Origin: Coriobacteriaceae bacterium
GTDB taxonomy: Bacteria > Actinomycetota > Coriobacteriia > Coriobacteriales > Coriobacteriaceae
DNA: 64,000 nt
Assembly (NCBI GenBank): GCA_025993015.1
Contig: DAJPFV010000001.1
Location: 1,608,668-1,672,667 of the forward strand
Reading direction: 5' to 3'
Shown: positions 1 through 64,000 of the stretch, piece by piece
How the letters are laid out: each line of letters starts with the position of its first letter
How positions within the stretch are numbered: position 1 is the first letter of the stretch
Translations under genes and position numbers: made by a program
The notes under the pieces: model-generated
What the model was told of the DNA's origin: nothing
The model's input: the letters and a program-made list of their open reading frames with translations, nothing else
Databases searched by the model: none

Positions 1-332
1 TCGACTTTGATACCTTCTCCAAGAGCGACTTCCGCGCTGTGAAGGTCAAGGCATGCGAGGCCGTCAAGAAGTCCAAGAAGCTGCTGAACTTTACGCTCGA
101 CGACGGCACCGGCACCGACCGCACCATCCTCTCCGGTATTCACGAGTACTACGAGCCCGAGGACCTGGTCGGTAAGACCCTGCTCGCCATCACCAATCTG
201 CCTCCGCGCAAGATGATGGGCATCCCCAGCTGCGGCATGCTGATCAGCGCTGTCCACGAGGAGGAGGGCGAGGAGCGCCTCAACCTGATCCAGCTCGATG
301 CTTCCATCCCCGCCGGCGCAAAGATGTACTAA
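1..332 (+). CDS. metG: C-terminal tRNA-binding (EMAP/Trbp111-like) domain, most likely the 3' end of methionine--tRNA ligase; 5' end cut by the window
   Basis: The frame is open from the window edge to the TAA at 330-332. The peptide KLLNFTLDDGTG..RTILSGI..YYEPEDLVGKTLLAITNLPPRKMMGIPSCGMLISA matches the conserved MetRS C-terminal / CsaA-type tRNA-binding fold. Confidence 0.7.
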   Translation, partial: DFDTFSKSDFRAVKVKACEAVKKSKKLLNFTLDDGTGTDRTILSGIHEYYEPEDLVGKTLLAITNLPPRKMMGIPSCGMLISAVHEEEGEERLNLIQLDASIPAGAKMY

Positions 333-404
333 CTAGTTACGCGGTTCTACGAACCGCGTAACGGCTCGACGCTGCGCGACGTCCAGGGCGACAATTTGTC
401 ATTC

Positions 405-446
405 AAAAGGCAAGGCATGACCAGAAGGTCTATGCCTTGCCTTTTT
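405..446 (+). terminator. Rho-independent terminator downstream of metG
   Basis: Perfect stem aaaaggcaaggcat / atgccttgcctttt followed by a T-run. Confidence 0.55.
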
Positions 447-512
447 CATGCCAACTTGTTCGCCCTGGACGTCGCTCGCTGTCCGTCCTCTACCTGCGGC
501 GTTGCTCTGGCT

Positions 513-558
513 GGCACTTAGGGACGTTCCTCTTGTGCCGGCACTTAGGGACGTTCCT
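513..558. repeat. Two tandem copies (27-bp period) of ggcacttagggacgttcct; a third diverged copy lies at 2126-2144 on the far side of the IS
   Basis: Identical 19-mers at 513-531 and 540-558. gtgccggcacttggggacagtcct at 2121-2144 differs at 3 positions from 535-558. Confidence 0.85.
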
Positions 559-2120
559 TTTAATATGAGCAGGACATTGTCAAGAGGCAAAATCGGGCCT
601 GGCCCCAACGATATGGGGTCAGGCCCTCTCCCTATATCAACCCGTCCGCGGCGACCTCGGCGTGTCTTCCCGACGCTCGTCTTTGCAGTTTAATATCCGC
701 CCGTGGCGATCTCTCGCTGGGCAATCCGTTGCTACGGCTGAGGCTTCTTCGTCGAACCGACAGTCTGTGCACGCGTGTGGCGCCCTGGGCGCTCGCAGAA
801 AAGGGACCTGAGGTTCGCCTCAACGGCTTCGGATCCAACCGCTTCCGGGGTGATCGGCTTATGTGCGGGGGAGCCTCCCCCTACGCCTCCTCGGCCATGA
901 GACCGACCGCCCACACCCAGCAGGCGAGCTCGCGCGCCGTGGCGACGTTCGCCTTGTTGTTGTGGACCCCGCGCGCGAGCAGGGCCCCGCGCCTCTCGAC
1001 CAGCCTCCGCACGCCCTTGGCGGCATGCCTGCGGGCGCCCGGGTCCGGGGCCTGGCCCCTGGCGGGCTCCTTCGGCCGCGCGGAGCACGTCAGGTAGTGC
1101 CACGCGGCCTCGACCAGCGCCTTCCTCAGGTGCTTGTTGCCCGCCTTGGTGATCGCGCCCCTGCGGTCGCTCTCCCCGCTGGAGTGCTCGGAGGGCGTCA
1201 AGCCGACCCATGCGGCGAACGACCGGGCATTCCTGAACCTCGAGAACTCGCCGGCCTCGAACACGAGGTCGGCGGCCGTCGCGGTGTCGACGCCCTTGAG
1301 GCAGCGCAGGGAGTCGACCCTCTTCCTCCACCTGGGCTTGCGGGTCTCGGCCTCGACGAGCCCCTCGAGCCGCGCCTTGTCCTCCGCCGCCCGCCTGACC
1401 GCGTCGACGTAGTAGGCGAGCGCCTCGTTGTCGGCCCCCTCCGCGAACCTTATCGACTCGATCCAGGACCAGTGCGCCCGGGTCCAGTTGCCCTTCCTGC
1501 GGCCGGTGGGCGTCCTCTCGTCGAAGACGAGCCCGTGCCTGAGCAGGAACTTGGAGAGCCGCTGCTTCGAGCGCGAGAGGTCGTCCCTCGCGTCCTCGAG
1601 CGCCCTAGTCAGGTCGCGGGCGGCCTCGCACTCGTCGTCGGGGACCCACACCTCGACCACGTTGCCGACCGACAGCATGCGGGCGAGGAACTCGGCGTCG
1701 TTGCGGTCGTTCTTCCTGCGCCTGTCCGCGCTGGGCTTGATCATCTTCGAGACGGCGCCGACCACGCAGTCGACCCCAAGGCCGGAGAGCCTCTTCTGCA
1801 GGTCGAATCCCGTGACCCCGGACTCGTACACGCACCTGGCCTTAGGGTCCACGGAGCGGACCCACCCCGCGACGGCGCCGGCGTCGTAGCCGAAGGTCGC
1901 GCAGCGCACCTCCCCGGTCATGACGTCGAGGGAGACGGCCTTTATCGAACGGGCGTGGACGTCGAGGCCGACGAAGGTGGTAGTATCGAGCATGGGAGCC
2001 CCTTCCATGAATGCGGCGTGGCCGCCGCGGCTGAATTAGACACTCACCATTGTCGGCCTAATCCGCGGTCTTTCATGCAGCAGGGGCTCTCAATGTTTTT
2101 ATGTCCTGCTCATATCGTCT
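559..2120 (-). mobile_element. IS110-family insertion sequence (IS1111-like organisation), boundaries approximate
   Basis: Perfect 15-bp subterminal inverted repeat atatgagcaggacat (563-577) / atgtcctgctcatat (2101-2115) brackets a DEDD-type transposase gene. The element interrupts the 27-bp tandem repeat array. Confidence 0.8.
881..2008 (-). CDS. IS110-family transposase (DEDD recombinase)
   Basis: 375 aa. N-terminal FVGLDVH, ESGVTGF and RRKNDRNDAEFLA motifs. C-terminal GLTPSEHSSGES.RRGAITKAGNKHLR motif typical of IS110/IS1111 transposases. Confidence 0.92.
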   Translation of the reverse strand: MEGAPMLDTTTFVGLDVHARSIKAVSLDVMTGEVRCATFGYDAGAVAGWVRSVDPKARCVYESGVTGFDLQKRLSGLGVDCVVGAVSKMIKPSADRRRKNDRNDAEFLARMLSVGNVVEVWVPDDECEAARDLTRALEDARDDLSRSKQRLSKFLLRHGLVFDERTPTGRRKGNWTRAHWSWIESIRFAEGADNEALAYYVDAVRRAAEDKARLEGLVEAETRKPRWRKRVDSLRCLKGVDTATAADLVFEAGEFSRFRNARSFAAWVGLTPSEHSSGESDRRGAITKAGNKHLRKALVEAAWHYLTCSARPKEPARGQAPDPGARRHAAKGVRRLVERRGALLARGVHNNKANVATARELACWVWAVGLMAEEA

Positions 2121-2125
2121 GTGCC

Positions 2126-2144
2126 GGCACTTGGGGACAGTCCT
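2126..2144. repeat. Third, diverged unit of the 27-bp repeat array split by the IS
   Basis: ggcacttggggacagtcct compared with ggcacttagggacgttcct at 513 and 540. Confidence 0.7.
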
Positions 2145-2270
2145 AGTCGTTGGGGATCTACCGACGCATTGGGGGTTTGCGCCTTCCATGCATGACAGCC
2201 GTCTCTTTTATGTTTCCTTTAGCCGTCGCTGTCTAGGATGGGGGTTAGTCGATAGGAAGGGAGCACCGGG

Positions 2271-3839
2271 ATGGACGACGCGAGCGAGTGCGCAATCGAA
2301 GAGGACATGCTCGATCAGTTCAACTACTTTGATGATGAGGACGAGGAGCTGATCGACCGTCGCGAGCCAGCGCCGCTTGATTCCTTTGATCTGGTCGATG
2401 AAGAGCCCGACGAGGACGAGGGCGAATCGGCGGAGCCCTCACAGCCTTCGCGCCTTAACTCGCTGCTTTCGAGAGCCCCCATGCACCACGGCGTTCGTGC
2501 CGGCGCGCTCCATATGAAAACTGACTGGCACCAGATCGTGACGGCAGGCGATGAGCTTGCCGTCGATGCGCCGCTCACCGATAAATCATCCATCATCTGC
2601 CGCACCGGCATGCTTATGCTGGCAAGCGGAACGGGTGCCTGGCGCGTGCGCGATACCATGAATCGTGTTGCCGCCGTACTCGGTGTCACCATCCACGTTG
2701 ACTTAAGTCTTCTGTCGTTTGAGTGCACCTGCATCGAAGATGGTCACTGCTTTAATGAGGTCGTCAGCTTGCCCACAACGGGCGTCAATACCCATCGCAT
2801 TTGGATGATGGAGAGTTTCCTCAAGGAAATCGAGACCTATGGTCGTCGCTTCACGGTGCACGAGTATCACGAGATGCTCAAGACCGTTGAGAGTTCAAAA
2901 CCTGATTACGCGCCTTGGCAACAGGGCCTTGCGGCGGCCTGCGCCTGTGGCGCCTTCGTTTTTTTGCTCGGCGGCGGCCCTATCGAGATGGCCTGCGCGT
3001 TCGTGGGCGCGGGTGTCGGCAACTTTGCCCGCTCCCATATTCTCAAGCAAGGCCTTGGTCAGTTCAGCGCGCTGACGACCGGCGTTGCGCTCGCTTGCGT
3101 TTCGTATCTGCTGGCATTGCTCGGCCTTGGCCAGGTCATACCGGGGGCAATGTCGCACCAAGAAGGCTATATCGGCGCCATGCTCTTTGTGATTCCCGGC
3201 TTTCCGCTCATTACGGCGGGCCTCGACATCGCCAAGCTCGACATGCGAAGCGGTATCGAGCGCCTTTCATATGCCGTATCGATTATTGTGATGGCGACGC
3301 TCGTAGGTTGGATGGTTGCCGAGTGTGTTGGCCTGGCGCCGGACGACTTTGCCCCACTGGGCCTTTCGCCGCTTGCCCTTACGCTCCTGCGCGTGGTGAT
3401 GAGCTTCGTTGGCGTATTCGGCTTCTCGGTGATGTTCAACAGCCCGGTAAAGATGGCCGCGGCAGCTGGGTTGATCGGCGCCGTGTCCAATACCCTGCGT
3501 CTGACCCTTGTCGATGCGCCGACGATGATTCCCTTCCTGGGCCTCAGCACGGGAATGCCTCCCGAGGCAGCAGCGTTTATCGGCGCGCTGGTATCGGGTC
3601 TGCTGGCAAGCTTGGCCGAAGTCAAGCTCACCTACCCGCGCATCGCCCTCACGGTGCCTTCGATTGTCATTATGGTGCCGGGCTTGTATCTGTATCGCTC
3701 GATGTATTACATGTGCACCTTCGACACGGTCAATATGCTCGGCTGGTTTGTGCGCGCAGTGCTCATCGTAGCGTTTCTGCCCGTTGGACTGGGTGTGGCG
3801 CGTACGCTCACCGACCCTCGCTGGCGCCACACCAGCTAA
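2271..3839 (+). CDS. Threonine/serine exporter family protein (fused ThrE / YjjP+YjjB-like domains) with an acidic N-terminal tail
   Basis: 522 aa. A GTGAWRVRDTMNRVAAVLGV-type soluble region is followed by about 10 hydrophobic helices, the architecture of ThrE-family exporters. Confidence 0.75.
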   Translation: MDDASECAIEEDMLDQFNYFDDEDEELIDRREPAPLDSFDLVDEEPDEDEGESAEPSQPSRLNSLLSRAPMHHGVRAGALHMKTDWHQIVTAGDELAVDAPLTDKSSIICRTGMLMLASGTGAWRVRDTMNRVAAVLGVTIHVDLSLLSFECTCIEDGHCFNEVVSLPTTGVNTHRIWMMESFLKEIETYGRRFTVHEYHEMLKTVESSKPDYAPWQQGLAAACACGAFVFLLGGGPIEMACAFVGAGVGNFARSHILKQGLGQFSALTTGVALACVSYLLALLGLGQVIPGAMSHQEGYIGAMLFVIPGFPLITAGLDIAKLDMRSGIERLSYAVSIIVMATLVGWMVAECVGLAPDDFAPLGLSPLALTLLRVVMSFVGVFGFSVMFNSPVKMAAAAGLIGAVSNTLRLTLVDAPTMIPFLGLSTGMPPEAAAFIGALVSGLLASLAEVKLTYPRIALTVPSIVIMVPGLYLYRSMYYMCTFDTVNMLGWFVRAVLIVAFLPVGLGVARTLTDPRWRHTS

Positions 3840-3875
3840 TTGGTACAAGGGGGACAGGTTACTTTGCACCAAATG

Positions 3876-3942
3876 AGTTGCGGTGAAATAGGGACTGAAT
3901 TGCTGCTTAAAGGGTCAAAACAGTCCGTATTCCACCGCAACT
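3876..3942. repeat. 67-nt palindromic element, copy A (family AGTTGCGGTGRAATA...TATTYCACCGCAACT)
   Basis: agttgcggtgaaatagggactg ... cagtccgtattccaccgcaact. Same termini and same length as the copies at 41171, 45310 and 52776. Confidence 0.85.
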
Positions 3943-4152
3943 TATGGGGTCGGGGGATTATCGGTGCCCTGCATCTTCATAAACTCAACGCTTACGAAGC
4001 GCATGCGTTTCGTGCTAGGCTGGTTCCACCACATAAGTAGTCGCAGACGCGCGTACCACGGGCGGGCGAGATGAAGTTCCAACAGCTCCATCTTGCCCGC
4101 CCGTTTTTGTTGCGTGGCGCCGCGGTACAACACAGAGAGGAATCTGCCCTTT

Positions 4153-4701
4153 ATGCCTATCAACAAACGAGAGAGCCTGCTGTTCACCTTTATCATGTGC
4201 TTTTGCATGGTGCTCTGGATGAGCATCTACAACGTTGCCCTGCAGCACGGGGCCATCAACGGCGAGGTCGTTGCCACTGCGTGGCTCGGCTTCCCCGTTG
4301 CCTACATTTTTGCCATGTGCTGCGACTGGTTCGTCGCCAGCCCGCTCGCCAAGGGTTTCGCCTTTAAGTACTTGGTCACGCCGGGCAAGAGCTCGCCACT
4401 TGCCATGACGCTCGCCGTCAGCTCCTGCATGGTCGTTCCCATGGTCATCATCATGTCGCTGTACGGTGCCTGTGAGGGTCTGACGCACATGCCCGGCGGC
4501 ATCCTTGCGAACCTGTATTCCGTGCCCGCGATCTGGATGATCAACATCCCGCATAATTTTGTGATGGCGCTGCCGTGGAACCTTTTGGTAGCCGGTCCGA
4601 TTTCCCGCTTCGTCTTCCGTCGCGCCTTCCCTGTGGGGACGGTTTTCGAGGAGGAGCATGCCGAGCTCTTGGAGCAGGCTATGGCTCCTGAGTGCGAGTA
4701 G
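4153..4701 (+). CDS. DUF2798-like small integral membrane protein
   Basis: ORF 4093-4701; I prefer the internal ATG at 4153 (MPINKRESLLFTFIMCF...). It is a duplicated two-helix membrane module. The family assignment is from memory. Confidence 0.5.
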   Translation: MPINKRESLLFTFIMCFCMVLWMSIYNVALQHGAINGEVVATAWLGFPVAYIFAMCCDWFVASPLAKGFAFKYLVTPGKSSPLAMTLAVSSCMVVPMVIIMSLYGACEGLTHMPGGILANLYSVPAIWMINIPHNFVMALPWNLLVAGPISRFVFRRAFPVGTVFEEEHAELLEQAMAPECE

Positions 4702-4866
4702 CTCGCTTAGGGATCTGCTGAGCGCGGGCGACTTGCTTGGTTGGAGCCCAAAGCGTGGATAGCTCTCTCGGCGACATCGCGGGCGTGAGCGGTGCGCATG
4801 ACCGGAGGGCCCGTGCTGCTCCGTTGCCCGACGTGCTAGCGCGCAGAACAATCTGTTGGTGCATTC

Positions 4867-4901
4867 GGCGGCTGCTGAAGCGTTTCGGCAGCCGCTTTTT
4901 A
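4867..4901 (+). terminator. Rho-independent terminator
   Basis: ggcggctgc ... gcagccgc followed by ttttta. Confidence 0.5.
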
Positions 4902-4912
4902 TACGGAGTTTA

Positions 4913-4933
4913 AATACAACAGTCTGTTGTATT
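4913..4933. promoter_or_regulatory. Perfect 10-1-10 palindrome aatacaacag-t-ctgttgtatt, candidate operator for the downstream TetR
   Basis: Located 50 bp upstream of the 4983 start. The operon ends with a TetR-family gene. Confidence 0.3.
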
Positions 4934-4982
4934 ACGTAGAGTGGTATATCTCTAGCGGGAAAAATGCGAGAGATGGAGCATT

Positions 4983-7900
4983 ATGGCGTTGCTAGTAGGA
5001 CTGGACGTAGGGTCGACGACGACCAAAGTTTACGCGATGCACGAGGATATGACCGAGGCGTGGTGGGGATATCGCCGCCACGGGGCGTGTCAGACAGCGA
5101 GCGTGCGCGCCATGCTCGGCGAGCTCGCCGAGCGCTTTCCCCATGAGTCGCTGCGCGTTGCGGTGACCGGCTCGGGTGCGCGCGATATCGCGACCGCGCT
5201 GGGCGCCTCGTACGTTCAGGAGGTGGTCGCCAACGCGCTCGCGATCAGCAGGTTCTATCCGCAGACGCGCTGCGCCATCGAGCTGGGCGGCCAAGACGCC
5301 AAGATGATCTTCTTCCGCACCAACGATAAGGGAGACATCGAGGTTGCCGACATGCGCATGAACGGCTCGTGCGCAGGCGGTACCGGTGCATTTATCGACG
5401 AGATGGCAAAGCTCATGGGGGTCGGCACCGAATCGGGCGAGTTCGAGCAGCTCGCAAGCCGGGGAACGACCGTCCACGAGGTCTCGGGCCGCTGCGGCGT
5501 GTACGCAAAGACCGATATCCAGCCGCTGCTCAACGAGGGCATTCCTGCCACCGACCTGGCGCTTTCGGCGCTTCACGCGGTCGCCCGCCAAACGATCGGC
5601 GGTCTGGCCCAGGGTATCGACATCGAGCCGCCGGTAATCTTCGAGGGCGGTACGCTCGCCTACAACCCCACACTGGTCCGCGTGTTCCGGGAGCAACTGA
5701 ATCTATCGGACGATCAGGTTATCGTCCCGCGCGATCCGCAGATCATGGTCGCGCGCGGTGCCGCCCTGTCGCTGACCGACATGTTCGCATCGTCCCAACC
5801 GATCGACCTTCCCGACGCTTTTGTCCGGCTGGATAAGCTCGAGACGGTCGCGCCCGCAAGCGGGGAGGGACGTCTTGCCCAGCCCTTTTTTGCCACACCT
5901 GCCGAGCAGGCGGATTTTACGGCACGCCATGGCAAAGAGACGCCGGCAAAGGGTCCGGATGCGTATGCGCCCGGAGAGACGGTGCGTGTGGCGCTCGGTA
6001 TCGATTCGGGGAGCACGACGACCAAGTTCGCCCTGGTCGATGAGGCGGGTGAGCTTGTCGATTCGTTCTACGCGTCTAATAACGGCAGACCGCTCGACGT
6101 CGCCCAACAGGGTCTTGTCAGCTTGAAGAACCGCTGGGAGACAGCGGGAGTCACGCTTGCGATCGATGCCGTGGGCACCACGGGATACGGCGAGGAGCTT
6201 TTCGCGCGCGCGTTCCACGCCGACTACCATACGGTCGAGACGGTCGCGCACGCCCGCGCCGCGTGCGCATGCGTTCCCGATGCGACCTTCGTGCTCGACA
6301 TCGGCGGACAGGATATGAAGGCCATCTGGCTCAACCACGGCGTGCTGACCGATATCGTCGTCAACGAGGCGTGCTCTGCGGGCTGCGGCTCGTTCCTCGA
6401 GGGTTTTGCCAAAAACCTCGGAATAGCCGTTGAGGATATCGCGACCGAGGCATTTTCGTCCAAAGCCCCCGCCGTTCTCGGCAGCCGCTGCACGGTGTTC
6501 ATGAACAGCAGCGTCGTTTCCGAGCAGCGGCGCGGTAAGGGTCCGGGCGACATCATGGCCGGTCTCTGCCGTTCGATTATCGAGAACGTGTTCACCAAGG
6601 TCATTCGCGTTTCAAATCTCAACCGTCTGGGCGACAAAGTCGTCGTCCAGGGCGGCACGTTCCGAAACGACGCGGTGCTGCGCGCATTCGAGCAGTATCT
6701 GGGCAAACCCGTCACGCGTGCGCCCCACCCGGGGCTGATGGGCGCTATCGGTATCGCCCTGCTCGCGCGCGAGGAATGCCGCAAGGGCGACGCCGGCACG
6801 TCGTTTATCGGGCTCGATGCCGTGGAGCGCTTCGAGCATCGCGAGTTCGGCGGCGTTACCTGCCGTCGGTGCAACAACCGCTGCCAGCGCGCGGTCGTGG
6901 CATTTGGCGACGGCTCGCTTTACGTCACGGGCAATCGCTGCCCGCGCGGCGGCGCCATCTCATGGGATGAGCTCGTGCGCGAGGTTCCCGCGGCGGAGGA
7001 GCTGCGTCCGCAGGGTGCTTGCGAGGCACAGGCACCCGGCACGGGGCGCGACCGGACCGCGGCTGCCCCCAATCTCTTTGTCGACCGCGAGAAGCTGCTG
7101 TTCGAGTCGTACCCCACGGTTCCCGTCTGCGGGGGGCGCGATGTCACGATCGGCATTCCCCGTGTGCTCGAGTTCTGGGACACCATGCCGTTCTGGTCGA
7201 CGTTCTTCAGCACGCTCGGCTTTAAGGTGCGCGTCTCGGGACGCAGCACCAAGGCGATGTACGAGCGCGGTCTGGCGCACGTCACATCCGACACCGTGTG
7301 CTTCCCGGCCAAGCTCGTCCACGGGCACATCCGCAATCTCGTCGACGCCGGCGTCGACCGCATCTTCATGCCCATCATCACGACGGTGCCCACCGAAAAC
7401 ACCGCCTCTACCAGCGAGTGGATGTGCGCCGTCGTAAAGGGATACCCCTACGTGATGCGCAATTCCGATAACCCGGAGGAGCGTTTCGGCGTTCCGTTCG
7501 ATACGCCGCTGTTCCACTGGTACGACGAGGGCGACCGAAACCGCCAGCTCAAGGCGTGGTGCAAGGAGACCTTCGATATCGATGCCGACCTGGTTGCCAA
7601 GGCGACCGAGCAGGCGGACCGCGCGCAGGAGACGTTTGAGAACCAGCTGCAGCTGCGCGGCAGGCAGGTGCTCGAGAACGTGCACGAGGACGGCGGCTGC
7701 GCGGTGGTGATCGCTTCGCGCCCGTACCACAACGACCCGCTGGTCAACCACGGGCTGCCCAAGCTCTTCTCTGAGCGCGGCATCCCCGTGCTGACGCCCG
7801 ATGCGGTGCCGGGGGTCTGCAACGTCGATCTTTCCAACAGCCGCATCGACATCGTGAACAACTACCATGCGCGCATGCTGTCGTGCGCGGTCATCGTCGC

Positions 7901-9422
7901 ATCGACGCCCGAGCTCGAGCTCGTGCAGATGGGCAGCTTCGGCTGCGGCCACGATGCGTATCTCACCGACGAGATCGCGCGCATGATGGGCGAGATGGGC
8001 TCCAAGGTTCCGATGATGATCAAGCTCGATGAGAGCGACGTCGCCGGTCCCATGGGCATTCGCGTGCGTTCGTTTATCGAGTCGGTCAACCGTCGTCGCG
8101 CGGAGGAGCGTGCCGAGGGCGCCCGGGTGCACGCGGTCCATCCGCTCGACGACCCGTATAAGGTCAAGTACACCAAGCGCGACCGGCACGACAAGATCGC
8201 GCTGGTCCCCAACACCTCCCATGCGTTCTGCAGGCTCATGACCGCGGCGATGCGCAATCAGGGCGTGCGCGCCGAGGCCCTTGATATCGGGCGCGAGGAT
8301 GCCATCCGCCTGGGCAAACGCTATGTGCACAACGACATCTGCTTCCCCGCGCAAATCGTGATCGGCGAGGCGCTCGCGGCACTCGAGAGCGGTAAGTACG
8401 ACCCGCACGACGTCGCCGTGGTGACTGGCAAGTATATCGGCGACTGCCGCCTGACGCACTACATGCCCCTGCTGCGCCGCGCGCTCGACGACGCGGGATA
8501 CGACTATGTCCCGGTGCTCACCAACGACGACGTCGATGCCCACAATGCGCATCCGGGCTTCAAGCTCGGCCTTGGCCCGAGCATCCAGATCGCCTACGGT
8601 CTTCCCATGATCGATGCCCTCGAGGCCATGCTTAGGCGCATCCGTCCCTACGAGCTCGAGAAGGGCGCGGCGGACGCTGCGTTCGACCGCGCGCTCGATG
8701 AGGTTATCGAGGGCATGGAGCGCTCCGGGCTGAGAGGCCAGGCGACGGGCTTCAAACGCGCGCTTGCGATCATGGACGCCGTTCCGTACGACCGCTCGAA
8801 CCCGCATCCGACCGTTCTCATCGTGGGCGAGTACCTGCTCAATTTCCATCTCGGCGCCAACCACGAGATCGAGCGCTACCTCGAGGACAACGGGCTCGAG
8901 GTCATCGAGGCGCGCATGACCGACGTGATCCGCAAGACCTATTTCTACAAGCATGCGCAGTCGCGCGAGTTCCACGTCGACCTGTCGCTGCCCGAAAAGG
9001 CCTGGTACGCCACGGCGGACAACCTGTTCGAGCTCGCGCACGACCGTTGCGACCGCCTGGGCGCGGCGAGCCCGCTCTACGAGCCGCCGACGCGCATGCC
9101 CGAGCTCGTGCGCGCGAGCGATAAGATCCTGCACCATACGTTCGATGCGGGCGAGGGCGTGCTGATTCCGGCGGAGATTCTCGAGCACGCCAAGCGCGGC
9201 TGCCGCAACTTCGTGATCCTGCAGCCGTTCGGGTGTCTGCCCAACCATGTCGTGGGGCGCGGGCTCATCCATGCGCTCAAGGAGCAGTATCCCACGGCGC
9301 AGTTCCTGCCGCTCGACTACGATCCCGACGTGAGCTTCGCCAACGTGGAGAACCGTCTTCAGATGCTCATCATGAACGCCAAGGCGCAGGGGTGCGGTGA
9401 GGCGCATGGCGAGACCGCGTAA
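4983..9422 (+). CDS. Giant fused acyl-CoA dehydratase activase-related protein (two BcrAD/BadFG ATPase domains plus CoA-enzyme-activase DUF2229-type C-terminal region)
   Basis: 1479 aa. Two actin-fold ATPase repeats (LVGLDVGSTTTK... and ALGIDSGSTTTKFAL...), a Cys cluster CRRCNNRCQ...GNRCPRG, and a long dehydratase-component-like C-terminus. Confidence 0.85.
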   Translation: MALLVGLDVGSTTTKVYAMHEDMTEAWWGYRRHGACQTASVRAMLGELAERFPHESLRVAVTGSGARDIATALGASYVQEVVANALAISRFYPQTRCAIELGGQDAKMIFFRTNDKGDIEVADMRMNGSCAGGTGAFIDEMAKLMGVGTESGEFEQLASRGTTVHEVSGRCGVYAKTDIQPLLNEGIPATDLALSALHAVARQTIGGLAQGIDIEPPVIFEGGTLAYNPTLVRVFREQLNLSDDQVIVPRDPQIMVARGAALSLTDMFASSQPIDLPDAFVRLDKLETVAPASGEGRLAQPFFATPAEQADFTARHGKETPAKGPDAYAPGETVRVALGIDSGSTTTKFALVDEAGELVDSFYASNNGRPLDVAQQGLVSLKNRWETAGVTLAIDAVGTTGYGEELFARAFHADYHTVETVAHARAACACVPDATFVLDIGGQDMKAIWLNHGVLTDIVVNEACSAGCGSFLEGFAKNLGIAVEDIATEAFSSKAPAVLGSRCTVFMNSSVVSEQRRGKGPGDIMAGLCRSIIENVFTKVIRVSNLNRLGDKVVVQGGTFRNDAVLRAFEQYLGKPVTRAPHPGLMGAIGIALLAREECRKGDAGTSFIGLDAVERFEHREFGGVTCRRCNNRCQRAVVAFGDGSLYVTGNRCPRGGAISWDELVREVPAAEELRPQGACEAQAPGTGRDRTAAAPNLFVDREKLLFESYPTVPVCGGRDVTIGIPRVLEFWDTMPFWSTFFSTLGFKVRVSGRSTKAMYERGLAHVTSDTVCFPAKLVHGHIRNLVDAGVDRIFMPIITTVPTENTASTSEWMCAVVKGYPYVMRNSDNPEERFGVPFDTPLFHWYDEGDRNRQLKAWCKETFDIDADLVAKATEQADRAQETFENQLQLRGRQVLENVHEDGGCAVVIASRPYHNDPLVNHGLPKLFSERGIPVLTPDAVPGVCNVDLSNSRIDIVNNYHARMLSCAVIVASTPELELVQMGSFGCGHDAYLTDEIARMMGEMGSKVPMMIKLDESDVAGPMGIRVRSFIESVNRRRAEERAEGARVHAVHPLDDPYKVKYTKRDRHDKIALVPNTSHAFCRLMTAAMRNQGVRAEALDIGREDAIRLGKRYVHNDICFPAQIVIGEALAALESGKYDPHDVAVVTGKYIGDCRLTHYMPLLRRALDDAGYDYVPVLTNDDVDAHNAHPGFKLGLGPSIQIAYGLPMIDALEAMLRRIRPYELEKGAADAAFDRALDEVIEGMERSGLRGQATGFKRALAIMDAVPYDRSNPHPTVLIVGEYLLNFHLGANHEIERYLEDNGLEVIEARMTDVIRKTYFYKHAQSREFHVDLSLPEKAWYATADNLFELAHDRCDRLGAASPLYEPPTRMPELVRASDKILHHTFDAGEGVLIPAEILEHAKRGCRNFVILQPFGCLPNHVVGRGLIHALKEQYPTAQFLPLDYDPDVSFANVENRLQMLIMNAKAQGCGEAHGETA

Positions 9423-10095
9423 GGACGCCGATGCGCCCGATGCACGCACCCGTATCATCGAGGCGTTTTGGGAGCTCATCGAGAACAACAGCATCTTCGA
9501 GCTGTCGGTTGGCGAGGTGACCCGCGCCGCCCAGTGCAATCGCGGAACGTTTTACTACTATTTTCACGATTTCGATGAACTCGTCGCCATCGCCATAGCC
9601 CAGCTGCTGCAGGATAACGAGCTCATCACCGATGCCCTCTGGCATTTTTCGAGCGAGGGCGACCTTTCGGCGTTCGACCGGCGCGACGTCCGCTGCCTGC
9701 TGCAGCGCATCGTCATCACCATGAGGGCGGGTGCCGCCGAGCAGGTCGTGCAGGGCATCCATACGATCATCATCGACCGCGTGAGAGAGATCGTCCACCC
9801 CGACGGAGAAGAGCTCAAGGCAGATTCGAGCTTTGCGGTGGGCTTTCTGGTCTCGGGCATCATGGGCTTTGTGATGGCGGTCGGCTTTGCCCGGGAGGGC
9901 GGCGAGGAGATAGACCTCGAGCAGCCGGGGGACAGCGCGTGCGCGTACCTGAGGGCGGTCGCCATGCAGACGGTGGAAACGGTCGCGCAAGTCGAGGGCG
10001 TCGATACATCCGAGCTGCTCGAACGCGTCTCCAAGGAGGCCGATGCCTATCGCGCATCGCGTGCGACGAGTCCCGACGTGGTGAAAGACGCCTAG
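9397..10095 (+). CDS. TetR/AcrR-family transcriptional regulator
   Basis: N-terminal HTH TRIIEAFWELIENNSIFELSVGEVTRAAQCNRGTFYYYFHDFDELV. Overlaps the upstream gene by 26 nt. Confidence 0.85.
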   Translation: MRRMARPRKDADAPDARTRIIEAFWELIENNSIFELSVGEVTRAAQCNRGTFYYYFHDFDELVAIAIAQLLQDNELITDALWHFSSEGDLSAFDRRDVRCLLQRIVITMRAGAAEQVVQGIHTIIIDRVREIVHPDGEELKADSSFAVGFLVSGIMGFVMAVGFAREGGEEIDLEQPGDSACAYLRAVAMQTVETVAQVEGVDTSELLERVSKEADAYRASRATSPDVVKDA

Positions 10096-10287
10096 GGTTT
10101 CTCTTGCGGGGCGCCTGTCGCGCATCGCGCGGTGAGTCCCGCGATGCGGTCATAACCTGCATTCATGTGAGCCGGGTTTATAGATATTCCTCCAGCTGTT
10201 AACATAGACAACCTGTGGGTAAAGAGACAAAAGCGCCGCCGACGGGCGGGCGTTTTGATTTCGATGAACTCATGTAAGGAAACGAGC

Positions 10288-12930
10288 ATGTTAGATAGAT
10301 TTACCGATCGAGCGCGCAAGGTCATGTCGATGGCCAAACAGGAGGCGCTCGATCTGCACTCAAATAAGGTGGGCACCGAGCACTTGCTGCTCGCGCTTGC
10401 CAAGGAGGACGAGGGCATTGCCGCCGAGGCGCTGCGCTCGCTCGACATCTCCTACGATGACATCATGGATACTCTCAAAGAGGTCCAGACCACGGTTCCC
10501 GAGCCCAGCGAGGAGACCGAGGCGGCCAAGCTTGCCTTTACGCCGCTCGTCATTAGCGTGATGGAGCGCTCCTTCCGCGTGGCGCGTGAGAACAACCAGA
10601 CCTATGTGTCGACCGAGCACTTGCTGATTGGCATCGTCGAAGAGGGTAACGGCATGGCCATGGACATCCTCATGCGCCTGGGTGTGTCGTCCGCCTCCAT
10701 CAAAAAGGCTATCGAGAAACTTACCGCCAAGGACCAGGACAAGAAGCGTCCGCTCGCCGGCGCCGGTGCCGGGCGTCCCGGTGCGGGCCTGCCGTTCTTT
10801 AGCGGCTCGGACGCGTCGCAGCAAAAGGGGAGCGGCACCGATACGCTTAAGCAGTTCGCCACCAACCTTACGCAGAAGGCGCGCGACGGCGAGCTCGACC
10901 CTGTAATTGGTCGCGAAAAGGAAGTCCAGCGTATGATGGAGATCCTTTCGCGTCGCACCAAGAACAATCCGCTTATCTTGGGCGACCCCGGCGTGGGCAA
11001 GACGGCCATCGTCGAGGGTCTGGCTCAGCAGATTGCAGCTGGCAACGTGCCCGAGAACCTTATGAACCAGAACATCTGGACGCTCGACCTGCCGGGCCTC
11101 GTTGCGGGCGCCAAGTATCGCGGTGAGTTTGAGGAGCGCCTCAAGAACGTGATCCAGGAGGCCACCGAAGCTGACGACGTCATCCTGTTTATTGACGAGA
11201 TGCACACCATCATCGGTGCCGGCTCTGCCGAGGGCTCCATCGACGCGAGCTCCATGCTCAAGCCCGTGCTCGCGCGCGGTGCCTTCCAGATTATCGGCGC
11301 CACCACGGCCGAGGAATTCCGCAAGTACCTCACCAAGGACCCGGCCTTCGAGCGTCGCTTCCAGACCATCGATGTCGAGGAGCCGAGCGTCGAGGACACG
11401 GTCAAGATCCTGACCGCGCTCAAGCCGCGCTACGAGGAGCACCACCATGTGCGCTATACGCAGGGTGCTATCGAGGCCGCCGCGAACCTCTCCGACCGCT
11501 ACATCCAGGATCGCTTCCTGCCCGATAAGGCCATCGACCTCATTGACGAGGCCGGCGCCCGCGCCCGCATCGCCGCCAACCGCGCGCCCGAGCCGGTGCG
11601 CGAGGCCGAGCATCGCGTGGAGGAGCTTAAGGCCGCCGCGCAGGAGGCCACCGAGAGCGACGACATGAACAAGGCCGCCGAGATCACCGAGCAGCAAAAG
11701 GCTGCCGAGATTGAGCTCGCCGAGGCCAAGGCTGCCTGGACGGCCGAGCTCGACGCCAGCCCGCTCACCATCGATGTCTCCCAGATTGCCGACATCGTGT
11801 CCGTGACCTCGGGCGTGCCGGTTTCCTCGCTCACCGAGAGCGAGAGCCGGCGCCTGCTGCAGACCGAAAGCGTGCTCAAGACGCGCATCATCGGCCAGGA
11901 TGAGGCAGTCGAGGCCGTCGCCAAGGCCGTGCGCCGCAGCCGCTCGCCGCTCAAGGACCCGCGTCGTCCCGGTGGCAGCTTTATCTTCCTTGGTCCCACC
12001 GGCACAGGCAAGACCGAGCTCGCCAAGACGCTCGCCGAGTATCTCTTTGGCAGCAAGGACGCGCTCATCAGCTTCGATATGTCGGAGTTTGGCAGTGAGT
12101 TCGAGGTCTCCAAGCTCATCGGTAGCCCCCCGGGCTATGTGGGCCACGACGAGGGCGGCCAGCTCACCAAGGCTGTTCGCCGTCACCCGTACTCGGTCGT
12201 GCTGTTCGACGAGATCGAGAAGGCGCACCCCGACATCTTCAATATCCTGCTGCAGGTGTTGGAGGAGGGCCGTCTGACCGATAGCCAGGGCAAGACGGTC
12301 GACTTCCGCAATACGGTGATCATCATGACGTCAAACGTGGGCGCCCGCGAGATCGCGCAGGATGCGAGCGTTGGCTTTGGCACCACCGGCGAGCAGGGCC
12401 TCACCTCGAGTGAGATCCGCGGCCGCGCGATGGGCGAGCTCAAGCGCCTGTTCCGCCCCGAGCTGCTCAACCGTATCGACGACATCGTGGTGTTCCAGAA
12501 GCTCTCGGGCGAGAACCTGACCAAGATTGCGCACCTGCTGGTGGACGATCTGCGCCAGCGCCTGATCGCAAACGGCATGAACATCAAGCTTACCGATGCG
12601 GCCTACGACAAGATTGTGGCGGAGGGTACCGACCTCACCAACGGCGCGCGTCCGCTGCGTCGTGCCATCCAAAAGCTCATCGAGGATCCGCTGTCCGAGG
12701 AACTGCTGGCTGGCGAGTGGGGCGAGGGCGATACCGTCCTGTGCGACGTGGCCGATGGCAAGTTTGTCTTTAGCCGCGGCACGGGCGAGATCCCGGCACC
12801 GCGTCCGGCGGGCACGCTTGGTGGCGATACCGCCCCGGCGGTACCGCACACCGGCAACGCCGCGCCCGTGAGCGGCGGCGTGACCTCGGGCCCCGGCGGC
12901 ATGATGCAAGCCGGTTCCGGCGCGCTGTAG
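10288..12930 (+). CDS. clpC: ATP-dependent Clp protease ATP-binding subunit ClpC
   Basis: Clp_N repeats ([12 protein letters not shown]...), two AAA+ modules with GDPGVGKT and GPTGTGKT Walker A motifs. The ATG at 10288 has an aagga RBS 7 nt upstream. Confidence 0.93.
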
Positions 12931-12955
12931 GGCGTGGCGACAATTTGATACGCGC

Positions 12956-12990
12956 AATCGAGGCGCTCTGGAAAGGGCGCCTCGATTTGT
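12956..12990 (+). terminator. Rho-independent terminator after clpC
   Basis: aatcgaggcgc / gcgcctcgatt stem followed by ttgt. Confidence 0.55.
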
Positions 12991-13144
12991 AGAGCTGCGG
13001 AAGTTGTGACCGTTACGCTATACGGTCCACCGTTAGCCGATGATGCGAGGGCGCTCGGCGTTTTCGACTGGTTTATGCACGCAAAGTCTGGGAATATACA
13101 AGTCGCATGTCTTACTGTCTAACCAGTTGCGCCAAGGAGGCACC

Positions 13145-14602
13145 ATGGACTACAAGATTACCGGCTACGAGCCCGCCCAGCTGTTCCATTTCTTTGAGGA
13201 GGTCAGCGCGATCCCCCGTGGGTCTGGCAACGAGAAGGGCATCAGCGATTTCCTGGTTGCGTTTGCCAAGGAGCGCGGTCTCGATGTGTACCAGGACGAG
13301 GTCTACAACGTCATCATTCGCAAGCCCGCATCTGCCGGTGCCGAGAATGCCCCGACCGTGATGCTGCAGGGCCACATCGATATGGTGTGCGACAAGTTGG
13401 GCTCCGTTGAGCACGACTTTACGACCGATGGTATCGACCTGGTCGTCAAGGACGGCGTCCTCACCGCTAACGGCACCACTCTGGGCGCCGACAACGGTAT
13501 TGCCGTCGCGCTTATGCTTACCGTGCTCAACGACGATTCGATTACCCATCCGGCCCTCGAGTGCGTATTCACCACCGACGAGGAGACTGGCCTGGTCGGC
13601 GCCGAGACGCTCGACAAGTCCCAGATTAGCGCCCGCACCATGATTAACCTTGACTCCGAGGAAGAGGGCGTTGCCACCGTCAGCTGCGCCGGCGGCGTCG
13701 TCGTTACCTACACCTGCCCGATCGTGCGCGAGCACAAGACCGGTAGCACCCTCACGCTCGACATCTCCGGCCTGCTGGGCGGTCACTCCGGCAGCGATAT
13801 CCACCTGGAGCGCGGCAATGGCAACCTCATCATGGCCCGCATCATCGACCGCCTGATGGTTGCCGGCGAGCCCGCCATCGTTAGCTTTAACGGCGGCACC
13901 AAGGACAACGCCATCAACCGTGAGTGCAAGGCTGTTCTGGTCTACGCCGACCACGCTGCCGCCGAGGCCGCGGCCCAGATTGCAAAGGGCATCATCGCCG
14001 ACGTCACTGCCGAGCTCGAGGTCTTCGACCCCGGCTTTACCTGCACCGTCGAGATTGCCGACGACGCCGAGGTCGAGGCCATGGACCGGAAGTCCGCGCT
14101 TGCCCTCATCCGCGCCCTGCGCCTTGCCCCTAACGGCGTGATTCGCCGCAACGTCGCCACCGACGGCTCCGTCGAGGTTTCCTCCAACATCGGTGTGGTT
14201 GCCACCTCTGACGACGAGGTCAAGATCATGCTGTCCCCGCGTTCCTCGATCACCTCGCTGCAGAACGAGTTCAAGGATCGTCTGCAGACGCTGGCCGATG
14301 TCCTGGGCTTCGACGCCAAGTTTGAGTTCGAGTATCCCGGCTGGAGCTATGCCGAGCATTCGCCGGTCCGCGACGTCTTTGTCGAGAGCTATCGCGAGCT
14401 CTTTGGCTCCGAGCTGCGCATCGAGTCCATTCACGCCGGCCTTGAGTGCGGCCTGTTTGCCGAGGCCCTGCACGGCCTGGACGCCATCGCCGTGGGTCCG
14501 ACGCTCTCCGATGTTCACACCCCGGACGAGAGCATGGAGCTCGCTTCTGCCGAGCGCTTCTACGAGCTGCTCATCGATGTCCTCAAGCGCCTCGCTGCGT
14601 AA
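13145..14602 (+). CDS. pepD: Aminoacyl-histidine (Xaa-His) dipeptidase, peptidase M20C
   Basis: MDYKITGYEPAQLFHFFEEVSAIPRGSGNEKGISDFL..., HIDMVC, and the TTDEETGLVGA motif. The ATG at 13145 follows ggagg. Confidence 0.9.
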   Translation: MDYKITGYEPAQLFHFFEEVSAIPRGSGNEKGISDFLVAFAKERGLDVYQDEVYNVIIRKPASAGAENAPTVMLQGHIDMVCDKLGSVEHDFTTDGIDLVVKDGVLTANGTTLGADNGIAVALMLTVLNDDSITHPALECVFTTDEETGLVGAETLDKSQISARTMINLDSEEEGVATVSCAGGVVVTYTCPIVREHKTGSTLTLDISGLLGGHSGSDIHLERGNGNLIMARIIDRLMVAGEPAIVSFNGGTKDNAINRECKAVLVYADHAAAEAAAQIAKGIIADVTAELEVFDPGFTCTVEIADDAEVEAMDRKSALALIRALRLAPNGVIRRNVATDGSVEVSSNIGVVATSDDEVKIMLSPRSSITSLQNEFKDRLQTLADVLGFDAKFEFEYPGWSYAEHSPVRDVFVESYRELFGSELRIESIHAGLECGLFAEALHGLDAIAVGPTLSDVHTPDESMELASAERFYELLIDVLKRLAA

Positions 14603-14643
14603 AGGTCGCCTTAGTTAAGCCGCTCTAAAACGGCTGGCTATGA

Positions 14644-14680
14644 AAACGGCCGCTTGGCGTAATGCCGGGCGGCCGTTATT
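14644..14680. terminator. Bidirectional hairpin between convergent pepD and mntP
   Basis: aaacggccgc ... gcggccgtt. Confidence 0.45.
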
Positions 14681-14682
14681 CG

Positions 14683-15261
14683 TTACAGTGCGAGAATCCC
14701 CAGATGCTCAAGCAAGATCTTAAGCCCGATGAGGATGAGCACGACGCCGCCCACGATGGTGGCGGGTTTTTCGTAGCGCGCGCCAAAGGTGTGGCCGATC
14801 GCTACGCCGGCAACGGAGAAGACAAAGGTCGTGATGCCGATGAGCGATACAGCTGGAACGATGTCGACCGAGAGCGCCGCAAACGAGATGCCCACGGCCA
14901 GCGCGTCAATCGAGGTGGCGATGGCGAGGATCAGGTACTCGCCTAGGTCAATCTTTTCGGCATCCTTGCCGTCGCCTTCATCCTCGTCCTCGGTAAAGGC
15001 CTCCCACAACATTTTGCCGCCGATAAAGGCCAATAGGATAAAGGCGATCCAATGGTCGATGGGTCCGATGATGCCCATGAATTGACTGCCGAGCGCCCAT
15101 CCGATTACGGGCATGCCGGCCTGAAAGCCGCCAAAGAACAGACCGAGCACCACGGCGACTTTAAGGTTGATTTTCTTCATGCCAAGGCCCTTGCAGATGG
15201 AAACGGCAAAGGCGTCCATCGAAAGGCCAACGGCGAGCAACACGAGCTCTGCGAGTCCCAT
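14683..15261 (-). CDS. mntP: Manganese efflux pump MntP
   Basis: MGLAELVLLAVGLSMDAFAVSICKG..., with the repeated DAFAV/DALAVG motifs of the MntP family. The internal ATG at 15261 has a gaggga RBS. Confidence 0.9.
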   Translation of the reverse strand: MGLAELVLLAVGLSMDAFAVSICKGLGMKKINLKVAVVLGLFFGGFQAGMPVIGWALGSQFMGIIGPIDHWIAFILLAFIGGKMLWEAFTEDEDEGDGKDAEKIDLGEYLILAIATSIDALAVGISFAALSVDIVPAVSLIGITTFVFSVAGVAIGHTFGARYEKPATIVGGVVLILIGLKILLEHLGILAL

Positions 15262-15315
15262 AGTCTGGCTCCCTCTCTGCGGGCGGGCCCGCGTGTACCT
15301 CTTGGGGGAGTAACA

Positions 15316-15460
15316 AAAAAGACCCGTGGCGTACGCGTTGCGCGCACAGCCACGAGTCTCGTTCATTAAGGCAAGCCAGGCCGCATCGGCCAGTGTGTTG
15401 ACTTACCGCGCCACCGGAGGCGAACCCGATCACGCGACTACTCCCTCATTTATGTGAATC
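15316..15460 (-). promoter_or_regulatory. yybP-ykoY-like Mn2+ riboswitch with terminator expression platform in the mntP leader
   Basis: The minus strand reads gagGGAGUAGucgcg...cgcgguaAGUCAACACAc-hairpin-cuUGCCuuaaugaacGAGACucguggc. It is followed by the terminator cguggc...gccacgggucuuuuuu, 55 nt before the mntP ATG. Confidence 0.65.
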
Positions 15461-15608
15461 CCGATGCTATCACATAAGCAGCTCATTTGGATCGGGGCTC
15501 TCAGCTGTGTTCGCTCATTCTGTAAGCATAGGATTTTGCGGGCGTCACAGGGGCAAACCGTGAGAAACTTATTGACGTTTATGGAGCGTATACGATGGGA
15601 GCGATGCC

Positions 15609-16676
15609 TTGGATAAGAACGAGCTGCAAAAGCGTATGGAACAGGCCATTCGCCTGACGGCACCTGGTCAGCCGATCCGCACCGCCCTCGACATGATCAT
15701 TGCCGGTCACCTGGGTGCCCTTATCTGCGTCGGCGACACCGAAAACGTGCTCGCTGCCGGTAACGACGGCTTCCCGCTCAACATTTCGTTTACCTCGAAC
15801 CGCCTGTTCGAGCTTTCCAAGATGGACGGCGCCATCGTTATCGATGGCGACCTCACCCAGATCCTGCGCGCCAACTTCCACCTCAATCCCGATCCCTCGC
15901 TCGCCACGAGTGAGACGGGCATGCGTCACCGTACTGCCGCTCGCATGTCGGTGCTCACCGACGCCATCGTGATCTCGGTTTCGGCTCGTCGTGCCGTCGT
16001 CAACGTGTACGTCCACGGTAAGAGCTACGAGATCCAGCCTGTCACCACCATCATGAGCTCGGTCAACCAACTCGTTGCCACGCTCCAGACCACCCGTCAG
16101 TCGCTTGACCGCTCCCTGCTGCGCCTGACGGCCCTTGAGCTCGACGACTACGTTACGCTCGCCGACATTACCGGTATTTTCTCGAGCTTCGAGATCATGC
16201 AGCAGGCAAAGACCGAGCTTAAGGATTGCATCGTCAAGCTGGGCAACCAGGGCAAGCTCGTGCAGATGCAGCTCGAGCAGCTCGCCGGCTCCAGCATGGA
16301 TACCGAATACGACTTGATGATCCGCGACTACGCAAGCGATTCCTCTGAGGCCAATGCCGAGAAGATTCGCGCTGAGCTTGCCCGCATGACGCCTAAGGAC
16401 CTGTCCGACCCGCAGCACGTGGCGGCAGTTCTGGGCTATGACGACCTGGACGAGGACTCCGTCATGACGCCGCTGGGCCTGCGCACGCTTTCGCGCGTGT
16501 CCGTCGTGCGCGACGGCGTGGCCGAGAAGATCGTCGACGAGTACGGCTCGCTGCAGGAGCTCATGGACGACATCAGCGAGGATCCGGAGCGCCTGGGCGA
16601 CTTTGGCGTCAACAACCCTGCCATTCTTGCGGACTCGCTGTACCGCATGAAGGGCACCAAACAGGGGAACGCATAA
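15609..16676 (+). CDS. disA: DNA integrity scanning protein DisA (diadenylate cyclase)
   Basis: 355 aa with a TTG start. DAC domain GALICVG...DGAIVID plus a C-terminal HhH region. Confidence 0.9.
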   Translation: MDKNELQKRMEQAIRLTAPGQPIRTALDMIIAGHLGALICVGDTENVLAAGNDGFPLNISFTSNRLFELSKMDGAIVIDGDLTQILRANFHLNPDPSLATSETGMRHRTAARMSVLTDAIVISVSARRAVVNVYVHGKSYEIQPVTTIMSSVNQLVATLQTTRQSLDRSLLRLTALELDDYVTLADITGIFSSFEIMQQAKTELKDCIVKLGNQGKLVQMQLEQLAGSSMDTEYDLMIRDYASDSSEANAEKIRAELARMTPKDLSDPQHVAAVLGYDDLDEDSVMTPLGLRTLSRVSVVRDGVAEKIVDEYGSLQELMDDISEDPERLGDFGVNNPAILADSLYRMKGTKQGNA

Positions 16677-17404
16677 TGGCGCCCGTATGCGCCGTGGTCG
16701 TTGCCGGCGGCAGCGGTCAGCGCTTTGGAAATCCCGGCGGCAAGCAGCTCGTTGACGTGGCGGGCCGTCCGCTTATGAGCTGGTCCATCCGCGCGTTTGA
16801 CCGTAGCGATAAGGTCGGCCACATCGTGGTGGTTTGCCCTGCCGAGCGCCGTGCCGAGATGCGCCGTCTGGCCATCGACCCGTTTGACTATGACACGCCC
16901 ATCAGCTTTGCCGATGCCGGCGATACCCGTCAGGATTCCACCCGCGCCGGCGTGCACGCGGTGCCGGCGGGCTTTGAATACGTCGCCATTCACGATGGCG
17001 CTCGTCCGCTCATTACGACCGAGGCCATCGACCACGCTATCGACGTGCTCGTGAGCGACCGTGCTCTCGACGGCGTCGTGTGCGGTCAGCCCGCGATCGA
17101 CACGCTCAAGATCGTTGACGGCGATAATATCGTCGAGACGCCGCCGCGTGAGCTCTATTGGGCCGCGCAGACGCCGCAGATCTTTAGTGTCGACGCCATG
17201 AAGCGCGCCCATGCCGCGGCGATTGCCGAGGGCTTTATCGGTACGGACGATTCGTCACTGGTCGAGCGCATGGGAGGACGCGTCCGCTGCGTCCAGAGCC
17301 CGCGCGATAACCTTAAGGTGACGGTGCCCGAGGACCTGCGTCCTGTAACCGCGATTCTGCTCGGTCGCATGGCCGAGGGAGAGGACCTTCCCCATGTTCA
17401 GTAA
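16676..17404 (+). CDS. ispD: 2-C-methyl-D-erythritol 4-phosphate cytidylyltransferase
   Basis: VVVAGGSGQRFG..KQL motif. TAATG overlap with disA. Confidence 0.9.
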   Translation: MAPVCAVVVAGGSGQRFGNPGGKQLVDVAGRPLMSWSIRAFDRSDKVGHIVVVCPAERRAEMRRLAIDPFDYDTPISFADAGDTRQDSTRAGVHAVPAGFEYVAIHDGARPLITTEAIDHAIDVLVSDRALDGVVCGQPAIDTLKIVDGDNIVETPPRELYWAAQTPQIFSVDAMKRAHAAAIAEGFIGTDDSSLVERMGGRVRCVQSPRDNLKVTVPEDLRPVTAILLGRMAEGEDLPHVQ

Positions 17405-17888
17405 CCTGCGCATTGGCCATGGCTACGACGTCCACCGTCTGGTGGAGGGGCGTCGATGTATCATCGGCGGTGTCGACATTCCCTACGAGCGCGGCCTGCT
17501 GGGCCACTCGGATGCCGATGTGCTCGCGCACGCCTTGGCCGACGCCATTCTGGGCGCCTGCCGCGGGGGAGACATCGGCAAGCTATTCCCCGACACCGAT
17601 CCCGCCTACGAGGGCGCCGATTCGATGGTACTGCTCGCTCGCGTGATGGACTACGCGCGCGAGCTGGGCTTTGAGTTTGTCGATGCCGATTGCACCATTG
17701 CCTGTCAGCAACCCAAGATCACCCCGCACCGCGATGCCATGCGCGCCAACCTTGCCCATGCCCTGGGCGTCGACGTCGAAAACGTGGGCGTCGCCGCCAC
17801 TACGACCGAAAAGCTCGGTTGGGAAGGCCAGGGCGAGGGAATCGGTGCCTGGGCCGTCTGCCTGCTACAGAAAACCGTTAAGGAGTAA
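17394..17888 (+). CDS. ispF: 2-C-methyl-D-erythritol 2,4-cyclodiphosphate synthase
   Basis: RIGHGYDVHRL...GHSDADVLAHAL signature. Confidence 0.93.
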   Translation: MFSNLRIGHGYDVHRLVEGRRCIIGGVDIPYERGLLGHSDADVLAHALADAILGACRGGDIGKLFPDTDPAYEGADSMVLLARVMDYARELGFEFVDADCTIACQQPKITPHRDAMRANLAHALGVDVENVGVAATTTEKLGWEGQGEGIGAWAVCLLQKTVKE

Positions 17889-17891
17889 CGA

Positions 17892-19358
17892 ATGCGTATC
17901 TACAACAGCGCTACCCATAAAAAGGAAGAGTTCCAGCCCATCGAGTCCGGCAAGGTCCGCATGTACGTGTGCGGCCCCACGGTCTACGACAACATCCACA
18001 TCGGCAATGCCCGCACGTTCATCAGCTTTGACGTGATTCGTCGCTGGCTCATCGCGAGCGGCTACGAGGTCACGTTCGCTCAGAACCTCACCGATGTCGA
18101 CGACAAGATCATCAAGCGCGCCAACGAGCAGGGCCGTACGGCCGCCGAGGTCGCGACGGAGTTCTCCGACAAGTTCATCGGCGTCATGCGCGCCGCCAAC
18201 GTGCTCGATCCCGATGTGCGCCCCCGCGCCACCAAGGAGATCGGCCCCATGATCGCTATGATCAAGACGCTTATCGAGCAGGGCCATGCCTACGCCGCCG
18301 ATAACGGCGACGTGTACTTTGCCGTGCGCAGCGATCCCAACTATGGCCAGGTCTCGGGCCGTAACATCGACGACCTTATGGTGGGCGCGCGCATCGAAGA
18401 AAACGAGGACAAGAACGACCCGCTCGACTTTGCCCTGTGGAAGGCCGCCAAGCCCGGCGAGCCTAGCTGGCCGAGCCCCTGGGGCGAGGGCCGTCCCGGT
18501 TGGCACACCGAGTGCGCCGCCATGGTGCACCGCTACCTGGGCACCCCGATCGATATCCACGGCGGCGGCTCCGACCTTGCCTTCCCGCATCACGAGAACG
18601 AGTGCGCCCAGGCCACCTGCGCTTGGCACCAGGGTTTCTCTAACACTTGGATGCACACGGGCATGCTGCTGGTCGACGGCGAGAAGATGTCCAAGTCGCT
18701 CGGCAACTTCTTTACGCTGGCCGAGGTGCTCGAGCAGCACTCCGCTGCCGCCCTGCGCCTACTGATGCTGCAGACGAGCTATCGCTCGCCGCTCGACTTT
18801 TCCTGGGAGCGCCTGGAGGGTGCCGAGAACTCGCTCACGCGCATTGCCGGCACGGTCGAGAACCTGCGCTGGGCCGCGAACCACGCGACGGCCGCTGCCG
18901 ATGAGGCTGCTGCCGAGGCATTTGCCGCCAAGGCCGCCGAGACCCGTGCCGCCTTTAAGGAGTGCATGGACGACGACTTTAACACCGCCGGTGCCATGGG
19001 TGCCGTCTTTGGCTTCGTGACCGAGTGCAACCAGTACTTGGAGCAGGCGGGCGACGCAGCCGACAAGGCCGCCGCGCTTGCCGCCGCCGACACGCTGGCC
19101 GAGCTACTCGACACCTTTGGTGTTGAGCTCCCCGAGCCCAAGGTCGAGCTGCCGCTGGGTCTGCTGGGTGTTGCCGCCGGTCTGGTTGCCTATACGGGCG
19201 ACGACGTGGACGAGGCTGCTGCCAAGATTCTCGAAGCCCGCGCCGAGGCCCGTGCCGCCAAGAACTGGGATCTGGCCGACGCCATCCGCGACCAGCTCAA
19301 GGACCTGGGCCTCACCATTGAGGATACGGCCGCGGGCACTCGTATTAAGAGTCTCTAG
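17892..19358 (+). CDS. cysS: Cysteine--tRNA ligase
   Basis: MYVCGPTVYDNIHIGNART (HIGH-type) and KMSKSLGN motifs. Confidence 0.95.
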   Translation: MRIYNSATHKKEEFQPIESGKVRMYVCGPTVYDNIHIGNARTFISFDVIRRWLIASGYEVTFAQNLTDVDDKIIKRANEQGRTAAEVATEFSDKFIGVMRAANVLDPDVRPRATKEIGPMIAMIKTLIEQGHAYAADNGDVYFAVRSDPNYGQVSGRNIDDLMVGARIEENEDKNDPLDFALWKAAKPGEPSWPSPWGEGRPGWHTECAAMVHRYLGTPIDIHGGGSDLAFPHHENECAQATCAWHQGFSNTWMHTGMLLVDGEKMSKSLGNFFTLAEVLEQHSAAALRLLMLQTSYRSPLDFSWERLEGAENSLTRIAGTVENLRWAANHATAAADEAAAEAFAAKAAETRAAFKECMDDDFNTAGAMGAVFGFVTECNQYLEQAGDAADKAAALAAADTLAELLDTFGVELPEPKVELPLGLLGVAAGLVAYTGDDVDEAAAKILEARAEARAAKNWDLADAIRDQLKDLGLTIEDTAAGTRIKSL

Positions 19359-19501
19359 TATTTGTCGACCGTTCGAGGTGCGGCAGATTGCCTTGAAAGA
19401 GAAGGGCATAGACCTGGTGGTCATGCCCGACGATTGAAAGGCAAGGTGCCGTGGCTCGGACGGTCGATTCTTGTTCGTTATCTATTTAAGGAGGCCGCTT
19501 T

Positions 19502-20416
19502 ATGGCCGACAATCGCAAGCGTGCGCCTCGTGGCGGCAAGCAGGCCGCTTCTGGCTCGCGTCCGATTCGCCGCAATGACCGCGCTGCCGCTCCCAAGGGC
19601 CAGCGTGATCGCACTCAGGCCGCACGTCCGCAGCGCGATCGCAACCGCGACGCTGTCCAGGCTCCCAAGGGCGAGTTTATCGAAGGTCGCCGTGCTGCCG
19701 CCGAGGCGCTGCGCACCGGTTTTCCCGTCAAGTGTGCGCTCATCGCCGAGGGCGGGGAGCGCGATGCCGCCTTGTCGCGCCTGGTCGACGACCTCAACGC
19801 TGCGGGCGTCCGCATTAAGTATGTGCCGCGCGCGCAGCTCGATGCGCTATCGAGCCATGGCGCTCACCAGGGCATTGCGCTCGAGGTGGGCAACTTCCCC
19901 TATGCCGATGTCGCCGATATTCTCGACCGCGCGGGCGACGGTCCGGCGCTCGTCATCGTGCTCGACCATGTGACCGACGACGGCAACTTTGGTGCCATCG
20001 TGCGCTCCGCCGAGGTCGTGGGCGCGGCAGGCGTCATCATTGCCAACAAGCGCGCCGCCGGTGTGACCGTCGGCAGCTACAAGACCTCTGCCGGCGCCGT
20101 CATGCACCTGCCTATCGCGCAGGTTCCTAATATCGCCCGTGCGCTCGACGACCTCAAGGCCGCTGGCTTTTGGGTGGGCGGTGCTTCCGAGCACGCCGAG
20201 GGCAGCTGCTGGGATGCTCCCTTCGAGGGCCGCGTGGCGCTCGTCATGGGCTCCGAGGGCGACGGCATCTCGCGCCTGGTGCTTGAGAAATGCGACTTTT
20301 TGACCAAGCTTCCCCAGCGCGGCATGACCGAGAGTCTCAACGTTGCCCAGGCGACAACGGCGCTGTGCTTTGAGTGGCTGCGCCGCAACGCCGGCGAGCT
20401 CATGGGGGAGGAGTAG
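19502..20416 (+). CDS. rlmB: 23S rRNA (guanosine-2'-O)-methyltransferase, SpoU/TrmH family (RlmB-like) with a basic N-terminal tail
   Basis: SpoU_sub_bind plus SpoU methylase motifs (LDHVTDDGNFGAIVRSA, LVMGSEGDGIS, LNVAQA). Confidence 0.85.
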   Translation: MADNRKRAPRGGKQAASGSRPIRRNDRAAAPKGQRDRTQAARPQRDRNRDAVQAPKGEFIEGRRAAAEALRTGFPVKCALIAEGGERDAALSRLVDDLNAAGVRIKYVPRAQLDALSSHGAHQGIALEVGNFPYADVADILDRAGDGPALVIVLDHVTDDGNFGAIVRSAEVVGAAGVIIANKRAAGVTVGSYKTSAGAVMHLPIAQVPNIARALDDLKAAGFWVGGASEHAEGSCWDAPFEGRVALVMGSEGDGISRLVLEKCDFLTKLPQRGMTESLNVAQATTALCFEWLRRNAGELMGEE

Positions 20417-20419
20417 CGC

Positions 20420-21097
20420 ATGTCCAAAAAGAACCGTGCCAAGTCCAAGGCCAAGCGCTTTGGCGAGGGCTCGGCCAAGCCGATTGTTTCGGCCGCGACC
20501 TACGGCGTGGGCGGCAATGCGTTTGCGCAGGCTATCGCCGACCCAGTCTCGACGGTGCACTCCAACAAGCCCGAGCTGCTGGTGGTCGACGGTTACAACG
20601 TGATTCACTGCACGCCGCGCTACGAAAAGCTCGTGTACGACCATTCCGACGATCCGTATTCCAGCGACGTTCACGATATGGCGCGCACGGCGCTCATTAA
20701 TGACGTAGCTGCGTTTGCCCAGGGCCGCTACGAGGCCGTGATCGTATTTGACGGCGCGGGCAATATCTCCAGCGAGCGCCCCAACCTACCGGCCCGCGGT
20801 GTGCGCATTGAGTTTTCGCCGACGGGTGTTTCGGCCGATACCGTGGTGCAGAAGCTCTGCATCGAGGCACGTGAGGAAGGCCGCGCGTGCTCCGTGGTAT
20901 CGAGCGACGGCACGATCCAGGCCGTCGTCATGGGTAAGGGCGTCACGCGCATCTCGAGCCGTATGCTGGTGGACGAGATCAAACAGATCGATAACGACGT
21001 TCACGAGGCAGAGGAAGCTCCGCAGATCAAGATGACTCTGGGCAGTCGCCTGAGCCCCGATGCCCTGGCCAAGCTCAAGGCCCTGCGCGGGAGGTAG
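20420..21097 (+). CDS. yacP: NYN-domain ribonuclease, YacP/Rae1 family
   Basis: LLVVDGYNVIH...VIVFDGAGN motifs. Conserved position after rlmB. Confidence 0.8.
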   Translation: MSKKNRAKSKAKRFGEGSAKPIVSAATYGVGGNAFAQAIADPVSTVHSNKPELLVVDGYNVIHCTPRYEKLVYDHSDDPYSSDVHDMARTALINDVAAFAQGRYEAVIVFDGAGNISSERPNLPARGVRIEFSPTGVSADTVVQKLCIEAREEGRACSVVSSDGTIQAVVMGKGVTRISSRMLVDEIKQIDNDVHEAEEAPQIKMTLGSRLSPDALAKLKALRGR

Positions 21098-21124
21098 GGA
21101 AGTTGGCGGGGCAATGCTGCCTCG

Positions 21125-22465
21125 CTAACTCCATTCAGCGATATCGATCATTCTTTCGAGGCGCCACGTTAGCGCCTCTTTTAGATATGGCAGCCTTGCC
21201 GTGAGCGCGTCGTTTCTGGAAAGAATCTCGATTGCCTCGTCAACGAAGCCTTCGAGTTTGTCGCCGTCAAACCAGCCCATGTCCTCGACGAGCAACATTT
21301 GTTTGGCGGGGCTTGAATGAAATTGTGCGCTGGTAAAACTGTGCTCTCCCGCCCTAAGCTCCTCTAGTGATATGTTGCACCAGAGCGATGAGCCCGAATC
21401 GAAGATGGGGGCAGGTCTGCAGGCTTGCGTGTTTACGTTTCGCACGAGGCCGAAGTTGCGCCAATGACGATCGTAGTTGGCAATGATGTCGTCACATACG
21501 ATCATGCGGTCAAGGGCATCCTTGACGCCTGTCACCCCGAGCTCCTCGCAGTTTGCTACATATCGCTCGTAGTCGGTTAGCCGTTCATCTGCGTTTGCGT
21601 GCTGGTTTACATAGAATGCAGGGACATACTCTTCTTCATCAGTTAAGAAGACATCGCATGTGCTCAGGGCGGAAGTGCCCGTGCCCTCGAGCGAGTAAGG
21701 CACATAATCGCAGGCGTTTAGAATGCGACGGTGGAGCGCGGTCGCCACCAGCTCGTTATAAGGTTCCTGGTCCAGGTGCGCTCCTGCCTTATGCAGAATT
21801 CGACGTTCGCCCTCGCACGTCCAGTACTTTTGAAGATTGCCGTCCGAGGTGTTATCGGGCTTTGCGGCAGCCGCTTTTCCCTCTGGGGCAAAGGGTGCAA
21901 TGGACAGTGAGACGTCATCAAAGGCGTTATTGAAGAAGTTGATATCCTCCCAGGTGAGACCGGAACCTTGGGGCCTAATCCAATACTGGTCGGATAAGGA
22001 GAGGCCGAGATTTCGCTGGACGAGTTCATCGGGAACATCGACTGCGGCTTCTGCAAGCAGGGAGGCTAGCCCAATGCGTGCGAGCGGGATACCGCGGCCG
22101 CGCCACCAGATGCGGAAGGAGTCTAGCGATATGGGGCTATTAGGGCCAAATACTCCAATAGGGGCGTGGGCGTAATCGATGTCGGCACCGATGTGGGTAA
22201 AGTCTTTTCGCGATGTGCTGTAGACCAGCTGAGCGACTTCGTACGTGCGGTTCATGAGGGTGAACGCGATCTCGCTCTTACCGTGGCCGCGGCGGGGACG
22301 TCCCCCCGTTTTGGTCACAGAGCGGAGTCGCGTGTCGACGCTGTCTTTGTCGATGAGCCATACACCAGAAGCCTTGCGGGCCTCAAGTGCTCCGTTTTTT
22401 ATGAGCTCCTGCACCCTGCGCGGAGTGATGCCGAGCAGCTCGGCGGCTTCTTTGGTAGTAAGCAT
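21125..22465 (-). CDS. HipA-like Ser/Thr kinase with fused N-terminal excisionase-type HTH (YjjJ/HipH-like architecture)
   Basis: N-terminus MLTTKEAAELLGITPRRVQELIKNGAL (HTH_17-like). C-terminus ANYDRHWRNFGLV...PIFDSGSSL matches the HipA_C catalytic motifs. The gene is visibly lower in GC than its neighbours. Confidence 0.72.
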   Translation of the reverse strand: MLTTKEAAELLGITPRRVQELIKNGALEARKASGVWLIDKDSVDTRLRSVTKTGGRPRRGHGKSEIAFTLMNRTYEVAQLVYSTSRKDFTHIGADIDYAHAPIGVFGPNSPISLDSFRIWWRGRGIPLARIGLASLLAEAAVDVPDELVQRNLGLSLSDQYWIRPQGSGLTWEDINFFNNAFDDVSLSIAPFAPEGKAAAAKPDNTSDGNLQKYWTCEGERRILHKAGAHLDQEPYNELVATALHRRILNACDYVPYSLEGTGTSALSTCDVFLTDEEEYVPAFYVNQHANADERLTDYERYVANCEELGVTGVKDALDRMIVCDDIIANYDRHWRNFGLVRNVNTQACRPAPIFDSGSSLWCNISLEELRAGEHSFTSAQFHSSPAKQMLLVEDMGWFDGDKLEGFVDEAIEILSRNDALTARLPYLKEALTWRLERMIDIAEWS

Positions 22466-22475
22466 CGCGAAACCC

Positions 22476-22536
22476 TTCGCCAGAACGAATAGTTTTATAT
22501 ATAGCAATTGTAATTAAAACTATTCGTTCTGGCGAA
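22476..22536. promoter_or_regulatory. Perfect 22-bp inverted repeat separated by a 17-bp AT-rich spacer, candidate autoregulatory operator of the HTH-HipA gene
   Basis: ttcgccagaacgaatagtttta (22476-22497) / taaaactattcgttctggcgaa (22515-22536), starting 11 nt upstream of the ATG. Confidence 0.45.
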
Positions 22537-22689
22537 TGGTTTTAAGATTGAGGGCGCACTGACAGAAATGAACGGGCCTGGTATGCGTTGTTGCTGGATT
22601 TTGCATATTTGTATAACGCCGTGCGGCCTGTTGCGCCCCGTCCGCAATTCCTTTATTCTTAACTGGCTTCGCGTGAAAGCGCCAAGTGT

Positions 22690-22764
22690 GCCAGTGTGGC
22701 GCAACGGTAGCGCAACTGATTTGTAATCAGTGGGCTGCAGGTTCGATTCCTGTCACTGGCTCCA
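22690..22764 (+). tRNA. tRNA-Thr (anticodon TGT), CCA encoded
   Basis: Manual cloverleaf: acceptor gccagtg/cactggc, D arm gcgc-aacggta-gcgc, anticodon arm actga-ttTGTaa-tcagt, T arm gcagg-ttcgatt-cctgt. Confidence 0.85.
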
Positions 22765-22857
22765 TGAGAGTTTCGGGCTCTGTTCCTTGTGGGACAGGGC
22801 CCGTTTCTATTTATGTCGATAAGTCAGTAGGTTTGGTGCCAACCAAGCTTCAGGTTT

Positions 22858-22993
22858 GTCTCAATCTGTAACATGAAGAGGCTGAAAACCGTTCTAGCTG
22901 TTACAGAATGAGACGTAAGCTGGGGTCTCTGCGTAATATCTCGATCTGTAACAGATGGGGGAGGAATAACCCTCTTACTGTTACAGATCGAGA
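22858..22993. repeat. Two tandem related hairpins (about 80-bp period), each with a 16-bp stem containing CTGTAACA/TGTTACAG
   Basis: Hairpin 1: gtctcaatctgtaaca (22858-22873) pairs with tgttacagaatgagac (22899-22914). Hairpin 2: tctcgatctgtaacag (22939-22954) pairs with ctgttacagatcgaga (22978-22993). Confidence 0.8.
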
Positions 22994-23047
22994 CAAAGGC
23001 CGGACCGGTCCCAGTCATCCTGCCCGAGCGAGGATTTCCGGACATAC

Positions 23048-23140
23048 GAGCGTGGAATATCTCCCACCTGGAGGCTGAGCGTGGATAATCTCCCACTTTG
23101 GGCTCGAAGCCACGCCAAAAGTGGGAGATTATCCACGCTC
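23048..23140. repeat. Three copies of the 20-mer GAGCGTGGAWWATCTCCCAC (two direct, one inverted, forming a perfect 23-bp-stem hairpin)
   Basis: Copies at 23048-23067 and 23077-23096 (direct). 23118-23140 is the exact reverse complement of 23077-23099. Confidence 0.8.
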
Positions 23141-23355
23141 GATTCTGTCTGGGAAGCCCGATCTCGACCTATATATAGGTGCAAATGAGTCGTTATCGAA
23201 GTAATATTCTACAGGCTCACTCCACTACGCCAAAGTGTTCCCTCGGGAAATGTCACCGCAATATGCAAATTCACCGTCCTTCATATCCAAACTCAGCAAA
23301 ACGGCAGGTCAAAGCTATATGGATACGCCCGGAGCCGTGTATCTAGAGGTTTTCG

Positions 23356-23385
23356 TTGACAGCCCCCAAGGTGGCATCGTATTAT
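23356..23385 (+). promoter_or_regulatory. Candidate sigma-70-type promoter for the tRNA-tuf cluster
   Basis: TTGACA (23356-23361), 18-nt spacer, TATTAT (23380-23385). Confidence 0.45.
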
Positions 23386-23447
23386 CTTCTTCGTTCGCGG
23401 GGGCGGCGGTCCAAAAGACCAAAGGACCTGCGGATACTTGAACGATT

Positions 23448-23529
23448 GGGAGTTTGCCCGAGTGGTTAATGGGGACGGGCTGTAAACCCGTTGGCTCTGC
23501 CTACATAGGTTCGAATCCTATAGCTCCCA
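23448..23529 (+). tRNA. tRNA-Tyr (anticodon GTA), long variable arm, no encoded CCA
   Basis: Acceptor gggagtt/agctccc, anticodon loop ctGTAaa, T loop ttcgaat. Confidence 0.85.
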
Positions 23530-23539
23530 CCCGTCAAGT

Positions 23540-23615
23540 GCCTGTATAGCTCAGTCGGTAGAGCACTTCGTTGGTAACGAAGAGGTCACCAGTTCAAGTC
23601 TGGTTGCAGGCTCCA
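23540..23615 (+). tRNA. tRNA-Thr (anticodon GGT)
   Basis: gcctgta...tagctcagtcggtagagc...cttcg-ttGGTaa-cgaag...ttcaagt...tgcaggc-t-cca. Confidence 0.88.
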
Positions 23616-23618
23616 TCC

Positions 23619-23695
23619 GGCGGTGTAGCTCAGTTGGTTAGAGCACACGGTTCATACCCGTGGCGTCACTGGTTCGAATCCAGTCACCGCTACCA
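23619..23695 (+). tRNA. tRNA-Met (anticodon CAT), elongator-like
   Basis: ggcggtg-ta-gctcagttggttagagc...cacgg-ttCATac-ccgtg...ttcgaat...caccgct-a-cca. It lacks the three consecutive G-C pairs of initiator tRNA. A tRNA-Ile2 (lysidine) identity cannot be excluded. Confidence 0.8.
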
Positions 23696-23791
23696 TAGGT
23701 AACACGGTGGCTTCTCAATAATATGTTGAGAGGCCACTATGGTATAAAGGCAAAGTCCCGTCCGGGGACGACCTGTTTAGAGGAGGGCTTT

Positions 23792-24982
23792 ATGGCCAAA
23801 GAGAAGTTTGAGCGCACTAAGCCGCATGTTAACATCGGCACCATTGGTCACGTCGACCACGGCAAGACCACGCTGACCGCTGCCATCACCAAGGTTCTCT
23901 CCGAGACCGAGGGCTGCAAGGCTGACTTCACTGCGTTCGAGAACATCGACAAGGCTCCCGAGGAGCGCGAGCGCGGCATTACGATCTCCGTCTCCCACGT
24001 CGAGTACGAGACTGCTGCCCGTCACTACGCTCACGTTGACTGCCCGGGCCACGCTGACTACGTCAAGAACATGATCTCCGGTGCTGCTCAGATGGACGGC
24101 GCTATCCTGGTCATCGCCGCTACCGACGGCCCCATGGCTCAGACCCGCGAGCACATCCTGCTCGCCCGTCAGGTCGGCGTTCCCTACATCGTCGTCTTCC
24201 TGAACAAGTGCGACATGGTCGACGATGACGAGCTCATCGACCTCGTCGAGATGGAGACCCGTGAGCTCCTCTCCGAGTACGATTTCCCCGGCGACGACAT
24301 CCCCGTCATCCGTGGTTCCGCTCTGGGCGCTCTCGAGGGCGACGCCAAGTGGATGGACGCCATTCGCGAGCTCATGAACGCTGTCGACGAGTACATCCCG
24401 ACGCCTGCTCGTAACAACGACCTCCCGTTCCTGATGGCCGTTGAGGACGTTATGACCATCTCCGGCCGTGGTACCGTTGCTACCGGCCGTGTCGAGCGCG
24501 GTGAGCTCAAGCTCAACGAGCCCGTCGAGATCGTCGGCATCAAGGATACCCAGAACACCGTTGTTACCGGTATCGAGATGTTCCGTAAGTCCATGGACTT
24601 CTGCGAGGCTGGCGACAACGTCGGTCTGCTGCTCCGCGGCATCAAACGTGAGGACATCGAGCGCGGCCAGGTTCTCTGCAAGCCCGGTTCGGTTACCCCG
24701 CACACCAAGTTCACCGGCGAGATCTACGTTCTGACCAAGGAGGAGGGTGGCCGTCACACCCCGTTCTTCGATGGTTATCGTCCTCAGTTCTACTTCCGTA
24801 CCACCGACGTTACCGGTACGGTCAAGCTCCCCGAGGGCACCGAGATGGCTATGCCTGGTGACCACATCACCATCGAGGGCGACCTCATCCACCCGATCGC
24901 CATGGAGGAGGGCCTGCGCTTCGCTATCCGCGAGGGTGGCCACACCGTCGGTTCGGGCATCGTCTCCACGATCATTGAGTAA
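23792..24982 (+). CDS. tuf: Elongation factor Tu
   Basis: [28 protein letters not shown]...; the ATG at 23792 follows aggaggg. Confidence 0.97.
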
Positions 24983-25009
24983 ATTAGCTCTTTGATATAG
25001 CTGACTTAG

Positions 25010-25045
25010 AGAACCCGGCACTTATATGGGTGCCGGGTTCTTTTC
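25010..25045 (+). terminator. Rho-independent terminator after tuf
   Basis: agaacccggcac / gtgccgggttct stem plus tttt. Confidence 0.7.
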
Positions 25046-25186
25046 TGCAATGGATATTGAGCCGTTGCTGGTGTCGAGAGGATCGATAATGGTCCTGGAT
25101 GCACCGTCGATTAGCTCTCGATGGCTTCATTGATGTGTTCCAAATATGAATGGATCCACCGAGAACCAATTGACTCGAGGTTTTCA

Positions 25187-25216
25187 TTGACAGCACTTAC
25201 GTGGAGCTGATAAAGT
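25187..25216 (+). promoter_or_regulatory. Candidate promoter upstream of rpmG
   Basis: TTGACA (25187-25192), 18-nt spacer, TAAAGT (25211-25216). Confidence 0.4.
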
Positions 25217-25261
25217 AACAACTCGTGCCCGTACGGGGCGGAAATGAAAGGTTCAGGATAC

Positions 25262-25411
25262 ATGCGTACTCTAGTTACTCTTGCGTGCACTGAGTGCAAG
25301 CGCCGCAACTATACGACCACCAAGAACAAGTCGACCATGCCTGATCGTATGGAGATCAAGAAGTATTGCCCCTGGTGCCGTCACCACACGCTGCACAAAG
25401 AGACTCGCTAG
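25262..25411 (+). CDS. rpmG: 50S ribosomal protein L33 (49 aa, below the ORF-track cutoff)
   Basis: Manual translation gives [49 protein letters not shown], with the CxxC...CxxC zinc ribbon typical of L33. Confidence 0.9.
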
Positions 25412-25424
25412 TCTCTAGTCACAT

Positions 25425-25500
25425 ACGCCAGTAGTTCAATTGGTAGAGCATCGGTCTCCAAAACCGAGTGTTGAGGGTTCGAGTCCTTCCTGGCGTGCCA
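25425..25500 (+). tRNA. tRNA-Trp (anticodon CCA)
   Basis: acgccag...tcggt-ctCCAaa-accga...gaggg-ttcgagt-ccttc-ctggcgt-g-cca. Confidence 0.88.
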
Positions 25501-25576
25501 GTCATTATTCCGTAAGCTCCCACTTGGGGGCTTACGGTTTACTCATGTATAAGCGCATTGCGCGGAGGTAACCCAA

Positions 25577-25915
25577 ATGGCCAACAAGAAGAACAAGAAG
25601 AAGGCTCAGCAGCCGGCACCTGCCAACAACGCTGCCGCCAACTCCAAGGTTGAGGCCAAGAAGGCCGTTGCCAAGAAGAACGAGAAGGCTGCGAAGTCCA
25701 AGAAGAACGAGAAGCCTGGTTTCTTCGCCCGCACCAAGAAGTATTTCGCTTCGGTCAAGTCCGAGATGAAGCGTGTCACGTGGCCCGATAAGAAGGAGCT
25801 CGTGAACTACTCGGTAGTCGTTTGCGCTTCTCTGGTCGTCGTCGGCGTCGTCATCGCTCTGCTCGATGCTGGCTTTGGCGAGGCTCTTGCTCTGTTCTCT
25901 GGATTGAGGGGCTAA
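25577..25915 (+). CDS. secE: Preprotein translocase subunit SecE with Lys/Ala-rich N-terminal extension
   Basis: C-terminal KSEMKRVTWPDKKELVNYSVVVCASLVVVGVVIALLD. Position upstream of nusG. Confidence 0.88.
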   Translation: MANKKNKKKAQQPAPANNAAANSKVEAKKAVAKKNEKAAKSKKNEKPGFFARTKKYFASVKSEMKRVTWPDKKELVNYSVVVCASLVVVGVVIALLDAGFGEALALFSGLRG

Positions 25916-25918
25916 ACC

Positions 25919-26455
25919 ATGTCTAAGCGTTGGTACGTCGTTCACACTTACTCCGGATACGAGAACCGCGTAAAGTCCGATCTCGAGCATCGTATCGAGA
26001 CCATGGGCATGCAGGACCGTATCTTTGATATCGAGATTCCTATGGAGCGCGTCACCGAGATCAAAGAGGGTGGCAAGCGCGAGACCAAGGATTCCAAGAT
26101 CTTCCCGGGTTATGTCTTGGTCCGCATGGAGATGGATGACGATGCTTGGACGTGTGTTCGCAACACGCCCGGCGTCACCGGTTTCCTAGGCGGCAACGGT
26201 AAGCCCGCTCCGCTTTCCCGTGACGAGTACAACAAGATGACTCGTCGTCCCGGTAAGGGCGATTCGCCCAAGCGCACCTCGGTTGATATTCAGGTCGGCA
26301 CGTCCGTCCGTGTCACCGATGGCCCGCTTACCGACTTTGATGGCAAGGTCTCCGAGGTTAATACCGAGGCTGGCAAGCTCAAGGTCACGCTGATGATCTT
26401 TGGCCGCGAGACGCCGGTCGAGCTCGACTTTAACCAGGTCGCTGTCATCGCTTAA
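25919..26455 (+). CDS. nusG: Transcription termination/antitermination factor NusG
   Basis: WYVVHTYSGYENRVK (NGN domain) plus a C-terminal KOW (G..VRVTDGPLTDFDGKV). Confidence 0.95.
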   Translation: MSKRWYVVHTYSGYENRVKSDLEHRIETMGMQDRIFDIEIPMERVTEIKEGGKRETKDSKIFPGYVLVRMEMDDDAWTCVRNTPGVTGFLGGNGKPAPLSRDEYNKMTRRPGKGDSPKRTSVDIQVGTSVRVTDGPLTDFDGKVSEVNTEAGKLKVTLMIFGRETPVELDFNQVAVIA

Positions 26456-26575
26456 GTTTTCGTCCGTTCGCGCGAGCGTGCTTCTTCTGTGACTGCTCAT
26501 CTCAGGAGTGCTTCTAACACGTGCGTGCTTACGATATAGCAAGTACTTCACACTCGTGATTCGAAAGGAATGACC

Positions 26576-27004
26576 ATGGCTGAGAAGAAGGTTGCCAACG
26601 TCATTAAGCTCCAGATTCCTGCTGGTGCAGCTAACCCCGCTCCTCCCGTCGGCCCCGCCCTGGGCGCTGCTGGCGTGAACATCATGCAGTTCTGCCAGGC
26701 CTTTAACGCCGAGACGCAGGACAAGAAGGGCGACATCATCCCCGTTGAGATCTCTGTCTACGAGGATAAGTCCTTCTCCTTCATCACCAAGACCCCGCCG
26801 GCGGCTCACCTCATCAAGAAGGAGCTGAACCTCAAGTCTGGTTCCGCTAAGCCCCAGGCCGACAAGGTTGGTCAGCTCTCCCAGGAGCAGCTCACCAAGA
26901 TCGCCGAGATCAAGATGCCGGACCTCAATGCCAACGACATTGACGCCGCCAAGAAGATCATCGCCGGTACCGCCCGTTCCATGGGCGTCACCATCGCTGA
27001 GTAG
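26576..27004 (+). CDS. rplK: 50S ribosomal protein L11
   Basis: [30 protein letters not shown] prefer the ATG at 26576 because of its spacing to the aaagga RBS. Confidence 0.95.
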
Positions 27005-27121
27005 CGATTTCTTATGGTAACGACGGGTGCTCCGACCGGGGCGCCCGTTAAATGTGTGCAATAGGGCACACGATACGATGTGGGAGGGCTCACGCCCGTT
27101 TAACCACAGGAGGTAATGCAC

Positions 27122-27829
27122 ATGGCTAAGCATGGTAAGAGCTATAACGCCGCTGCCGAGAAGATCGACCGCGCCACGCTCTACACCCCCCTTCAGGCTG
27201 CCAAGCTCATCAAGGAGCTCGACACCGCCAAGTTCGACGAGACCGTCGAGGCCCACTTCCGTCTGGGCATCGATACTCGTAAGGCTGACCAGAACATCCG
27301 TGGTTCCATCTCCCTGCCTCACGGCACCGGCAAGACCGTTCGTGTTGCCGTCTTCGCCGAGGGTGAGAAGGCCCGCGAGGCCGAGGCTGCCGGCGCCGAC
27401 ATCATCGGTTCCGACGAGCTCGTCGCCCAGATCCAGAAGGGCGAGATCAACTTCGACGCCGCTATCGCTACGCCGAACATGATGGCCAAGGTTGGCCGCA
27501 TCGGTAAGATCCTTGGTCCCCGTGGCCTCATGCCGAACCCCAAGCTCGGCACCGTGACCATGGACGTCGCCAAGATGGTCTCCGAGCTCAAGGCTGGCCG
27601 CGTTGAGTACCGCGCCGACCGCTACGGCATCTGCCACGTGCCCCTGGGCAAGAAGTCCTTCTCTGAGCAGCAGCTCGTCGAGAACTACGCTGCCCTGTAC
27701 ACCGAGATTCTGCGCGTCAAGCCCTCTTCTGCTAAGGGCAAGTACGTCAAGTCCATCTCCGTGTCTTCCACCATGGGCCCTGGCGTCAAGGTCGATCCCG
27801 CTGTCCAGCGTGACTTCCTGGCTGAGTAA
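27122..27829 (+). CDS. rplA: 50S ribosomal protein L1
   Basis: [11 protein letters not shown]...[23 protein letters not shown]. The aggagg RBS lies 8 nt upstream of 27122. Confidence 0.95.
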
Positions 27830-27865
27830 CTGCTAGTTACTGCCTGAGTACAGCAAGCATTGCTA

Positions 27866-27906
27866 AAGAAACCCGGTTCTGCCTTGTGCAGGACCGGGTT
27901 TCTTGC
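27866..27906 (+). terminator. Rho-independent terminator after rplA
   Basis: agaaacccggt / accgggtttct stem followed by tgc. Confidence 0.65.
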
Positions 27907-27913
27907 TATCGCG

Positions 27914-27956
27914 TCAAAACCACCATAAAGGGGACAGTGTCCCCTTTATGGTGGTT
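27914..27956 (-). terminator. Terminator of the minus-strand phosphoesterase operon (perfect 17-bp stem)
   Basis: aaccaccataaagggga / tcccctttatggtggtt; on the minus strand it is followed by ttttgacg. Confidence 0.65.
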
Positions 27957-28665
27957 ACCAGGGTGTTCTGGCTGTTGAAGACTCGATGGCTTCGTGGCGT
28001 TTGAGCTCGCGGCGCATGGTTTGTGAGTTGAGCCAAGCTGCTTGCCAGCCGCGGATGGGGTAGTGCGTCTGGTCGAGCTCAAACTGCGTATAGCCGCAGG
28101 CGTTGATGATCGTCGTTCCACACACATGCTGACGCTCGCGCTGAAAATCGCAACCGTAGCTTTGGTGCACATGCCCGTGCACCATGTAGTCGGGATTCCA
28201 GGATTCGAGTGCTGTGTTAAAACACTCGAATCCTCGATGCGGCAGATCGTCCAGATCACCCATACCGGCGGCGGGTGCATGGGTAAGCAGAATGTCGCAC
28301 CCGCCGACCATCCTAACCTTACGCGACAGCTTACGCATGCGCTTGGACATCTCGCGTTCGGTGTACATGTTGGCGCCGTCGCGATAACGCATGGACCCGC
28401 CAAGGCCCGCAATGCGAATCCCTCGGTACGTGTACACGCTGTCCTCTACGCAGATACATCCACCCGGTGCATGACGTGCGTAGCGGTCATCGTGATTGCC
28501 GCGCACGTAGATGAGCGGTTTGTTGATGACCGTAACCAAAAACTCAAGATAGTCCGGGTCCAGATCGCCGGCGGACAAAATCAGGTCGACGCCCTCAAAG
28601 CGTTCCTTGCGAAAGCACTCCCAAAGGCATCGTTCTTCGGTATCGGCTATGGCAAGGATTTTCAT
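27955..28665 (-). CDS. Metallophosphoesterase (calcineurin-like) family protein
   Basis: MKILAIADTEE...LILSAGDL...VRGNHDD...HAPAAGMGD...VHGHVH motifs. Confidence 0.85.
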   Translation of the reverse strand: MKILAIADTEERCLWECFRKERFEGVDLILSAGDLDPDYLEFLVTVINKPLIYVRGNHDDRYARHAPGGCICVEDSVYTYRGIRIAGLGGSMRYRDGANMYTEREMSKRMRKLSRKVRMVGGCDILLTHAPAAGMGDLDDLPHRGFECFNTALESWNPDYMVHGHVHQSYGCDFQRERQHVCGTTIINACGYTQFELDQTHYPIRGWQAAWLNSQTMRRELKRHEAIESSTARTPW

Positions 28666-30578
28666 AGGGCAGGGACTTTCGGCTCATCGTCGAGCTGCGG
28701 AATGGTGCCTACCACGTTATCCGCCAGCCAATTCATCTCGACAATCTGCGTGCTCGGCAGCGGAGGGAAGCCTTCGATCTGTACCACGCCGTTCTGACTG
28801 TGGAGCTCGCCGCCAAAGGGGTTGATGGATCCCTCGACAATGCCGTTGCGGAGCAACTGCACGAGTTTGCGCGTCTGGTAGGGTAGGCCCGGAGCGTAAC
28901 GGATGTCGATAACGCCGGAGCTCATGCCGTACCAGTAGTTGACGGCGCGCACTTGGTTGTCATCGCTGGTCTCGTCCCACGTGCCGTGCAGAAGGCTGCG
29001 AACGATGAGCTCGTAGTAACGGCCCCAGTTCCATACCGGCATGGCGATGCCGGTAACCTTGCCATCGACCAGGCGGTGGAGTCCGTAGGCCGTAGGGTCT
29101 TCGAGCGACTTTGACATGTCAGCGCCGGTCATGACGCTCACGCCTTCGCGGCACATGGCCTCGGCGAGACCGCCGGCGGGCACATCGCCCCAGGTGAGGA
29201 TAATTTGCGCGCGGGGGTCGAGCAGCGAGGCACCGATGGCAAAGGCATTGATCTCGCTGAGCGCGCCGGATGCGAAGACCGACGCGTGGTAGCCGATGCG
29301 ATGGTTGTCCGCCATGCTGGCGGCAAGGGCGCCCAGGAGGAACTTGGCCTCGTACATCTTGCCAAAGTACGAACGGACGCTTTGGTGGGGAAGGCCGATA
29401 GAGCAGTTAAGGAACCGAACCTGGGGATACTCAACGGCAGCTCTGAGCGTGTATTCCATCAGGCGGTGCGAGGTCGAGAAGATGACGTTGTCTCCATGTT
29501 TGACAGCCGTTTCCACGGCGGCGTAGAACACGTCCGGATCGTGACAGTCTTCGAACGCCTCGGTGCGCACGATACCGTCAAAGTGCTCATCGAGATACTG
29601 ACGTCCTTGGTCGTGCAGACTGTCCCAGCTCGACGCCGCACAGGGGAACTCATGGATAAAGGCGATACGCAGGGGGTTGGCCGCCGAATAGACAGTCTTG
29701 CCCATAAAGAAGTTGAGCATGCCGGAGGTGGACTTGGCGGGCGACTCCTCCTCATCGACGCTCGGCGCTTCGACAAGATCGACCTTGTCCTCGTCGTTTT
29801 TGCCGGCAATGACCAGCTCGCGCCAAATCTTGCACAGGCGGTTTACGACGATATCCGTCGGCGTATCCAGCAGGCGGTCCTGGTTGTACACATTGAGGTA
29901 GACGAGCATGGCGTCGGCGGGCGTAATGTCCAGGTGGTCGCCGCCTGCGCGAAGGTAGGCGCGCTTAAAGAGCAGGAAGGTGTGGCGCAGGTAGTCGACC
30001 TTTTTCTGCGGCCATTTTTCGATAAGGTTCCGACCGAGCATCTTGGCGAGCGTCTCGTAGCTCCCCTCACGCGAGAACTCGATTTCGTATAGGGGGCAGA
30101 CGCGCCAAAACGCGCAGAATTCACCGTACAGGCGGCTTTCGACGGAATCCCATGTGCCGGGGTAGAGACGGGTGACCCTGGCCGAAACCGTTGGAGCGTC
30201 CAGGAATTTGAGGACACTGACGCGTTTGTTGCCTTCCTGGACATAGAACCGATGCATGAACTCGGTGACGATGATGGGATCGCGATAGCCTTCGGTTACC
30301 TGGATGTCGTAGAGGTTGGACCACTTGCGGGCGAACTCAGTGTTAAACGGCAGCAGGGGCATAAAGTTGCATGAAAAGGCGGACTGACGGCCTTTGGTGA
30401 CTGTGCCGACGACCATTTCGAGCGGAATATCCCTTAGGCCGACATTCTCTCGCTGACCTAAGGGGAGCTGGGCAACGAGGCTGTCGAGGTCCGTAAGGTA
30501 CGGGTGCTCGCTTTGGCTGATGGCGCGACGGCGTCCCTGCTCGCCGCGCTTGCGTGCTTGACGATAGGCCTCTTCCAT
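28662..30578 (-). CDS. Cytoplasmic BMP-family (PnrA/Med-like) domain protein with an N-terminal ParB/Srx-like domain
   Basis: 638 aa with no signal peptide. The N-terminus has IIVTEFMHRFYVQEGNKRVSVLKF (ParB/sulfiredoxin-type motif). The C-terminal half has BMP-family features (RIAFIHEF..., WNWGRYYE). ATGA overlap with the phosphoesterase gene. Confidence 0.6.
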   Translation of the reverse strand: MEEAYRQARKRGEQGRRRAISQSEHPYLTDLDSLVAQLPLGQRENVGLRDIPLEMVVGTVTKGRQSAFSCNFMPLLPFNTEFARKWSNLYDIQVTEGYRDPIIVTEFMHRFYVQEGNKRVSVLKFLDAPTVSARVTRLYPGTWDSVESRLYGEFCAFWRVCPLYEIEFSREGSYETLAKMLGRNLIEKWPQKKVDYLRHTFLLFKRAYLRAGGDHLDITPADAMLVYLNVYNQDRLLDTPTDIVVNRLCKIWRELVIAGKNDEDKVDLVEAPSVDEEESPAKSTSGMLNFFMGKTVYSAANPLRIAFIHEFPCAASSWDSLHDQGRQYLDEHFDGIVRTEAFEDCHDPDVFYAAVETAVKHGDNVIFSTSHRLMEYTLRAAVEYPQVRFLNCSIGLPHQSVRSYFGKMYEAKFLLGALAASMADNHRIGYHASVFASGALSEINAFAIGASLLDPRAQIILTWGDVPAGGLAEAMCREGVSVMTGADMSKSLEDPTAYGLHRLVDGKVTGIAMPVWNWGRYYELIVRSLLHGTWDETSDDNQVRAVNYWYGMSSGVIDIRYAPGLPYQTRKLVQLLRNGIVEGSINPFGGELHSQNGVVQIEGFPPLPSTQIVEMNWLADNVVGTIPQLDDEPKVPAL

Positions 30579-30669
30579 GATGTTGCTCCCTTAGTCGTTT
30601 AAACAACTATATGAACCATGGTACCACGAATGAAAACCACCACAAAGGTGCCTGTCCCTTTTTGGCGGG

Positions 30670-31437
30670 TTAGGCGATGATGGGGGCGATGGCACGGATG
30701 CAGGCGTCGGCTGCCGTGAAAGTAGTGCTGTCGTCGCTGACGATAAAGATGATCTTTCCTTTGATGCCAAAGTCGCCGATTTCGCTAAAGAGTACGTAGG
30801 GCTCCTTGTCAAAGCCCGAGATGGGAAGCACGGCGGCCTTGGTGGCGCTGGTCAGGTCGTCTGCCAGCACGTCAAGGGAAGCCCACTTGGACGTGTCCTT
30901 TACGGCAACGGGCACGGCCACGCGCCCAAAGGGCATCAAATGCACGAGTGTGTTCTTGGAAATGTTGGAGTTGGGCACAATGATGGTCTGTCCACAGGCA
31001 TCCTCAATCGTTGTATGGCGCCAAGTGATGTCTTGGACCACGCCGGATACGCCGCCGACCTCGATATTGTCGCCGGGCTTGATGATGCCCATAAAGGTCA
31101 CCTGCATGCCGCCGATAAGGTTTGACAGCGTGTCCTGAAAGCCGAGCGAAATGGCGATGCCGCCGACGCCAAGAGCGGCAACGAGGGCGTTTGCGTTAAT
31201 GCCAAAGCAGTTGTCGAGGATAAAGCTGCCGCCGATCATCCAGATGACGGCGCGCGCGATGTTGATGAAGATACTCGATGCCGGAAGCGGGTTATCGTCT
31301 CGGTTAAGCAGATGGTTCAGGGTCTTGGATACGACCTTGGCGGCGACGGCGGTGCCTATCGCCAAGATGACGGCCCAGATGATGTTGTGGACCCACCGTT
31401 GCTCAAAGAAATGAAGAATCGGCTCAAACAATTCCAT
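30670..31437 (-). CDS. Small-conductance mechanosensitive channel (MscS family)
   Basis: GDNIEVGGVSGVVQDITWRHTTIEDACGQTIIVPNSNISKNTLVH beta-domain motif. I chose the start at 31437 (MELFEP...) because aggagg lies 9 nt upstream. Confidence 0.85.
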   Translation of the reverse strand: MELFEPILHFFEQRWVHNIIWAVILAIGTAVAAKVVSKTLNHLLNRDDNPLPASSIFINIARAVIWMIGGSFILDNCFGINANALVAALGVGGIAISLGFQDTLSNLIGGMQVTFMGIIKPGDNIEVGGVSGVVQDITWRHTTIEDACGQTIIVPNSNISKNTLVHLMPFGRVAVPVAVKDTSKWASLDVLADDLTSATKAAVLPISGFDKEPYVLFSEIGDFGIKGKIIFIVSDDSTTFTAADACIRAIAPIIA

Positions 31438-31565
31438 GTAGGGAAACCTCCTCATGATCATCCAACCATGATACCCACCAAGAAGCCCGTCCGATCAAAT
31501 TCGTACGGGCTTCTGTGCTCGATATAAGGTTTATGCGGCGGGGCTGCAAGGCCCGGCGGTGTAGC

Positions 31566-33593
31566 TTAGCGTCGACGCTTCCAGATAATGCCGAGAATGA
31601 TGACGATGATGCCGCCGATAAGGCACGTGCCAACTACTGCCAGCGTGCGGTCTCCCGTTGCGGCGAGCTTGCCGGTCGTCTTCTTGGTGATGACCTTCGT
31701 GGTCGTCGCGTCCGTCTTAGGCGAGGGCTCAGGCGTCGGGGCCGGTGTGGGCGTGGGGTCCACGGCAGCGGAGCCAAAGCTGATGGTGCCGGCGAGTCCG
31801 GCCATCTTGCTCTCCCAGCCGTTTTGCCCAATCAGCGCCCTCAGCGCCGCCTCACACGTGCCCCACTCGGTGCGCTTGGTGGCGTGTGCGAAGGTGGGGA
31901 AGTCGGTCGTGTTGGTAATGATGTAGTTGTTGGTGGCGACGGTATAGGTCTTGGTGGGATCGAGCGTGCTGCCGTCCTTGGCGAGTGTGGCACTCACAAT
32001 GCGCTTGCCTTCGGGCTGCGTCCAATCAATCGTCACGTTGATGCCGCCAAAGGAGAGAACGCTGCCAGAGTCATCGCGCCACTTGTACTTGTCTTGCGCT
32101 TCCTGCTCGGTATGGCCGGCTGCCACGTAGGCTTGCTGAAGCTCATAACTGTGATTGCACTCGTCGCTGATCTGCAGCGAATGCTCGAGCGCTGCGAGGA
32201 AGTCCGCACCGGTCATGGTCCAGGTCTCCACGGTGTTGCCGTAGGGCGAGATAGCGATGACGTTGCCTGCGGTCACATCGCCTGCAGCGATGCCGCCGCG
32301 GATGCCACCCGCGTTCTCGATGGCAAGGTCTGCGCCCGTCAGGTCAAGATAGGAGCCGCAGATCACATGGCCGATGGTCTGGGCCTTGGTGGTGTCGCCC
32401 TCCTTGCTGGGGCGGAAATCGGTGGTGCGCACCATTTCCCAACCATGCGTGCCTGCGGCGTCCTCGCCGTAGAAATAGTTGGTGGTGGATGTGCCGAGCA
32501 CCTTGTTCGATTCGTTTTCAAAGGCCTCGTCGAGCGGCTTGATCTTGTTGCGGACGGCTTCAAGGCGGCTTTGGTAGTCGGAGCCCTTGTCGGGGTCTGC
32601 CAAAAGGTCGTTGACGTTCTTGGCGGTGTAGAGCTTCTCGTCACTGCCGTCTGCAGGGACCGTGACCGTGTCATCGTCGGTCGTCTCGGTGCCATTCGTG
32701 TCGTACTTGTACGGAATGGAAAGCAGCCCCACCTCGGCAAAGGCGCTGCCCGCTTCGACGACGCGGACCGACTTGCCGTCAGCCCCCGTCACGTTTTCGT
32801 CTAAGTTGATGTGCTCGTGGCGCGCGACCAGTGCATCGACCCCAACGAGCTTTGCAGCAAAGGTCTTGGCGTTGAGCGTGTGCGCGATACAGACGACAAC
32901 GTTGCAGCCCTCTGTCTCGCGCAGTCGCTTGGCCTCGGCATTGATGGCGTTCGCGGCACTCGAGAAGCTGGTGCCCGCGACCAGGTCCGCGCGCAGCGAG
33001 GAACCTAGCGACTCATCCATGGCTCCGACGCCGCCGACCTTGATTTTGTAGTCGAATGTGGAGTGATCCTCGCTATCCTCCCAGGTGCGATCGAGCGTCT
33101 TCGTGATGCTCGAGCTCCATGCGCCGTTCGAGGACGTTGCATTCGCGCAGAGCATGGCGAAGGGCGTGCCGGTGGTGCTGTAGCCGGTCATGGTGCGGAG
33201 TTTGTCCGCGCCGTAGCTCCAGTCGTGGTTGCCTGGCGTGGTTGCGTCGTAGCCGTCGGCGTAGAAGGTGTCCATGAGCTCGGCGATGCTCTTGCCCTCG
33301 CTCATGGTGGCGAAGGACTGTCCGTGGAAGGTGTCGCCCGCATCGAGTAAAAGATCGGGGGCGCTGCTTTGGGCGCTATAGAGAACCGCCAGTCCGTCAA
33401 AGCCCACAGTGCCGGTGCCCTTGCTTGCGTTGTAGCTGTACTTGTAGCTGCCGTGGATATCGTTGGTGTGCATGACGGCCACGGAGCCGTCAATAGCGGC
33501 GGGCAGGTTTCCCGCGAAAGCGAGGCTTGGGATGCCTGCGAGCGCGCCGGCAAACAACGCGGCGGCCAACGCAAAGCGGGGGAGTCTTTTCAT
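31566..33593 (-). CDS. Cell-wall-anchored bifunctional metallophosphatase/5'-nucleotidase (LAXTG sorting signal)
   Basis: Signal peptide MKRLPRFALAAALFAGALAG. HTNDIHG and GNHDW metallophosphatase motifs. 5'-nucleotidase C-domain. C-terminal KLAATG plus hydrophobic helix plus KRRR. Confidence 0.85.
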   Translation of the reverse strand: MKRLPRFALAAALFAGALAGIPSLAFAGNLPAAIDGSVAVMHTNDIHGSYKYSYNASKGTGTVGFDGLAVLYSAQSSAPDLLLDAGDTFHGQSFATMSEGKSIAELMDTFYADGYDATTPGNHDWSYGADKLRTMTGYSTTGTPFAMLCANATSSNGAWSSSITKTLDRTWEDSEDHSTFDYKIKVGGVGAMDESLGSSLRADLVAGTSFSSAANAINAEAKRLRETEGCNVVVCIAHTLNAKTFAAKLVGVDALVARHEHINLDENVTGADGKSVRVVEAGSAFAEVGLLSIPYKYDTNGTETTDDDTVTVPADGSDEKLYTAKNVNDLLADPDKGSDYQSRLEAVRNKIKPLDEAFENESNKVLGTSTTNYFYGEDAAGTHGWEMVRTTDFRPSKEGDTTKAQTIGHVICGSYLDLTGADLAIENAGGIRGGIAAGDVTAGNVIAISPYGNTVETWTMTGADFLAALEHSLQISDECNHSYELQQAYVAAGHTEQEAQDKYKWRDDSGSVLSFGGINVTIDWTQPEGKRIVSATLAKDGSTLDPTKTYTVATNNYIITNTTDFPTFAHATKRTEWGTCEAALRALIGQNGWESKMAGLAGTISFGSAAVDPTPTPAPTPEPSPKTDATTTKVITKKTTGKLAATGDRTLAVVGTCLIGGIIVIILGIIWKRRR

Positions 33594-33656
33594 GGCAGTT
33601 TCCTTAGTCCTTAGCCAGAATGTCTGGTTGAATATCGGATTATCGACATAATATGC

Positions 33657-33697
33657 GAAAACCGCCGCAAGGGCCTCTGTCCCTTTGCGGCGGTTTT
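33657..33697 (-). terminator. Hairpin terminator between the ABC operon and the 5'-nucleotidase gene
   Basis: aaaaccgccgcaaggg / ccctttgcggcggtttt. Confidence 0.55.
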
Positions 33698-33751
33698 GGC
33701 GTTTGCGCAGATAAAACCTACCAAAATAAACCTGTCCCTTTTTGGCAGGTT

Positions 33752-34555
33752 TTAGCTCAGCAGCATGCGGTCGTTGGCGAGCTCGCCGCCCGAGACCTCC
33801 TCGAACTTCTGCAGTAGGTCGGCGACGGTAAGCGACTTCTTTTCATCGCCCGCCACGTCGTAGATCACGTGGCCCTCGTGCATCATGATCAGACGGTTGC
33901 CCAGACGGATGGCGTCGTTCATGTTGTGCGTGACCATGAGCGTGGTCAGGTGGTTCTCGTCGACAATCTCCTCGGTCAGGTTGAGCACCTTAGAGGCCGT
34001 CTTGGGGTCGAGGGCCGCGGTGTGCTCGTCGAGCAGCAGCAGGCGCGGCCTGGTGAGCGTGGCCATCAGCAGGGTGAGTGCCTGGCGCTGGCCGCCCGAG
34101 AGCAGGCCGACCTTGGCGTTGAGACGCGTGTCCAGACCAAGGTCCAGGCGCTTGAGCAGCTCAACGTACTCATCTTTCTCGGCCTTGGTGACGCCCCACG
34201 AAAGGCCGCGACGCTGGCCGCGACGCTTGGCGAGGGCCAGGTTCTCGGCGATCTGCATGTCGGCAGCGGTACCGCGCATGGGGTCCTGAAACACGCGGCC
34301 CAGGTACTTGGCGCGCTGCGACTCGCTCAGGCGCGAGATGTCGGTGCCGTCGAGCTCAATAACGCCCGAATCGAGCGGGTACACGCCGGCGATCATGTTG
34401 AGCAGCGTGGACTTGCCGGCGCCGTTGCCGCCGATCACGGTTACAAAGTCGCCGTCATTCAGGGTGAGGTCGACGCCGGTGAGCGCGCGCTTCTCGGTGA
34501 CGGTGCCCTTGTTAAAGGTCTTCTTGACGTGCGAGAGCTTAAGCATCTGCCTCAT
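33752..34555 (-). CDS. ABC transporter ATP-binding protein (COG1101-type, partner of PF04392 binding proteins)
   Basis: GGNGAGKSTLLN Walker A, LSGGQRQ signature, LLLLDEHTAALD Walker B. Confidence 0.9.
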   Translation of the reverse strand: MRQMLKLSHVKKTFNKGTVTEKRALTGVDLTLNDGDFVTVIGGNGAGKSTLLNMIAGVYPLDSGVIELDGTDISRLSESQRAKYLGRVFQDPMRGTAADMQIAENLALAKRRGQRRGLSWGVTKAEKDEYVELLKRLDLGLDTRLNAKVGLLSGGQRQALTLLMATLTRPRLLLLDEHTAALDPKTASKVLNLTEEIVDENHLTTLMVTHNMNDAIRLGNRLIMMHEGHVIYDVAGDEKKSLTVADLLQKFEEVSGGELANDRMLLS

Positions 34556-35462
34556 CCCCCTTCGTGTAGGAGCTGCGGAGCTTATAGCGCTCCCAAACCA
34601 CGGGTACGCACAGGGCCACGGCGACGATCACGGCGGAGAGCAACTTCATGTCGTTGGCGTCCATGCCCAATTGCAGCACGATGGCGCGGATAAGGAAGTA
34701 GACCACGGAGCCAAAGACGGCGGAGGCAAGACGGACGCTAAACTGCGTGAGGCCACCGGGCAGCAGGCGACCGAGCACCTCGCCGATGACGATGGCTGCA
34801 AGACCGATAACGATGGCGCCGGTGCCCATACCAATGTCGGCGTACTTCTGGCTCTGGCAGATGAGTGCACCCGAAAGGCCAATGAGGGCGTTGGAGAGCA
34901 CGAGGGCGATCATTTTGGTGGTGTTGGTGTTAACGCCCAGGGCGCGGATCATGTACTCGTTGTTGCCGGTGGCACGCAACGCCGAGCCGATCTCGGTGCC
35001 AAAGAACCAGTACAGGATGGCGACGATGGCCACGGCCAGCACAATGCCTAGGATAATGGCAACAGTGGACTGCGGCAGGCCCGTCATGTTGCTGACGGAT
35101 GAGAAGATAGTGCCCTTGGCAAGGATGGGCGTGTTGGACTTGCCCATGATGCGCAGGTTGATGGACCACAGACTGATCTGCGTAAGGATTCCGGCGAGGA
35201 TTGCGGGAATCTCAAAGACGGTGGTCAAGATGCCCGTGACGGCGCCCGCGATGGCGCCGGCGCACATGCCGGCCAGCACGGCGAGCAAGGGGTCGACGTT
35301 ATTGTTGACGATGAGTACGGCGCAGACACAGCCGCCGAGGGCAAAGCTGCCGTCGCAGGTCATATCGGGGATGTCGAGCAGGCGGAACGTGATAAACACG
35401 CCAAGCACCATAATGCCCCAGAGGACGCCCTGCGAAACGGCGCCCTGCAATGCAATGAGCAT
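34539..35462 (-). CDS. ABC transporter permease (COG4120-type)
   Basis: 307 aa polytopic membrane protein that overlaps the ATPase gene by 17 nt. Confidence 0.85.
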   Translation of the reverse strand: MLIALQGAVSQGVLWGIMVLGVFITFRLLDIPDMTCDGSFALGGCVCAVLIVNNNVDPLLAVLAGMCAGAIAGAVTGILTTVFEIPAILAGILTQISLWSINLRIMGKSNTPILAKGTIFSSVSNMTGLPQSTVAIILGIVLAVAIVAILYWFFGTEIGSALRATGNNEYMIRALGVNTNTTKMIALVLSNALIGLSGALICQSQKYADIGMGTGAIVIGLAAIVIGEVLGRLLPGGLTQFSVRLASAVFGSVVYFLIRAIVLQLGMDANDMKLLSAVIVAVALCVPVVWERYKLRSSYTKGDEADA

Positions 35463-35666
35463 GCTTCATACCTCCTAGGATAGGGTGGACACGTGATTTT
35501 CCATAATAGCGGTACCAATGCATAAAAGAGCTGCGGACGGATGTTTTGTCTCATCCGAAACAAGCAGGGCGAACGCCGGTCTTTAGCGTTCGCCCCAAGG
35601 ACTCAGATATTGAATAACGCGGCTGTGGCGCGCGTGCGGGCCCTAGACGCGTTACCGCGCATGGCG

Positions 35667-36647
35667 CTACTCGTCCAGAGCGGAAAGGTCGATACCCAGG
35701 GCCTCGGCCATCTCGTCGTTCTTGACGACGACCAGGTCCTTGCTCGAGAGGTGCTTGATCGGCATATCCTCGGGCTTGGCCTCGCCCTTCAGGATCTTAA
35801 CGGCCATCTCGCCCGCGGCGTAGCCCAGGTCCTTATAGTTGATGGAGAGGGTGAACAGGCCGCCGGCCATGCACATACCCTCCTCGCCGGTCACGAAGGG
35901 GAGCTTATTCTCCTTGCAGATCTGGCCGACCTGCGAAGCGCCCGCGGCGATGGTGTTGTCAGTGGGGGAGTACAGCGCGTCGACCTTGCCCACGGCAGAC
36001 TCGACGACGGACTGAATCTCGTTGGAGCTCGAGACGGTGAAGTCAGTGTACTCGAGGCCCAGCTTGTCGAGCTCCTTCTTGGCGGCCTTGATCTGGACGT
36101 CGGAGTTGGACTCGGCGGTGCAGTAGAGCAGGCCGACCTTTTTAACGTCGGGCAGGACCTTCTGCATCATCTCGAGCTGCTCGGCGACCGGGGTGAGGTC
36201 GGAAGCACCCGTGACGTTGGTGCCGGGCTTGTCGTTGTCCTGGACCAGGCCGGAGGCGGCGTAGTCGGTGATGGCACAGCCCACGATGGGGATATCGGCC
36301 GTGGCGCCGGCGGCAGCCTGCGCGGCGGGCGTGGCGATGGCATAAATCAGGTTGACGTTGTCGCCCACAAACTTGTCGGCAATGGACTTACACGTGGACT
36401 GGTCGTTCTGGGCGTTCTTCTGGTCGATCTTGACCTTAAGGCCGCTCTTCTTGATGGCCTTGACGAAGCCGTCGTTGGCGGCATCGAGCGCGGAGTGCTC
36501 GGTGAGCTGCAGAACGCCGATGGTGTAGTCGGAACCGGCGGCAGCAGAGCCGGAACCAGAGTTGCCGCCGCATCCGGCGAGCGGGGCGAGCGCGAGCAGG
36601 CCGGCGGAGACCAGAAGGCTCCTGCGGCTGATGGTGATGTCCTTCAT
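35667..36647 (-). CDS. ABC transporter substrate-binding lipoprotein (ABC_sub_bind / COG2984-type)
   Basis: MKDITISRRSLLVSAGLLALAPLAGCGG (Tat-like signal plus lipobox), then YTIGVLQLTEHSALD... typical of PF04392. Confidence 0.85.
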   Translation of the reverse strand: MKDITISRRSLLVSAGLLALAPLAGCGGNSGSGSAAAGSDYTIGVLQLTEHSALDAANDGFVKAIKKSGLKVKIDQKNAQNDQSTCKSIADKFVGDNVNLIYAIATPAAQAAAGATADIPIVGCAITDYAASGLVQDNDKPGTNVTGASDLTPVAEQLEMMQKVLPDVKKVGLLYCTAESNSDVQIKAAKKELDKLGLEYTDFTVSSSNEIQSVVESAVGKVDALYSPTDNTIAAGASQVGQICKENKLPFVTGEEGMCMAGGLFTLSINYKDLGYAAGEMAVKILKGEAKPEDMPIKHLSSKDLVVVKNDEMAEALGIDLSALDE

Positions 36648-36807
36648 ATCATTACCCCCAGTATAAAAATGGCTGGAAACACTGCACTGGGACAAAGTGC
36701 AAGTGGGACTATAGTAGCGCTGATGTCCATTTTTACAACAGCCTGGCGGGTTTTTTAATACAGAATCGGATGGGCGGTACGGGTAGTCGAATGGGCGGCG
36801 GAGGGTC

Positions 36808-37602
36808 TTATGCGGCGGAGGAGGCGTCGTCCTCGTCCAGGGCGGCGAAGAGCTTCTTGCCGTCGAGCAGGCGCGTGCTGACGTTTCTCATTCGGCCAAT
36901 CTCTACAGTACGCAACGTGTCATCGGCGCCTCGGGCGTCGTAGACCGTTCCCAGCAAATACGAGATGCCATCGCGCTGCCTGATGGCAAAGGGACGGAGT
37001 GTCATCCGTGCTGCTTCGGTTTCGCCGCGTGTCGTGACGCTCGAAATATCAAAACTCACCGTGGTTCCGTGGTCGATGGCCTGCTCGACGAGCTCGCACG
37101 TGTCGATGCGCTTGATGGGCGTGCGTGTTGCCTTGGTAGCCTTGCTGCCTGCGCTTGGAGCGGGTTCGGGTGTATCGAGGTAGCCGCGAACGTCGGCGCT
37201 CGCCATGGCAACTAAGTGCTGCGCCATGCTCTTGCGGATAGCGATAGGCGTGGAGCGGTTGCGCATGACCATACCGTGGAGCCGGATGATCTCTTCATCG
37301 GTGAGCGGGCGGGTAAGAAGTTTGTAGCCCACGCCGCGTTTGTATTCAATTTCGTATCCGGCATGGCGAAGCGCGGAGATGGCGGTGTAGATGCTGCGCC
37401 GCGCCGCCGAGATGGGCATGCGGGCGGGGTCGTCGGGATGGGCGAGGCGCCGGATCAGCTCATCGGAAAGCATGGCCTTGTCTTCGCCGGTGTTTTCGCT
37501 CAAGAGCTGCAGGATACGAACGGCGCGATAGGCTGCCATCGAGGCGGCGCCCCTCGTCGTGGTGTCGTAGGTTTCAACAGCGGCTTCGGTCATGGTGCCC
37601 AC
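36808..37602 (-). CDS. HTH plus WYL-domain transcriptional regulator
   Basis: N-terminal wHTH (YRAVRILQLLSEN...; YTAISALRHAGYEIEY). C-terminal WYL-like segment (RPFAIRQRDGISYLLGTVYD). Confidence 0.65.
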   Translation of the reverse strand: MGTMTEAAVETYDTTTRGAASMAAYRAVRILQLLSENTGEDKAMLSDELIRRLAHPDDPARMPISAARRSIYTAISALRHAGYEIEYKRGVGYKLLTRPLTDEEIIRLHGMVMRNRSTPIAIRKSMAQHLVAMASADVRGYLDTPEPAPSAGSKATKATRTPIKRIDTCELVEQAIDHGTTVSFDISSVTTRGETEAARMTLRPFAIRQRDGISYLLGTVYDARGADDTLRTVEIGRMRNVSTRLLDGKKLFAALDEDDASSAA

Positions 37603-37851
37603 GTCCTTTCCGTTTTGGGTGGCGACGGTATGGAGCCTAGGACGCGGGGCTTTCCCAGGGGCGCAGGGCGCTCTGGGCGGTCGGTAGTCGTCGGCAAACG
37701 GCGGGTCGAGTTTTCAACAGCCCTGCTCAACTGACCAAAAACTTGCCAAAAGCTTGACGGATGCTGTTGAAAAAAGCGTCTCTCGACCGATGTCGAGAGA
37801 CGCTTGTGCGATGAGCGTTGGCGTGTGGCGACGCGAGCTAGCGTTCGACGA

Positions 37852-39267
37852 TTAGAAGTCGGCGTTGCCCACGGTGCGCGGGTGCGGCAGGACGTCGCGG
37901 ATGTTGCCCACGCCGGTCAGATACATGACCAAGCGCTCGAAGCCCAGACCGTAGCCGGCGTGCTTGCAGGAACCGTAGCGGCGCAGGTCAAGGTAGTACT
38001 TGTACTGCTCGGGATTCATACCCAGGTCCTTGATGCGGGCCTCGAGCAGATCCAGGCGCTCCTCGCGCTGGGAGCCACCGATGATCTCGCCGATGCCCGG
38101 CACCAGGCAGTCGGCGGCGGCGACGGTCTTGCCGTCCTCGTTCATGCGCATGTAGAACGCCTTGATCTCGGCCGGGTAGTCGGTCACGAAGGTCGGGCGC
38201 TTAAAGTGCTCCTCGGTCAGGAAACGCTCGTGCTCGGTTTGCAGGTCGATGCCCCAGCTCACGGGATAGTCAAACTTGTGACCGGCGGCGACGGCCTGCT
38301 CCAGGATCTCGACGGCCTCGGTGTAGGTAACGCGGGCAAAGTCGGAGTTGGCGACATGGTCCAGGCGCTCGAGCAGACCCTTGTCCACAAACTTGTTGAG
38401 CATATTGAGCTCGTCGGGGCAGGTTGCCATGACGTCCTTAAGGACGTACTTGAGCATGGCCTCGGCGTTATCCATGTAGTCGTTAAGGTCGGCAAAGGCC
38501 ATCTCGGGCTCGATCATCCAAAACTCGGCGGCGTGGCGCGTGGTGTTGGAGTTCTCGGCACGGAAGGTGGGGCCAAAGGTGTACACGTCGCCAAAGGCCA
38601 TGGCAAAGTTCTCGGCATTGAGCTGGCCGGACACGGTGAGGCTTGCATGCTTGCCAAAGAAGTCCTGGCTCCAGTCGACCTCGCCGGACTCGGTGAGGGG
38701 CGGATTTTTGGGGTCGAGCGTGGTCACGCGGAACATCTCGCCGGCGCCCTCGCAGTCACTCGTGGTGATGATGGGGGTGTTGACGTAGACAAAGCCCTGC
38801 TCCTGGAAGAAGCGGTGGATGGCGGCAGCCGCGACAGAGCGGATGCGGAACACGGCGCGGAACAGGTTGGTGCGCGGACGCAGGTGCTGCTGGGTGCGCA
38901 GGAACTCGACGGTTGCGCGCTTCTTCTGCAGCGGGTAATCCGGGGCGCTGACGCCCTCGACCTCGATGGAGGTGGCAGAAAGCTCGAAAGGCTGGGGCGC
39001 ATCGGGGGTCAGCTTGACGGTGCCGGTGCAAATGAGTGCGGCCGAGACGTTTTGATGGGCGATCTCGTCGTAGTTGTCGAGTGCCTCGCGGTTCATGACG
39101 ACCTGCAGGTCGCGGAAGCAGCTGCCGTCGTTGAGCGTAACAAAGCCAAAGTTCTTCATGTCGCGGACGGACTTGACCCAGCCGGCGACGGTGACGGTCT
39201 GGCCGCCGAGCGACTCGGCATCGGCATAGAGCTGCGCGATTTTGGTGCGGTTCACGTATCCTCCCAT
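37852..39267 (-). CDS. asnS: Asparagine--tRNA ligase
   Basis: OB-fold N-terminus ([25 protein letters not shown]), class II motifs ([28 protein letters not shown]). The start at 39267 or 39291 is uncertain. Confidence 0.9.
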
Positions 39268-39361
39268 AACGGTTGAATGATAGTTATCCATACAGTTCGA
39301 TATTTTAGCAGCTCGGCTCATTTGGGCTATACAGATAAGGCATTGGCGGGATGGTTTTTCA

Positions 39362-39399
39362 AACGAAAAGCGCCCGCGGCCAAATGGTCGTGGGCGCTT
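39362..39399 (-). terminator. Rho-independent terminator after crr
   Basis: The minus strand reads agcgcccac...gcgggcgc followed by ttttcgttt. Confidence 0.6.
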
Positions 39400-39436
39400 G
39401 ACGAGGTGCCTTTTGGCTGTGTGGCGTGGGGCCTGG

Positions 39437-40000
39437 CTACTTGGTCTTGGCAACCAGCAGCGGGTCGCCAAGCTTGACGAGCGGGTTGCCGCCGATAAGC
39501 GTTCCAGACTCGCCGACATGGTCGATGCTCTTAAGACGATCGAGCTCGGAGACGATGACGGTCACGATGTCCTCGTGACCAGCGGCCTTAATGGCCTCGC
39601 GGTCGAAGCTGATGAGCGGCTGGCCTGCCTTGACCACATCGCCCATCTCGACAAAGCGGGCAAAACCCTTGCCGTTCATTTCCACGGTGCCCAGGCCAAC
39701 ATGGATGAACACGCGCAGACCGTCCTCGGTGATCATGCCGATGGAGTGGTTGGTGACAGTGGTGGCACCGATGCGGCCGTTGGCGGGCGCATAGATGGTG
39801 CCGGTAATGGGCTCGATGCCATAGCCCTGGCCAAGCATGCCCGAGGCGATCGTCTCGTCGGGAACCTCGTTCAGGTTGACGAGCACGCCGTTGACGGGGG
39901 CATAGATGACGCCTTCGCGGGTAGCGAAGCTTGCTGCGGGCGGAACGGACGCCTCGCCGGTCGAGGTGAAGGTGGACTTAAGCGAATCGAGCAGACCCAT
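39437..40000 (-). CDS. crr: PTS glucose-family EIIA component (stand-alone Crr-like)
   Basis: [17 protein letters not shown]...GHSIGM...[17 protein letters not shown] (both catalytic His regions). ggagg lies 6 nt upstream of the ATG at 40000. Confidence 0.88.
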
Positions 40001-40243
40001 AGTTGCCTCCAACTTAAATAGGCGCATATCGCGCGTTTGGTTTGCCGGAAACGTTTCACATGTGTTTCGCGGCTTGGTCAACGCCCCTATTCTACGCTGC
40101 TCAACGATACCTCTGAACTGGGATTATGTGATATATCAGTTGAAGGGAAACTTATTGCCGGAGTGTTTCTGCGCCACGGGTTCAAGTGGGGTACGCTTGA
40201 AGGCGAAAAATAAGGGCGCATAATTTGCGCGAAGGGAGCACAT

Positions 40244-41143
40244 ATGATTGTCGAGAACCATGCGCTGTGGGGCGAGGAGCCGACCGAGGATTATCCGGCG
40301 ACGTTTACGTATTTGGGTGCCGAGCCGTTGCCCGATAAACCGAATGGCCGCCGCCCCGCGGTGATTATCTGTGGCGGAGGTGCGTTTACGCATATCGCTC
40401 CGCATGAGCAGGATCCTGTGGCGTTTGCGTTTTTGGATCACGGTTACCAGGCCTTTGTGCTCAACTATGTCACGAGTTCTACGGGTGACGTGAGCTTTCC
40501 GCATCCCCAGGCAGATCTTGCCAAGATGGTCGCCACGGTGCGCGCCAACGCCGACGAGTGGCATGTCGATCCTAAGCGCGTGTGCGTCGTGGGCTTTTCT
40601 GCTGGCGGCATGATTTGCGCCTCGCTGGCAACACAGTGGAAGACCGGCCCCTTTGCGGCACTTGCCGGGGCGCGTCCGGACGACATTCGTCCCGATGCCG
40701 TGGTGCTGGGCTATCCATTGCTCGACTTTGCCTATGTGCGCGACATGCAGACGCGCGATCCGCGCATTGACTTGCGTGTGCCCAAGACGGGTGGCAAGAC
40801 GGGGCGCGATTTGCTCAACGACTACCTGTCGATGGTGACGGGCGGCGAGGCAACTGACGAGCATCTGGCCGACATCTGCCCCACCACGCATGTTTCGCGT
40901 CAGATGCCACCGACCTTTGTGTGGGGCGTGTCCGACGACAAGACGGCGCCGATCGCGCAGGTCTACCCGTTTGCGCAGCGCATGGCCGAGGAGGGCGTTG
41001 CATGCGAGATGCACGTCTTCGACCAGGGTGGTCATGGCCTTTCGCTCGGCAACGCCAACACCGCGGTCGACAACGAGGACAAGCAGGTTTCCGTCCGTCC
41101 CTGGATCCGCCTGGCCTTCCGCTTCCTCGAGCGCCATCTGTAA
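40244..41143 (+). CDS. Alpha/beta hydrolase (esterase/lipase-like)
   Basis: PAVIICGGGAF oxyanion region and the nucleophile elbow VVGFSAGG; C-terminal GGHGL. Confidence 0.8.
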   Translation: MIVENHALWGEEPTEDYPATFTYLGAEPLPDKPNGRRPAVIICGGGAFTHIAPHEQDPVAFAFLDHGYQAFVLNYVTSSTGDVSFPHPQADLAKMVATVRANADEWHVDPKRVCVVGFSAGGMICASLATQWKTGPFAALAGARPDDIRPDAVVLGYPLLDFAYVRDMQTRDPRIDLRVPKTGGKTGRDLLNDYLSMVTGGEATDEHLADICPTTHVSRQMPPTFVWGVSDDKTAPIAQVYPFAQRMAEEGVACEMHVFDQGGHGLSLGNANTAVDNEDKQVSVRPWIRLAFRFLERHL

Positions 41144-41170
41144 GAGTCCCGGCATCCAAGCTCTTCAATA

Positions 41171-41237
41171 ACTTGCGGTGAAATAGCTCCGATCTGGGGC
41201 ATCAACCAGCCCATCCAGGAACTATTCCACCGCAACT
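41171..41237. repeat. 67-nt palindromic element, copy B
   Basis: acttgcggtgaaatagctcc ... ggaactattccaccgcaact. Confidence 0.8.
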
Positions 41238-41256
41238 TCGTTTTTGATGCCCCGCC

Positions 41257-41460
41257 CGGAAACTGCGTCCCAGTTTTGCCTTTCAAGGTGGGACGCAGTT
41301 TCCCATAGGGCCTCGACTGGGAAAGCGCGTCCCGTTTCGAGCGGGGATTCTGGGATGCATTTTCCGTAAGAGGCCTGTTAGGGAAACCATATCCCGTTTC
41401 GAGCCAGAATTCTGGGATGTAGTTTCCCCGAGAGGCCTCATCGGGAAACTATGGCCCTGA
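41257..41460. repeat. About 3.3 tandem copies of a 62-bp unit, each unit an imperfect hairpin
   Basis: Unit starts at 41257/41319/41381/41443 (gggaaaNNNNNtcccgtttcgagcNNNNattctgggatgNNtttccNNagaggcctNNN). Confidence 0.85.
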
Positions 41461-41616
41461 ACTCTCCTGCCTGTCCCCATCGCACCGATCTGTCGATTGA
41501 ACGTCGTTGTGTGTTCGCGCTATCATGCATGGTTACAATTGGTTAGCCATGGCAAACGGTTAGCCATGGTGAACATAAATACAACGCCCTGTGGGCGCCG
41601 GGGGAGGAACACGGAC

Positions 41617-43977
41617 GTGAAGCTCGATACACTCGAGATTGGAAAGGACGCCGTTGTCGCATCGGTGGCATCGGACGATCAGGCACTCCGACAGCATATT
41701 TTGGACATGGGTCTAACGCCGGGCACCGAAGTCACCATGATGAAGTACGCCCCCATGGGTGACCCGCTCGAGATCCGCCTGCGTGGCTACGAGTTAACAC
41801 TGCGTAAGGACGATGCCGCACGCATCGAGCTCGTGGGTATTCACGACACCGATACGGGTCCGCGCGCTAACGCCGCAATCGGCACGACGGAGCATCCGGC
41901 CCTGGGCGAGGGGACGTATTCGCCCCGTGCGGCAAAGACGGCCGTGCCAGAGGGCGCGCCGCTGCACTTTGCCCTCGCCGGCAACCAAAACTGCGGCAAG
42001 ACCACGTTATTCAACCAGCTGACGGGCTCCAACCAGCATGTCGGTAACTTTCCCGGCGTGACGGTCGACCGCAAAGATGGCACCATCCGTAACCATCCCG
42101 AGGCGAGCGTTACCGACCTGCCCGGCATTTACTCCCTGTCGCCGTACACAGGCGAGGAGGTCGTGAGCCGTCAGTTCATCCTCGACGAGCGTCCGGACGC
42201 CATCATCGACATCATTGACGCCACCAACATCGAGCGCAACCTGTACCTGACACTGCAGCTCATGGAGCTTGACCGTCCTATGGTCATCGCGCTCAACATG
42301 ATGGACGAGGTGACCGCCAACGGCGGCGCCGTGGACGTCAACTTGCTCGAGAGCCTGTTGGGCGTGCCCGTTGTCCCCATTAGCGCTGCCCGCAACGAGG
42401 GCATCGGCGAGCTGGTGGACCACGCCCTGCACGTGGCGCGGTTCCGCGAGCGCCCTGGTCGCCTGGACTTTTGCGCGCCCGACGGTCCGGACGGCGGTGC
42501 GCTGCATCGCTGCATCCACGGTATTGCTAACCTGATCGAGGACCATGCCGTGACGGCGCACATCCCGGTGCGCTTTGCGGCGACCAAGCTGGTCGAGGGC
42601 GATGAGCTGGTAACCGAGGCGCTTCACCTGGATCGCAATGAGCTCGACGCTATCGAGCACATCATTACCCAGATGGAGGGCGAGGCCGGCACCGACCGCC
42701 TGTCCGCGCTGGCCGATATGCGTTTTAGCTTTATCGGCGACGTGTGCGGGCGTTGCGTCGTTAAGCCGCACGAGAGCCGCGAGCACGTGCGCTCCGTCAA
42801 GATCGACCGCATCCTGACGGGTCGTTACACAGCCATTCCGGCGTTCCTGGTGATCATGGGTCTCGTTTTTTGGCTGACGTTTGGCGTGATCGGCGCGGCG
42901 TTACAGGGACTTATGGAGGACGGCATCGCTGCCATCATCGCCTCGGCCGATGCGGGCCTCAAGGCATTCGGAACCAACGACGTGGTGCGCTCGCTGGCTG
43001 TCGACGGCGTGCTGACGGGCGTGGGCAGCGTGCTGACCTTCCTGCCGATTATCGTCGTGCTCTTCTTGTTCCTCTCCATTCTGGAAGACTCCGGCTACAT
43101 GGCGCGCGTGGCCTTTGTCATGGATAAGGTATTGCGTCGCTTTGGCCTGTCGGGCCGCAGCTTCGTGCCCATGCTCGTCGGTTTTGGCTGCACCGTGCCG
43201 GCTATCATGTCGACCCGTACGCTTCCATCCGAGCACGACCGCAAGATGACGGTCATGCTCACGCCGTTTATGAGCTGTTCGGCCAAGTTGCCGGTCTACG
43301 GTCTGCTGTGCGGGGCGTTTTTCCCGCAGGCGACAGTTCCCGCCATGGTCTCGCTCTATCTGATCGGCATTGCGGTCGGTTGCATCGCGGCTTTGGTGCT
43401 TAACCGCACGGCATTTAAGGGCGACCCGGTGCCGTTTATCATGGAGCTTCCCAACTACCGCCTGCCGAGCGTCAAGACGACGGTGATGCTGGCATGGGAT
43501 AAGGCCAAGGACTTTATTACCAAGGCCTTTACCATTATCTTTGCCGCTACGGTGGTCATCTGGTTCCTGCAGACGTTCGATATCCGCTTTAACGTGGTCG
43601 CCGATCAGTCGCAGAGCCTACTTGCCGGTCTGGGTAGCATTATCGCACCGGCGCTGACGCCGCTTGGGTTTGGCGACTGGCGTGCATCCACGGCGCTCGT
43701 CACCGGACTTATCGCCAAGGAGAGCGTCATCTCGACCCTTACCGTGCTTTTGGGTGCAACCTCGCCCGCGGCACTGTTGACCATGTTTTCGCCGTTTACC
43801 GCCTACGTGTTTCTGGTCTTTACGCTGCTGTACCCGCCCTGCGTGGCGGCAATCGGCGCCGTCAAGAGTGAGCTGGGCGCGCGCTATGCCGTTGCCGTGT
43901 TCGCGTTTCAGGTGACGGTCGCCTGGATCGTGGCGTTTGTCGTGCATTCGGCGGGCATATTGCTGGGGTTGGCTTAG
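41617..43977 (+). CDS. feoB: Ferrous iron transporter, FeoA-FeoB fusion
   Basis: N-terminal FeoA SH3-like domain (LDTLEIGKDAVV...GLTPGTEVTMMKYAPMGDPLEIRLRGYELTLRK). G-domain ALAGNQNCGKTTLFNQLTG...DLPGIYSL. Polytopic C-terminus. GTG at 41617 with a gggagga RBS. Confidence 0.9.
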   Translation: MKLDTLEIGKDAVVASVASDDQALRQHILDMGLTPGTEVTMMKYAPMGDPLEIRLRGYELTLRKDDAARIELVGIHDTDTGPRANAAIGTTEHPALGEGTYSPRAAKTAVPEGAPLHFALAGNQNCGKTTLFNQLTGSNQHVGNFPGVTVDRKDGTIRNHPEASVTDLPGIYSLSPYTGEEVVSRQFILDERPDAIIDIIDATNIERNLYLTLQLMELDRPMVIALNMMDEVTANGGAVDVNLLESLLGVPVVPISAARNEGIGELVDHALHVARFRERPGRLDFCAPDGPDGGALHRCIHGIANLIEDHAVTAHIPVRFAATKLVEGDELVTEALHLDRNELDAIEHIITQMEGEAGTDRLSALADMRFSFIGDVCGRCVVKPHESREHVRSVKIDRILTGRYTAIPAFLVIMGLVFWLTFGVIGAALQGLMEDGIAAIIASADAGLKAFGTNDVVRSLAVDGVLTGVGSVLTFLPIIVVLFLFLSILEDSGYMARVAFVMDKVLRRFGLSGRSFVPMLVGFGCTVPAIMSTRTLPSEHDRKMTVMLTPFMSCSAKLPVYGLLCGAFFPQATVPAMVSLYLIGIAVGCIAALVLNRTAFKGDPVPFIMELPNYRLPSVKTTVMLAWDKAKDFITKAFTIIFAATVVIWFLQTFDIRFNVVADQSQSLLAGLGSIIAPALTPLGFGDWRASTALVTGLIAKESVISTLTVLLGATSPAALLTMFSPFTAYVFLVFTLLYPPCVAAIGAVKSELGARYAVAVFAFQVTVAWIVAFVVHSAGILLGLA

Positions 43978-44017
43978 TTATTTATTGACGGCGCAACCTC
44001 TGTGTATTGAGTTGATT

Positions 44018-44058
44018 GCGGCCCCGCATCTGTACTGACGGATGCGGGGCCGTTGCTA
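44018..44058 (+). terminator. Rho-independent terminator after feoB
   Basis: cggccccgcatc / gatgcggggccg stem followed by ttgc. Confidence 0.6.
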
Positions 44059-44097
44059 TATAATCGCCTCCGCTCAAAATGATTGGAGACGTTATAT

Positions 44098-45294
44098 ATG
44101 AGTCAGGCAAGGCAAGATGGCATCACGCTCAAGCAGTGGCTCCCGCTTATCGGGCTCACCTGCTGCGCGTTCGTGTTCAACACGTCGGAGTTCATGCCCA
44201 TCGGTCTGCTGACCGACATCGCCGCATCGTTTTCGCTCACCGAGGCCCAAGCTGGCATCATGATCTCGGTCTATGCCTGGGGCGTCATGCTGCTGTCGTT
44301 GCCGCTCATGGTGTTCGCTTCGCGCTTTGAGTTCAAGCGGATGCTGCTCGGCGTGCTTGCCGTGTTCTCGCTGGGCCAGTTCCTGTCCGCCGTGGCGCCG
44401 ACCTATCCCATTCTGGTCTGCGCACGCCTGGTGGTTGCCTGCGCGCACGCCGTGTTCTGGTCGGTCGCCTCGATCATGGCGTCGCGTCTGGTTGACACGC
44501 GCCATGGGGCGCTCGCCATCAGCATGATCGCCACGGGCTCTTCCATCGCACAGATCTTCGGCCTGCCGCTCGGCCGCGCCATTGGCCTGGCCGTGGGCTG
44601 GCGTATGACGTTTGCCGTGGTTGGGGCCCTCTCTGCCGCTGCGGTGGTGTACCAGGCCACGGTGTTCCCCACCATGCCGGCGGGCGAGCGTTTTACGCTC
44701 AAGCAGCTGCCCGAGCTGCTCAAGAGCCCGTTCCTCATCGCTCTCTACGCCGTTACGGTGTTCATGGCGACCGGCTATTACGCGGGCTATAGCTATATCG
44801 AGCCTTTCCTGGCCCAGGTCGCGCATGTCGACGCAAGCGCTATCACTATGACGTTGACGGCGTTCGGCTGCTCCGGCCTGGTGGGCAGTTGGCTGTTCGG
44901 CCGCCTGTTCGACGGGCACCGTTTTCCGTTCCTTGCGATCACGCTCTCCGGAGTGCCGGTCGCCTTGCTGCTTATGGGATCTGTCGCGTCATCGCTCGCG
45001 GCGGTGCTTGCCGTCTGCGCGCTATGGGGCTGCTGCTCCACGGCCTTTAACGTGGCGTTTCAGGCCGAGCTCATCAAGTACACGCCGGTGGATTCGTCGG
45101 CCGTCGCCATGTCGATTTTCTCGGGCCTGTTTAACCTCGGTATTGGCACGGGTACCGCGATCGGCGGAGCCGTGGTTTCGGGTCCCGGTATCGCCTTGAT
45201 CGGCTACGCGGGCGGTGCGATCGCTGCCGTGGGCGTCATCCTCGCTATCACGGTGATGTTCCCGGCCATTCGTCGCGCAAAGCCTGTCGCCTAA
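44098..45294 (+). CDS. MFS transporter (sugar/drug efflux-like, 12 TM)
   Basis: 398 aa polytopic protein with the MFS loop motif (LVDTRHGALAISM...) and 12 predicted helices by eye. Confidence 0.8.
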   Translation: MSQARQDGITLKQWLPLIGLTCCAFVFNTSEFMPIGLLTDIAASFSLTEAQAGIMISVYAWGVMLLSLPLMVFASRFEFKRMLLGVLAVFSLGQFLSAVAPTYPILVCARLVVACAHAVFWSVASIMASRLVDTRHGALAISMIATGSSIAQIFGLPLGRAIGLAVGWRMTFAVVGALSAAAVVYQATVFPTMPAGERFTLKQLPELLKSPFLIALYAVTVFMATGYYAGYSYIEPFLAQVAHVDASAITMTLTAFGCSGLVGSWLFGRLFDGHRFPFLAITLSGVPVALLLMGSVASSLAAVLAVCALWGCCSTAFNVAFQAELIKYTPVDSSAVAMSIFSGLFNLGIGTGTAIGGAVVSGPGIALIGYAGGAIAAVGVILAITVMFPAIRRAKPVA

Positions 45295-45309
45295 CCACGT
45301 CCCCTCATC
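45238..45309 (+). repeat. Left copy of the 72-bp direct repeat flanking the island (functional 3' end of the MFS gene plus 15 nt)
   Basis: Aligns without gaps to 52704-52775 with 9 mismatches by my hand alignment. Confidence 0.85.
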
Positions 45310-45376
45310 AGTTGCGGTGAAATACGGACTGCTGGGCCCAATAAACCCGGCAAACAGTCCGCATTTCACCGCAACT
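45310..45376. repeat. 67-nt palindromic element, copy C
   Basis: agttgcggtgaaatacggactg ... cagtccgcatttcaccgcaact. Confidence 0.85.
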
Positions 45377-45440
45377 TAGAAAGGGACTGGGGTAGCTAAT
45401 TTGGGACGGGGCTTTTTTAGCTACCTCGCTGAGCATACGT

Positions 45441-45490
45441 AAAAGAGGCCGAGGCCGCTCCGGTGTGTGCTGGAGTGGCCTCGGTTTTGT
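45441..45490 (-). terminator. Long hairpin terminator at the 3' end of the island operon (bidirectional)
   Basis: aaaagaggccgaggccgctccgg ... ctggagtggcctcggtttt. Confidence 0.6.
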
Positions 45491-45507
45491 GTCTGCGTAT
45501 GATCGAC

Positions 45508-45876
45508 CTAGAGCTCGTCTTGGGGGACGACAGCCGTAAGTTGCTCGTTCTCAAATACCGCAGCAAGTCCGTGTTCGGGGTCAAAGCGATAGTTGCACAT
45601 GAGCGCTGCTTTGCGAGCATCATCGCTCCGAAGTACCACGATACTGGTCGGAATAACGTATCTAAAGATGTTTGTAATGGGGCCCTCGATCTGATCGCCG
45701 TCTCTTTCGAGACAATAATCTTCGATCGCTTCCTTGCTGTCCTCAACGGTATCCCAGCTTGCAAGCAGGGCGCCCTTTGCTTCCTTTTGAATGTCGAGGA
45801 CGCCTTGGTCCGAGTCACACTCGTAATAGACGGGGAGCGAGAAATCCCTGCCCCACAGATTCATGCCGTTAGTCAT
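45508..45876 (-). CDS. Small acidic protein, putative cognate immunity protein of the upstream nuclease
   Basis: The call rests on position only: it lies immediately 3' of the toxin gene and overlaps it (ATGACTAA). 122-126 aa, with no signal peptide or TM helix. The maximal ORF starts with TTG at 45888. Confidence 0.4.
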   Translation of the reverse strand: MTNGMNLWGRDFSLPVYYECDSDQGVLDIQKEAKGALLASWDTVEDSKEAIEDYCLERDGDQIEGPITNIFRYVIPTSIVVLRSDDARKAALMCNYRFDPEHGLAAVFENEQLTAVVPQDEL

Positions 45877-46558
45877 CGAAGCCGCCAATCTGATTCAGTA
45901 TGTTTTTGATTTCGCTTACGCCGCCGAGATGGCTGCACACCTTGTGAACTTCGGTCGGAACAAGAGAGCACGTCTTCATATCATTGTGTTCGTGCCAGGT
46001 GTACTCATTTACCTCGCGCCATTTCTTGACATCCTGGTGCGTCCAATCATCTTTGCCATCGCGTTGCTCAAGGTTCCAAGCTTTTGCGCATTCAGTGTCT
46101 GCCTTTTCATAGTTGCCGACAATGCGTTCGCCGTTCTCGCCCATCTGCGAAAGCCTATGCTGGCTCATGCCTTGTATGGTTACTTTCGCTTCAGAGATAG
46201 GGTTGAAGTCAGGAATTCCATCCTTGTAATTGATGCCCTCAAGACCTTTGTTTCGAAGAATCTCGCGGACCCTATCGGCTGTGGGAATAAACATCGATTC
46301 CCCTCGGTCACCCGACCATTTTCCGTTTGGATTCTCGATGCTCGGTGTACGGTCCAGCCTCTCCTTATAGCTCGAAGGATAATCGCACGATTCCACCGAG
46401 GGTCTAATCAATTTGTCGGGATCGATGGATTCGTTACGGCCGGCATTTTTAACCTCTGCCTTGGTTTCCTTTGATTCGGGGCCAATGAGTTTATCAGGAT
46501 TGAACCCAAGTTTATCGCCTAGCTTGGCCACGCCGCCTTTCATTTGCTTGAACTCCAT
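45869..46558 (-). CDS. HNH/EndoVII-fold nuclease toxin (WHH-like polymorphic-toxin domain) without a recognisable trafficking domain
   Basis: C-terminal KWSGDRGESMFIP...GIPDFNP...YTWHEHNDMKTCSLVPTEVHKVCSHLGG resembles the WHH/GH-E class of toxin nucleases. TAATG overlap with the ATPase gene. Confidence 0.6.
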   Translation of the reverse strand: MEFKQMKGGVAKLGDKLGFNPDKLIGPESKETKAEVKNAGRNESIDPDKLIRPSVESCDYPSSYKERLDRTPSIENPNGKWSGDRGESMFIPTADRVREILRNKGLEGINYKDGIPDFNPISEAKVTIQGMSQHRLSQMGENGERIVGNYEKADTECAKAWNLEQRDGKDDWTHQDVKKWREVNEYTWHEHNDMKTCSLVPTEVHKVCSHLGGVSEIKNILNQIGGFDD

Positions 46559-49500
46559 TAGCTCACCTCGCTATTCTCGTTCCAGTTGTGCCAATCGGAA
46601 TATGCTTGGGTATCTTGCATTTGCAGACACAAGACATCGGTCATGATGCCCTGGATGATGACCTGCCTGGTGCGGCTGTCGATATCGCGGTCGATTGAGG
46701 ACCTGAGTGCCGCGTCCGCCGCCATTGTCCATTGTTCGGCTTCATCGCTGCACTCGCGTTCGTCCTCGACCGCTTTGGCAACGTTGGGAAACAGTGTGCT
46801 CATTATGGGTCCCAGCTTGGTCATGCGCGGTTCGGCGGGTGGGTTTTGAACGGTGCGCAGGATCTTGACCTTTGTAGACGCGTCGATATGGAGGCGATCG
46901 AGCCGTTCGCGAATGCTGTGCAGCTCCGTCTTGGTTCCGATGCTGATTCCGTAGGCCAGCATGCGCGCTACGGCAAGGGCATCATCGCTCTGGTTGCTTG
47001 CGACATCGTCGATGGGGCGGCTGTATGCAAAGTGCGCGCCATCCTCTGCTTTGGCGATCTTGCAGAGCACCGGCTCAACCCAATCGTTTTGGTAAATGGC
47101 CGCAACGCCTTTAGGCAGGCGTGCCAGTTCGACGATCTGTTGGTCGTTGAGGTTGGCGGCGCGACCGGCGAGCTCGCGGTCCGAAAGATCGGGCAGGCGA
47201 TGGATGATCTTGGTATTTGTGTTGCGAATGGCTGCCATATCGAGAAGTCCGGGCGCCTGGTCGGCGATGATGAAGCCTTCGCCGTATGTACGCATCTCGG
47301 CGATGGCATTTGAGATCATCTCGACGCTCTTGCCTGTCAGGTCGCCGCTTTCCGAGCCTTGGCTGCTCGACGATCGCTTAAGCAGGTTGTGCGCCTCTTC
47401 AAGCACGGTCAGATGGCGAAGTGGCTGGTTCATGCCCTTTTTCTCGGCCATGCGATGTTCTTGAAGTTTGAGTACAAGAAGACCCATGAGTAGGGATTTT
47501 GTTTCGGCGGAGCCAATGCGCGATAGGTCGATGACTGTGTTGGCGTCAAAAAGCACGGTGGCGTCGACTTCGTTCGACGAAAGCATCATGCCGTTGAGCC
47601 CGTTGGTGAGTGAATTGAGACGTGTGAGCAGCGAACCCTTGTAGGCGCCCTTATTTTCGGCGTCGTACTCGCTGGAATCGAGAATCTCGCGGACGTTGCG
47701 GGCAACATCTGCAAAGCAAGGAAAGAGATCGGCTCCATATGGGTTATCAGAAGCGGCAAGGTCCCATCCACAGTCTTCGTATGACCTGGCGACGGCGTCT
47801 TTAAGGACGGCGGGCATGGCGGCGTACATGGGCCAGCAGACATTAAAGATCTCAGCGAGTCGGTCGAGGTGTTCCAGCACATGGATGCCGGACGGGAAGC
47901 TAAAAGGATTGATACGCAGGAGCGGCGTGAATTCTGGATTGGTTCCAAAGACGTTTACGTCTTCGCGGGCTCCATACACGTCCTTGTATTCGCCCTTGGC
48001 AGGTTCAATGACAAGGAAGTTGACTCGCTGATCGAGCGCTTGGTCGAGGATGCGACAGACGGTATTGGTCTTTCCTGCGCCGGTGCTGCCCGTAACAAAG
48101 GTGTGCGAGGCAAGTGAGTCCTTTGACAGGAACGTTTCGATGCGTTCCTCGCGATGCATATGGAAAACCTTGCCTATGCAAAGGCCCTGCTGAGGCTGCG
48201 TACCATCGAACGTAGAGACGTTGCGCCCAAAAGAAGCGCATTCGATAACGGGCAACCCTGGGACGGACTTCTTGGGAAAGTTGAGCGAATAGGCCAGCTC
48301 CTTGCCCGAAAGGGCAGTCGTTGCATCGACCGTTGCCGGATAGACCGAAAAGCTCGGATGTTGATCGAGCAGGGCGGGGGAGAGGGCAAAAGCAGGATGG
48401 CGCAAATCGCGAAGGTAGGAGCAGATTGCCGTGGCGTCGGCGCTTTGCTCTCCAAGGTCTCCGCGCCAGAGGTTTACTGCAGCCTGAGACATATAGGATT
48501 CTTTGCCCTGGGTGAGGGCGAGATAGGTGTGGGCAACGTTATTCGCGACGTTGTGGTCTTCTGCTAGCACGTAGGCGCAAAAGTCCCACATGCCGAGTGC
48601 CGAGGCAAGGTCGTAGCGCTTCATTTGCAACTCAAGTATTTCGAGCGCGTGTTGGATGGAGTAATTCTTGAACGTCTGCGTGATGCCTTCGTCGGCGCCG
48701 ATGGTAGCGGTGACCGTGCTTGAGCGTGCGAACGATCCGCCAAAGTTGGCACCTAGATTTACTGCCTGCGAAACACCGGAAGTCACGGAAGCTCCCTTAG
48801 AGACAGCCTTGCCAACACCGCTGGTGACGGCTTTGCCGAGCGTGTTGGATATGGCCTTGCCGGTAGATGAGCTTGTACCTGTTGCCGTGGACGTGGAGTG
48901 CGACGAACCCTCCGTGTGACTTGCGGATACGCCTAAGTCAACGCCTCCGCTCGAGGACTCATTCCTGCCGTCGGTGACCGTATCCGTGATGCTTTCGGTC
49001 GATGTGGACGAGTCGGTTACGCTCTCGTTGCTCGATTCCGAGGTCGACTCGTTTGTCGAGTCCGTTTCGTTGTAGTTTTGAGCAACAGCCTGATTATTTC
49101 CCACCTGTCTGCCGGCGCTCACACCTGCATTGATGCCAATCGTCGCGGACGATCCGATGGAGTCGTTCTGGTGATGGGTGTAGTTGGTCGTCCATGAGGC
49201 ATAAGGCGTTAGCAGTGAGTGGAGTTCGGCGAGGCGGAGTTTGCGCGATTCGATATCATGGATCGGGGTTGCGAGCAGCACGATAGTGTAGTCTTCGCTC
49301 GGCCTACCGGGCACAATGCCGTCGAGAACCTTCTCAATAGTTTGCGTGACGAACTTCTCGTTCTTTTCGGCTGGAATATTCGAAACGGCGGCAACCGAAG
49401 ACGGGCGTCGATTGTCTAGACACGGAATGGGACCGCGGTTGGCGGGCCCCACTTCGGAACCGGGGAAGTTGCCCCTCAAGGCATCCGACATGCGCCGGGA

Positions 49501-49989
49501 AAAATTATCGGCGTCGATGTTGTCGCGAGCATTGTCGCTATTGACGACTGCGAGAAATACCTCGGTGCTTGCGCTGGTTCGATTAAAGATCAGCGCAATG
49601 TTGCATTCTTCGTCAGAAAGAACGTCGTACACATTTACAAGCTTCTCGAGACTGTCCTCGTTGGGATCGACGATCCACTTCGTGATATTCATGAAGCGGA
49701 TGTTGTTGTCGGCGTTAAAGCCCATGGGGTATTCAATGGAGGGGTCAATCGGCGCGTAAACATTTCGCAGCTGCGGCAGATAGGCGTTGTGAAGCTCAAC
49801 GGCGGCAGTTGCCAAGAGCCGATTGGTGAGCTCGACAGCTTGCTCGTCTGCCGGATTCGGCTTTTCTGACAAGTATGCTGTTCGCTTTTGGTCGACCTCA
49901 TCGAGCTGGGAGCTGCTGAGTACCGAGACGGTTGCGACCGCGTTGCCGGCTTTATCGGCAGCGCGCATAATCGCGTTTTTGATGCCCAT
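46558..49989 (-). CDS. Large HerA/FtsK-superfamily P-loop ATPase with an unknown N-terminal region of about 590 aa and a Ser/Thr/Gly low-complexity insert
   Basis: HAS-barrel-like CIGKVFHMHREERIETF, followed by Walker A FVTGSTGAGKTNT, Walker B LTVLEEAHNLL, and IIADQAPGLLD...IIHRLPD. Confidence 0.75.
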   Translation of the reverse strand: MGIKNAIMRAADKAGNAVATVSVLSSSQLDEVDQKRTAYLSEKPNPADEQAVELTNRLLATAAVELHNAYLPQLRNVYAPIDPSIEYPMGFNADNNIRFMNITKWIVDPNEDSLEKLVNVYDVLSDEECNIALIFNRTSASTEVFLAVVNSDNARDNIDADNFSRRMSDALRGNFPGSEVGPANRGPIPCLDNRRPSSVAAVSNIPAEKNEKFVTQTIEKVLDGIVPGRPSEDYTIVLLATPIHDIESRKLRLAELHSLLTPYASWTTNYTHHQNDSIGSSATIGINAGVSAGRQVGNNQAVAQNYNETDSTNESTSESSNESVTDSSTSTESITDTVTDGRNESSSGGVDLGVSASHTEGSSHSTSTATGTSSSTGKAISNTLGKAVTSGVGKAVSKGASVTSGVSQAVNLGANFGGSFARSSTVTATIGADEGITQTFKNYSIQHALEILELQMKRYDLASALGMWDFCAYVLAEDHNVANNVAHTYLALTQGKESYMSQAAVNLWRGDLGEQSADATAICSYLRDLRHPAFALSPALLDQHPSFSVYPATVDATTALSGKELAYSLNFPKKSVPGLPVIECASFGRNVSTFDGTQPQQGLCIGKVFHMHREERIETFLSKDSLASHTFVTGSTGAGKTNTVCRILDQALDQRVNFLVIEPAKGEYKDVYGAREDVNVFGTNPEFTPLLRINPFSFPSGIHVLEHLDRLAEIFNVCWPMYAAMPAVLKDAVARSYEDCGWDLAASDNPYGADLFPCFADVARNVREILDSSEYDAENKGAYKGSLLTRLNSLTNGLNGMMLSSNEVDATVLFDANTVIDLSRIGSAETKSLLMGLLVLKLQEHRMAEKKGMNQPLRHLTVLEEAHNLLKRSSSSQGSESGDLTGKSVEMISNAIAEMRTYGEGFIIADQAPGLLDMAAIRNTNTKIIHRLPDLSDRELAGRAANLNDQQIVELARLPKGVAAIYQNDWVEPVLCKIAKAEDGAHFAYSRPIDDVASNQSDDALAVARMLAYGISIGTKTELHSIRERLDRLHIDASTKVKILRTVQNPPAEPRMTKLGPIMSTLFPNVAKAVEDERECSDEAEQWTMAADAALRSSIDRDIDSRTRQVIIQGIMTDVLCLQMQDTQAYSDWHNWNENSEVS

Positions 49990-49998
49990 ACGATCAGC

Positions 49999-52581
49999 CT
50001 ATTCCTTCCAATTAATGACGCGCGCAATGTATTCTTTTCGATTGTTGAGTGTCTCGAGTTTTGCCTCGAGAGCGTTGATCTCCGCGGTTTGCCTGTTGAT
50101 GTCTTCGACATGGCCATGGAGCACCGGGTTGTAGTCGGTGATATTGCTCGTAATTTGGCCAAGCAGCTCGTTGAGCCATTCGGTAAAGCCGTAGGTATGC
50201 TCGCGCTCTATTTCGGCGCGTGCTTCGCAGAAACACCGTGAGATTTCGCGGTTGAATTTATCTTCGACTTTCCTAAGCAAAAGCTTGTCGGATTTAAAGA
50301 TGACACGGTCCATGAGCTTCAGTTCGGTAAAGTCTGCCTTGCTGAAAATGGGGCCCTTTGTCTTATCGAGCGCGAGGCCACGATATTTAAGAATGATATC
50401 GCCGACCTCTTGGCGCTTTTCTTCGGAAAGAGGATTGTCACTGCTGGTAGCGATGCGATAGAGGGCATCGCGGCTATGCTCCGCACAATCCTTCCAATAG
50501 CTTTGCGACAGCTCATCGATGGTCTGAGCTATTTGCTCGGTACATTCGTCATAGTGATTGATGACCTCGTTAAAGAGTTGGTCAGCGGCATCTTTGTCGG
50601 CTGTTCTTTCGGCAGCCTTTGCATCGGATCTTTTGTGAAATGCATCGGTTATGTCATCGCAAAGACCCTTGCCAACGTCCGCAAGGCCACCCGTTGGACA
50701 AGGTTCACTATCCTTTTGCGCATTGACCTGGCTTCCCTTTATGGAGTCGCCGAGCCTATTGAAGAAGTTGGGTGCAATCGAATCAAATGCTTTCGCTGCC
50801 GCGATTGAGCGTTTTGAGTACTCGAGCCCCTCTCGCTTTTCCTCGGTAATGGCGTTTTGGCGTGCCTGGAGCGCATCAAGACTGGTCTCCCATTGTTTGG
50901 CCGAAACCCTCTTGTCGATTGTTTCCCTATAGCTTGCCGAAGCATCCTCCTTTGCATGCTCCTTGCAGGCTTCGAGCTGATCGATAAGAGCGCGCTTATC
51001 CTCTTCGAGTTCGGCTTCTCGCTGCGCTTTCTTTTGTTCAAGGTCGGTTTTCTTGTCGGCAATCTCTTCTTCGGTTATGCCGACAATTTCTTGCAGAAGT
51101 GATTCCGACCTGCTGCATTTGTTATATGCGGAGTACCGTTCGGCAAACAGGCGTATTTCGTTCTCGATGCAAAAGAGTCCGCTATTGGCAAGAAGGAGGT
51201 CCTTGCAAGCCTCGGATTCGCGATTGGTTCTGCGCGAGATCTGTCCCGGAAGGATATCGTAACGGTAGAGCGTTTTGTAGAAGCGGCTTGTCGGGTCGGT
51301 GTATTTACGCTGCTGGTCTTCGAATCTTTCGGCATAGTTGTCGCTTATAAACTCGCCGGAGTTCTTTGAGCCTAGGCCGAGGATGGAAGAAACAAAGTAG
51401 ATACCTTGACCATAGAGCCTGGACGGAATGAACTGGCGCATGATGTCCGAGACTCGTTCGTCGTCAAACCCGCCTTTGGGAAGGTCGGCGGAATCCGCCT
51501 TGTTGACTACGATCATGGCAAAGCGTTCATCGATTGCGGGGATCTCCTTTATTTCGTTGGAGAGGTTCTCGTTGTCTTTCGTGTCGAGTGTGGTGTACTC
51601 GGCAACGAAAATGGGAAGACCGTTCGAGAGGCCTTCCATGGCTTGTTTGAGCACTCGGGCGTGATCGACGTTGGAGGCAGAGTTTGACCCCGGGGTGTCA
51701 AAGATGACAAACTCCCTGTCGTGAGGCCATGGATCGGTATCGCTAAAGGGCACTTCGATTCTGATCAGATCGGAGATGGTCCGGTCGTCTTCATCGGCAT
51801 GGTATGAGTTAAGAACCTTGAGGGCGCTGTTCATATGAGAGGCCATGCCGGGCATGGAGTCGGCGACTTTGGCCGCGATCTTGTCGTATAGGGGCTCCCC
51901 CACAAGCTCTTTGTTTTCCATGAGGCCATCAAGATCAAAGCGCAGCAAGAACCGCCTGCTGCCACAGGAGAATTGAACCATCGCGCGATCTCGGTCTTTT
52001 GAACGTTTGATTTGAAATATGCGGGCCGTTACAGGCTCGTCGCCGCTGGGAAGGATCTCCATGCCAATGAGGGCGTTGATGAGCGTCGATTTGCCTGCAC
52101 TATAGTTGCCGAGCACACACAGCGGGATGATGTCGCTCGAGACATCGGTGAACTTCCTAATTTGCTCAGAGACTTTTGTTCGCTCGGAGACTGCTTCGTC
52201 TACAAGCCCCTGGATTTCTCTGAAGACTTCGACAATTTCCGGCAAGACGTCACGGGCGTTTGATAGATAGCGCTCGTCTCGTATGACCTCGTATGTATTG
52301 GCACGTGGCCCTTCGGTGCAGATGGCGAGCAACTCCTGCCATTCGTCGTCTGCTCCTTCAAAATGCAATTCAATTCTGTCGCCACCACCAAACTCTTTGG
52401 CGAGGATGTCGATGATCTCTTCGGCCTTAAAGGGGAAGAAACCATTAACGATCTTCGTGCTATGGAGCGCGCTATTGGGATTTGTAGATGTCGTTATTTC
52501 TTGCCAGCCGTTATCCCATCGGAAGAACCGGACAATTTCTTGATATGGATTGCTGACGATCTTGATTTTAATGTCTGCCAT
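49999..52581 (-). CDS. Dynamin-family large GTPase (bacterial dynamin-like protein) with an N-terminal extra domain and a long helical C-terminus
   Basis: G1 GNYSAGKST, G3 IFDTPGS, G4 VVNKAD. The C-terminal roughly 400 aa are rich in heptad-like charged helices. There is a 9-nt gap to the ATPase gene. Confidence 0.75.
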   Translation of the reverse strand: MADIKIKIVSNPYQEIVRFFRWDNGWQEITTSTNPNSALHSTKIVNGFFPFKAEEIIDILAKEFGGGDRIELHFEGADDEWQELLAICTEGPRANTYEVIRDERYLSNARDVLPEIVEVFREIQGLVDEAVSERTKVSEQIRKFTDVSSDIIPLCVLGNYSAGKSTLINALIGMEILPSGDEPVTARIFQIKRSKDRDRAMVQFSCGSRRFLLRFDLDGLMENKELVGEPLYDKIAAKVADSMPGMASHMNSALKVLNSYHADEDDRTISDLIRIEVPFSDTDPWPHDREFVIFDTPGSNSASNVDHARVLKQAMEGLSNGLPIFVAEYTTLDTKDNENLSNEIKEIPAIDERFAMIVVNKADSADLPKGGFDDERVSDIMRQFIPSRLYGQGIYFVSSILGLGSKNSGEFISDNYAERFEDQQRKYTDPTSRFYKTLYRYDILPGQISRRTNRESEACKDLLLANSGLFCIENEIRLFAERYSAYNKCSRSESLLQEIVGITEEEIADKKTDLEQKKAQREAELEEDKRALIDQLEACKEHAKEDASASYRETIDKRVSAKQWETSLDALQARQNAITEEKREGLEYSKRSIAAAKAFDSIAPNFFNRLGDSIKGSQVNAQKDSEPCPTGGLADVGKGLCDDITDAFHKRSDAKAAERTADKDAADQLFNEVINHYDECTEQIAQTIDELSQSYWKDCAEHSRDALYRIATSSDNPLSEEKRQEVGDIILKYRGLALDKTKGPIFSKADFTELKLMDRVIFKSDKLLLRKVEDKFNREISRCFCEARAEIEREHTYGFTEWLNELLGQITSNITDYNPVLHGHVEDINRQTAEINALEAKLETLNNRKEYIARVINWKE

Positions 52582-52703
52582 CGTTCAACTACCTTTAGTA
52601 GATCAGGTGCGGGAATATGCCGCCTTTATCATAGGGTAGCCGCCCGTGCGGACACCCCTCTATTCGCTCGGCGGCATCTCGGCAGTACCATTTATTTGGC
52701 AAG

Positions 52704-52760
52704 ATCCTCGCCATCGCCGTAATGTTCCCGGCCATACGCCGCGCAAAGCCCGTCGCCTAA
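52704..52760 (+). pseudogene. Orphan duplicate of the last 18 codons plus stop of the MFS gene (right island boundary)
   Basis: Translates to ILAIAVMFPAIRRAKPVA*, compared with ILAITVMFPAIRRAKPVA* at the real gene end. There is no upstream reading frame. Confidence 0.8.
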
Positions 52761-52775
52761 TCACGTCCCCTTATC

Positions 52776-52842
52776 AGTTGCGGTGGAATAGTTCCTGTTT
52801 AAGGCCTCTGAAGGCCCAGGCAGGAACTATTCCACCGCAACT
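52776..52842. repeat. 67-nt palindromic element, copy D
   Basis: agttgcggtggaatagttcctg ... caggaactattccaccgcaact. Confidence 0.85.
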
Positions 52843-52913
52843 TATTTTGGGGGAGAGGATACAAGCCGGGCATACAATGGATGTCGTTGTGTTGAGCTTA
52901 TCGGGAGGTTGCT

Positions 52914-54290
52914 ATGTGGGCATACGAGACGACGTTCTATCAGATCTATCCGCTGGGCTTTTGCGGGGCTCCGCGCGAGAACGTCGCGCCCGTTGCCGAG
53001 GATGAGCTCGCACAGGCCGCCGACGCCGCGTCCAACCCCGATGCTCCCATCATGAAAATCGCCCAATGGGCCGATTACCTGCAGGAGCTCGGCGTTGGCG
53101 CTGTGCTGATCAACCCTCTGCTTGAGTCCGATAGCCATGGCTATGACACGCGCAGCCTGCGCCACGTTGACCGTCGTCTGGGCTCCGATGCCGATTTTGC
53201 GGCCGTATGCGAGACGCTCCACGCCCACGGTATCCGCGTGGTGCTCGATGCGGTCTTCAACCACGTCGGCCGCGGCTTTTGGGCCTTCCGCGATGTACAG
53301 GAGCGCAAGTGGGATTCTCCCTACAAGGACTGGTTCCACATTAACTTCGATGGCGACTCCTGCTATGGCGACGGTTTTTGGTACGAGGGCTGGGAGGGCC
53401 ATTTTGAGCTCGTCAAGCTCAACCTGCAAAACCCCGCCGTGGTCGATTATCTGCTCGAGTCCGTGCGAACCTGGGTCGATGTTTTTGGCGTCGACGGCCT
53501 GCGCTTGGACGTCGCCTACATGCTCGACCGCGATTTCATGCGTCGTTTGCATAGCTTTGCCCGTGAGCTCAAGCCCGGCTTTGTGCTCATTGGCGAGACG
53601 CTCCACGGCGACTACAACCAGATCGTCAACGACGAGATGCTCGACTCCTGCACCAACTACGAGTGCTACAAGGGCCTGTACTCCAGCTTTAACTCGGTCA
53701 ACATGTTCGAGATCGCCCATTCGCTGCACCGCCAGTTTGGCGGCGACCCCTGGTGCATCTACCGCGGCAAGCACCTGCTGTCGTTTGTCGACAACCACGA
53801 TGTGCCGCGCCTGGCAAGTATCCTCACCGACAAGTCGTGCCTGCGTCCCTCCTATGGCATGCTCTTTGGCATGCCGGGCATCCCGTGCGTCTACTATGGC
53901 AGCGAGTGGGGAATTGCTGGCGAAAAGGGCGGCCCCGATGGCGACTGGGCGCTGCGCCCTGCGCTCGATGAGCCTGCGCCCAACGAGCTGACGGCGTTCA
54001 TCACGCAACTCGCACACCTTCGCTCGGCCGACGACGCGGCTGCCCGTGCTCTCAACTACGGTGCCTATCGCAACGTGGTGATCCAGAACAAGCAGCTGCT
54101 GTTCGAGCGCGCCTGTGACGGCGCGACGGTACTCGTGGCGGTGAACGCCGTGGGCGAGCCTTACACCTTTGGCGCCGGCGAACTCAACGGCTCCTTCGTC
54201 GACCTGCTTGCCGACGATGCTCCCACGGTCGAGCTGACGGGCACCCTTGAACTTGCACCCTACGAGGTGCGCTATCTGTTGAGAGCCTAG
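52914..54290 (+). CDS. GH13 alpha-amylase-family glycoside hydrolase
   Basis: Conserved regions DAVFNHVG, GLRLDVAYM, LIGETLHGDY, FVDNHDVPR. Confidence 0.88.
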   Translation: MWAYETTFYQIYPLGFCGAPRENVAPVAEDELAQAADAASNPDAPIMKIAQWADYLQELGVGAVLINPLLESDSHGYDTRSLRHVDRRLGSDADFAAVCETLHAHGIRVVLDAVFNHVGRGFWAFRDVQERKWDSPYKDWFHINFDGDSCYGDGFWYEGWEGHFELVKLNLQNPAVVDYLLESVRTWVDVFGVDGLRLDVAYMLDRDFMRRLHSFARELKPGFVLIGETLHGDYNQIVNDEMLDSCTNYECYKGLYSSFNSVNMFEIAHSLHRQFGGDPWCIYRGKHLLSFVDNHDVPRLASILTDKSCLRPSYGMLFGMPGIPCVYYGSEWGIAGEKGGPDGDWALRPALDEPAPNELTAFITQLAHLRSADDAAARALNYGAYRNVVIQNKQLLFERACDGATVLVAVNAVGEPYTFGAGELNGSFVDLLADDAPTVELTGTLELAPYEVRYLLRA

Positions 54291-54293
54291 CCC

Positions 54294-54857
54294 ATGGCCG
54301 TGTCTGACGAGGACTATCAACATATTGAGCATGGGTTTGAGCCTGTGTTCGACCAGCGCTCGCGCGTTTTGGTGCTGGGGTCGTTTCCCTCGGTGCTCTC
54401 GCGTGCCAATGCCTTCTACTATGGCAATCCGCAGAACCGCTTTTGGCGTGTGATGGCCGCGTGCCTCGGTGTATCCGTGCCGTCCAACGAGGGCGATCCT
54501 TTGGCAAACGGTGAGCCCGCGACGCTCGATGCCTCCATTGCCGCCAAGCGGGCCATGCTGCTGAACGGCAGCGTGGCCCTGTGGGATGTGATCGAGAGCT
54601 GCGACATTAAGGGCTCGAGCGACGCCAGCATCAAAAACGTCGTTCCGGCACATATTGAGCGCATTACGGGCAATGCGCCTATTGAGCTGGTGGTGTGTAA
54701 CGGAGGTACGGCGGGGCGCCTCTATAAGCGCTATCTAAAGGAGCGGACAGGCCTGCCCGCTGTCGTATTGCCGTCAACTAGTCCCGCTAACGCGGCTTGG
54801 CGTCTGGAACGTCTTGTTGAGCGTTGGCGCGAAGCCGTTGACTGGATCGCACGGTAG
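54294..54857 (+). CDS. DNA-deoxyinosine (hypoxanthine) glycosylase, UDG superfamily
   Basis: VLVLGSFPSVLS...YYGNPQNRFW...LPSTSPANA motifs. Confidence 0.7.
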   Translation: MAVSDEDYQHIEHGFEPVFDQRSRVLVLGSFPSVLSRANAFYYGNPQNRFWRVMAACLGVSVPSNEGDPLANGEPATLDASIAAKRAMLLNGSVALWDVIESCDIKGSSDASIKNVVPAHIERITGNAPIELVVCNGGTAGRLYKRYLKERTGLPAVVLPSTSPANAAWRLERLVERWREAVDWIAR

Positions 54858-54858
54858 T

Positions 54859-55521
54859 CTAGATCCTTGATTGAGCATGGGTGCCGAGGCGTTTCATGAT
54901 GGCATGCCAGATCGGTGTGGGCAGCGCGGGCTCGACACGCACCATGCCGTCGGCGTCGACGCTACCGGCATTGCCACCGCCAAGCAGCTGCGCATGCTCA
55001 ATGGAGCAGCCCATGCGCACAGCGCCCACAAGCTTATCCATCGCTTCCGAAAATGGTCGGCGCAAGAGGCCCATGCGTGGGGAATGGCGAAGCGCCGCAA
55101 TGCCGCTGCCGGCACAGATGACAACGCCGTCGCACCATGGCAGGTCACGTAGAATACATGCCCGGTACAGGCGGTCGAGGACTTCGTCCGTCTGCTTGTT
55201 GTTCTTGGACAGGGCCTGGACGACGACATAGATGCGTGTCTCTGTATTCCTAAGGCGATCGAGTATCTGCTCGACAGCGATCATCGTCTCATCATCAAAT
55301 GCATCATCAACAGCGAGCACCATGCCGTCCGCAACGCTGCCGGCATCATCCGCCTCCAAATCGACCGGGTGGGGGAGTGCGGTGCCGGAAAGCCGGGCAT
55401 AGGCCGCGATGGCATCTTGCAGGTCCCAAAGCAAAAACTCCAGATCGGCGCTATCGGGAATACTGATATACGCAATGGTCTGCAGCGTTTTGGGCTTATC
55501 GCCGCGCGCGGTCGTCTCCAT
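54859..55521 (-). CDS. Hypothetical protein (acidic, possibly a flavodoxin-like fold)
   Basis: 220-aa ORF with coding-like composition and no recognisable motif. Confidence 0.4.
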   Translation of the reverse strand: METTARGDKPKTLQTIAYISIPDSADLEFLLWDLQDAIAAYARLSGTALPHPVDLEADDAGSVADGMVLAVDDAFDDETMIAVEQILDRLRNTETRIYVVVQALSKNNKQTDEVLDRLYRACILRDLPWCDGVVICAGSGIAALRHSPRMGLLRRPFSEAMDKLVGAVRMGCSIEHAQLLGGGNAGSVDADGMVRVEPALPTPIWHAIMKRLGTHAQSRI

Positions 55522-55614
55522 GCCGCCTCCTTTCCGGTTGGTTTCCGTTTAGGTTACACCGTCCGGCGGCGCCTAGCCGCGCTATCCTAGTGCAACCCTT
55601 ACGAAAGGAACGCC

Positions 55615-56751
55615 ATGCGTCTGCCCATGAATACCTCGCTTGCCACGCTCAAGCCCTCCGGCATCCGCCGAATCAACGCACTCGCCGCTCAGCATCCGGG
55701 ATGCATTGCGCTTGCGCTCGGCGAGCCCGATTTTCCCACGCCCGACGCGATTAGCGCCGAGGTGACTGCTTCGTTGGACCGCGGCGACACGCACTATCCG
55801 CCCAACAACGGTCGCCCCGCCCTGCGCGAGGCGTTGTCTGCCTACATGGGGGACGCGGGCCTTACGTTTTCGGCCGACGAGGTCATCCTGACCGACGGCG
55901 CGACCGAGGCCCTGTCGGCTACGTTTATGGCCATGCTCAACCCCGGCGACGAGGTCATTATCCCCACGCCGGCCTTTGGCCTGTACGAGAGCATCGTCGT
56001 GGCCAACCACGCCCAGGCGGTCTTTTTGGATACGGAGCCTGCGCAATTCCAGATTGACGAGGAAGCGCTTCGCGCCTGTGTGACCCCGGCGACCAAGGCC
56101 ATCGTTATCTGCTCGCCCAACAATCCTACAGGCTGCATTCTCAACGCGGCATCACTCGACGCCGTGGCACACGTAGCGGAGCAGGCTGGCATCTACGTAG
56201 TCTGCGACGACGTATACAACCGCCTCGTCTATGTGGACGGCTACGAGCGCTTCGCCCAGCGACACCCGGAGCTGCGCGAGCAGACAGTCGTCATCGAGAG
56301 CTTCTCCAAGCCCTGGGCCATGACCGGCTGGCGCTTGGGTTGGCTCGCAGCCGCAGCCCCCGTCATCGCCGAGATCGCAAAGGCCCACCAATACTTAGTA
56401 TCGAGCGCCGTCTCCTTCGAAATGGACGCCGCAGCTCGAGCCCTGACCGTCGACCCAACCCCCATGCTCAAAGTCTACCGAGCCCGCCGCAAACGCGTGC
56501 TCGCAGCCTTAGACGCCATGGGCCTCGACGTAGTAGAGCCCGCAGGAGCCTTCTACACTTTCCCGAGCATCAAAAAGTTCGGCCTAACCAGCGAAGACTT
56601 CTGCATCAAAGCCATCAAAGAGGCCAACGTAGCCCTAGTTCCCGGAAACTGCTTCGGAACCGAAGGCCATATCCGCCTAAGTTACTGCGTCTCCGACAAA
56701 GACCTAGACGAAGGCCTCCACCGCCTGTCCACCTTCATTTCAACCTTATAG
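55615..56751 (+). CDS. Pyridoxal-phosphate-dependent aminotransferase, class I/II
   Basis: PNNPTG, SFSKPWAMTGWRLGW (PLP lysine region), IRLSY. Confidence 0.9.
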   Translation: MRLPMNTSLATLKPSGIRRINALAAQHPGCIALALGEPDFPTPDAISAEVTASLDRGDTHYPPNNGRPALREALSAYMGDAGLTFSADEVILTDGATEALSATFMAMLNPGDEVIIPTPAFGLYESIVVANHAQAVFLDTEPAQFQIDEEALRACVTPATKAIVICSPNNPTGCILNAASLDAVAHVAEQAGIYVVCDDVYNRLVYVDGYERFAQRHPELREQTVVIESFSKPWAMTGWRLGWLAAAAPVIAEIAKAHQYLVSSAVSFEMDAAARALTVDPTPMLKVYRARRKRVLAALDAMGLDVVEPAGAFYTFPSIKKFGLTSEDFCIKAIKEANVALVPGNCFGTEGHIRLSYCVSDKDLDEGLHRLSTFISTL

Positions 56752-56811
56752 CCCAACGGGACGCAACACATCAGCCCACCGACATAAGGGTTATGCGTGG
56801 GGCGCGCCGGC

Positions 56812-57016
56812 CAACGGCAACCCTGGCTGCCCCAAAGTCAACACAGGTCGCGCCGCCAAAGGCCAGGCGCAAGCTTTTCGTAGATTCCGCACGAGCCGAA
56901 GAGCACTAAATGTGCTCTTCGTGCGAGCCCAGGACCTGACCGAGCGAAAAGCTTGCGCCTGGCCTTTGGCGGCGCGACCGAGATGGTGGAATTGTGTGCA
57001 GCCAGAGTTGCCGTTG
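56812..57016. repeat. Foldback palindrome of about 205 bp (perfect 35-bp arms plus imperfect outer arms plus inner hairpin)
   Basis: 56846-56880 is the exact reverse complement of 56945-56979. The outer pair is caacggcaaccctggctgc / gcagccagagttgccgttg. The central hairpin is gaagagcac-taaat-gtgctcttc. Confidence 0.9.
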
Positions 57017-57059
57017 ACCGACGCCGGGGTCCCCGCCATAATACTTTCGGTTCACGCAC

Positions 57060-57258
57060 GAATCCGCTGCCAGAGACAGCCGGTGCAAACGGGCATCGCC
57101 CGCGAGCTTAATGGGATATCCCGCCAGCCGAGGTGGTCGAGTAGATATGTCTTCTCGCCCCCGTCGCTCATGCAGCGCGGGGGCTTTCTTTTTGGACATG
57201 CCCCCGTCACGTCCTTGTGGCGGACCGTGCCCGGAAAGAATTCGAGGAGGTGTAATTC
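57060..57258 (+). promoter_or_regulatory. rplJ leader with attenuator hairpin (L10-leader-like)
   Basis: gcccccg...cgggggc plus tttcttttt at 57157-57193, 65 nt upstream of the rplJ ATG. Identity as the L10(L12)4 binding leader is inferred from position. Confidence 0.4.
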
Positions 57259-57780
57259 ATGCCCCAGCAGTACAAAATCGACAAGGTTGCAGAGATCGAG
57301 TCCCGTATCGCCGAGAACGCCGGTCTGTTCGTCGTCAACTACAACGGTCTGACGGTTAAGCAGGCTCAGGAGCTGCGTCATCAGCTTCGCGAGTGCGGCG
57401 CCGAGATGAAGGTCTACAAGAACAACCTGGTCAAGATCGCTCTCAAGAACCAGGAGCAGCCCGAGATCGACGAGATCCTCGCCGGCCCCGTCGCTTATGT
57501 GTTCTACGAGACCGAGCCGGTCGAGGCCGCTAAGGCCCTTAAGGACTTCTCCGCTAAGTCCAAGGGCGTCCTTGAGATCAAGGGCGGTATCTCCGACGGC
57601 AAGGCCGTTTCCGCTGATGATGTTAAGGCTATCGCCGAGCTGCCCACCAAGGATCAGCTTCTCGGCCAGATCGCCGGTCTCATCTCCGGTTTCGCTCGCG
57701 ACATCGCTGTCTGCGTCAACGGCGTTTCCTCTGGTCTCGCTCGTTCGATCCAGCAGGTCTCCGAGCAGAAGGCAGCCTAG
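57259..57780 (+). CDS. rplJ: 50S ribosomal protein L10
   Basis: 173 aa; KVAEIESRIAENAGLFVVNYNGLTVKQAQELR. gaggagg RBS. Confidence 0.93.
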   Translation: MPQQYKIDKVAEIESRIAENAGLFVVNYNGLTVKQAQELRHQLRECGAEMKVYKNNLVKIALKNQEQPEIDEILAGPVAYVFYETEPVEAAKALKDFSAKSKGVLEIKGGISDGKAVSADDVKAIAELPTKDQLLGQIAGLISGFARDIAVCVNGVSSGLARSIQQVSEQKAA

Positions 57781-57882
57781 TTGCTGTTTTCACCCGCGGC
57801 GGCAACGCCGCACCCCTGGCGCATTCGCGCCGTGTTTTAACTGATCTCCGTGCACAGACACGGAAACCGAAAGGACTTAGAA

Positions 57883-58260
57883 ATGGCTAAGCTTACCACC
57901 GATGAGATCATCGATGCTCTTAAGGAAATGACCCTTCTCGAGGCTTCCGAGCTCGTCAAGGCTATCGAGGACACCTTCGGCGTTTCCGCCGCTGCTCCTG
58001 CCGCTGTTGTCGCCGCTCCCGCTGCTGGCGCTGCTGAGGCCGAGGAGAAGACCGAGTTTGACGTCGTGCTCGAGGGCTTCGGCGACAACAAGATCCAGGT
58101 CATCAAGGCCGTCCGTGAGCTCACCAACCTTGGCCTGAAGGAGGCCAAGGAGGTCGTCGAGGGCGCTCCCAAGGCTGTTCTCGAGGGTGCCAAGAAGGAG
58201 GACGCCGAGGCTGCCAAGGAGAAGCTCGAGGCTGCTGGCGCTGCTGTCACCCTCAAGTAA
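57883..58260 (+). CDS. rplL: 50S ribosomal protein L7/L12
   Basis: [34 protein letters not shown]...[27 protein letters not shown]. Confidence 0.95.
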
Positions 58261-58290
58261 TCAGGCTTTCTCGCCAGATTTCTTTGCAGG

Positions 58291-58327
58291 CGGGGTTCGC
58301 ATTGCGAGCCCCGTCTTTTTTGTTTTT
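58291..58327 (+). terminator. Rho-independent terminator after rplL
   Basis: cggggttcgc / gcgagccccg stem plus tcttttttgttttt. Confidence 0.7.
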
Positions 58328-58574
58328 CAGTCCCTCGACATCGGTAGCTCAAACTGCCGTATTCTGTGATTTGCGTCGTATCGGGTGCCCTGCCGTTGGG
58401 CAATAAAATTGCACCATTCGAGCAATAATTTGCGTTGACCTGCTGAAGAATTGTCTCTGCTTTGTAGCGACATATAGTTCCAGCGGTAAGATGCTTGGGT
58501 ATCGCAATTTGGTCTGCGGCCGTGCGCCGCACGCATGGGGCGCTTTTGCGCCTGCGAAAGGATCTTTGAATAAC

Positions 58575-59483
58575 ATGAAGGCAATCATCCCCGCCGCCGG
58601 TCTTGGCACGCGTTTTCTGCCTGGCACCAAGTGCACGCCCAAAGAGATGCTGCCGGTGCTCGACAAGCCCGTCATTCAGTACGTCGTCGAGGAGGCGCTC
58701 GACCCCGAGGAAGTCGACGACGCCATCATCGTTACATCTCCCGGTAAGCCCGAGCTACTGAACTACTTCCAGCCCGATCGCTCGCTCGAGAACCTGCTGC
58801 GCGAGCGCGGCAAGAACGCCTATGCCGATGCCGTCGCCCACGCTGGCGGTATGCCGGTCGACTTCCGTTATCAGTACGAGCCCAAGGGCCTCGGCCATGC
58901 TATCCGCTCTGCTGCCGACGCCGTGGCAGGGGAGAACTTCCTGGTTCTTCTGGGCGACTACGTTGTGCCTAATCGCGACATCTGCGACAAGATGCTCGCC
59001 GTTTCCAAGGAGCACGGTGGAGCTTCGGTTATCGCCGTCGCTGCTTGCTCGCCCGAGGAAGTCAGCCGCTACGGCGTTATCGCCGGCGAGCGCGTCGGTT
59101 CGCTCGAGGGCGCCGAGGACGTTGCCGATGCAGAGCCGGGCGCTGTCTGGCGCATCGGCGGTCTGGTCGAGAAGCCCGCTCCCGAGGCGGCTCCGTCCAA
59201 CCTGTACATTGTCGGCCGTTATCTGCTGAGCCCGCTGGTCATGGACCTGCTCGCTGATCAGCAGGCCGGCAAGGGCGGCGAGATTCAGCTTACCGACGCC
59301 ATGGCCCGCTCGCTCGACCGCGAGGCCATGTACGCGGTCGTCATCGACCCGCTGTCGGGCTACGACACCGGCACTCCCTCTGGCTGGATGGCCACCAACG
59401 CCCTCATGGCTGCAAGCGATCCCCGCTTTGCAAGCGCCTTCTGGGACGCCATCGACGAGCGCGGCGGATTGATGCGCAAGTAA
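58575..59483 (+). CDS. galU: UTP--glucose-1-phosphate uridylyltransferase
   Basis: MKAIIPAAGLGTRFLPGTKCTPKEMLPVLDKPVIQYVVEEA. Confidence 0.92.
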   Translation: MKAIIPAAGLGTRFLPGTKCTPKEMLPVLDKPVIQYVVEEALDPEEVDDAIIVTSPGKPELLNYFQPDRSLENLLRERGKNAYADAVAHAGGMPVDFRYQYEPKGLGHAIRSAADAVAGENFLVLLGDYVVPNRDICDKMLAVSKEHGGASVIAVAACSPEEVSRYGVIAGERVGSLEGAEDVADAEPGAVWRIGGLVEKPAPEAAPSNLYIVGRYLLSPLVMDLLADQQAGKGGEIQLTDAMARSLDREAMYAVVIDPLSGYDTGTPSGWMATNALMAASDPRFASAFWDAIDERGGLMRK

Positions 59484-59503
59484 GCCTTCGGACATCGACA
59501 TTT

Positions 59504-59537
59504 ACGGGCGCGGACCTCGGTTCGCGCCCGTTTTTTA
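59504..59537 (+). terminator. Rho-independent terminator after galU
   Basis: acgggcgcg / cgcgcccgt stem plus tttttat. Confidence 0.7.
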
Positions 59538-59770
59538 TAAGAGCTGCGATTGCCGGCTCTCTGTTCACAGAAAATATATGAACAGATGTTCGATACACAC
59601 CCATCTACCTGCGTGTTTTCTGTCAAAAAACTTTGCTACTCCAAAAACTCAATCGCGTCAAGGCTTTTCTTGCCCAACGGTCGGTACCTGATAAACTATT
59701 AGGTTGCGATAACTGGCGAAGCTATGCCTCGCCAACCCACCGAGCATTTCCGTGAAGGAGGAAAAACCTG

Positions 59771-64000
<4,230 letters not shown>

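Follow-up and report, generated by a model that had tools for sequence, protein, structure and literature searches.

On balance, the block of four minus-strand genes analysed here appears to be a copy of a modular polymorphic-toxin system, whose new engine would recognise leader-tagged toxins and export or deliver them. The system has a constant part, in which a dynamin-like GTPase is joined by a hexamer-type ATPase of the HerA clade, and a variable part of one or more toxin/immunity pairs. In the block, the GTPase and the ATPase are translationally coupled to a nuclease of WHH/colicin-DNase type and an acidic protein of family DUF6985, and the four genes lie on a 7.4-kb island in Collinsella aerofaciens. 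The window is the whole stretch of DNA analysed, i.e., 64,000 nucleotides. The system is widespread and apparently undescribed, and it points to a new way in which bacteria handle or deliver toxins.

Genomic island and operon structure

The island had been described preliminarily as AT-richer and repeat-bounded, and both a GC drop and a direct repeat at the two ends were found. GC was 0.50-0.57 across 45-53 kb and 0.59-0.63 in the flanks. The island limits were set by a Logan metagenome contig of 7409 bp, which matched the island interval of Table 1 from end to end with 98% identity. Human-gut Collinsella contigs showed the identical insertion site, between alpha-amylase/UDG and MFS/FeoB genes. 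The bounding repeat consists of the 3' end of the MFS gene, present in duplicate, together with the terminator hairpin of that gene. The imperfect direct repeat D1 (45238-45324 and 52704-52790) has a core of 87 nt with 89% identity and a spacing of 7466, and it reaches approximately 140 nt once the hairpins are included. Repeat D11 and inverted repeat I1 were placed at the left boundary, and inverted repeat I3, with 25-nt arms of 96% complementarity, at the right boundary. No integrase was found on the island, which is surrounded by housekeeping genes.

Four ORFs of 860, 1143, 229, and 122 aa were located, and the junctions between them were as first noted, i.e., a 9-nt gap, a TAATG overlap, and a ATGACTAA overlap. 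The preliminary description had proposed one coupled conflict operon on an island, and this is supported. The comparison set of 160 related loci included 80 metagenome loci of an extended type, whereas the window carries the compact type. Because the identical gene order was found in 160 loci of many genera, the arrangement is far beyond chance. Downstream of gene 4, a candidate terminator hairpin was read from the sequence as CCGAGGCC...GGCCTCGG followed by CCTCTTTT. It is a weak call, since the hairpin is absent from the consensus scan listing.

Table 1. Coordinates of the island, its genes, and their predicted elements in the window
Feature	Position	Strand	Basis
MFS_1 gene	44083-45294		Gene annotation of window
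Left direct-repeat copy (MFS transporter gene 3' end + hairpin)	45238..45395	.	D1, D11, I1
Inserted island (operon + short flanks)	45396..52797	-	Logan contig alignment, GC, insertion site
Terminator-like hairpin 3' of gene 4 (weak call)	45441..45484	-	Sequence reading
Immunity protein (predicted), acidic, DUF6985, 122 aa, ATG at 45876	45508..45876	-	Pfam
Toxin, 229 aa, leader + WHH/colicin-DNase-type nuclease	45869..46558	-	Pfam, PDB match, invariant residues
Toxin leader, ~aa 1-55	46394..46558	-	Translation
HerA-clade P-loop ATPase, 1143 aa	46558..49989	-	Pfam, PDB profile search, AF2, Foldseek
ATPase C-terminal helical tail, aa 996-1143	46561..47004	-	AF2 (helical bundle)
Walker A GSTGAGKT, aa 634-641	48067..48090	-	Translation
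Ser/Thr/Gly/Ala/Val/Asn-rich loop, 167 aa (aa 270-436)	48682..49182	-	AF2 model, composition
Dynamin-like GTPase, 860 aa	49999..52581	-	Pfam, AF2 model, Foldseek, gene order
G1/P-loop GNYSAGKST, aa 158-166	52084..52110	-	Translation
Right direct-repeat copy (orphan duplicate of MFS 3' end + hairpin)	52704..52845	.	D1, D11, I3

Dynamin-like GTPase and HerA-clade ATPase

Besides the GTPase domain and a long helical stalk, the GTPase has an additional alpha/beta domain at its N-terminus (aa 1-105). Pfam Dynamin_N matched with 66.2 bits (cutoff 27, 4.7e-18). The motifs listed preliminarily, i.e., G1 GNYSAGKST, G3 DTPG, and G4 NKAD, were confirmed in the translation, and G158, S161, G163, K164, and S165 were invariant in 33 homologues. 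With its G1-G4 motifs, a Dynamin_N match over threshold, and a GTPase domain with helical stalk, the protein belongs to the dynamin superfamily. The AF2 model (pLDDT 81.6) gave full-length Foldseek matches to Nostoc BDLP (6e-12), SynDLP, IniA, Campylobacter DLP1/2, and LeoA. By its modelled fold, the GTPase is a full-length membrane-remodelling dynamin, which counts for the export or delivery reading.

The ATPase is arranged as an N-terminal alpha/beta domain, a disordered loop, a barrel with the ATPase core, and a C-terminal helical tail. Its Walker A (GSTGAGKT) and Walker B (VLEEAH) motifs were found as reported before, and G634, T636, G637, G639, and K640 were invariant in 25 homologues. 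Of the first label, HerA/FtsK-type, the fold bears out the HerA part, but the ATPase resembles neither FtsK nor EssC. Pfam DUF87/HerA matched with 43.6 bits (cutoff 23.2, 5e-11), whereas FtsK_SpoIIIE reached 17.8 bits, under the cutoff of 24. The PDB profile search matched HerA entries. Foldseek with the AF2 model (pLDDT 73) ranked HerA 4d2i best (1.9e-13), followed by HerA-NurA, SIR2-HerA, DUF4297-HerA, DndH-C, VirB4, and TrwB. The NCBIfam HerA and CedD models scored 33-71 bits, far under their cutoffs of 600-970. The ATPase family comprised 2406 representatives at E<=1e-30. The loop of aa 270-436, which interrupts a beta-hairpin of the N-terminal domain, is without secondary structure (pLDDT approximately 23), and S, T, and G make up 35, 23, and 22 of its residues.

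Toxin and immunity protein

The gene 3 product exceeded the thresholds of two His-Me finger family HMMs, i.e., WHH (49.4 bits, 3.8e-13; cutoff 25) and Colicin-DNase (50 bits, 5.3e-13; cutoff 25), and matched the PDB Rhs toxin 8bd1 (4.7e-6). By family, its toxin domain is classed as a His-Me-finger DNase of WHE type. The earlier term WHH-like was right about the family, but the canonical W-H-H is W-H-E in every clade member. W/F-H-E was present in the toxin and all 23 diverse relatives, with the downstream D, H, and H-x-G-G invariant, and every clade-invariant residue (H, E, D, H, and H-x-G-G) was found in the window toxin. In the canonical W-H-H triad, the second His was proposed to activate water (PMC3113570). 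Judged by this conservation, W-H-E is a variant of W-H-H and not a decayed site, and nuclease activity is predicted.

The toxins are small, i.e., 170-345 aa in most loci, and begin with a disordered leader carrying a short repeated motif. The motif F/I-[ND]-P-D-K-L-I occurs twice in the window toxin (nt 46484-46504 and 46406-46426), and 1-3 copies of this type stand at the N-terminus of toxins with unrelated C-terminal domains. Between Collinsella strains, divergence is faster in the leader than in the nuclease domain.

Gene 4 was matched by Pfam DUF6985 (32.7 bits, cutoff 24.5, 1.3e-7). The product is acidic, as first stated (D+E 24, K+R 10), and the length given as about 125 aa was close to the actual one. 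DUF6985-type genes lie 3' of WHE-clade nucleases in compact loci (tox 0 + imm 0, 15 loci) and also in extended loci (10 proteins).

Conservation of the engine and exchange of the cassette

Neighbourhood conservation of the GTPase-ATPase pair, one of the checks suggested beforehand, was examined across genomes. The dynamin lay directly upstream of the ATPase in 74/77 informative genome loci. The pair was found across Actinomycetota, Bacillota, and some diderms, and is adjacent in Collinsella, Bifidobacterium, Slackia, Olsenella, Streptococcus, Lachnospiraceae, Ruminococcus, Carnobacterium, and others. Nearly all extended metagenome loci with sequence 5' of the ATPase show dynamin genes there; no dynamin match was obtained in approximately nine extended loci, e.g., L157-L160, L162, L164, L165, L167, and L173. 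No conserved gene was found upstream of the locus. Loci of the extended type also encode a WYL regulator, tail-anchored membrane proteins, and a second dynamin, and the ATPase loop there carries a hydrophobic Gly-rich segment (KD 1.6-1.9). The tail-anchored proteins and this loop place the engine of the extended type at the membrane.

The Pfam domains of 59 gene-3 toxins were Colicin-DNase/WHH (24/59), Endonuclea_NS_2 (10), LHH (4), and HNH (2), besides Ntox15 and the DUF6782 metallopeptidase. Among 55 gene-4 proteins, DUF6985 (16/55), SUKH families (10), YezG-like (9), PoNi (2), and Tdi1 (1) were recognized. Identical toxin and immunity family pools, and the same toxin/gene-4 pairs, recur in the extended type. 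Across 60 loci, the toxin C-termini fell into nine clusters, which paired almost 1:1 with twelve gene-4 clusters, and each of two large leader clusters was linked to 4-5 different toxin clusters. This near 1:1 table and the exchanged Pfam domains answer the earlier question of whether genes 3 and 4 vary as a cassette: they do. The nuclease, first regarded as the effector, is present here, but it is not a fixed part; at least nine types of toxin, including this one, are interchangeable. A second complete cassette is present in many loci, and its toxin shares the leader type.

Polymorphic toxins are defined by diverse C-terminal toxin domains that share an N-terminal trafficking region (PMC3482391). 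As read from the sequences of the 60 loci, a common N-terminal region is joined here to diverse toxin domains, and a predicted cognate immunity gene lies directly downstream and co-varies with the toxin domain.

Pairing of the leader with the ATPase tail

The C-terminal tail of the ATPase is predicted to be the module of leader recognition. Nearest-neighbour agreement between the ATPase tail and the leader type of the toxin was 44/44. Tails of one leader type had an identity of 0.33, against 0.13 for tails of different types; for the remaining ATPase regions the within/between ratio was 1.0, so the tail alone tracks the leader type. Two tail clusters, mutually unalignable, map onto the two leader clusters with zero mixed cases. 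One MAG has both tail/leader kinds, at the separate loci L031 and L039. The tail and the leader adjoin on the DNA, and their pairing could stem from joint recombination instead of binding.

Proposed mechanism and alternative explanations

In the proposed mechanism, the leader would be bound by the helical tail of the ATPase. The ATP-driven ATPase ring would then pull the toxin off its immunity protein, probably by threading, and pass it on. The dynamin, driven by GTP, may reshape the cytoplasmic membrane through scission of vesicles, through fusion, or through a transient opening, after which the toxin would exit the cell and reach competitors. The DUF6985 protein would protect the producer and its kin from the matching toxin. 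As a tentative proposal, the GTPase and ATPase could constitute a previously unrecognised system by which gut and oral bacteria secrete or deliver proteins, in which the tail reads the leader and dynamin remodelling, not a fixed channel, carries toxins out and into competitors.

Toxin delivery with kin-protecting immunity fits better than abortive infection, because the immunity families are typical of interbacterial toxins, the leaders are common to different toxins, and multi-cassette arrays occur. The names SUKH, YezG, PoNi, and Tdi1 denote immunity proteins against secreted interbacterial toxins, and WHH, LHH, Ntox15, and colicin-DNase are toxin families of the same kind. Abortive infection or anti-phage defence, the main rival reading, which we consider less likely, would make toxin and immunity protein an inactive intracellular pair until phage, DNA damage, or membrane perturbation. 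The ATPase would then grip the leader and strip the immunity protein, the freed nuclease would destroy the DNA of the infected cell, and the dynamin would be a sensor or membrane stabiliser. Several observations fit this and count against export. The four compact-type proteins carry no hydrophobic segment or signal peptide, so they offer no evident route across membrane and wall. The system occurs in monoderms and diderms alike, and with a soluble core in diderms, e.g., Pseudomonadaceae in L100/L101, a two-protein exporter is hard to picture. No orphan immunity genes, single or in arrays, were found within 10 kb of any locus; the toxins, having no receptor-binding or translocation domain, also count against export. 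In many loci of the extended type, the first gene encodes a WYL regulator (PADLOC WYL models, 3.7e-26), Lachnospira extended loci adjoin type III CRISPR-Cas and AAA_15/PDDEXK_2 genes, and PglZ, DrmD, ResIII, and HicB lie near a few of 30 compact loci. The SIR2-HerA and DUF4297-HerA defences are built on a HerA scaffold, anti-phage HerA complexes are among the nearest solved relatives of the ATPase, and two-dynamin operons (Eleos) are a proven defence. However, housekeeping genes are most of the neighbours of the 30 compact loci, as of the window's island, and none of the PADLOC system models fits. Loci with two complete cassettes in an array are common, and the membrane proteins and hydrophobic loop of the extended type also speak against defence. 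Defence effectors are not normally known to need a dedicated immunity protein.

Two further explanations leave delivery aside. Under addiction only, a very improbable case, the toxin/immunity pair would stabilise the island in a TA-like manner, and the dynamin and ATPase would do an unrelated job, e.g., membrane repair. Toxin/immunity pairs are able to act as addiction modules, and the island is held between imperfect repeats without an integrase. A membrane-protecting role of B. subtilis DynA, cited in the Eleos paper, agrees with the unrelated job. But the order dynamin - ATPase - toxin - immunity and the stop/start overlaps are kept across phyla despite cassette exchange, and toxins of unrelated folds retain the leader pairing with the ATPase tail. 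The toxin homologues searched were also nearly all of 190-220 aa, and both of those with inspectable context lay 3' of such HerA-clade ATPases. Even less probable is a machine like HerA-NurA that processes DNA in repair or uptake, the nuclease being the subunit that does the work. In structure, the ATPase core is closest to HerA-NurA, DNases are encoded by most cassettes, and NCBIfam CedD, a DNA-translocating ATPase model, gave a weak match of 71 bits. Against this, the NCBIfam scores lie far under cutoff, the nucleases are toxin-type non-specific DNases of several unrelated folds, some are replaced by metallopeptidases, and an inhibitor-type immunity protein accompanies each nuclease.

Comparison with known systems

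PADLOC models and a literature search gave no named system matching the block. The preliminary description had likewise seen no match to Eleos, SIR2-HerA, or DUF4297-HerA; only weak partial LeoA/LeoBC, HerA, and mad8 matches were obtained. The MADS system was rejected, since mad8 matched the ATPase core alone (62 bits) and no other mad model matched the operon.

Type VIIb secretion is alike in several points: an FtsK/HerA-superfamily ATPase is encoded beside small toxins in Gram-positive bacteria, the N-terminal part of the toxin sets the route, the C-terminal part is a swappable toxin, and the genes behind it encode cognate immunity proteins, YezG and SUKH among them. As in EssC variants and their downstream toxin set (PMC10327511), the C-terminal part of the ATPase varies together with the toxins. 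However, EssC is membrane-anchored with several P-loops, whereas the ATPase here has one HerA-type P-loop and no transmembrane segment, and the dynamin-like GTPase is an obligatory partner. WXG100 and LXG were absent from the Pfam families of 59 toxins, and no EsaA/EssA/EssB-like partners were among the 25 most frequent Pfam families of 144 neighbouring ORFs. Type VIIb was rejected on the single P-loop, the absence of a hydrophobic segment, and these missing partners.

Eleos (LeoABC) comprises paired bacterial dynamin-like proteins with anti-phage function, earlier linked to toxin release in ETEC. It shares dynamin-like GTPases in a conflict context, the LeoA-matching fold, and, with the extended type, two consecutive dynamin genes. 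Eleos, in contrast, has two genes without ATPase, toxin, or immunity gene, and the PADLOC LeoA/LeoBC models matched weakly and partially (7.8e-10 to 1.7e-3). The window GTPase scored 36.5 bits with LeoBC over a 130-aa stretch and 20.3 bits with LeoA, and extended-type dynamins at most 31 bits. A stand-alone LeoA + LeoBC pair was rejected on these grounds.

SIR2-HerA/Nezha, DUF4297-HerA, and HerA-NurA also couple a HerA-fold ATPase core to an adjacent effector enzyme. No SIR2, DUF4297, or NurA partner was found in the operon by Pfam and PADLOC, and HerA_antiphage scored 33.6 bits (cutoff 800), so SIR2-HerA and DUF4297-HerA were rejected although the HerA fold is present. Unlike these complexes, the ATPase here has an extra 600-aa N-terminal region, including the disordered loop, and a leader-matched tail, and the effectors are polymorphic and accompanied by immunity proteins.

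Nuclease colicin and bacteriocin operons likewise pair a His-Me-finger DNase closely with an acidic immunity gene, include dedicated release functions in the same operon (here predicted), and have a stress-type regulator (here WYL in the extended variant). But the toxins here are without a receptor-binding or translocation domain, a lysis gene is absent, release would have to rely on NTPases, and the system is chromosomal and also present in Gram-positives.

Vesicle release in mycobacteria requires the dynamins IniA/IniC, which, IniA being a fold match of the GTPase, are by analogy a precedent for bacterial dynamins driving vesicle formation. The system here has no homology to TraAB or SitA. 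As an analogy, myxobacterial outer-membrane exchange, which delivers polymorphic SitA toxins (PMC5562445), is a precedent for polymorphic toxins travelling by membrane fusion.

Organization of the Island Operon

Four minus-strand ORFs of the island operon were assigned by Pfam, all above the curated cutoffs. They lie in the order dynamin-like GTPase, HerA-clade ATPase, toxin, and immunity protein, and their junctions are a 9-nt gap, a TAATG overlap, and a ATGACTAA overlap. Coordinates, junctions, and domains agree with the packed arrangement claimed in the preliminary description. The AT-richer, repeat-bounded island claimed there was likewise confirmed, by base composition against the surroundings and by an imperfect direct repeat, i.e., a duplication of the 3' end of the neighbouring MFS gene together with a hairpin.

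Features of the window and parts of the ATPase
Feature	Location	Strand	Basis
Dynamin-like GTPase gene, 860 aa	49999-52581	minus	ORF; Pfam Dynamin_N
HerA-clade ATPase gene, 1143 aa	46558-49989	minus	ORF; Pfam DUF87/HerA
Nuclease toxin gene, 229 aa	45869-46558	minus	ORF; Pfam WHH + Colicin-DNase
Immunity gene, 122 aa	45508-45876	minus	ORF; Pfam DUF6985
Counterpart of 7409-bp metagenome contig	45396-52797
460-aa protein gene	21125-22507	minus	N-terminal HTH_17 (excisionase-type) domain
tRNA-Thr	22690-22764
ATPase part 1, N-terminal alpha/beta domain			model
ATPase part 2, 167-residue disordered Ser/Thr/Gly-rich loop within beta-hairpin	aa 270-436		model
ATPase part 3, barrel + P-loop core			model
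ATPase part 4, C-terminal helical bundle	aa 996-1139		model

The window was assigned to Collinsella aerofaciens, and its ATPase gene is 100% identical to NZ_JADNOH010000085.1. The island is flanked by housekeeping genes, i.e., FeoB, MFS, alpha-amylase, UDG, aminotransferase, ribosomal proteins, EF-Tu, and tRNAs. In dozens of Logan and ENA assemblies, many from human gut (L184 among them), a contig of about 7.4 kb consists of the island alone. Because the longest exact run common to both repeat copies is at most 14 nt, these assembly breaks more likely reflect strain coexistence than repeat collapse. The separate contigs thus point to coexisting strains that carry the island, lack it, or differ in its flanks. 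A promoter and terminator consensus scan gave matches no better than in shuffled sequence. Elsewhere in the window, the HTH_17 gene adjoins a tRNA cluster in a stretch of low GC (0.53-0.55) and may be the relic of a different mobile element.

GTPase and ATPase Proteins

The AF2 model of the GTPase (pLDDT 81.6) matches full-length Nostoc BDLP, SynDLP, IniA, Campylobacter DLP1/2, and LeoA in fold. Judged by this model it is a complete bacterial dynamin-like protein, with about 105 residues at its N-terminus forming an additional alpha/beta domain. The ATPase model (pLDDT 73) was divided into four parts. The best structural matches of its barrel and P-loop core were HerA, HerA-NurA, SIR2-HerA, DUF4297-HerA, DndH-C, VirB4, and TrwB. 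No hydrophobic segment or signal peptide was found in any of the four window proteins. The nearest NCBIfam model, NF033849 (named uninformatively "serine-rich protein"), aligned to aa 268-979 of the ATPase below its threshold (111 bits, cutoff 650), and proteins annotated as NF033849 may be the same kind of ATPase.

Distribution and Gene Order

The ATPase family comprises 2406 representatives of 50%-identity clusters (E<=1e-30). Family members were found at no fewer than 579 loci in one-genome-per-species references. The GTPase and ATPase together are here called the engine. The best 80 of these at least 579 loci belong to Collinsella, Bifidobacterium ruminantium, Slackia, Olsenella, several Streptococcus species, Lachnospiraceae, Ruminococcus, Carnobacterium, and others. 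Collinsella, Streptococcus sanguinis and salivarius, Lachnospiraceae, and Ruminococcus are abundant carriers in the human gut or mouth. A viral origin of the family was rejected, since only 13 relatives were present among 2.9 million viral contigs.

In 74/77 informative loci the gene immediately upstream of the ATPase encodes a homologue of the window dynamin, and the GTPase-ATPase neighbourhood is accordingly conserved. The three dynamin-less loci keep the ATPase and cassette with other partners upstream: in L085 these are a WYL regulator plus other P-loop proteins of 533, 356, and 398 aa, and in L065 and L068 proteins of about 500 and about 220 aa without a P-loop. Upstream of the dynamin no conserved gene was found in the compact type, i.e., the four-gene form of the window. 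Ser/Thr protein-kinase-like ORFs recur 1.6-3 kb upstream of the dynamin in two sets of loci (L023/L026/L035 and L055/L062/L066), and might conceivably be connected with the Ser/Thr-rich loop of the ATPase.

Toxin and Immunity Cassettes

The ATPase gene is invariably followed by one of about 170-290 aa (gene 3) and then by one of about 120-145 aa (gene 4), and the sequences of genes 3 and 4 vary. Among 59 non-redundant gene 3 products, Pfam recognized Colicin-DNase/WHH (24), Endonuclea_NS_2 (10), LHH (4), HNH (2), Ntox15 (1), and a DUF6782 metallopeptidase (1). The 55 gene 4 proteins contained DUF6985 (16), SUKH families (10), YezG-like immunity (9), PoNi (2), and Tdi1 (1). By clustering, nine toxin C-terminal clusters paired nearly one-to-one with twelve gene 4 clusters, so that genes 3 and 4 do vary as a cassette. 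Each of two large toxin N-terminal clusters was joined to four or five toxin clusters. Polymorphic toxin systems are defined by a constant leader, a variable toxin, and cognate immunity (PMC3482391, PMC3113570); as read from their sequences, the compared loci have this logic in full.

A second complete cassette is present at roughly one locus in five. Often it encodes an HExxH metallopeptidase and a 97-aa partner, and its toxin has the leader type of the first toxin. Of 58 non-redundant gene 3 toxins (L007-L086), 22 have GG or GxG among their nine C-terminal residues, where the background is 6%, e.g., GGFDD, GGEFDE, MGGEFSE (metallopeptidase), and LLGGEL (HNH). This end may be a second, C-terminal signal common to unrelated toxin folds.

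The window nuclease was aligned with 22 diverse relatives and the solved Rhs toxin 8bd1. All clade-invariant residues, i.e., [W/F]-H-E, D, T, L-V-P, I-H, and H-x-G-G, are present in it, and throughout the clade Glu replaces the second His of the canonical WHH motif. By this conservation "WHE" is a variant of the motif in these putative nucleases and not a decayed site. Homologues of the nuclease domain are nearly all stand-alone proteins of 190-220 aa. DUF6985 is likely the immunity family for WHE-clade nucleases; a PDB search with the immunity protein sequence gave nothing significant.

Altered nucleases were also observed. In uncultured Collinsella MGYG-HGUT-01203 (L017:13462-14151), the window's WHEHND...EVHK reads WHEDND...EVNK. 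The EVNK change removes a clade-invariant His, the other altered His is at a variable position, and the immunity gene is intact; this toxin may be inactivated. In two gut metagenome contigs (L186:10697-11527 and L187:6228-7058) the nuclease stop codon is lost. The product is 276 aa long, of which a tail of 42 aa is out of frame, and the immunity ORF is still open.

Toxin Leaders and the ATPase Tail

The N-terminal region of about 55 residues in the window toxin, the leader, contains FNPDKLI and IDPDKLI and diverges faster than the nuclease domain between Collinsella strains. Two leader types were distinguished: in the DPDK type, F-[DN]-P-D-K-[RL]-[IV] occurs one to three times, and the IKPE type has the form NFKNIKPE..MT..EA..FW. 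The C-terminal tail of the ATPase predicts leader type, with nearest-neighbour agreement at 44/44 loci and tail identity of 0.33 within a leader type vs 0.13 between types. The N-domain (19/43) and the middle region (18/44) showed no correlation. The core agreed for 34/44 neighbours, but its within/between identity ratio was 1.0. Among the ATPase regions tested, only the tail correlates with leader type in these comparisons. BLAST clustering also paired two tail clusters with two leader clusters, with 0 mixed cases. Two engines of different tail/leader kinds occur at separate loci (L031, L039) of one MAG, Clostridia bacterium SUG1651.

We read the tail as the predicted receptor of the leader. 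Because tail and leader adjoin on the DNA, joint recombination is an alternative cause of their pairing; against it, toxins of second cassettes, which lie further off, also match the tail type.

Extended Variant

Through WHE-nuclease homologues, a larger variant was reached in Pseudomonadaceae bacterium T75 (L100/L101) and Lachnospira pectinoschiza (L102/L103). Its gene order begins with a WYL regulator, followed by a short dynamin (about 430-460 aa) and a long one (about 755-790 aa), then one or two small proteins, the ATPase, the WHE nuclease, and DUF6985. A metagenome scan found 80 further loci of extended order (L104-L183), and extended loci draw on the same toxin and immunity pools as compact loci. 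Its small proteins have tail anchors (KD 2.4-2.8), and a hydrophobic Gly-rich segment (KD 1.6-1.9) lies in the loop of its ATPase, so the extended variant, at least, works at the membrane. The Lachnospira loci adjoin type III CRISPR-Cas genes. In L131 and L139 the extended system is directly followed by another large dynamin gene (868 aa in L131, truncated at the end of the contig in L139), which suggests tandem systems.

Proposed Toxin Delivery and Possible Phage Defence

Two functions had been suggested in the preliminary description, and toxin delivery fits the loci better than NTPase-gated defence. In the proposed mechanism, which we cautiously favour, the engine would recognise leader-tagged toxins and deliver them to competitors. 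The ATPase tail would recognise the leader, and the engine would part the toxin from its immunity protein and move it out of the cell, with membrane remodelling provided by the dynamin. The exported toxin would then act on competitors lacking the immunity gene. Delivery is the best supported reading because the toxin and immunity families are interbacterial in character, the toxins have a leader architecture, cassettes form arrays, and the extended type has membrane features. No finding accounts for the passage of the toxin across the membrane in the compact type.

The main rival is an abortive-infection or defence role of engine and cassette, which we consider less probable. Such a role is favoured, and delivery opposed, by the WYL regulators, the precedents of HerA and dynamin in defence, a compact type devoid of membrane segments, the presence of the same core in diderms, and toxins without translocation domains. 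No orphan immunity genes were found within 10 kb of the loci, which also fits defence and is uninformative by itself. Some defence-gene neighbours point the same way, among them the type III CRISPR-Cas genes in Lachnospira. In the surroundings of 30 compact loci, PglZ, DrmD, ResIII, and HicB genes were few among mostly housekeeping neighbours, and these counts, which have no background rate beside them, do not decide the matter.

Polymorphic toxin systems are classed by the machine that handles the toxin, e.g., T5SS, T6SS, or T7SS. There is a substantial chance that the engine is a new type of secretion system. If it exports toxins, it would represent a new secretion principle, a concrete function for bacterial dynamins, whose roles stay poorly understood, and a new factor in microbiome strain competition. 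If it serves defence, no earlier defence system would have had classical toxin/immunity cassettes gated by NTPases. On either reading, the pairing of ATPase tail and toxin leader amounts to a recognition code that can be put to direct test.

Relation to Known Systems

PADLOC gave weak partial matches of the window proteins to LeoBC, LeoA, several HerA models, and mad8, and none for genes 3 and 4. No named system for the four proteins was present in PADLOC, Pfam, or NCBIfam, where matches were generic (dynamin, HerA, mad8), in line with the earlier statement that no published HerA or dynamin defence system corresponds. In the literature searched, with most subscription journals outside its scope, there was nothing relevant on bacterial dynamins combined with HerA, DUF87, polymorphic toxins, interbacterial, or anti-phage, and no mention of DUF6985. 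A constant part made of a dynamin-like GTPase and a HerA-clade ATPase had no prior link to toxins in the sources searched.

Eleos is a stand-alone dynamin pair, whereas the window system adds ATPase, toxin, and immunity genes. The toxin/immunity logic itself has been described before; what is new, as far as the searched literature goes, is the engine together with the leaders and the tail-leader code. A parallel is offered by T7SSb, in which the EssC C-terminus is described as co-varying with the set of effectors encoded downstream (PMC10327511), as the ATPase tail varies with leader type.

Follow-up and report, generated by a model that had tools for sequence, protein, structure and literature searches.

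The window analysed here is a 64,000-nucleotide stretch of Coriobacteriaceae bacterium DNA (GCA_025993015.1, DAJPFV010000001.1:1608668-1672667). It encodes a 1143-aa protein whose C-terminal half had been read as a HAS-barrel plus HerA/FtsK-type ATPase, and whose N-terminal half, with an extreme low-complexity insert, matched no recognised motif. What does such a motor act on, and what do the N-terminal half and its insert contribute? The gene sits on a Collinsella aerofaciens island of 7.4 kb (about 45325-52703) that is low in GC, varies between strains and is flanked by direct repeats. The island is missing from C. aerofaciens TSDC17.2-1.1, and an empty-site joint from 45324 to 52817 was found in run X2. 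It carries four genes in the order dynamin-like GTPase, ATPase, small nuclease toxin and immunity protein.

45238..45378, + strand: left direct repeat of about 140 nt, comprising the 3' end of an MFS gene and a hairpin
45508..45888, - strand: immunity protein of 126 aa, DUF6985 (Pfam, 1.2e-7)
45869..46558, - strand: toxin of 229 aa, with a nuclease domain of the WHH/colicin-DNase (HNH/EndoVII) type (aa 110-218) behind a disordered leader
46558..49989, - strand: ATPase of 1143 aa, open reading frame with an ATG start
49999..52581, - strand: dynamin-like GTPase of 860 aa (Pfam Dynamin_N, 4.7e-18), the first module gene
52704..52844, + strand: right direct repeat of about 140 nt

The ATPase gene starts 9 nt past the dynamin stop codon, and its own stop codon shares 1 nt with the toxin ATG. 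The immunity gene has an uncertain start, at a TTG (45888) or at an ATG (45876 or 45864). Reading the GTPase sequence directly showed intact G1 (GNYSAGKST), G3 (DTPG) and G4 (NKAD) motifs, and the toxin matched the Pfam models WHH (3.8e-13) and Colicin-DNase (5.3e-13). The original prediction had missed this key context, namely the dynamin partner and the polymorphic toxin/immunity cassette.

The same arrangement recurred in related loci of Actinomycetota, Bacillota, Spirochaetota and Planctomycetota, where, in 75 of 80 cases, the ATPase gene was directly preceded by a dynamin homologue. The gene after the ATPase encoded WHH (23 loci), Endonuclea_NS_2 (10) or LHH (4) domains, as well as Ntox15, HNH, metallopeptidase and others. 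Among 39 genes in the immunity slot downstream, the families found were DUF6985 (11), SMI1_KNR4/SUKH (9), SUKH_6 (6), SUKH_5 (5), YezG-like (5), PoNi (3) and Tdi1 (1), in counts where one gene may match several SUKH-related models. A conserved N-terminal part joined to a variable toxin domain, with an immunity gene of known family immediately downstream, was thus found, as in polymorphic toxins. Several toxin/immunity cassettes also stood in tandem with a leader common to them. Distant loci carried an extra tail-anchored membrane protein, and distant relatives of the module had two dynamin genes in tandem. The four-gene module is widespread in gut and oral bacteria and apparently undescribed.

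In the translation of the ATPase gene, the open reading frame, the Walker A position, LEEAH and IIADQ (aa 907-911) were all confirmed. The protein divides into the following parts.

49180..49788, - strand: lobe A of the N-domain, alpha/beta fold (aa 68-270; AF2 pLDDT > 90, columns conserved in both alignments, A2 and A5)
48685..49179, - strand: insert, a dipeptide-periodic S/T/G/N-x arm (aa 271-435), supported by its period-2 signal, column pattern, dN/dS and indels
48205..48684, - strand: lobe B of the N-domain (aa 436-595; AF2 pLDDT > 90, invariant columns)
47050..48192, - strand: HAS-barrel and RecA-like ATPase core of the FtsK-HerA-VirB4 class (aa 600-980; Pfam DUF87, Foldseek and PDB sequence matches)
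48067..48090, - strand: Walker A, GSTGAGKT (aa 634-641; G634, G637, G639 and K640 invariant in alignment A2)
47389..47409, - strand: Walker B region, TVLEEAH (aa 861-867; T861, E864, E865, A866 and H867 invariant)
46561..46995, - strand: C-terminal helical tail (aa 999-1143; AF2 helices)

Residues ~600-980 are an ATPase of the HerA/FtsK/VirB4 class. The sole Pfam match in the protein was DUF87/HerA-central (PF01935, aa 605-832), whose score of 43.6 bits exceeds the cut-off (23.2) and places it in the FtsK-HerA superfamily. Walker A, present once, and Walker B are intact, and a PDB sequence search returned matches to the core. Using Foldseek, the ATPase matched HerA (4d2i, E = 1e-14), VirB4 (4ag5, TMt 0.76), SIR2-HerA and DndH-C; SIR2-HerA and DUF4297-HerA (8wld, 8ziq) were among its nearest solved structures, and it resembles the DNA-translocating HerA and CedD. 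The earlier assignment of the C-terminal half was therefore upheld.

According to the AF2 model, the N-terminal 600 aa are a conserved two-lobed alpha/beta domain. In lobe A the GNFPGS motif (aa 173-178) is conserved together with Q216 and K220 (alignments A2 and A5), and lobe B conserves R458, W468, Y473, G495 and W508 and has the lowest dN/dS of the protein (0.018). This half forms a family of 836 clusters (50% identity) and is almost always fused to the ATPase. Searches of Pfam and NCBIfam found no domain in it, and its family profile found no relative among PDB sequences, in agreement with the original view that it is unrecognisable by sequence. When the N-terminal half alone was compared using Foldseek, its best PDB fold matches were secretion machines, R388 VirB4 and a chain of the ESX-3 translocon. 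The match to VirB4 (7o41_B) was weak (E = 2e-3, probability 0.98, TM 0.17-0.20); likeness to a known domain, here the VirB4 N-domain, appeared weakly and in the fold only.

The low complexity described for aa 305-430 (nt 48700-49077) is present and lies inside the broader insert of aa ~271-435. Residues 268-436 contain 35% S+T, 13% G, 8% N and no proline, with a net charge of -8. The period-2 power of S/T/G/N was far above that of same-residue shuffles (z = 15.9), one of the two registers being nearly all S/T/G/N, and the values for period 4 (z = -1.3) and period 3.6 (z = -1.6) were negative. Because period 2 dominates, the GKAV repeats belong to a dipeptide-periodic, beta-type pattern. This pattern is family-wide (median z 11.5; z > 3 in 98% of homologues), and no DNA tandem repeat underlies the insert. 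A helical glycine zipper was rejected for the window protein, in which the z values at periods 4 and 3.6 were about -1, the Kyte-Doolittle maximum was 0.58 in any 19-aa window and no Pfam match was found. The suggested glycine-zipper or membrane-active character was partly borne out at the level of the family: hydrophobicity on average peaks midway along the insert, between two symmetric arms, a segment with a Kyte-Doolittle value of at least 1.5 occurred in 8 of 65 homologues, and hydrophobic segments in P0211, P0227, P0267 and P0199 gave sub-threshold Gly-zipper/C19orf12 Pfam matches.

The insertion site was identical in all 65 homologues examined, with lengths of 30-253 aa; the insert thus varied in length, was poorly conserved in sequence and was never absent. 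Since its position is conserved, it is not a throw-away linker. Furthermore, the bordering stems are conserved in the alignment columns, and the dN/dS of the insert (0.094, versus 0.067-0.081 in folded parts) indicates purifying selection rather than a junk linker. All indels among Collinsella strains fell at one point (aa ~350) and were even in length, and the hairpin tip is likely at about this residue. A 20-aa Gly-rich tip present in other Collinsella strains is missing from the window strain. From this pattern, the insert probably forms a beta-hairpin-like arm extending from the N-domain; AF2 draws long hairpins across aa 273-434 at a pLDDT of only ~30.

What the motor may recognise is suggested by the toxins. 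Their disordered N-terminal leaders share clade-specific tandem short motifs, two copies of which occur in the window toxin.

46484..46504, - strand: leader motif copy 1, FNPDKLI (toxin aa 19-25)
46406..46426, - strand: leader motif copy 2, IDPDKLI (toxin aa 45-51)

The shared motifs join WHH, LHH, Endonuclea_NS_2, Ntox15, HNH, metallopeptidase and unassigned domains, and second toxins in tandem bear the same motif. The ATPase tail is the fastest-evolving part of the protein (dN/dS 0.208), and its clusters followed the leader classes with no cross-pairing (30 type I to 0 in one cluster, 16 type II to 0 in the other). Because tail class matches leader-motif class, we infer that the tail is a toxin-recognition module; the match could come partly from shared ancestry.

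We then compared the module with known systems. Type VII secretion systems (T7SS; EssC/EccC, YueA-like) also have an FtsK-HerA-superfamily ATPase beside polymorphic nuclease toxin/immunity cassettes; LXG/WXG toxins and the module toxins alike have an N-terminal recognition region, and SUKH and YezG immunity families occur in both. EssC/EccC proteins combine transmembrane helices and FHA/DUF domains with a tandem array of two to three FtsK-like ATPase domains, and work with WXG100 partners. In contrast, the window ATPase has a single P-loop domain, no FHA and no predicted transmembrane helices, and the module has no WXG100/LXG protein, a leader made of tandem short linear motifs and a dynamin-like GTPase as obligatory partner. 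EssC/EccC identity was rejected on one Walker A, no segment with a Kyte-Doolittle value of at least 1.5 and no WXG/FHA Pfam match. VirB4/TrwK shares the order of an N-terminal alpha/beta domain and a C-terminal ATPase, and full-length TrwK aligns over ~1100 columns; however, the N-terminal half shows no sequence similarity to VirB4 (Pfam, PDB), which lacks the large hairpin insert. Gene calls and Pfam found no T4SS genes in the island.

SIR2-HerA, DUF4297-HerA and archaeal HerA-NurA, the best structural matches, share the HAS-barrel and RecA-like core and an adjacent nuclease or effector gene, but HerA proteins, at ~500-700 aa, have no counterpart of the 600-aa N-terminal half, and the effectors come without an immunity protein and do not form polymorphic sets with a common leader. 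The protein is not a bona fide HerA, with NCBIfam equivalog scores of 23-36 bits against cut-offs of 800-970 and the extra N-terminal half. These comparisons support the original statement that the architecture is unlike canonical HerA or EssC and, more tentatively, unlike canonical VirB4. Eleos (LeoA/LeoBC) and LeoABC of enterotoxigenic E. coli also have dynamin-like GTPases in mobile islands or plasmids, but Eleos is described as consisting of two genes (bioRxiv 10.1101/2022.12.12.520048) and lacks the genes for ATPase, toxin and immunity protein. Eleos identity was rejected: the window dynamin matched LeoBC at 7.8e-10 with no single stretch above threshold (best aa 644-774) and LeoA at 5.9e-5 over aa 127-173 only, and dynamins of distant loci gave similarly weak and partial matches (E 1e-5 to 1e-14 overall).

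We tentatively favour, at a little under even chances, the reading that the ATPase is an ATP-driven, toxin-handling and probably toxin-exporting motor of a four-gene polymorphic-toxin module. The ATPase ring would dock the toxin leader via its fast-evolving tail, detach the immunity protein from the toxin and thread the toxin outwards from the cytoplasm. The N-domain and hairpin arm, with a hydrophobic, glycine-rich tip in many homologues, would face or insert into the membrane, where the dynamin-like GTPase may hold, remodel or reseal the export site. The DNase would be delivered to competing bacteria, with the immunity protein shielding the producer. The linkage to dynamin and toxin/immunity genes, the agreement of tail and leader classes, the tail-anchored protein of distant loci and the fold matches of the N-terminal half to secretion machines speak for this reading. 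A precedent exists in Gram-positives, where HerA-FtsK pumps export nuclease toxins that bear N-terminal signals (PMC3113570). Several observations count against export. The Collinsella module encodes neither a channel protein integral to the membrane nor a signal peptide nor any component that spans the cell wall, no outer-membrane component was found with diderm homologues (E. coli plasmid, Treponema), and the window insert is neither hydrophobic nor Gly-rich at its tip. A HerA-type ATPase with a nuclease is also a known intracellular defence theme.

The main rival, an intracellular anti-phage or anti-plasmid abortive-infection module, is a serious but doubtful possibility. The GTPase and/or ATPase would sense infection (e.g. 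membrane perturbation or foreign DNA ends), and the ATPase would remove the immunity protein, so that the released or activated nuclease destroys the DNA of invader and host alike; the role of the insert and of tail-anchored partners would only be to place the complex at the membrane, the site of phage DNA entry. A WYL regulator heads five distant loci (L078, L082, L083, L085/L086 and L087/L088), and some of these have genes for Mrr (Mrr_cat), HEPN-Toprim, PIN and AAA_21/AbiEii-like ATPases as neighbours, a context typical of anti-phage systems that also weighs against export. The strain-variable low-GC island, the presence of the module on plasmids, weak PADLOC matches of the ATPase (HerA, mad8) and the dynamin (LeoA/LeoBC), the closeness to SIR2-HerA and DUF4297-HerA structures and the lack of an outer-membrane component in diderm hosts point the same way. 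However, no PADLOC system model was satisfied by the module, and the SUKH, YezG, PoNi and Tdi1 partners are immunity families of delivered interbacterial toxins. Tandem cassettes with a common leader are a hallmark of polymorphic toxins and not of known defence systems, and the known partners of HerA in defence bind directly to the ATPase and do without an immunity protein.

The tightly coupled immunity gene and colicin-DNase/WHH fold would suit a bacteriocin system of colicin type that lacks a translocon of its own, which we consider unlikely. Here, stress would induce a toxin-immunity complex, and the GTPase and the membrane-active arm of the ATPase would bring about its release through controlled permeabilisation of the membrane or lysis. 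Membrane-related parts are present, and the WYL regulators would fit induction by stress or DNA damage, judging by how members of this class such as PafBC are known to behave. Nevertheless, the toxins are only ~170-330 aa and lack receptor-binding or translocation domains for target-cell entry, and the need for a translocase-class ATPase and the match of tail to leader class are left unexplained. Very unlikely is a neutral disordered linker in a plain HerA-like DNA translocase whose partner is a nuclease, on the model of end resection by HerA-NurA. The low pLDDT, the variable length and poor conservation of the insert and the resemblance to HerA and CedD agree with it; the low dN/dS, close to that of folded domains, the strict family-wide period of 2, the absence of proline, the conserved stems and the even-length indels at one point do not, and the nuclease partner is polymorphic and has an immunity protein, unlike NurA.

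The same order, with a Ser-rich stretch ahead of the ATPase, occurs in the serine-rich protein family NCBIfam NF033849 ('ser_rich_anae_1'), in which window aa 268-979 correspond to model positions 420-1147. The window protein (111 bits) and six of eight family representatives scored 76-111 bits against a cut-off of 650, and two of the eight had no match at E <= 1e-20; by these scores, NF033849 is a sister family and not the protein's own. In addition, all four module genes were covered by gut metatranscriptome contigs.

The ATPase gene lies within an island of ~7.4 kb (roughly 45325-52703) whose GC content is 0.51-0.56, compared with 0.59-0.62 in the flanks. The island carries a module of four genes, and the ATG of the toxin gene shares one base with the stop codon of the ATPase gene.

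Features of the island (window coordinates)
49999..52581, (-): dynamin-like GTPase (Dynamin_N, 4.7e-18), first of four genes
46558..49989, (-): ATPase, 1143 aa, second gene
45869..46558, (-): toxin, WHH/colicin-DNase nuclease, 229 aa, third gene
45508..45888, (-): DUF6985 protein, 126 aa, fourth gene
45238-45378 and 52704-52844: direct repeat of ~140 nt bracketing the island, consisting of the MFS gene 3' end plus a hairpin

In gut metatranscriptome contigs all four module genes were covered and the flanks were not, with a single 6.9-kb contig corresponding to 45407-52261; carry-over of DNA is possible in such runs. Scans for consensus promoters and terminators at both island ends gave no match. 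Two other open reading frames were rejected as artefacts of high GC. A 603-aa frame (52842..54653, (-)), considered as the fourth operon gene, is a shadow of the alpha-amylase gene (52914..54290, (+)), and a 133-aa frame (45417..45818, (-)) belongs to no family and is R/S/T-rich and junk-like; the real gene, read in a different frame, encodes the 126-aa DUF6985 protein.

Collinsella aerofaciens 1001099B_141217_A1 (locus L002) is 100% identical to the window, and C. aerofaciens TSDC17.2-1.1 lacks the island between its MFS transporter and alpha-amylase genes. The empty-site junction (45324->52817) was also present in a pig-gut run. Furthermore, many metagenome contigs with near-identical proteins are ~7.4 kb long, consistent with a strain-variable island. 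Since no integrase is encoded by these 7.4 kb, exchange of the island by homologous recombination seems likely. Directly 3' of the immunity gene, at 45389-45425, we found a 36-nt hairpin (GGTAGCTAA, a 17-nt loop and TTAGCTACC) that matches several unrelated contigs of higher depth in the sequencing run X2 and at which reads break in the runs X1, X2 and X3. This hairpin could belong to a dispersed repeat or act in recombination or termination.

The original prediction had assigned the C-terminal half of the ATPase to the HerA type from its motifs, and this held. GSTGAGKT (48067-48090) falls at aa 634-641 and TVLEEAH at aa 861-867, followed by IIADQ; the sole Pfam match is DUF87/HerA-central (aa 605-832), and a PDB sequence search returned HerA-type ATPases alone, over the C-terminal half only. 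The N-terminal half (aa 1-600) is a conserved family and not an oddity: among 1.84 billion cluster representatives it matched 836 clusters at E <= 1e-3, of which 541 reached E <= 1e-10. The full-length proteins of the family run to 919-1356 aa, with one Walker A each at about residue 420-850, and GNFPGS (aa 173-178), Q216, K220, R458, W468, Y473, G495 and W508 are conserved. NCBIfam NF033849 ('serine-rich protein') likewise has a Ser-rich stretch followed by an ATPase, but it is a sister family, against whose cut-off of 650 bits our ATPase scores 111; neither the N-terminal half nor the module is covered by any NCBIfam equivalog or Pfam family.

In AlphaFold2 models built from family alignments, aa 60-270 and aa 440-1000 fold with confidence (pLDDT mostly >85), and pLDDT is ~30 at aa 273-434. 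The nearest folds to the full model are HerA, SIR2-HerA, DUF4297-HerA, DndH-C and the VirB4 C-domain, and full-length R388 TrwK/VirB4 shares ~1100 aligned columns with it. For the N-terminal half alone, Foldseek found nothing below E = 1e-3 in the PDB; the best folds were TrwK/VirB4 (7o41_B; E = 2e-3, probability 0.98, TM 0.17-0.19) and an ESX-3 translocon chain (6umm_A), followed by generic alpha+beta sandwiches. A profile of 30 N-terminal halves searched against PDB sequences returned only noise. The sequence of this half thus matches no known domain, and its fold is, at best, distantly VirB4-N-domain-like. The earlier description of an unknown N-terminal half stands for the sequence; at the fold level the VirB4 match (E = 2e-3) is weak. 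In BFVD, the same half weakly matched the folds of uncharacterised Bacillus phage proteins (E 1e-5 to 4e-4, TM ~0.2), from phages Slash, G (gp155/gp156) and JL, so that phages may encode relatives of this domain.

The low-complexity stretch proposed for this protein was confirmed: aa 268-436 contain 35% S+T, 13% G, 8% N and no proline, with a net charge of -8. The corresponding S/T/G/N-rich insert (aa 271-435) sits between the same two conserved strands in 65/65 aligned representatives, where it spans 30-253 aa (median 113) and is nearly free of proline. Its columns alternate strictly, with S/T/G/N at every second position and mixed hydrophobic and charged residues between; in the window ATPase one register is nearly all N, T, S, G and A over 174 residues without a frame slip. 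Spectral analysis gave a period-2 power of z = 15.9 for the window ATPase (family median 11.5; z > 3 in 98% of homologues) and z about -1 at periods 3.6 and 4. The G-x-x-x-G periodicity of glycine-zipper type that had been read from the sequence therefore arises as a harmonic of the dipeptide repeat, and for this protein the spectra rule out a helical glycine zipper, an ALPS-type amphipathic helix and G-x-x-x-G periodicity itself. An origin of the low complexity in DNA tandem repeats was also ruled out, as no repeats lie underneath.

On family average, hydrophobicity peaks and S/T content is lowest in the middle of the insert (Kyte-Doolittle +0.29 vs about -0.7 elsewhere) and the arms on either side are mirror-symmetric (Wilcoxon p = 0.0017). 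A Gly-rich insert segment with Kyte-Doolittle >= 1.5 occurs in 8/65 homologues, and the hydrophobic insert segments of four homologues (P0211, P0227, P0267 and P0199) gave sub-threshold Gly-zipper/C19orf12 matches. Among Collinsella ATPases, all indels of the whole protein fall at about aa 350 and are of even length (net +20, +24 and +10 residues), and the extra tip sequence is Gly-rich (for example SLGVGAGIGPGASAGVYGGG). The window allele is 'tip-less' at this site (~48940), where L004, L005, L006, L008 and L012 carry a Gly-rich tip of 10-24 aa.

In six equal-length Collinsella alleles, dN/dS by the Nei-Gojobori method was 0.094 for the insert, 0.081 for lobe A (aa 68-270), 0.018 for lobe B (aa 436-595), 0.067 for the ATPase core (aa 600-980) and 0.208 for the C-terminal tail (aa 999-1143), which evolves faster than any other part. 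The constant site of the insert, its periodicity, the even tip indels and the low dN/dS make a neutral linker, which the original prediction had tied to an insert absent or variable in homologues, unlikely; its length and sequence vary, but none of the 65 representatives lacks it. The simplest reading of the sequence is that the insert would form a long arm of two beta strands whose tip seeks the membrane, and AlphaFold2 draws long hairpins across it, without confidence. The insert may serve as an example of a 'low-complexity' segment under strong selection as a structural element, marked by dipeptide periodicity and tip indels of even length.

We compared 80 loci taken from one-genome-per-species contigs of Collinsella, Bifidobacterium ruminantium, Slackia, Olsenella, several Streptococcus species, Lachnospiraceae, Ruminococcus, Carnobacterium, Treponema and a Thermoguttaceae genome. 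The translocase-class ATPase, with its conserved, membrane-suggestive N-terminal module, is genetically locked to the dynamin-like GTPase, a homologue of whose gene lies directly upstream in 75/80 loci; of the other five, one has three dynamin/septin-like GTPase genes, two have other genes and two lie too near a contig end to be judged. The ATPase is also locked to polymorphic nuclease toxin/immunity cassettes. Directly downstream, often overlapping the ATPase stop, is a gene for ~170-330 aa and then one for ~120-145 aa. The first products (59 non-redundant) include WHH/colicin-DNase (23), Endonuclea_NS_2 (10), LHH (4), Ntox15 (1), HNH (1) and a DUF6782 metallopeptidase (1), while the others lack a Pfam family but carry HNH-like signatures on inspection. 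The second (39, by Pfam) matched DUF6985 (11), SMI1_KNR4/SUKH-1 (9), SUKH_6 (6), SUKH_5 (5), YezG-like (5), PoNi (3) and Tdi1 (1), counts that overlap because one member may match several related SUKH models. DUF6985, SUKH, YezG-like, PoNi and Tdi1 are immunity families of delivered interbacterial toxins.

The toxins have no common globular N-domain; instead, tandem short motifs occupy a disordered leader. Type I leaders carry two or three copies of F[DN]PDK[RL][IV], as does the window toxin (FNPDKLI at aa 19, IDPDKLI at aa 45), and type II leaders carry [FY]xxIKPE...FW; PKEIGE repeats and DxPDxWSxPESD x3 are other variants. Where a locus has a second toxin/immunity pair, its motif type is that of the first. 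Leader types match the class of the ATPase tail: when the last 90 residues of the ATPase were clustered, one cluster went with 30 toxins of type I and none of type II, and the other with 16 of type II and none of type I.

Plasmid-borne relatives (Bacillus, Lactococcus and E. coli) share 36-38% identity with the window ATPase, and the metagenome loci L085-L088 are more distant. In these the module order is unchanged and parts are added: most have a second dynamin gene, a small membrane protein with a tail anchor is present, and a WYL regulator often heads the operon. The WYL-domain regulator comes first in L078, L082, L083, L085/L086 and L087/L088, where the tail-anchored protein has the conserved motif W-x-x-E/D-Y...NFS-x-ER; the window module has no homologue of the latter, and the WYL regulator is also absent from the Collinsella island. 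An AAA_21/AbiEii-like ATPase, an Mrr-type restriction endonuclease and a HEPN-Toprim protein are defence-island-like neighbours (L022, 10371-11633; L087, 2009-3397 and 18077-19273). Hosts include Collinsella, Bifidobacterium, Olsenella, Slackia, Lachnospiraceae, Ruminococcus and Streptococcus sanguinis, salivarius, parasanguinis and suis, besides plasmids of Lactococcus, Bacillus and E. coli. E. coli was rejected as a common host, as a near-identity DNA search found the ATPase gene version of the E. coli plasmid pTW10590_133 in 1/5426 complete genomes.

HerA-FtsK pumps that in Gram-positives export nuclease toxins provide a precedent for export (PMC3113570), and we class the module with the polymorphic toxin systems linked to such pumps. 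We tentatively prefer a reading in which the ATPase is the motor that exports the toxin at the membrane together with the dynamin-like GTPase. The ATPase ring would dock the toxin leader on its C-terminal tail, pull the toxin off its immunity protein and translocate it to the outside, with the N-domain and hairpin arms positioned at the membrane and the GTPase shaping or resealing the membrane at that site. The main rival, an intracellular abortive-infection or defence module, is a real possibility: HerA plus nuclease is a recurrent defence theme, distant loci have WYL regulators and defence-island neighbours, and diderm hosts lack any outer-membrane part, but dedicated immunity families and tandem toxin arrays argue against it. 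Colicin-like release without a translocon is a lesser alternative, as is a plain DNA translocase with the insert as a neutral linker.

There is a modest chance that the module is a categorically new delivery machine. It is rather improbable that it represents an unrecognised, self-contained protein-delivery system, mainly of Gram-positive commensals, in which the ATPase ring has its own conduit. The S/T/G/N-lined beta-hairpin arms of a VirB4/HerA-class ring would then form this conduit, with a membrane-seeking tip and limbs of ~80 residues in the window ATPase (up to ~25 nm if extended); the dynamin-like GTPase would manage the membrane there, and the tandem leader motifs would address the nuclease toxins and be read by the ATPase tail.

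PADLOC matched no known defence system, and no paper in the full-text literature, with most subscription journals outside it, tied a dynamin to polymorphic toxins, to SUKH or to HerA pumps. The core proteins are annotated merely as 'ATP-binding protein' and 'dynamin family protein', and commensals and opportunists of the human gut and mouth commonly carry the module. Should the toxins be exported, monoderm bacteria would have a new route for antagonising other bacteria, and a bacterial dynamin would for the first time be linked to a translocase; should the module serve defence, it would add a new system in which toxin/immunity cassettes act as swappable effectors. Under either reading, bacterial dynamin-like proteins gain a concrete, testable molecular partner.

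In addition, the ATPases and unrelated toxin families of L013-L080 frequently have Gly-Gly a few residues before their C-terminus (for example ...GGFDD, ...GGEFDE, ...NEGGVY). Rather than a protein motif, these endings are probably the GGAGG ribosome-binding site of the translationally coupled next gene, read in frame; the GGAGG in the window is not in frame (...NSEVS, stop).

Follow-up and report, generated by a model that had tools for sequence, protein, structure and literature searches.

Systems related to the island

Campbell-type integration is the insertion of a non-replicating circle, e.g., a suicide vector, through a segment that is homologous to the chromosome. The homologous segment becomes a pair of direct repeats, and the two copies are reciprocal hybrids. 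The locus described here has the same architecture. It is made up of a 7.3-kb island of four genes that lies between the genes for an MFS transporter and a GH13 family protein, in a 64,000-nucleotide stretch of DNA from a Coriobacteriaceae bacterium (hereafter the window). Unlike suicide vectors, this is a natural case in which no circle was detected, and the homology is just ~170-200 nt at ~88% identity. IMEX elements use XerCD acting on dif sites. Like them, the island is without a recombinase and is flanked by repeats of host sequence. It differs from them in that no dif-like site was identified, and the palindrome found in its repeats is dispersed and is missing from one side in some carriers.

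The nearest natural parallel to the island is the e14 element of Escherichia coli, which integrates into icd, where a 163-bp icd' pseudogene is split off and the element supplies a near-synonymous 3' end (PMC6379469, PMC13626634). Recombination between the copies restores a single intact gene (PMC6379469, PMC13626634). The island shares with e14 and phage 21 at icd a duplicated 3' end of a protein gene, mainly synonymous differences between the copies, and one orphan fragment (PMC6379469, PMC13626634). In contrast to e14, it has no integrase or excisionase; the e14 family needs an integrase. Its duplication also spans the whole downstream spacer, and the private change is in the orphan copy rather than in the copy attached to the gene.

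For present-day behaviour, the nearest parallels are the minimal mobile elements (MMEs) of Neisseria and the defence hotspots of E. coli and Pseudomonas, which are moved by recombination in conserved flanks (PMC3787668). They resemble the island in having no mobility genes, in occupying the same two conserved flanks, and in their variable presence (PMC3787668). Mosaic identity from homologous recombination and small palindromic repeats in the spacer are further points of likeness (PMC3787668). MMEs, however, are not defined by target duplication, and a single cargo type was found at the island site.

The 67-nt palindromic element in the repeats is similar to REP/BIME, Correia, and MITE-like palindromes. 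It is dispersed, has a constant length and conserved inverted termini, and is found in intergenic positions after stop codons. As in REP and MITE-like elements, its presence and its orientation are polymorphic at one orthologous site. Unlike for those elements, no target-site duplication, transposase, or Rfam family was found for it, and its interior varies yet remains self-complementary. An analogy with integron attC sites was rejected, as IntI is absent and the GTT...AAC ends run in the reverse order.

An island boundary of this kind is unusual but not unprecedented. Its value is that of a natural, cleanly resolved, defence-like island with attL/attR-like boundaries and no recombinase, from a gut actinobacterium that belongs to a group whose mobile elements have been little annotated. 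An undescribed four-gene cassette and a family of hairpin repeats are by-products of greater novelty.

The repeat pair at the island ends

The direct repeats found by reading the sequence occupy window positions 45238-45376 and 52704-52842 and surround the island. The left copy is composed of the last 18 codons and stop of the MFS gene (45238-45294, plus strand, 57 nt), a 15-nt spacer (45295-45309, plus strand), and a 67-nt palindrome of type A (45310-45376). The right copy is composed of an orphan MFS 3' fragment that carries a Thr>Ala change (52704-52760, plus strand), the spacer (52761-52775, plus strand), and a 67-nt palindrome of type B (52776-52842). An initial annotation of this DNA had described the same arrangement at both intervals, and it was confirmed.

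The MFS transporter gene is located at 44083-45294 on the plus strand (Pfam MFS_1, E = 2e-40). Its likely start is at 44098, which gives a product of 398 aa. The identical call was made in L001, and the product is annotated as an MFS transporter in C. aerofaciens NZ_OY725717. The right core flank of the island is the GH13 alpha-amylase family gene (52914-54290, plus strand; Pfam Alpha-amylase, E = 1e-43), which is annotated in the same replicon. The surroundings also include FeoAB (41497-43977) and a UDG-family glycosylase (54294-54857). For the MFS and GH13 proteins, the only exact matches came from two short contigs, which belong to one sample and are both broken at the repeats.

The 72 non-palindromic nucleotides align without gaps and differ at nine positions (45246, 45250, 45252, 45255, 45270, 45273, 45285, 45295, and 45306), in agreement with the nine mismatches previously counted by hand. 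A repeat finder reported the pair as an ungapped 87-nt match of 89% identity (family D4). When the 72 nt were compared with the window by BLAST, the second copy was the sole match, with a significant E = 3.7e-21, and the next best had E > 0.4. Seven of the differences are in the coding part. Six of these are synonymous changes at third positions (P = 0.007 for at least six of seven by chance), which bears out the description of the divergence as nearly all synonymous. The one non-synonymous difference is Thr>Ala (ILAITVMF vs ILAIAVMF).

The 15-nt arms of the palindromes have one mismatch between the left and right copies, at 45320. The interiors differ at 26 of 37 positions, yet each is self-complementary, and the two are unrelated in sequence.

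Extent of the duplication and its breakpoints

The initial annotation placed the end of the repeat at the palindrome. The interval is as described, but the duplication is longer. Alignment of the junctions defines the duplicated unit as running from MFS codon -18 to GCATAC, ~40 nt ahead of GH13 (window 45238-45438 and 52704-52875). It takes in the final 54 nt of the MFS gene together with the entire spacer. Similarity seemed to stop at the palindrome because the two copies carry different spacer alleles.

The left copy of the target (45238-45438, plus strand) contains the MFS end, the spacer, palindrome A, and a linker with a second hairpin, hp2 (~45389-45427), and ends in GAGCATAC (45431-45438). 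Homology to its segment 45377-45438 is found in the spacer that precedes GH13 at the 'A-short' empty sites (L008, L056, and L077) and in the right copies of L073 and L109. The right copy (52704-52875, plus strand) contains the orphan MFS end, the spacer, palindrome B, and a T-rich flank that reaches GCATAC (52870-52875). Beginning with the palindrome, it corresponds to the common allele of empty sites and differs from L003 at 3 positions in ~145 nt. Between the copies, the island proper (45439-52703, minus strand) begins with GTAAAAGAGG and ends with TTTATTTGGCAAG.

A single pair of breakpoints is shared by all 17 carriers, i.e., the window and 16 others. Right junctions read TTT[A/G]TTTGGCAAG/AYCCTCGCC in 15 of the 15 that are readable, and left junctions read GCAT[A/G]C/GTA[A/T]AA in 13 of 13 (the slash marks the breakpoint). 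With these exact junction sequences, reads or cultures can be screened for excision.

The distal half of the left copy is fully linked to the variant of the island's left end. Variant I occurs with palindrome A and hp2 (8/8) and variant II with palindrome B (5/5). In the variant II carriers (L033, L052, L041, L111, and L114), the left copy has the common spacer, palindrome B plus TTATTTTGGGGG...GGGCATGC. All of the allele types of empty sites occur in the distal half of the right copy, namely palindrome B, B in flipped orientation, a hybrid of A and B, hp2 alone, or no element together with a 19-nt deletion. The linkage pattern is therefore reciprocal, with the left distal half tied to the island and the right distal half made up of empty-site alleles.

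The right boundary of the duplication, GCATAC/AATGG (window 52870-52880), falls inside a TACAAT hexamer that resembles a -10 element and precedes the GH13 start codon by ~35 nt. The left copy holds just half of this putative GH13 promoter.

Empty and occupied sites in Collinsella

A scan with the MFS protein, limited to one genome per species, gave 80 Collinsella loci with 10-kb flanks from at least 558 matching genomes. Sites were sorted by how far the GH13 start codon lies from the beginning of the repeat unit. Empty sites with one palindrome measure 210-211 nt (57 loci, as well as L002, a fragment from the window's own sample). Empty sites without the palindrome measure 136 nt (3 loci), and the empty 'A-short' sites, which have palindrome A and the second hairpin hp2, measure 239 nt (9 loci). 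Two aberrant loci measure 365 nt. The island is present at ~7.6 kb in four loci and in the window, and two more carriers among the 80 loci are interrupted by contig ends.

Approximately 70 of the 76 scorable Collinsella loci are therefore empty, as is the site in the annotated C. aerofaciens replicon NZ_OY725717. An empty site in which the MFS gene is followed by one palindrome and then by GH13 had been predicted, and 57 of the 76 scorable loci have this form; three more lack the palindrome and nine have a variant spacer. Island-free relatives with both copies of the repeat would have spoken against an insertion, and the scan of 80 Collinsella loci found no second copy of the MFS end in any island-free genome. 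The suggestion that the island would be found beside MFS homologues in other strains was borne out by the 16 other carriers, all at the same site.

Across the 7 genomes and the 10 metagenome contigs, the latter recovered with a pattern search, the island is always at the MFS-GH13 site. The interval between the two genes is occupied either by a spacer of 79-308 nt or by the 7.3-kb island. Among 90 loci, no alternative cassette was found at the site, which has one cargo type with two left-end variants. The best flank identity between a carrier and an empty site is 94-97%, in a set of genomes that are all of different species and include no near-clonal pair.

In the two aberrant loci, L071 (~1324-1420) and L072 (~11141-11240), which have 365 nt to GH13, similarity in the MFS 3' end is lost after ...ATACGCCGC, where a different palindrome, ATGTGACAAAGGGACAGTCCCTTTGTCACAT, takes over. 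Their contigs are labelled Acutalibacteraceae or 'bacterium' and are probably mis-binned Collinsella.

The orphan fragment and recombination between copies

Each of the six synonymous differences between copies A and B falls at a site that varies among 79 intact MFS alleles, and copy B has the majority base at 4 of them. The Thr>Ala change is observed in 0 of the 79 intact alleles and in 9 of 15 orphan fragments. The orphan fragment is an ordinary Collinsella MFS allele that drifted once after translation ceased. This supports the earlier view that the second copy evolved as coding sequence. As to the related claim that this copy arrived from another genome, later homologous recombination has blurred which copy is foreign. 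The labels 'host-like' and 'island-linked' are likewise fuzzy for the alleles, as the window copy A allele occurs in carriers and in empty sites.

The empty site of L003 is identical to window 45145-45319, and from 45320 on it has palindrome B like the window's right copy. It has the form predicted for a recombinant, with copy A as far as 45319 joined to copy B from 52786. The 13-nt stretch ATCAGTTGCGGTG (45307-45319, also 52773-52785, plus strand), which is the left arm of the palindrome, is identical in both copies. The switch from the L003-like allele to the island-linked allele in this genome falls within 45307-45319. A reciprocal exchange between the copies inside ATCAGTTGCGGTG may have produced the L003 site or may have started from it. 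The resemblance is suggestive only, because both halves are common alleles and the window copy A is also found in carrier L015. Other carriers have allele switches outside 45307-45319, and later recombination confounds the pattern.

Sliding comparisons of identity show that the flanks and the island are both mosaics of 80-100%. A uniformly higher conservation of the island than of its flanks had been expected, and this argument was given up for one from particular near-identical tracts. Between the window and L015, near-identity begins at 45198, within the MFS gene, and extends to ~49000; L033 and L111 share a near-identical tract with the window at ~50400-52500. In the window's flanks, identity to L015, L033, and L111 is only 87-96%. 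In the middle of the gene for a dynamin-like GTPase (50600-51000), the window differs by 17-28% from L015, L113, L116, and L118. This pattern of identity indicates that two deeply diverged alleles of a segment of the dynamin-like gene recombine among islands. The island is thus exchanged piecewise between lineages, and the crossovers lie within it as well as in the flanking gene. The initial annotation had left mobilisation to an enzyme acting in trans, to homologous recombination, or to the palindromes. Homologous recombination is demonstrably at work, which narrows these options and does not close them.

The 67-nt palindrome family

The arm motif of the palindrome occurs 8 times in the window, in 4 elements, against 1.1 expected. 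The two further copies are located at 41171-41237, where a hydrolase gene stops 28 nt before the element, and at 3876-3942, where a ThrE-family gene stops 37 nt before it. Each of the four window palindromes follows a plus-strand stop codon at a distance of 16-37 nt. The 1.49 Mb of Collinsella loci contain 128 copies, of which 123 have a length of exactly 67 nt. The arms are invariant (AGTTGCGGTGRAATA / TATTYCACCGCAACT), and the interiors are variable and self-complementary. The copies fold into long hairpins, with energies of -33 to -62 kcal/mol and z values of -5 to -10. With an outer CCCC/GGGG stem, the element extends to ~90 nt. The 3' flank is T-rich in most copies, as it is in terminators. 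The element is a dispersed family of terminator-like hairpins that is undescribed in Collinsella.

No Rfam family was found for the palindrome; a search of 40-54 kb at a permissive threshold returned only sub-threshold matches to microRNA hairpins. No target-site duplication was found at the flanks of the four window palindromes, and no transposase was found among the window ORFs tested.

Across genomes, the MFS-GH13 site contains subfamily A, subfamily B, A/B hybrids, an interior in either orientation, or no element. The right copy is without a palindrome in four carriers (L073, L109, L052, and L114), and the palindrome is for this reason regarded as a passenger. It had been proposed as part of the island boundary. 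It is present in both copies in the window but is not specific to boundaries, given the two further window copies, and it is dispensable in the right copy.

The hairpin hp2 was considered as a second dispersed repeat and rejected, as it occurs once in the window. Its loop is inverted in window 45389-45427 relative to L008, L056, and L077 (~11290-11330) and to the right junction of L073, and the stems are the same. The inversion resembles a template-switch or flip event at a hairpin. In L013 (~11255-11318), palindrome B is broken after ...AGCAGGAA by unrelated sequence just ahead of the contig end. This interruption may be an insertion into the hairpin.

Origin of the island

A direct duplication of ~100-200 nt of the target is not the footprint of a transposon. 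The favoured reading, held with a little better than even confidence, is an att-type integration, whatever its catalyst, followed by spread, reshuffling, and loss driven by recombination. The incoming DNA, presumably a circle, would have carried a homologous copy of the MFS end and spacer. A single reciprocal crossover between the chromosomal site and the carried copy (attB x attP, or Campbell-type) would have left the target duplicated on both sides. The carried copy would derive from another Collinsella lineage, and the differences between the copies would be synonymous polymorphisms because of that origin. The first crossover could have been made by RecA or by a recombinase that acted in trans or has since been lost. 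Afterwards, the island would have been kept, traded in pieces, and lost through RecA-type recombination in the flanking genes and within the repeats, with the 15-nt arms of the resident 67-nt hairpin as frequent switch points. Identical junctions are predicted both by one ancient insertion with subsequent recombination and by repeated site-specific integration. On the favoured reading, the empty sites, the spacer alleles, the one pair of breakpoints, and the mosaic island show how a cassette can persist and move by homologous recombination after a single integration.

Searches for an intermediate covered several collections. The 10 metagenome carriers all have ordinary chromosomal right junctions, and none has a circle junction. 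No tandem form and no plasmid or phage bearing attP was found in the phage and plasmid collections, IMG/VR, or the metagenome contigs. The right junction had no match in the phage collections, and the only relevant match in the plasmid collection was a 900-kb C. aerofaciens replicon with an empty site. In IMG/VR, a 17-mer that includes the private marker gave 19 matches, all by chance (25-40 of 72 identities).

The island could instead be a decayed element of the e14/icd type. A prophage or integrative element with a tyrosine recombinase would have targeted the MFS 3' end and brought a substitute end with it, and a subsequent deletion would have removed its integrase module and left attL, a defence-like cargo, and attR. 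Elements of this type are marked by a duplicated gene 3' end whose differences are mostly synonymous, the duplication is bounded on its left side within coding sequence, and a homologous cassette in L084 is located near a Phage_integrase gene and transposases. Set against these points, all 17 carriers have the same four genes without a recombinase, no larger occupant of the site was found in 90 loci, and there was no phage match. The genome scan covered 80 of at least 558 matching genomes, a sample that could miss an integrase-bearing relative at this site. The gene-attached copy is also a common allele and the orphan has the private change, which is the reverse of e14 unless the two were later swapped. 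An origin of this kind is unlikely, at perhaps one chance in four. In a purely local history, the island would have overwritten a second MFS gene in tandem with the first, or a spacer duplicated in tandem, and the orphan would be what was left. Such a history would account for a fragment that is in frame and evolves like coding sequence. It is quite improbable, as ~76 scorable loci include no second MFS gene or duplicated spacer that lacks the island, and the fragment always ends at the same breakpoint against island DNA.

The palindrome itself offers a different mechanism, in which an active cassette without a recombinase uses the dispersed 67-nt element as a recombination site for a host enzyme that acts in trans, in the manner of XerCD at dif for IMEX elements or of REP-associated enzymes at REP sequences. 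In the window and several further carriers, alleles switch within the conserved arms; at this one site, subfamilies A and B are seen to swap, hybridise, and flip; and the island has no recombinase of its own. However, the duplication reaches well past the palindrome on both sides, the right-copy palindrome is absent from the four carriers listed above, and neither of the other two palindromes in the window bears an island. The arms are also the longest perfect identity between the diverged alleles, so homologous recombination would prefer them too, and no candidate enzyme was identified. The mechanism is accordingly given a low probability. An equally low one is given to its widest form, in which the cassette would be currently active with an attP-like copy, strand exchange would take place in the hairpin arm through a host enzyme that acts genome-wide, and the hairpins would be a general docking system of Collinsella. 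Similarity by chance, or by the palindrome alone, was ruled out with near certainty. The palindrome is indeed a dispersed repeat, but the 72 non-palindromic nucleotides give E = 4e-21 by themselves, and the similarity recurs in all carriers whose right junction is readable.

Cargo of the island

The island has a G+C content of 0.50-0.57, compared with 0.59-0.63 in the flanks. Four co-oriented genes on the minus strand fill 45508-52581. The first encodes a dynamin-like GTPase of 860 aa (49999-52581, minus strand; Pfam Dynamin_N, E = 5e-18) with 1588 homologues. It is followed by a DUF87 (HerA/FtsK-like) P-loop ATPase of 1143 aa (46558-49989, minus strand; PF01935), which has NCBIfam and PDB matches to HerA and a serine-rich N-terminal half. 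The third product is a nuclease of the WHH / colicin-DNase family with 229 aa (45869-46558, minus strand; PF14414, E = 4e-13; PF12639, E = 5e-13). The fourth gene of the operon encodes a DUF6985 protein of 126 aa (45508-45888, minus strand; Pfam PF22481, E = 1e-7), which the initial annotation had not listed. This protein is possibly the immunity partner of the nuclease. The DUF6985 gene is placed likewise in L083 and L085-L088, and its end overlaps the nuclease gene in a similar way. A G+C-rich hairpin at 45445-45485, with T-runs on both strands, is the likely operon terminator. The minus strand of 45436-45490 folds at -24.7 kcal/mol (z -5.4) and is then followed by CCUCUUUUAC.

No recombinase or transposase domain was found in the four island genes with Pfam, NCBIfam, or PADLOC, in line with the earlier statement that none lies between the repeats. 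No recombinase was found among the ~40 window ORFs tested, ~30 of which lie beyond the island. PADLOC gave weak, partial matches only: LeoBC (8e-10, over a short C-terminal stretch) and LeoA (6e-5) of the Eleos system for the GTPase, and HerA/mad8 (1e-17 to 1e-8, over the ATPase core) for the ATPase. The nuclease had no PADLOC match, and there was no system-level match for the four-gene cassette. Literature searches for DUF6985, or for dynamin-like proteins with DUF87 and defence, also returned no match. The operon may be an undescribed defence or toxin-immunity system.

The same four genes are found in the same order at 40-66% identity in other Coriobacteriia and Clostridia (L083, L084, and Lawsonibacter L085-L088). 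Besides the L084 cassette, these include one in L083 (10001-17203) between glnE and metF and one in L085 (10001-17260). No direct repeats bracket the cassettes in these other taxa, and the duplication therefore belongs to the Collinsella insertion rather than to the cargo.

Elsewhere in the window, 23 kb from the island and upstream of tuf, a 460-aa ORF (21125-22507, minus strand) has an N-terminal HTH_17 domain (excisionase/MerR-type) and no other recognised domain.
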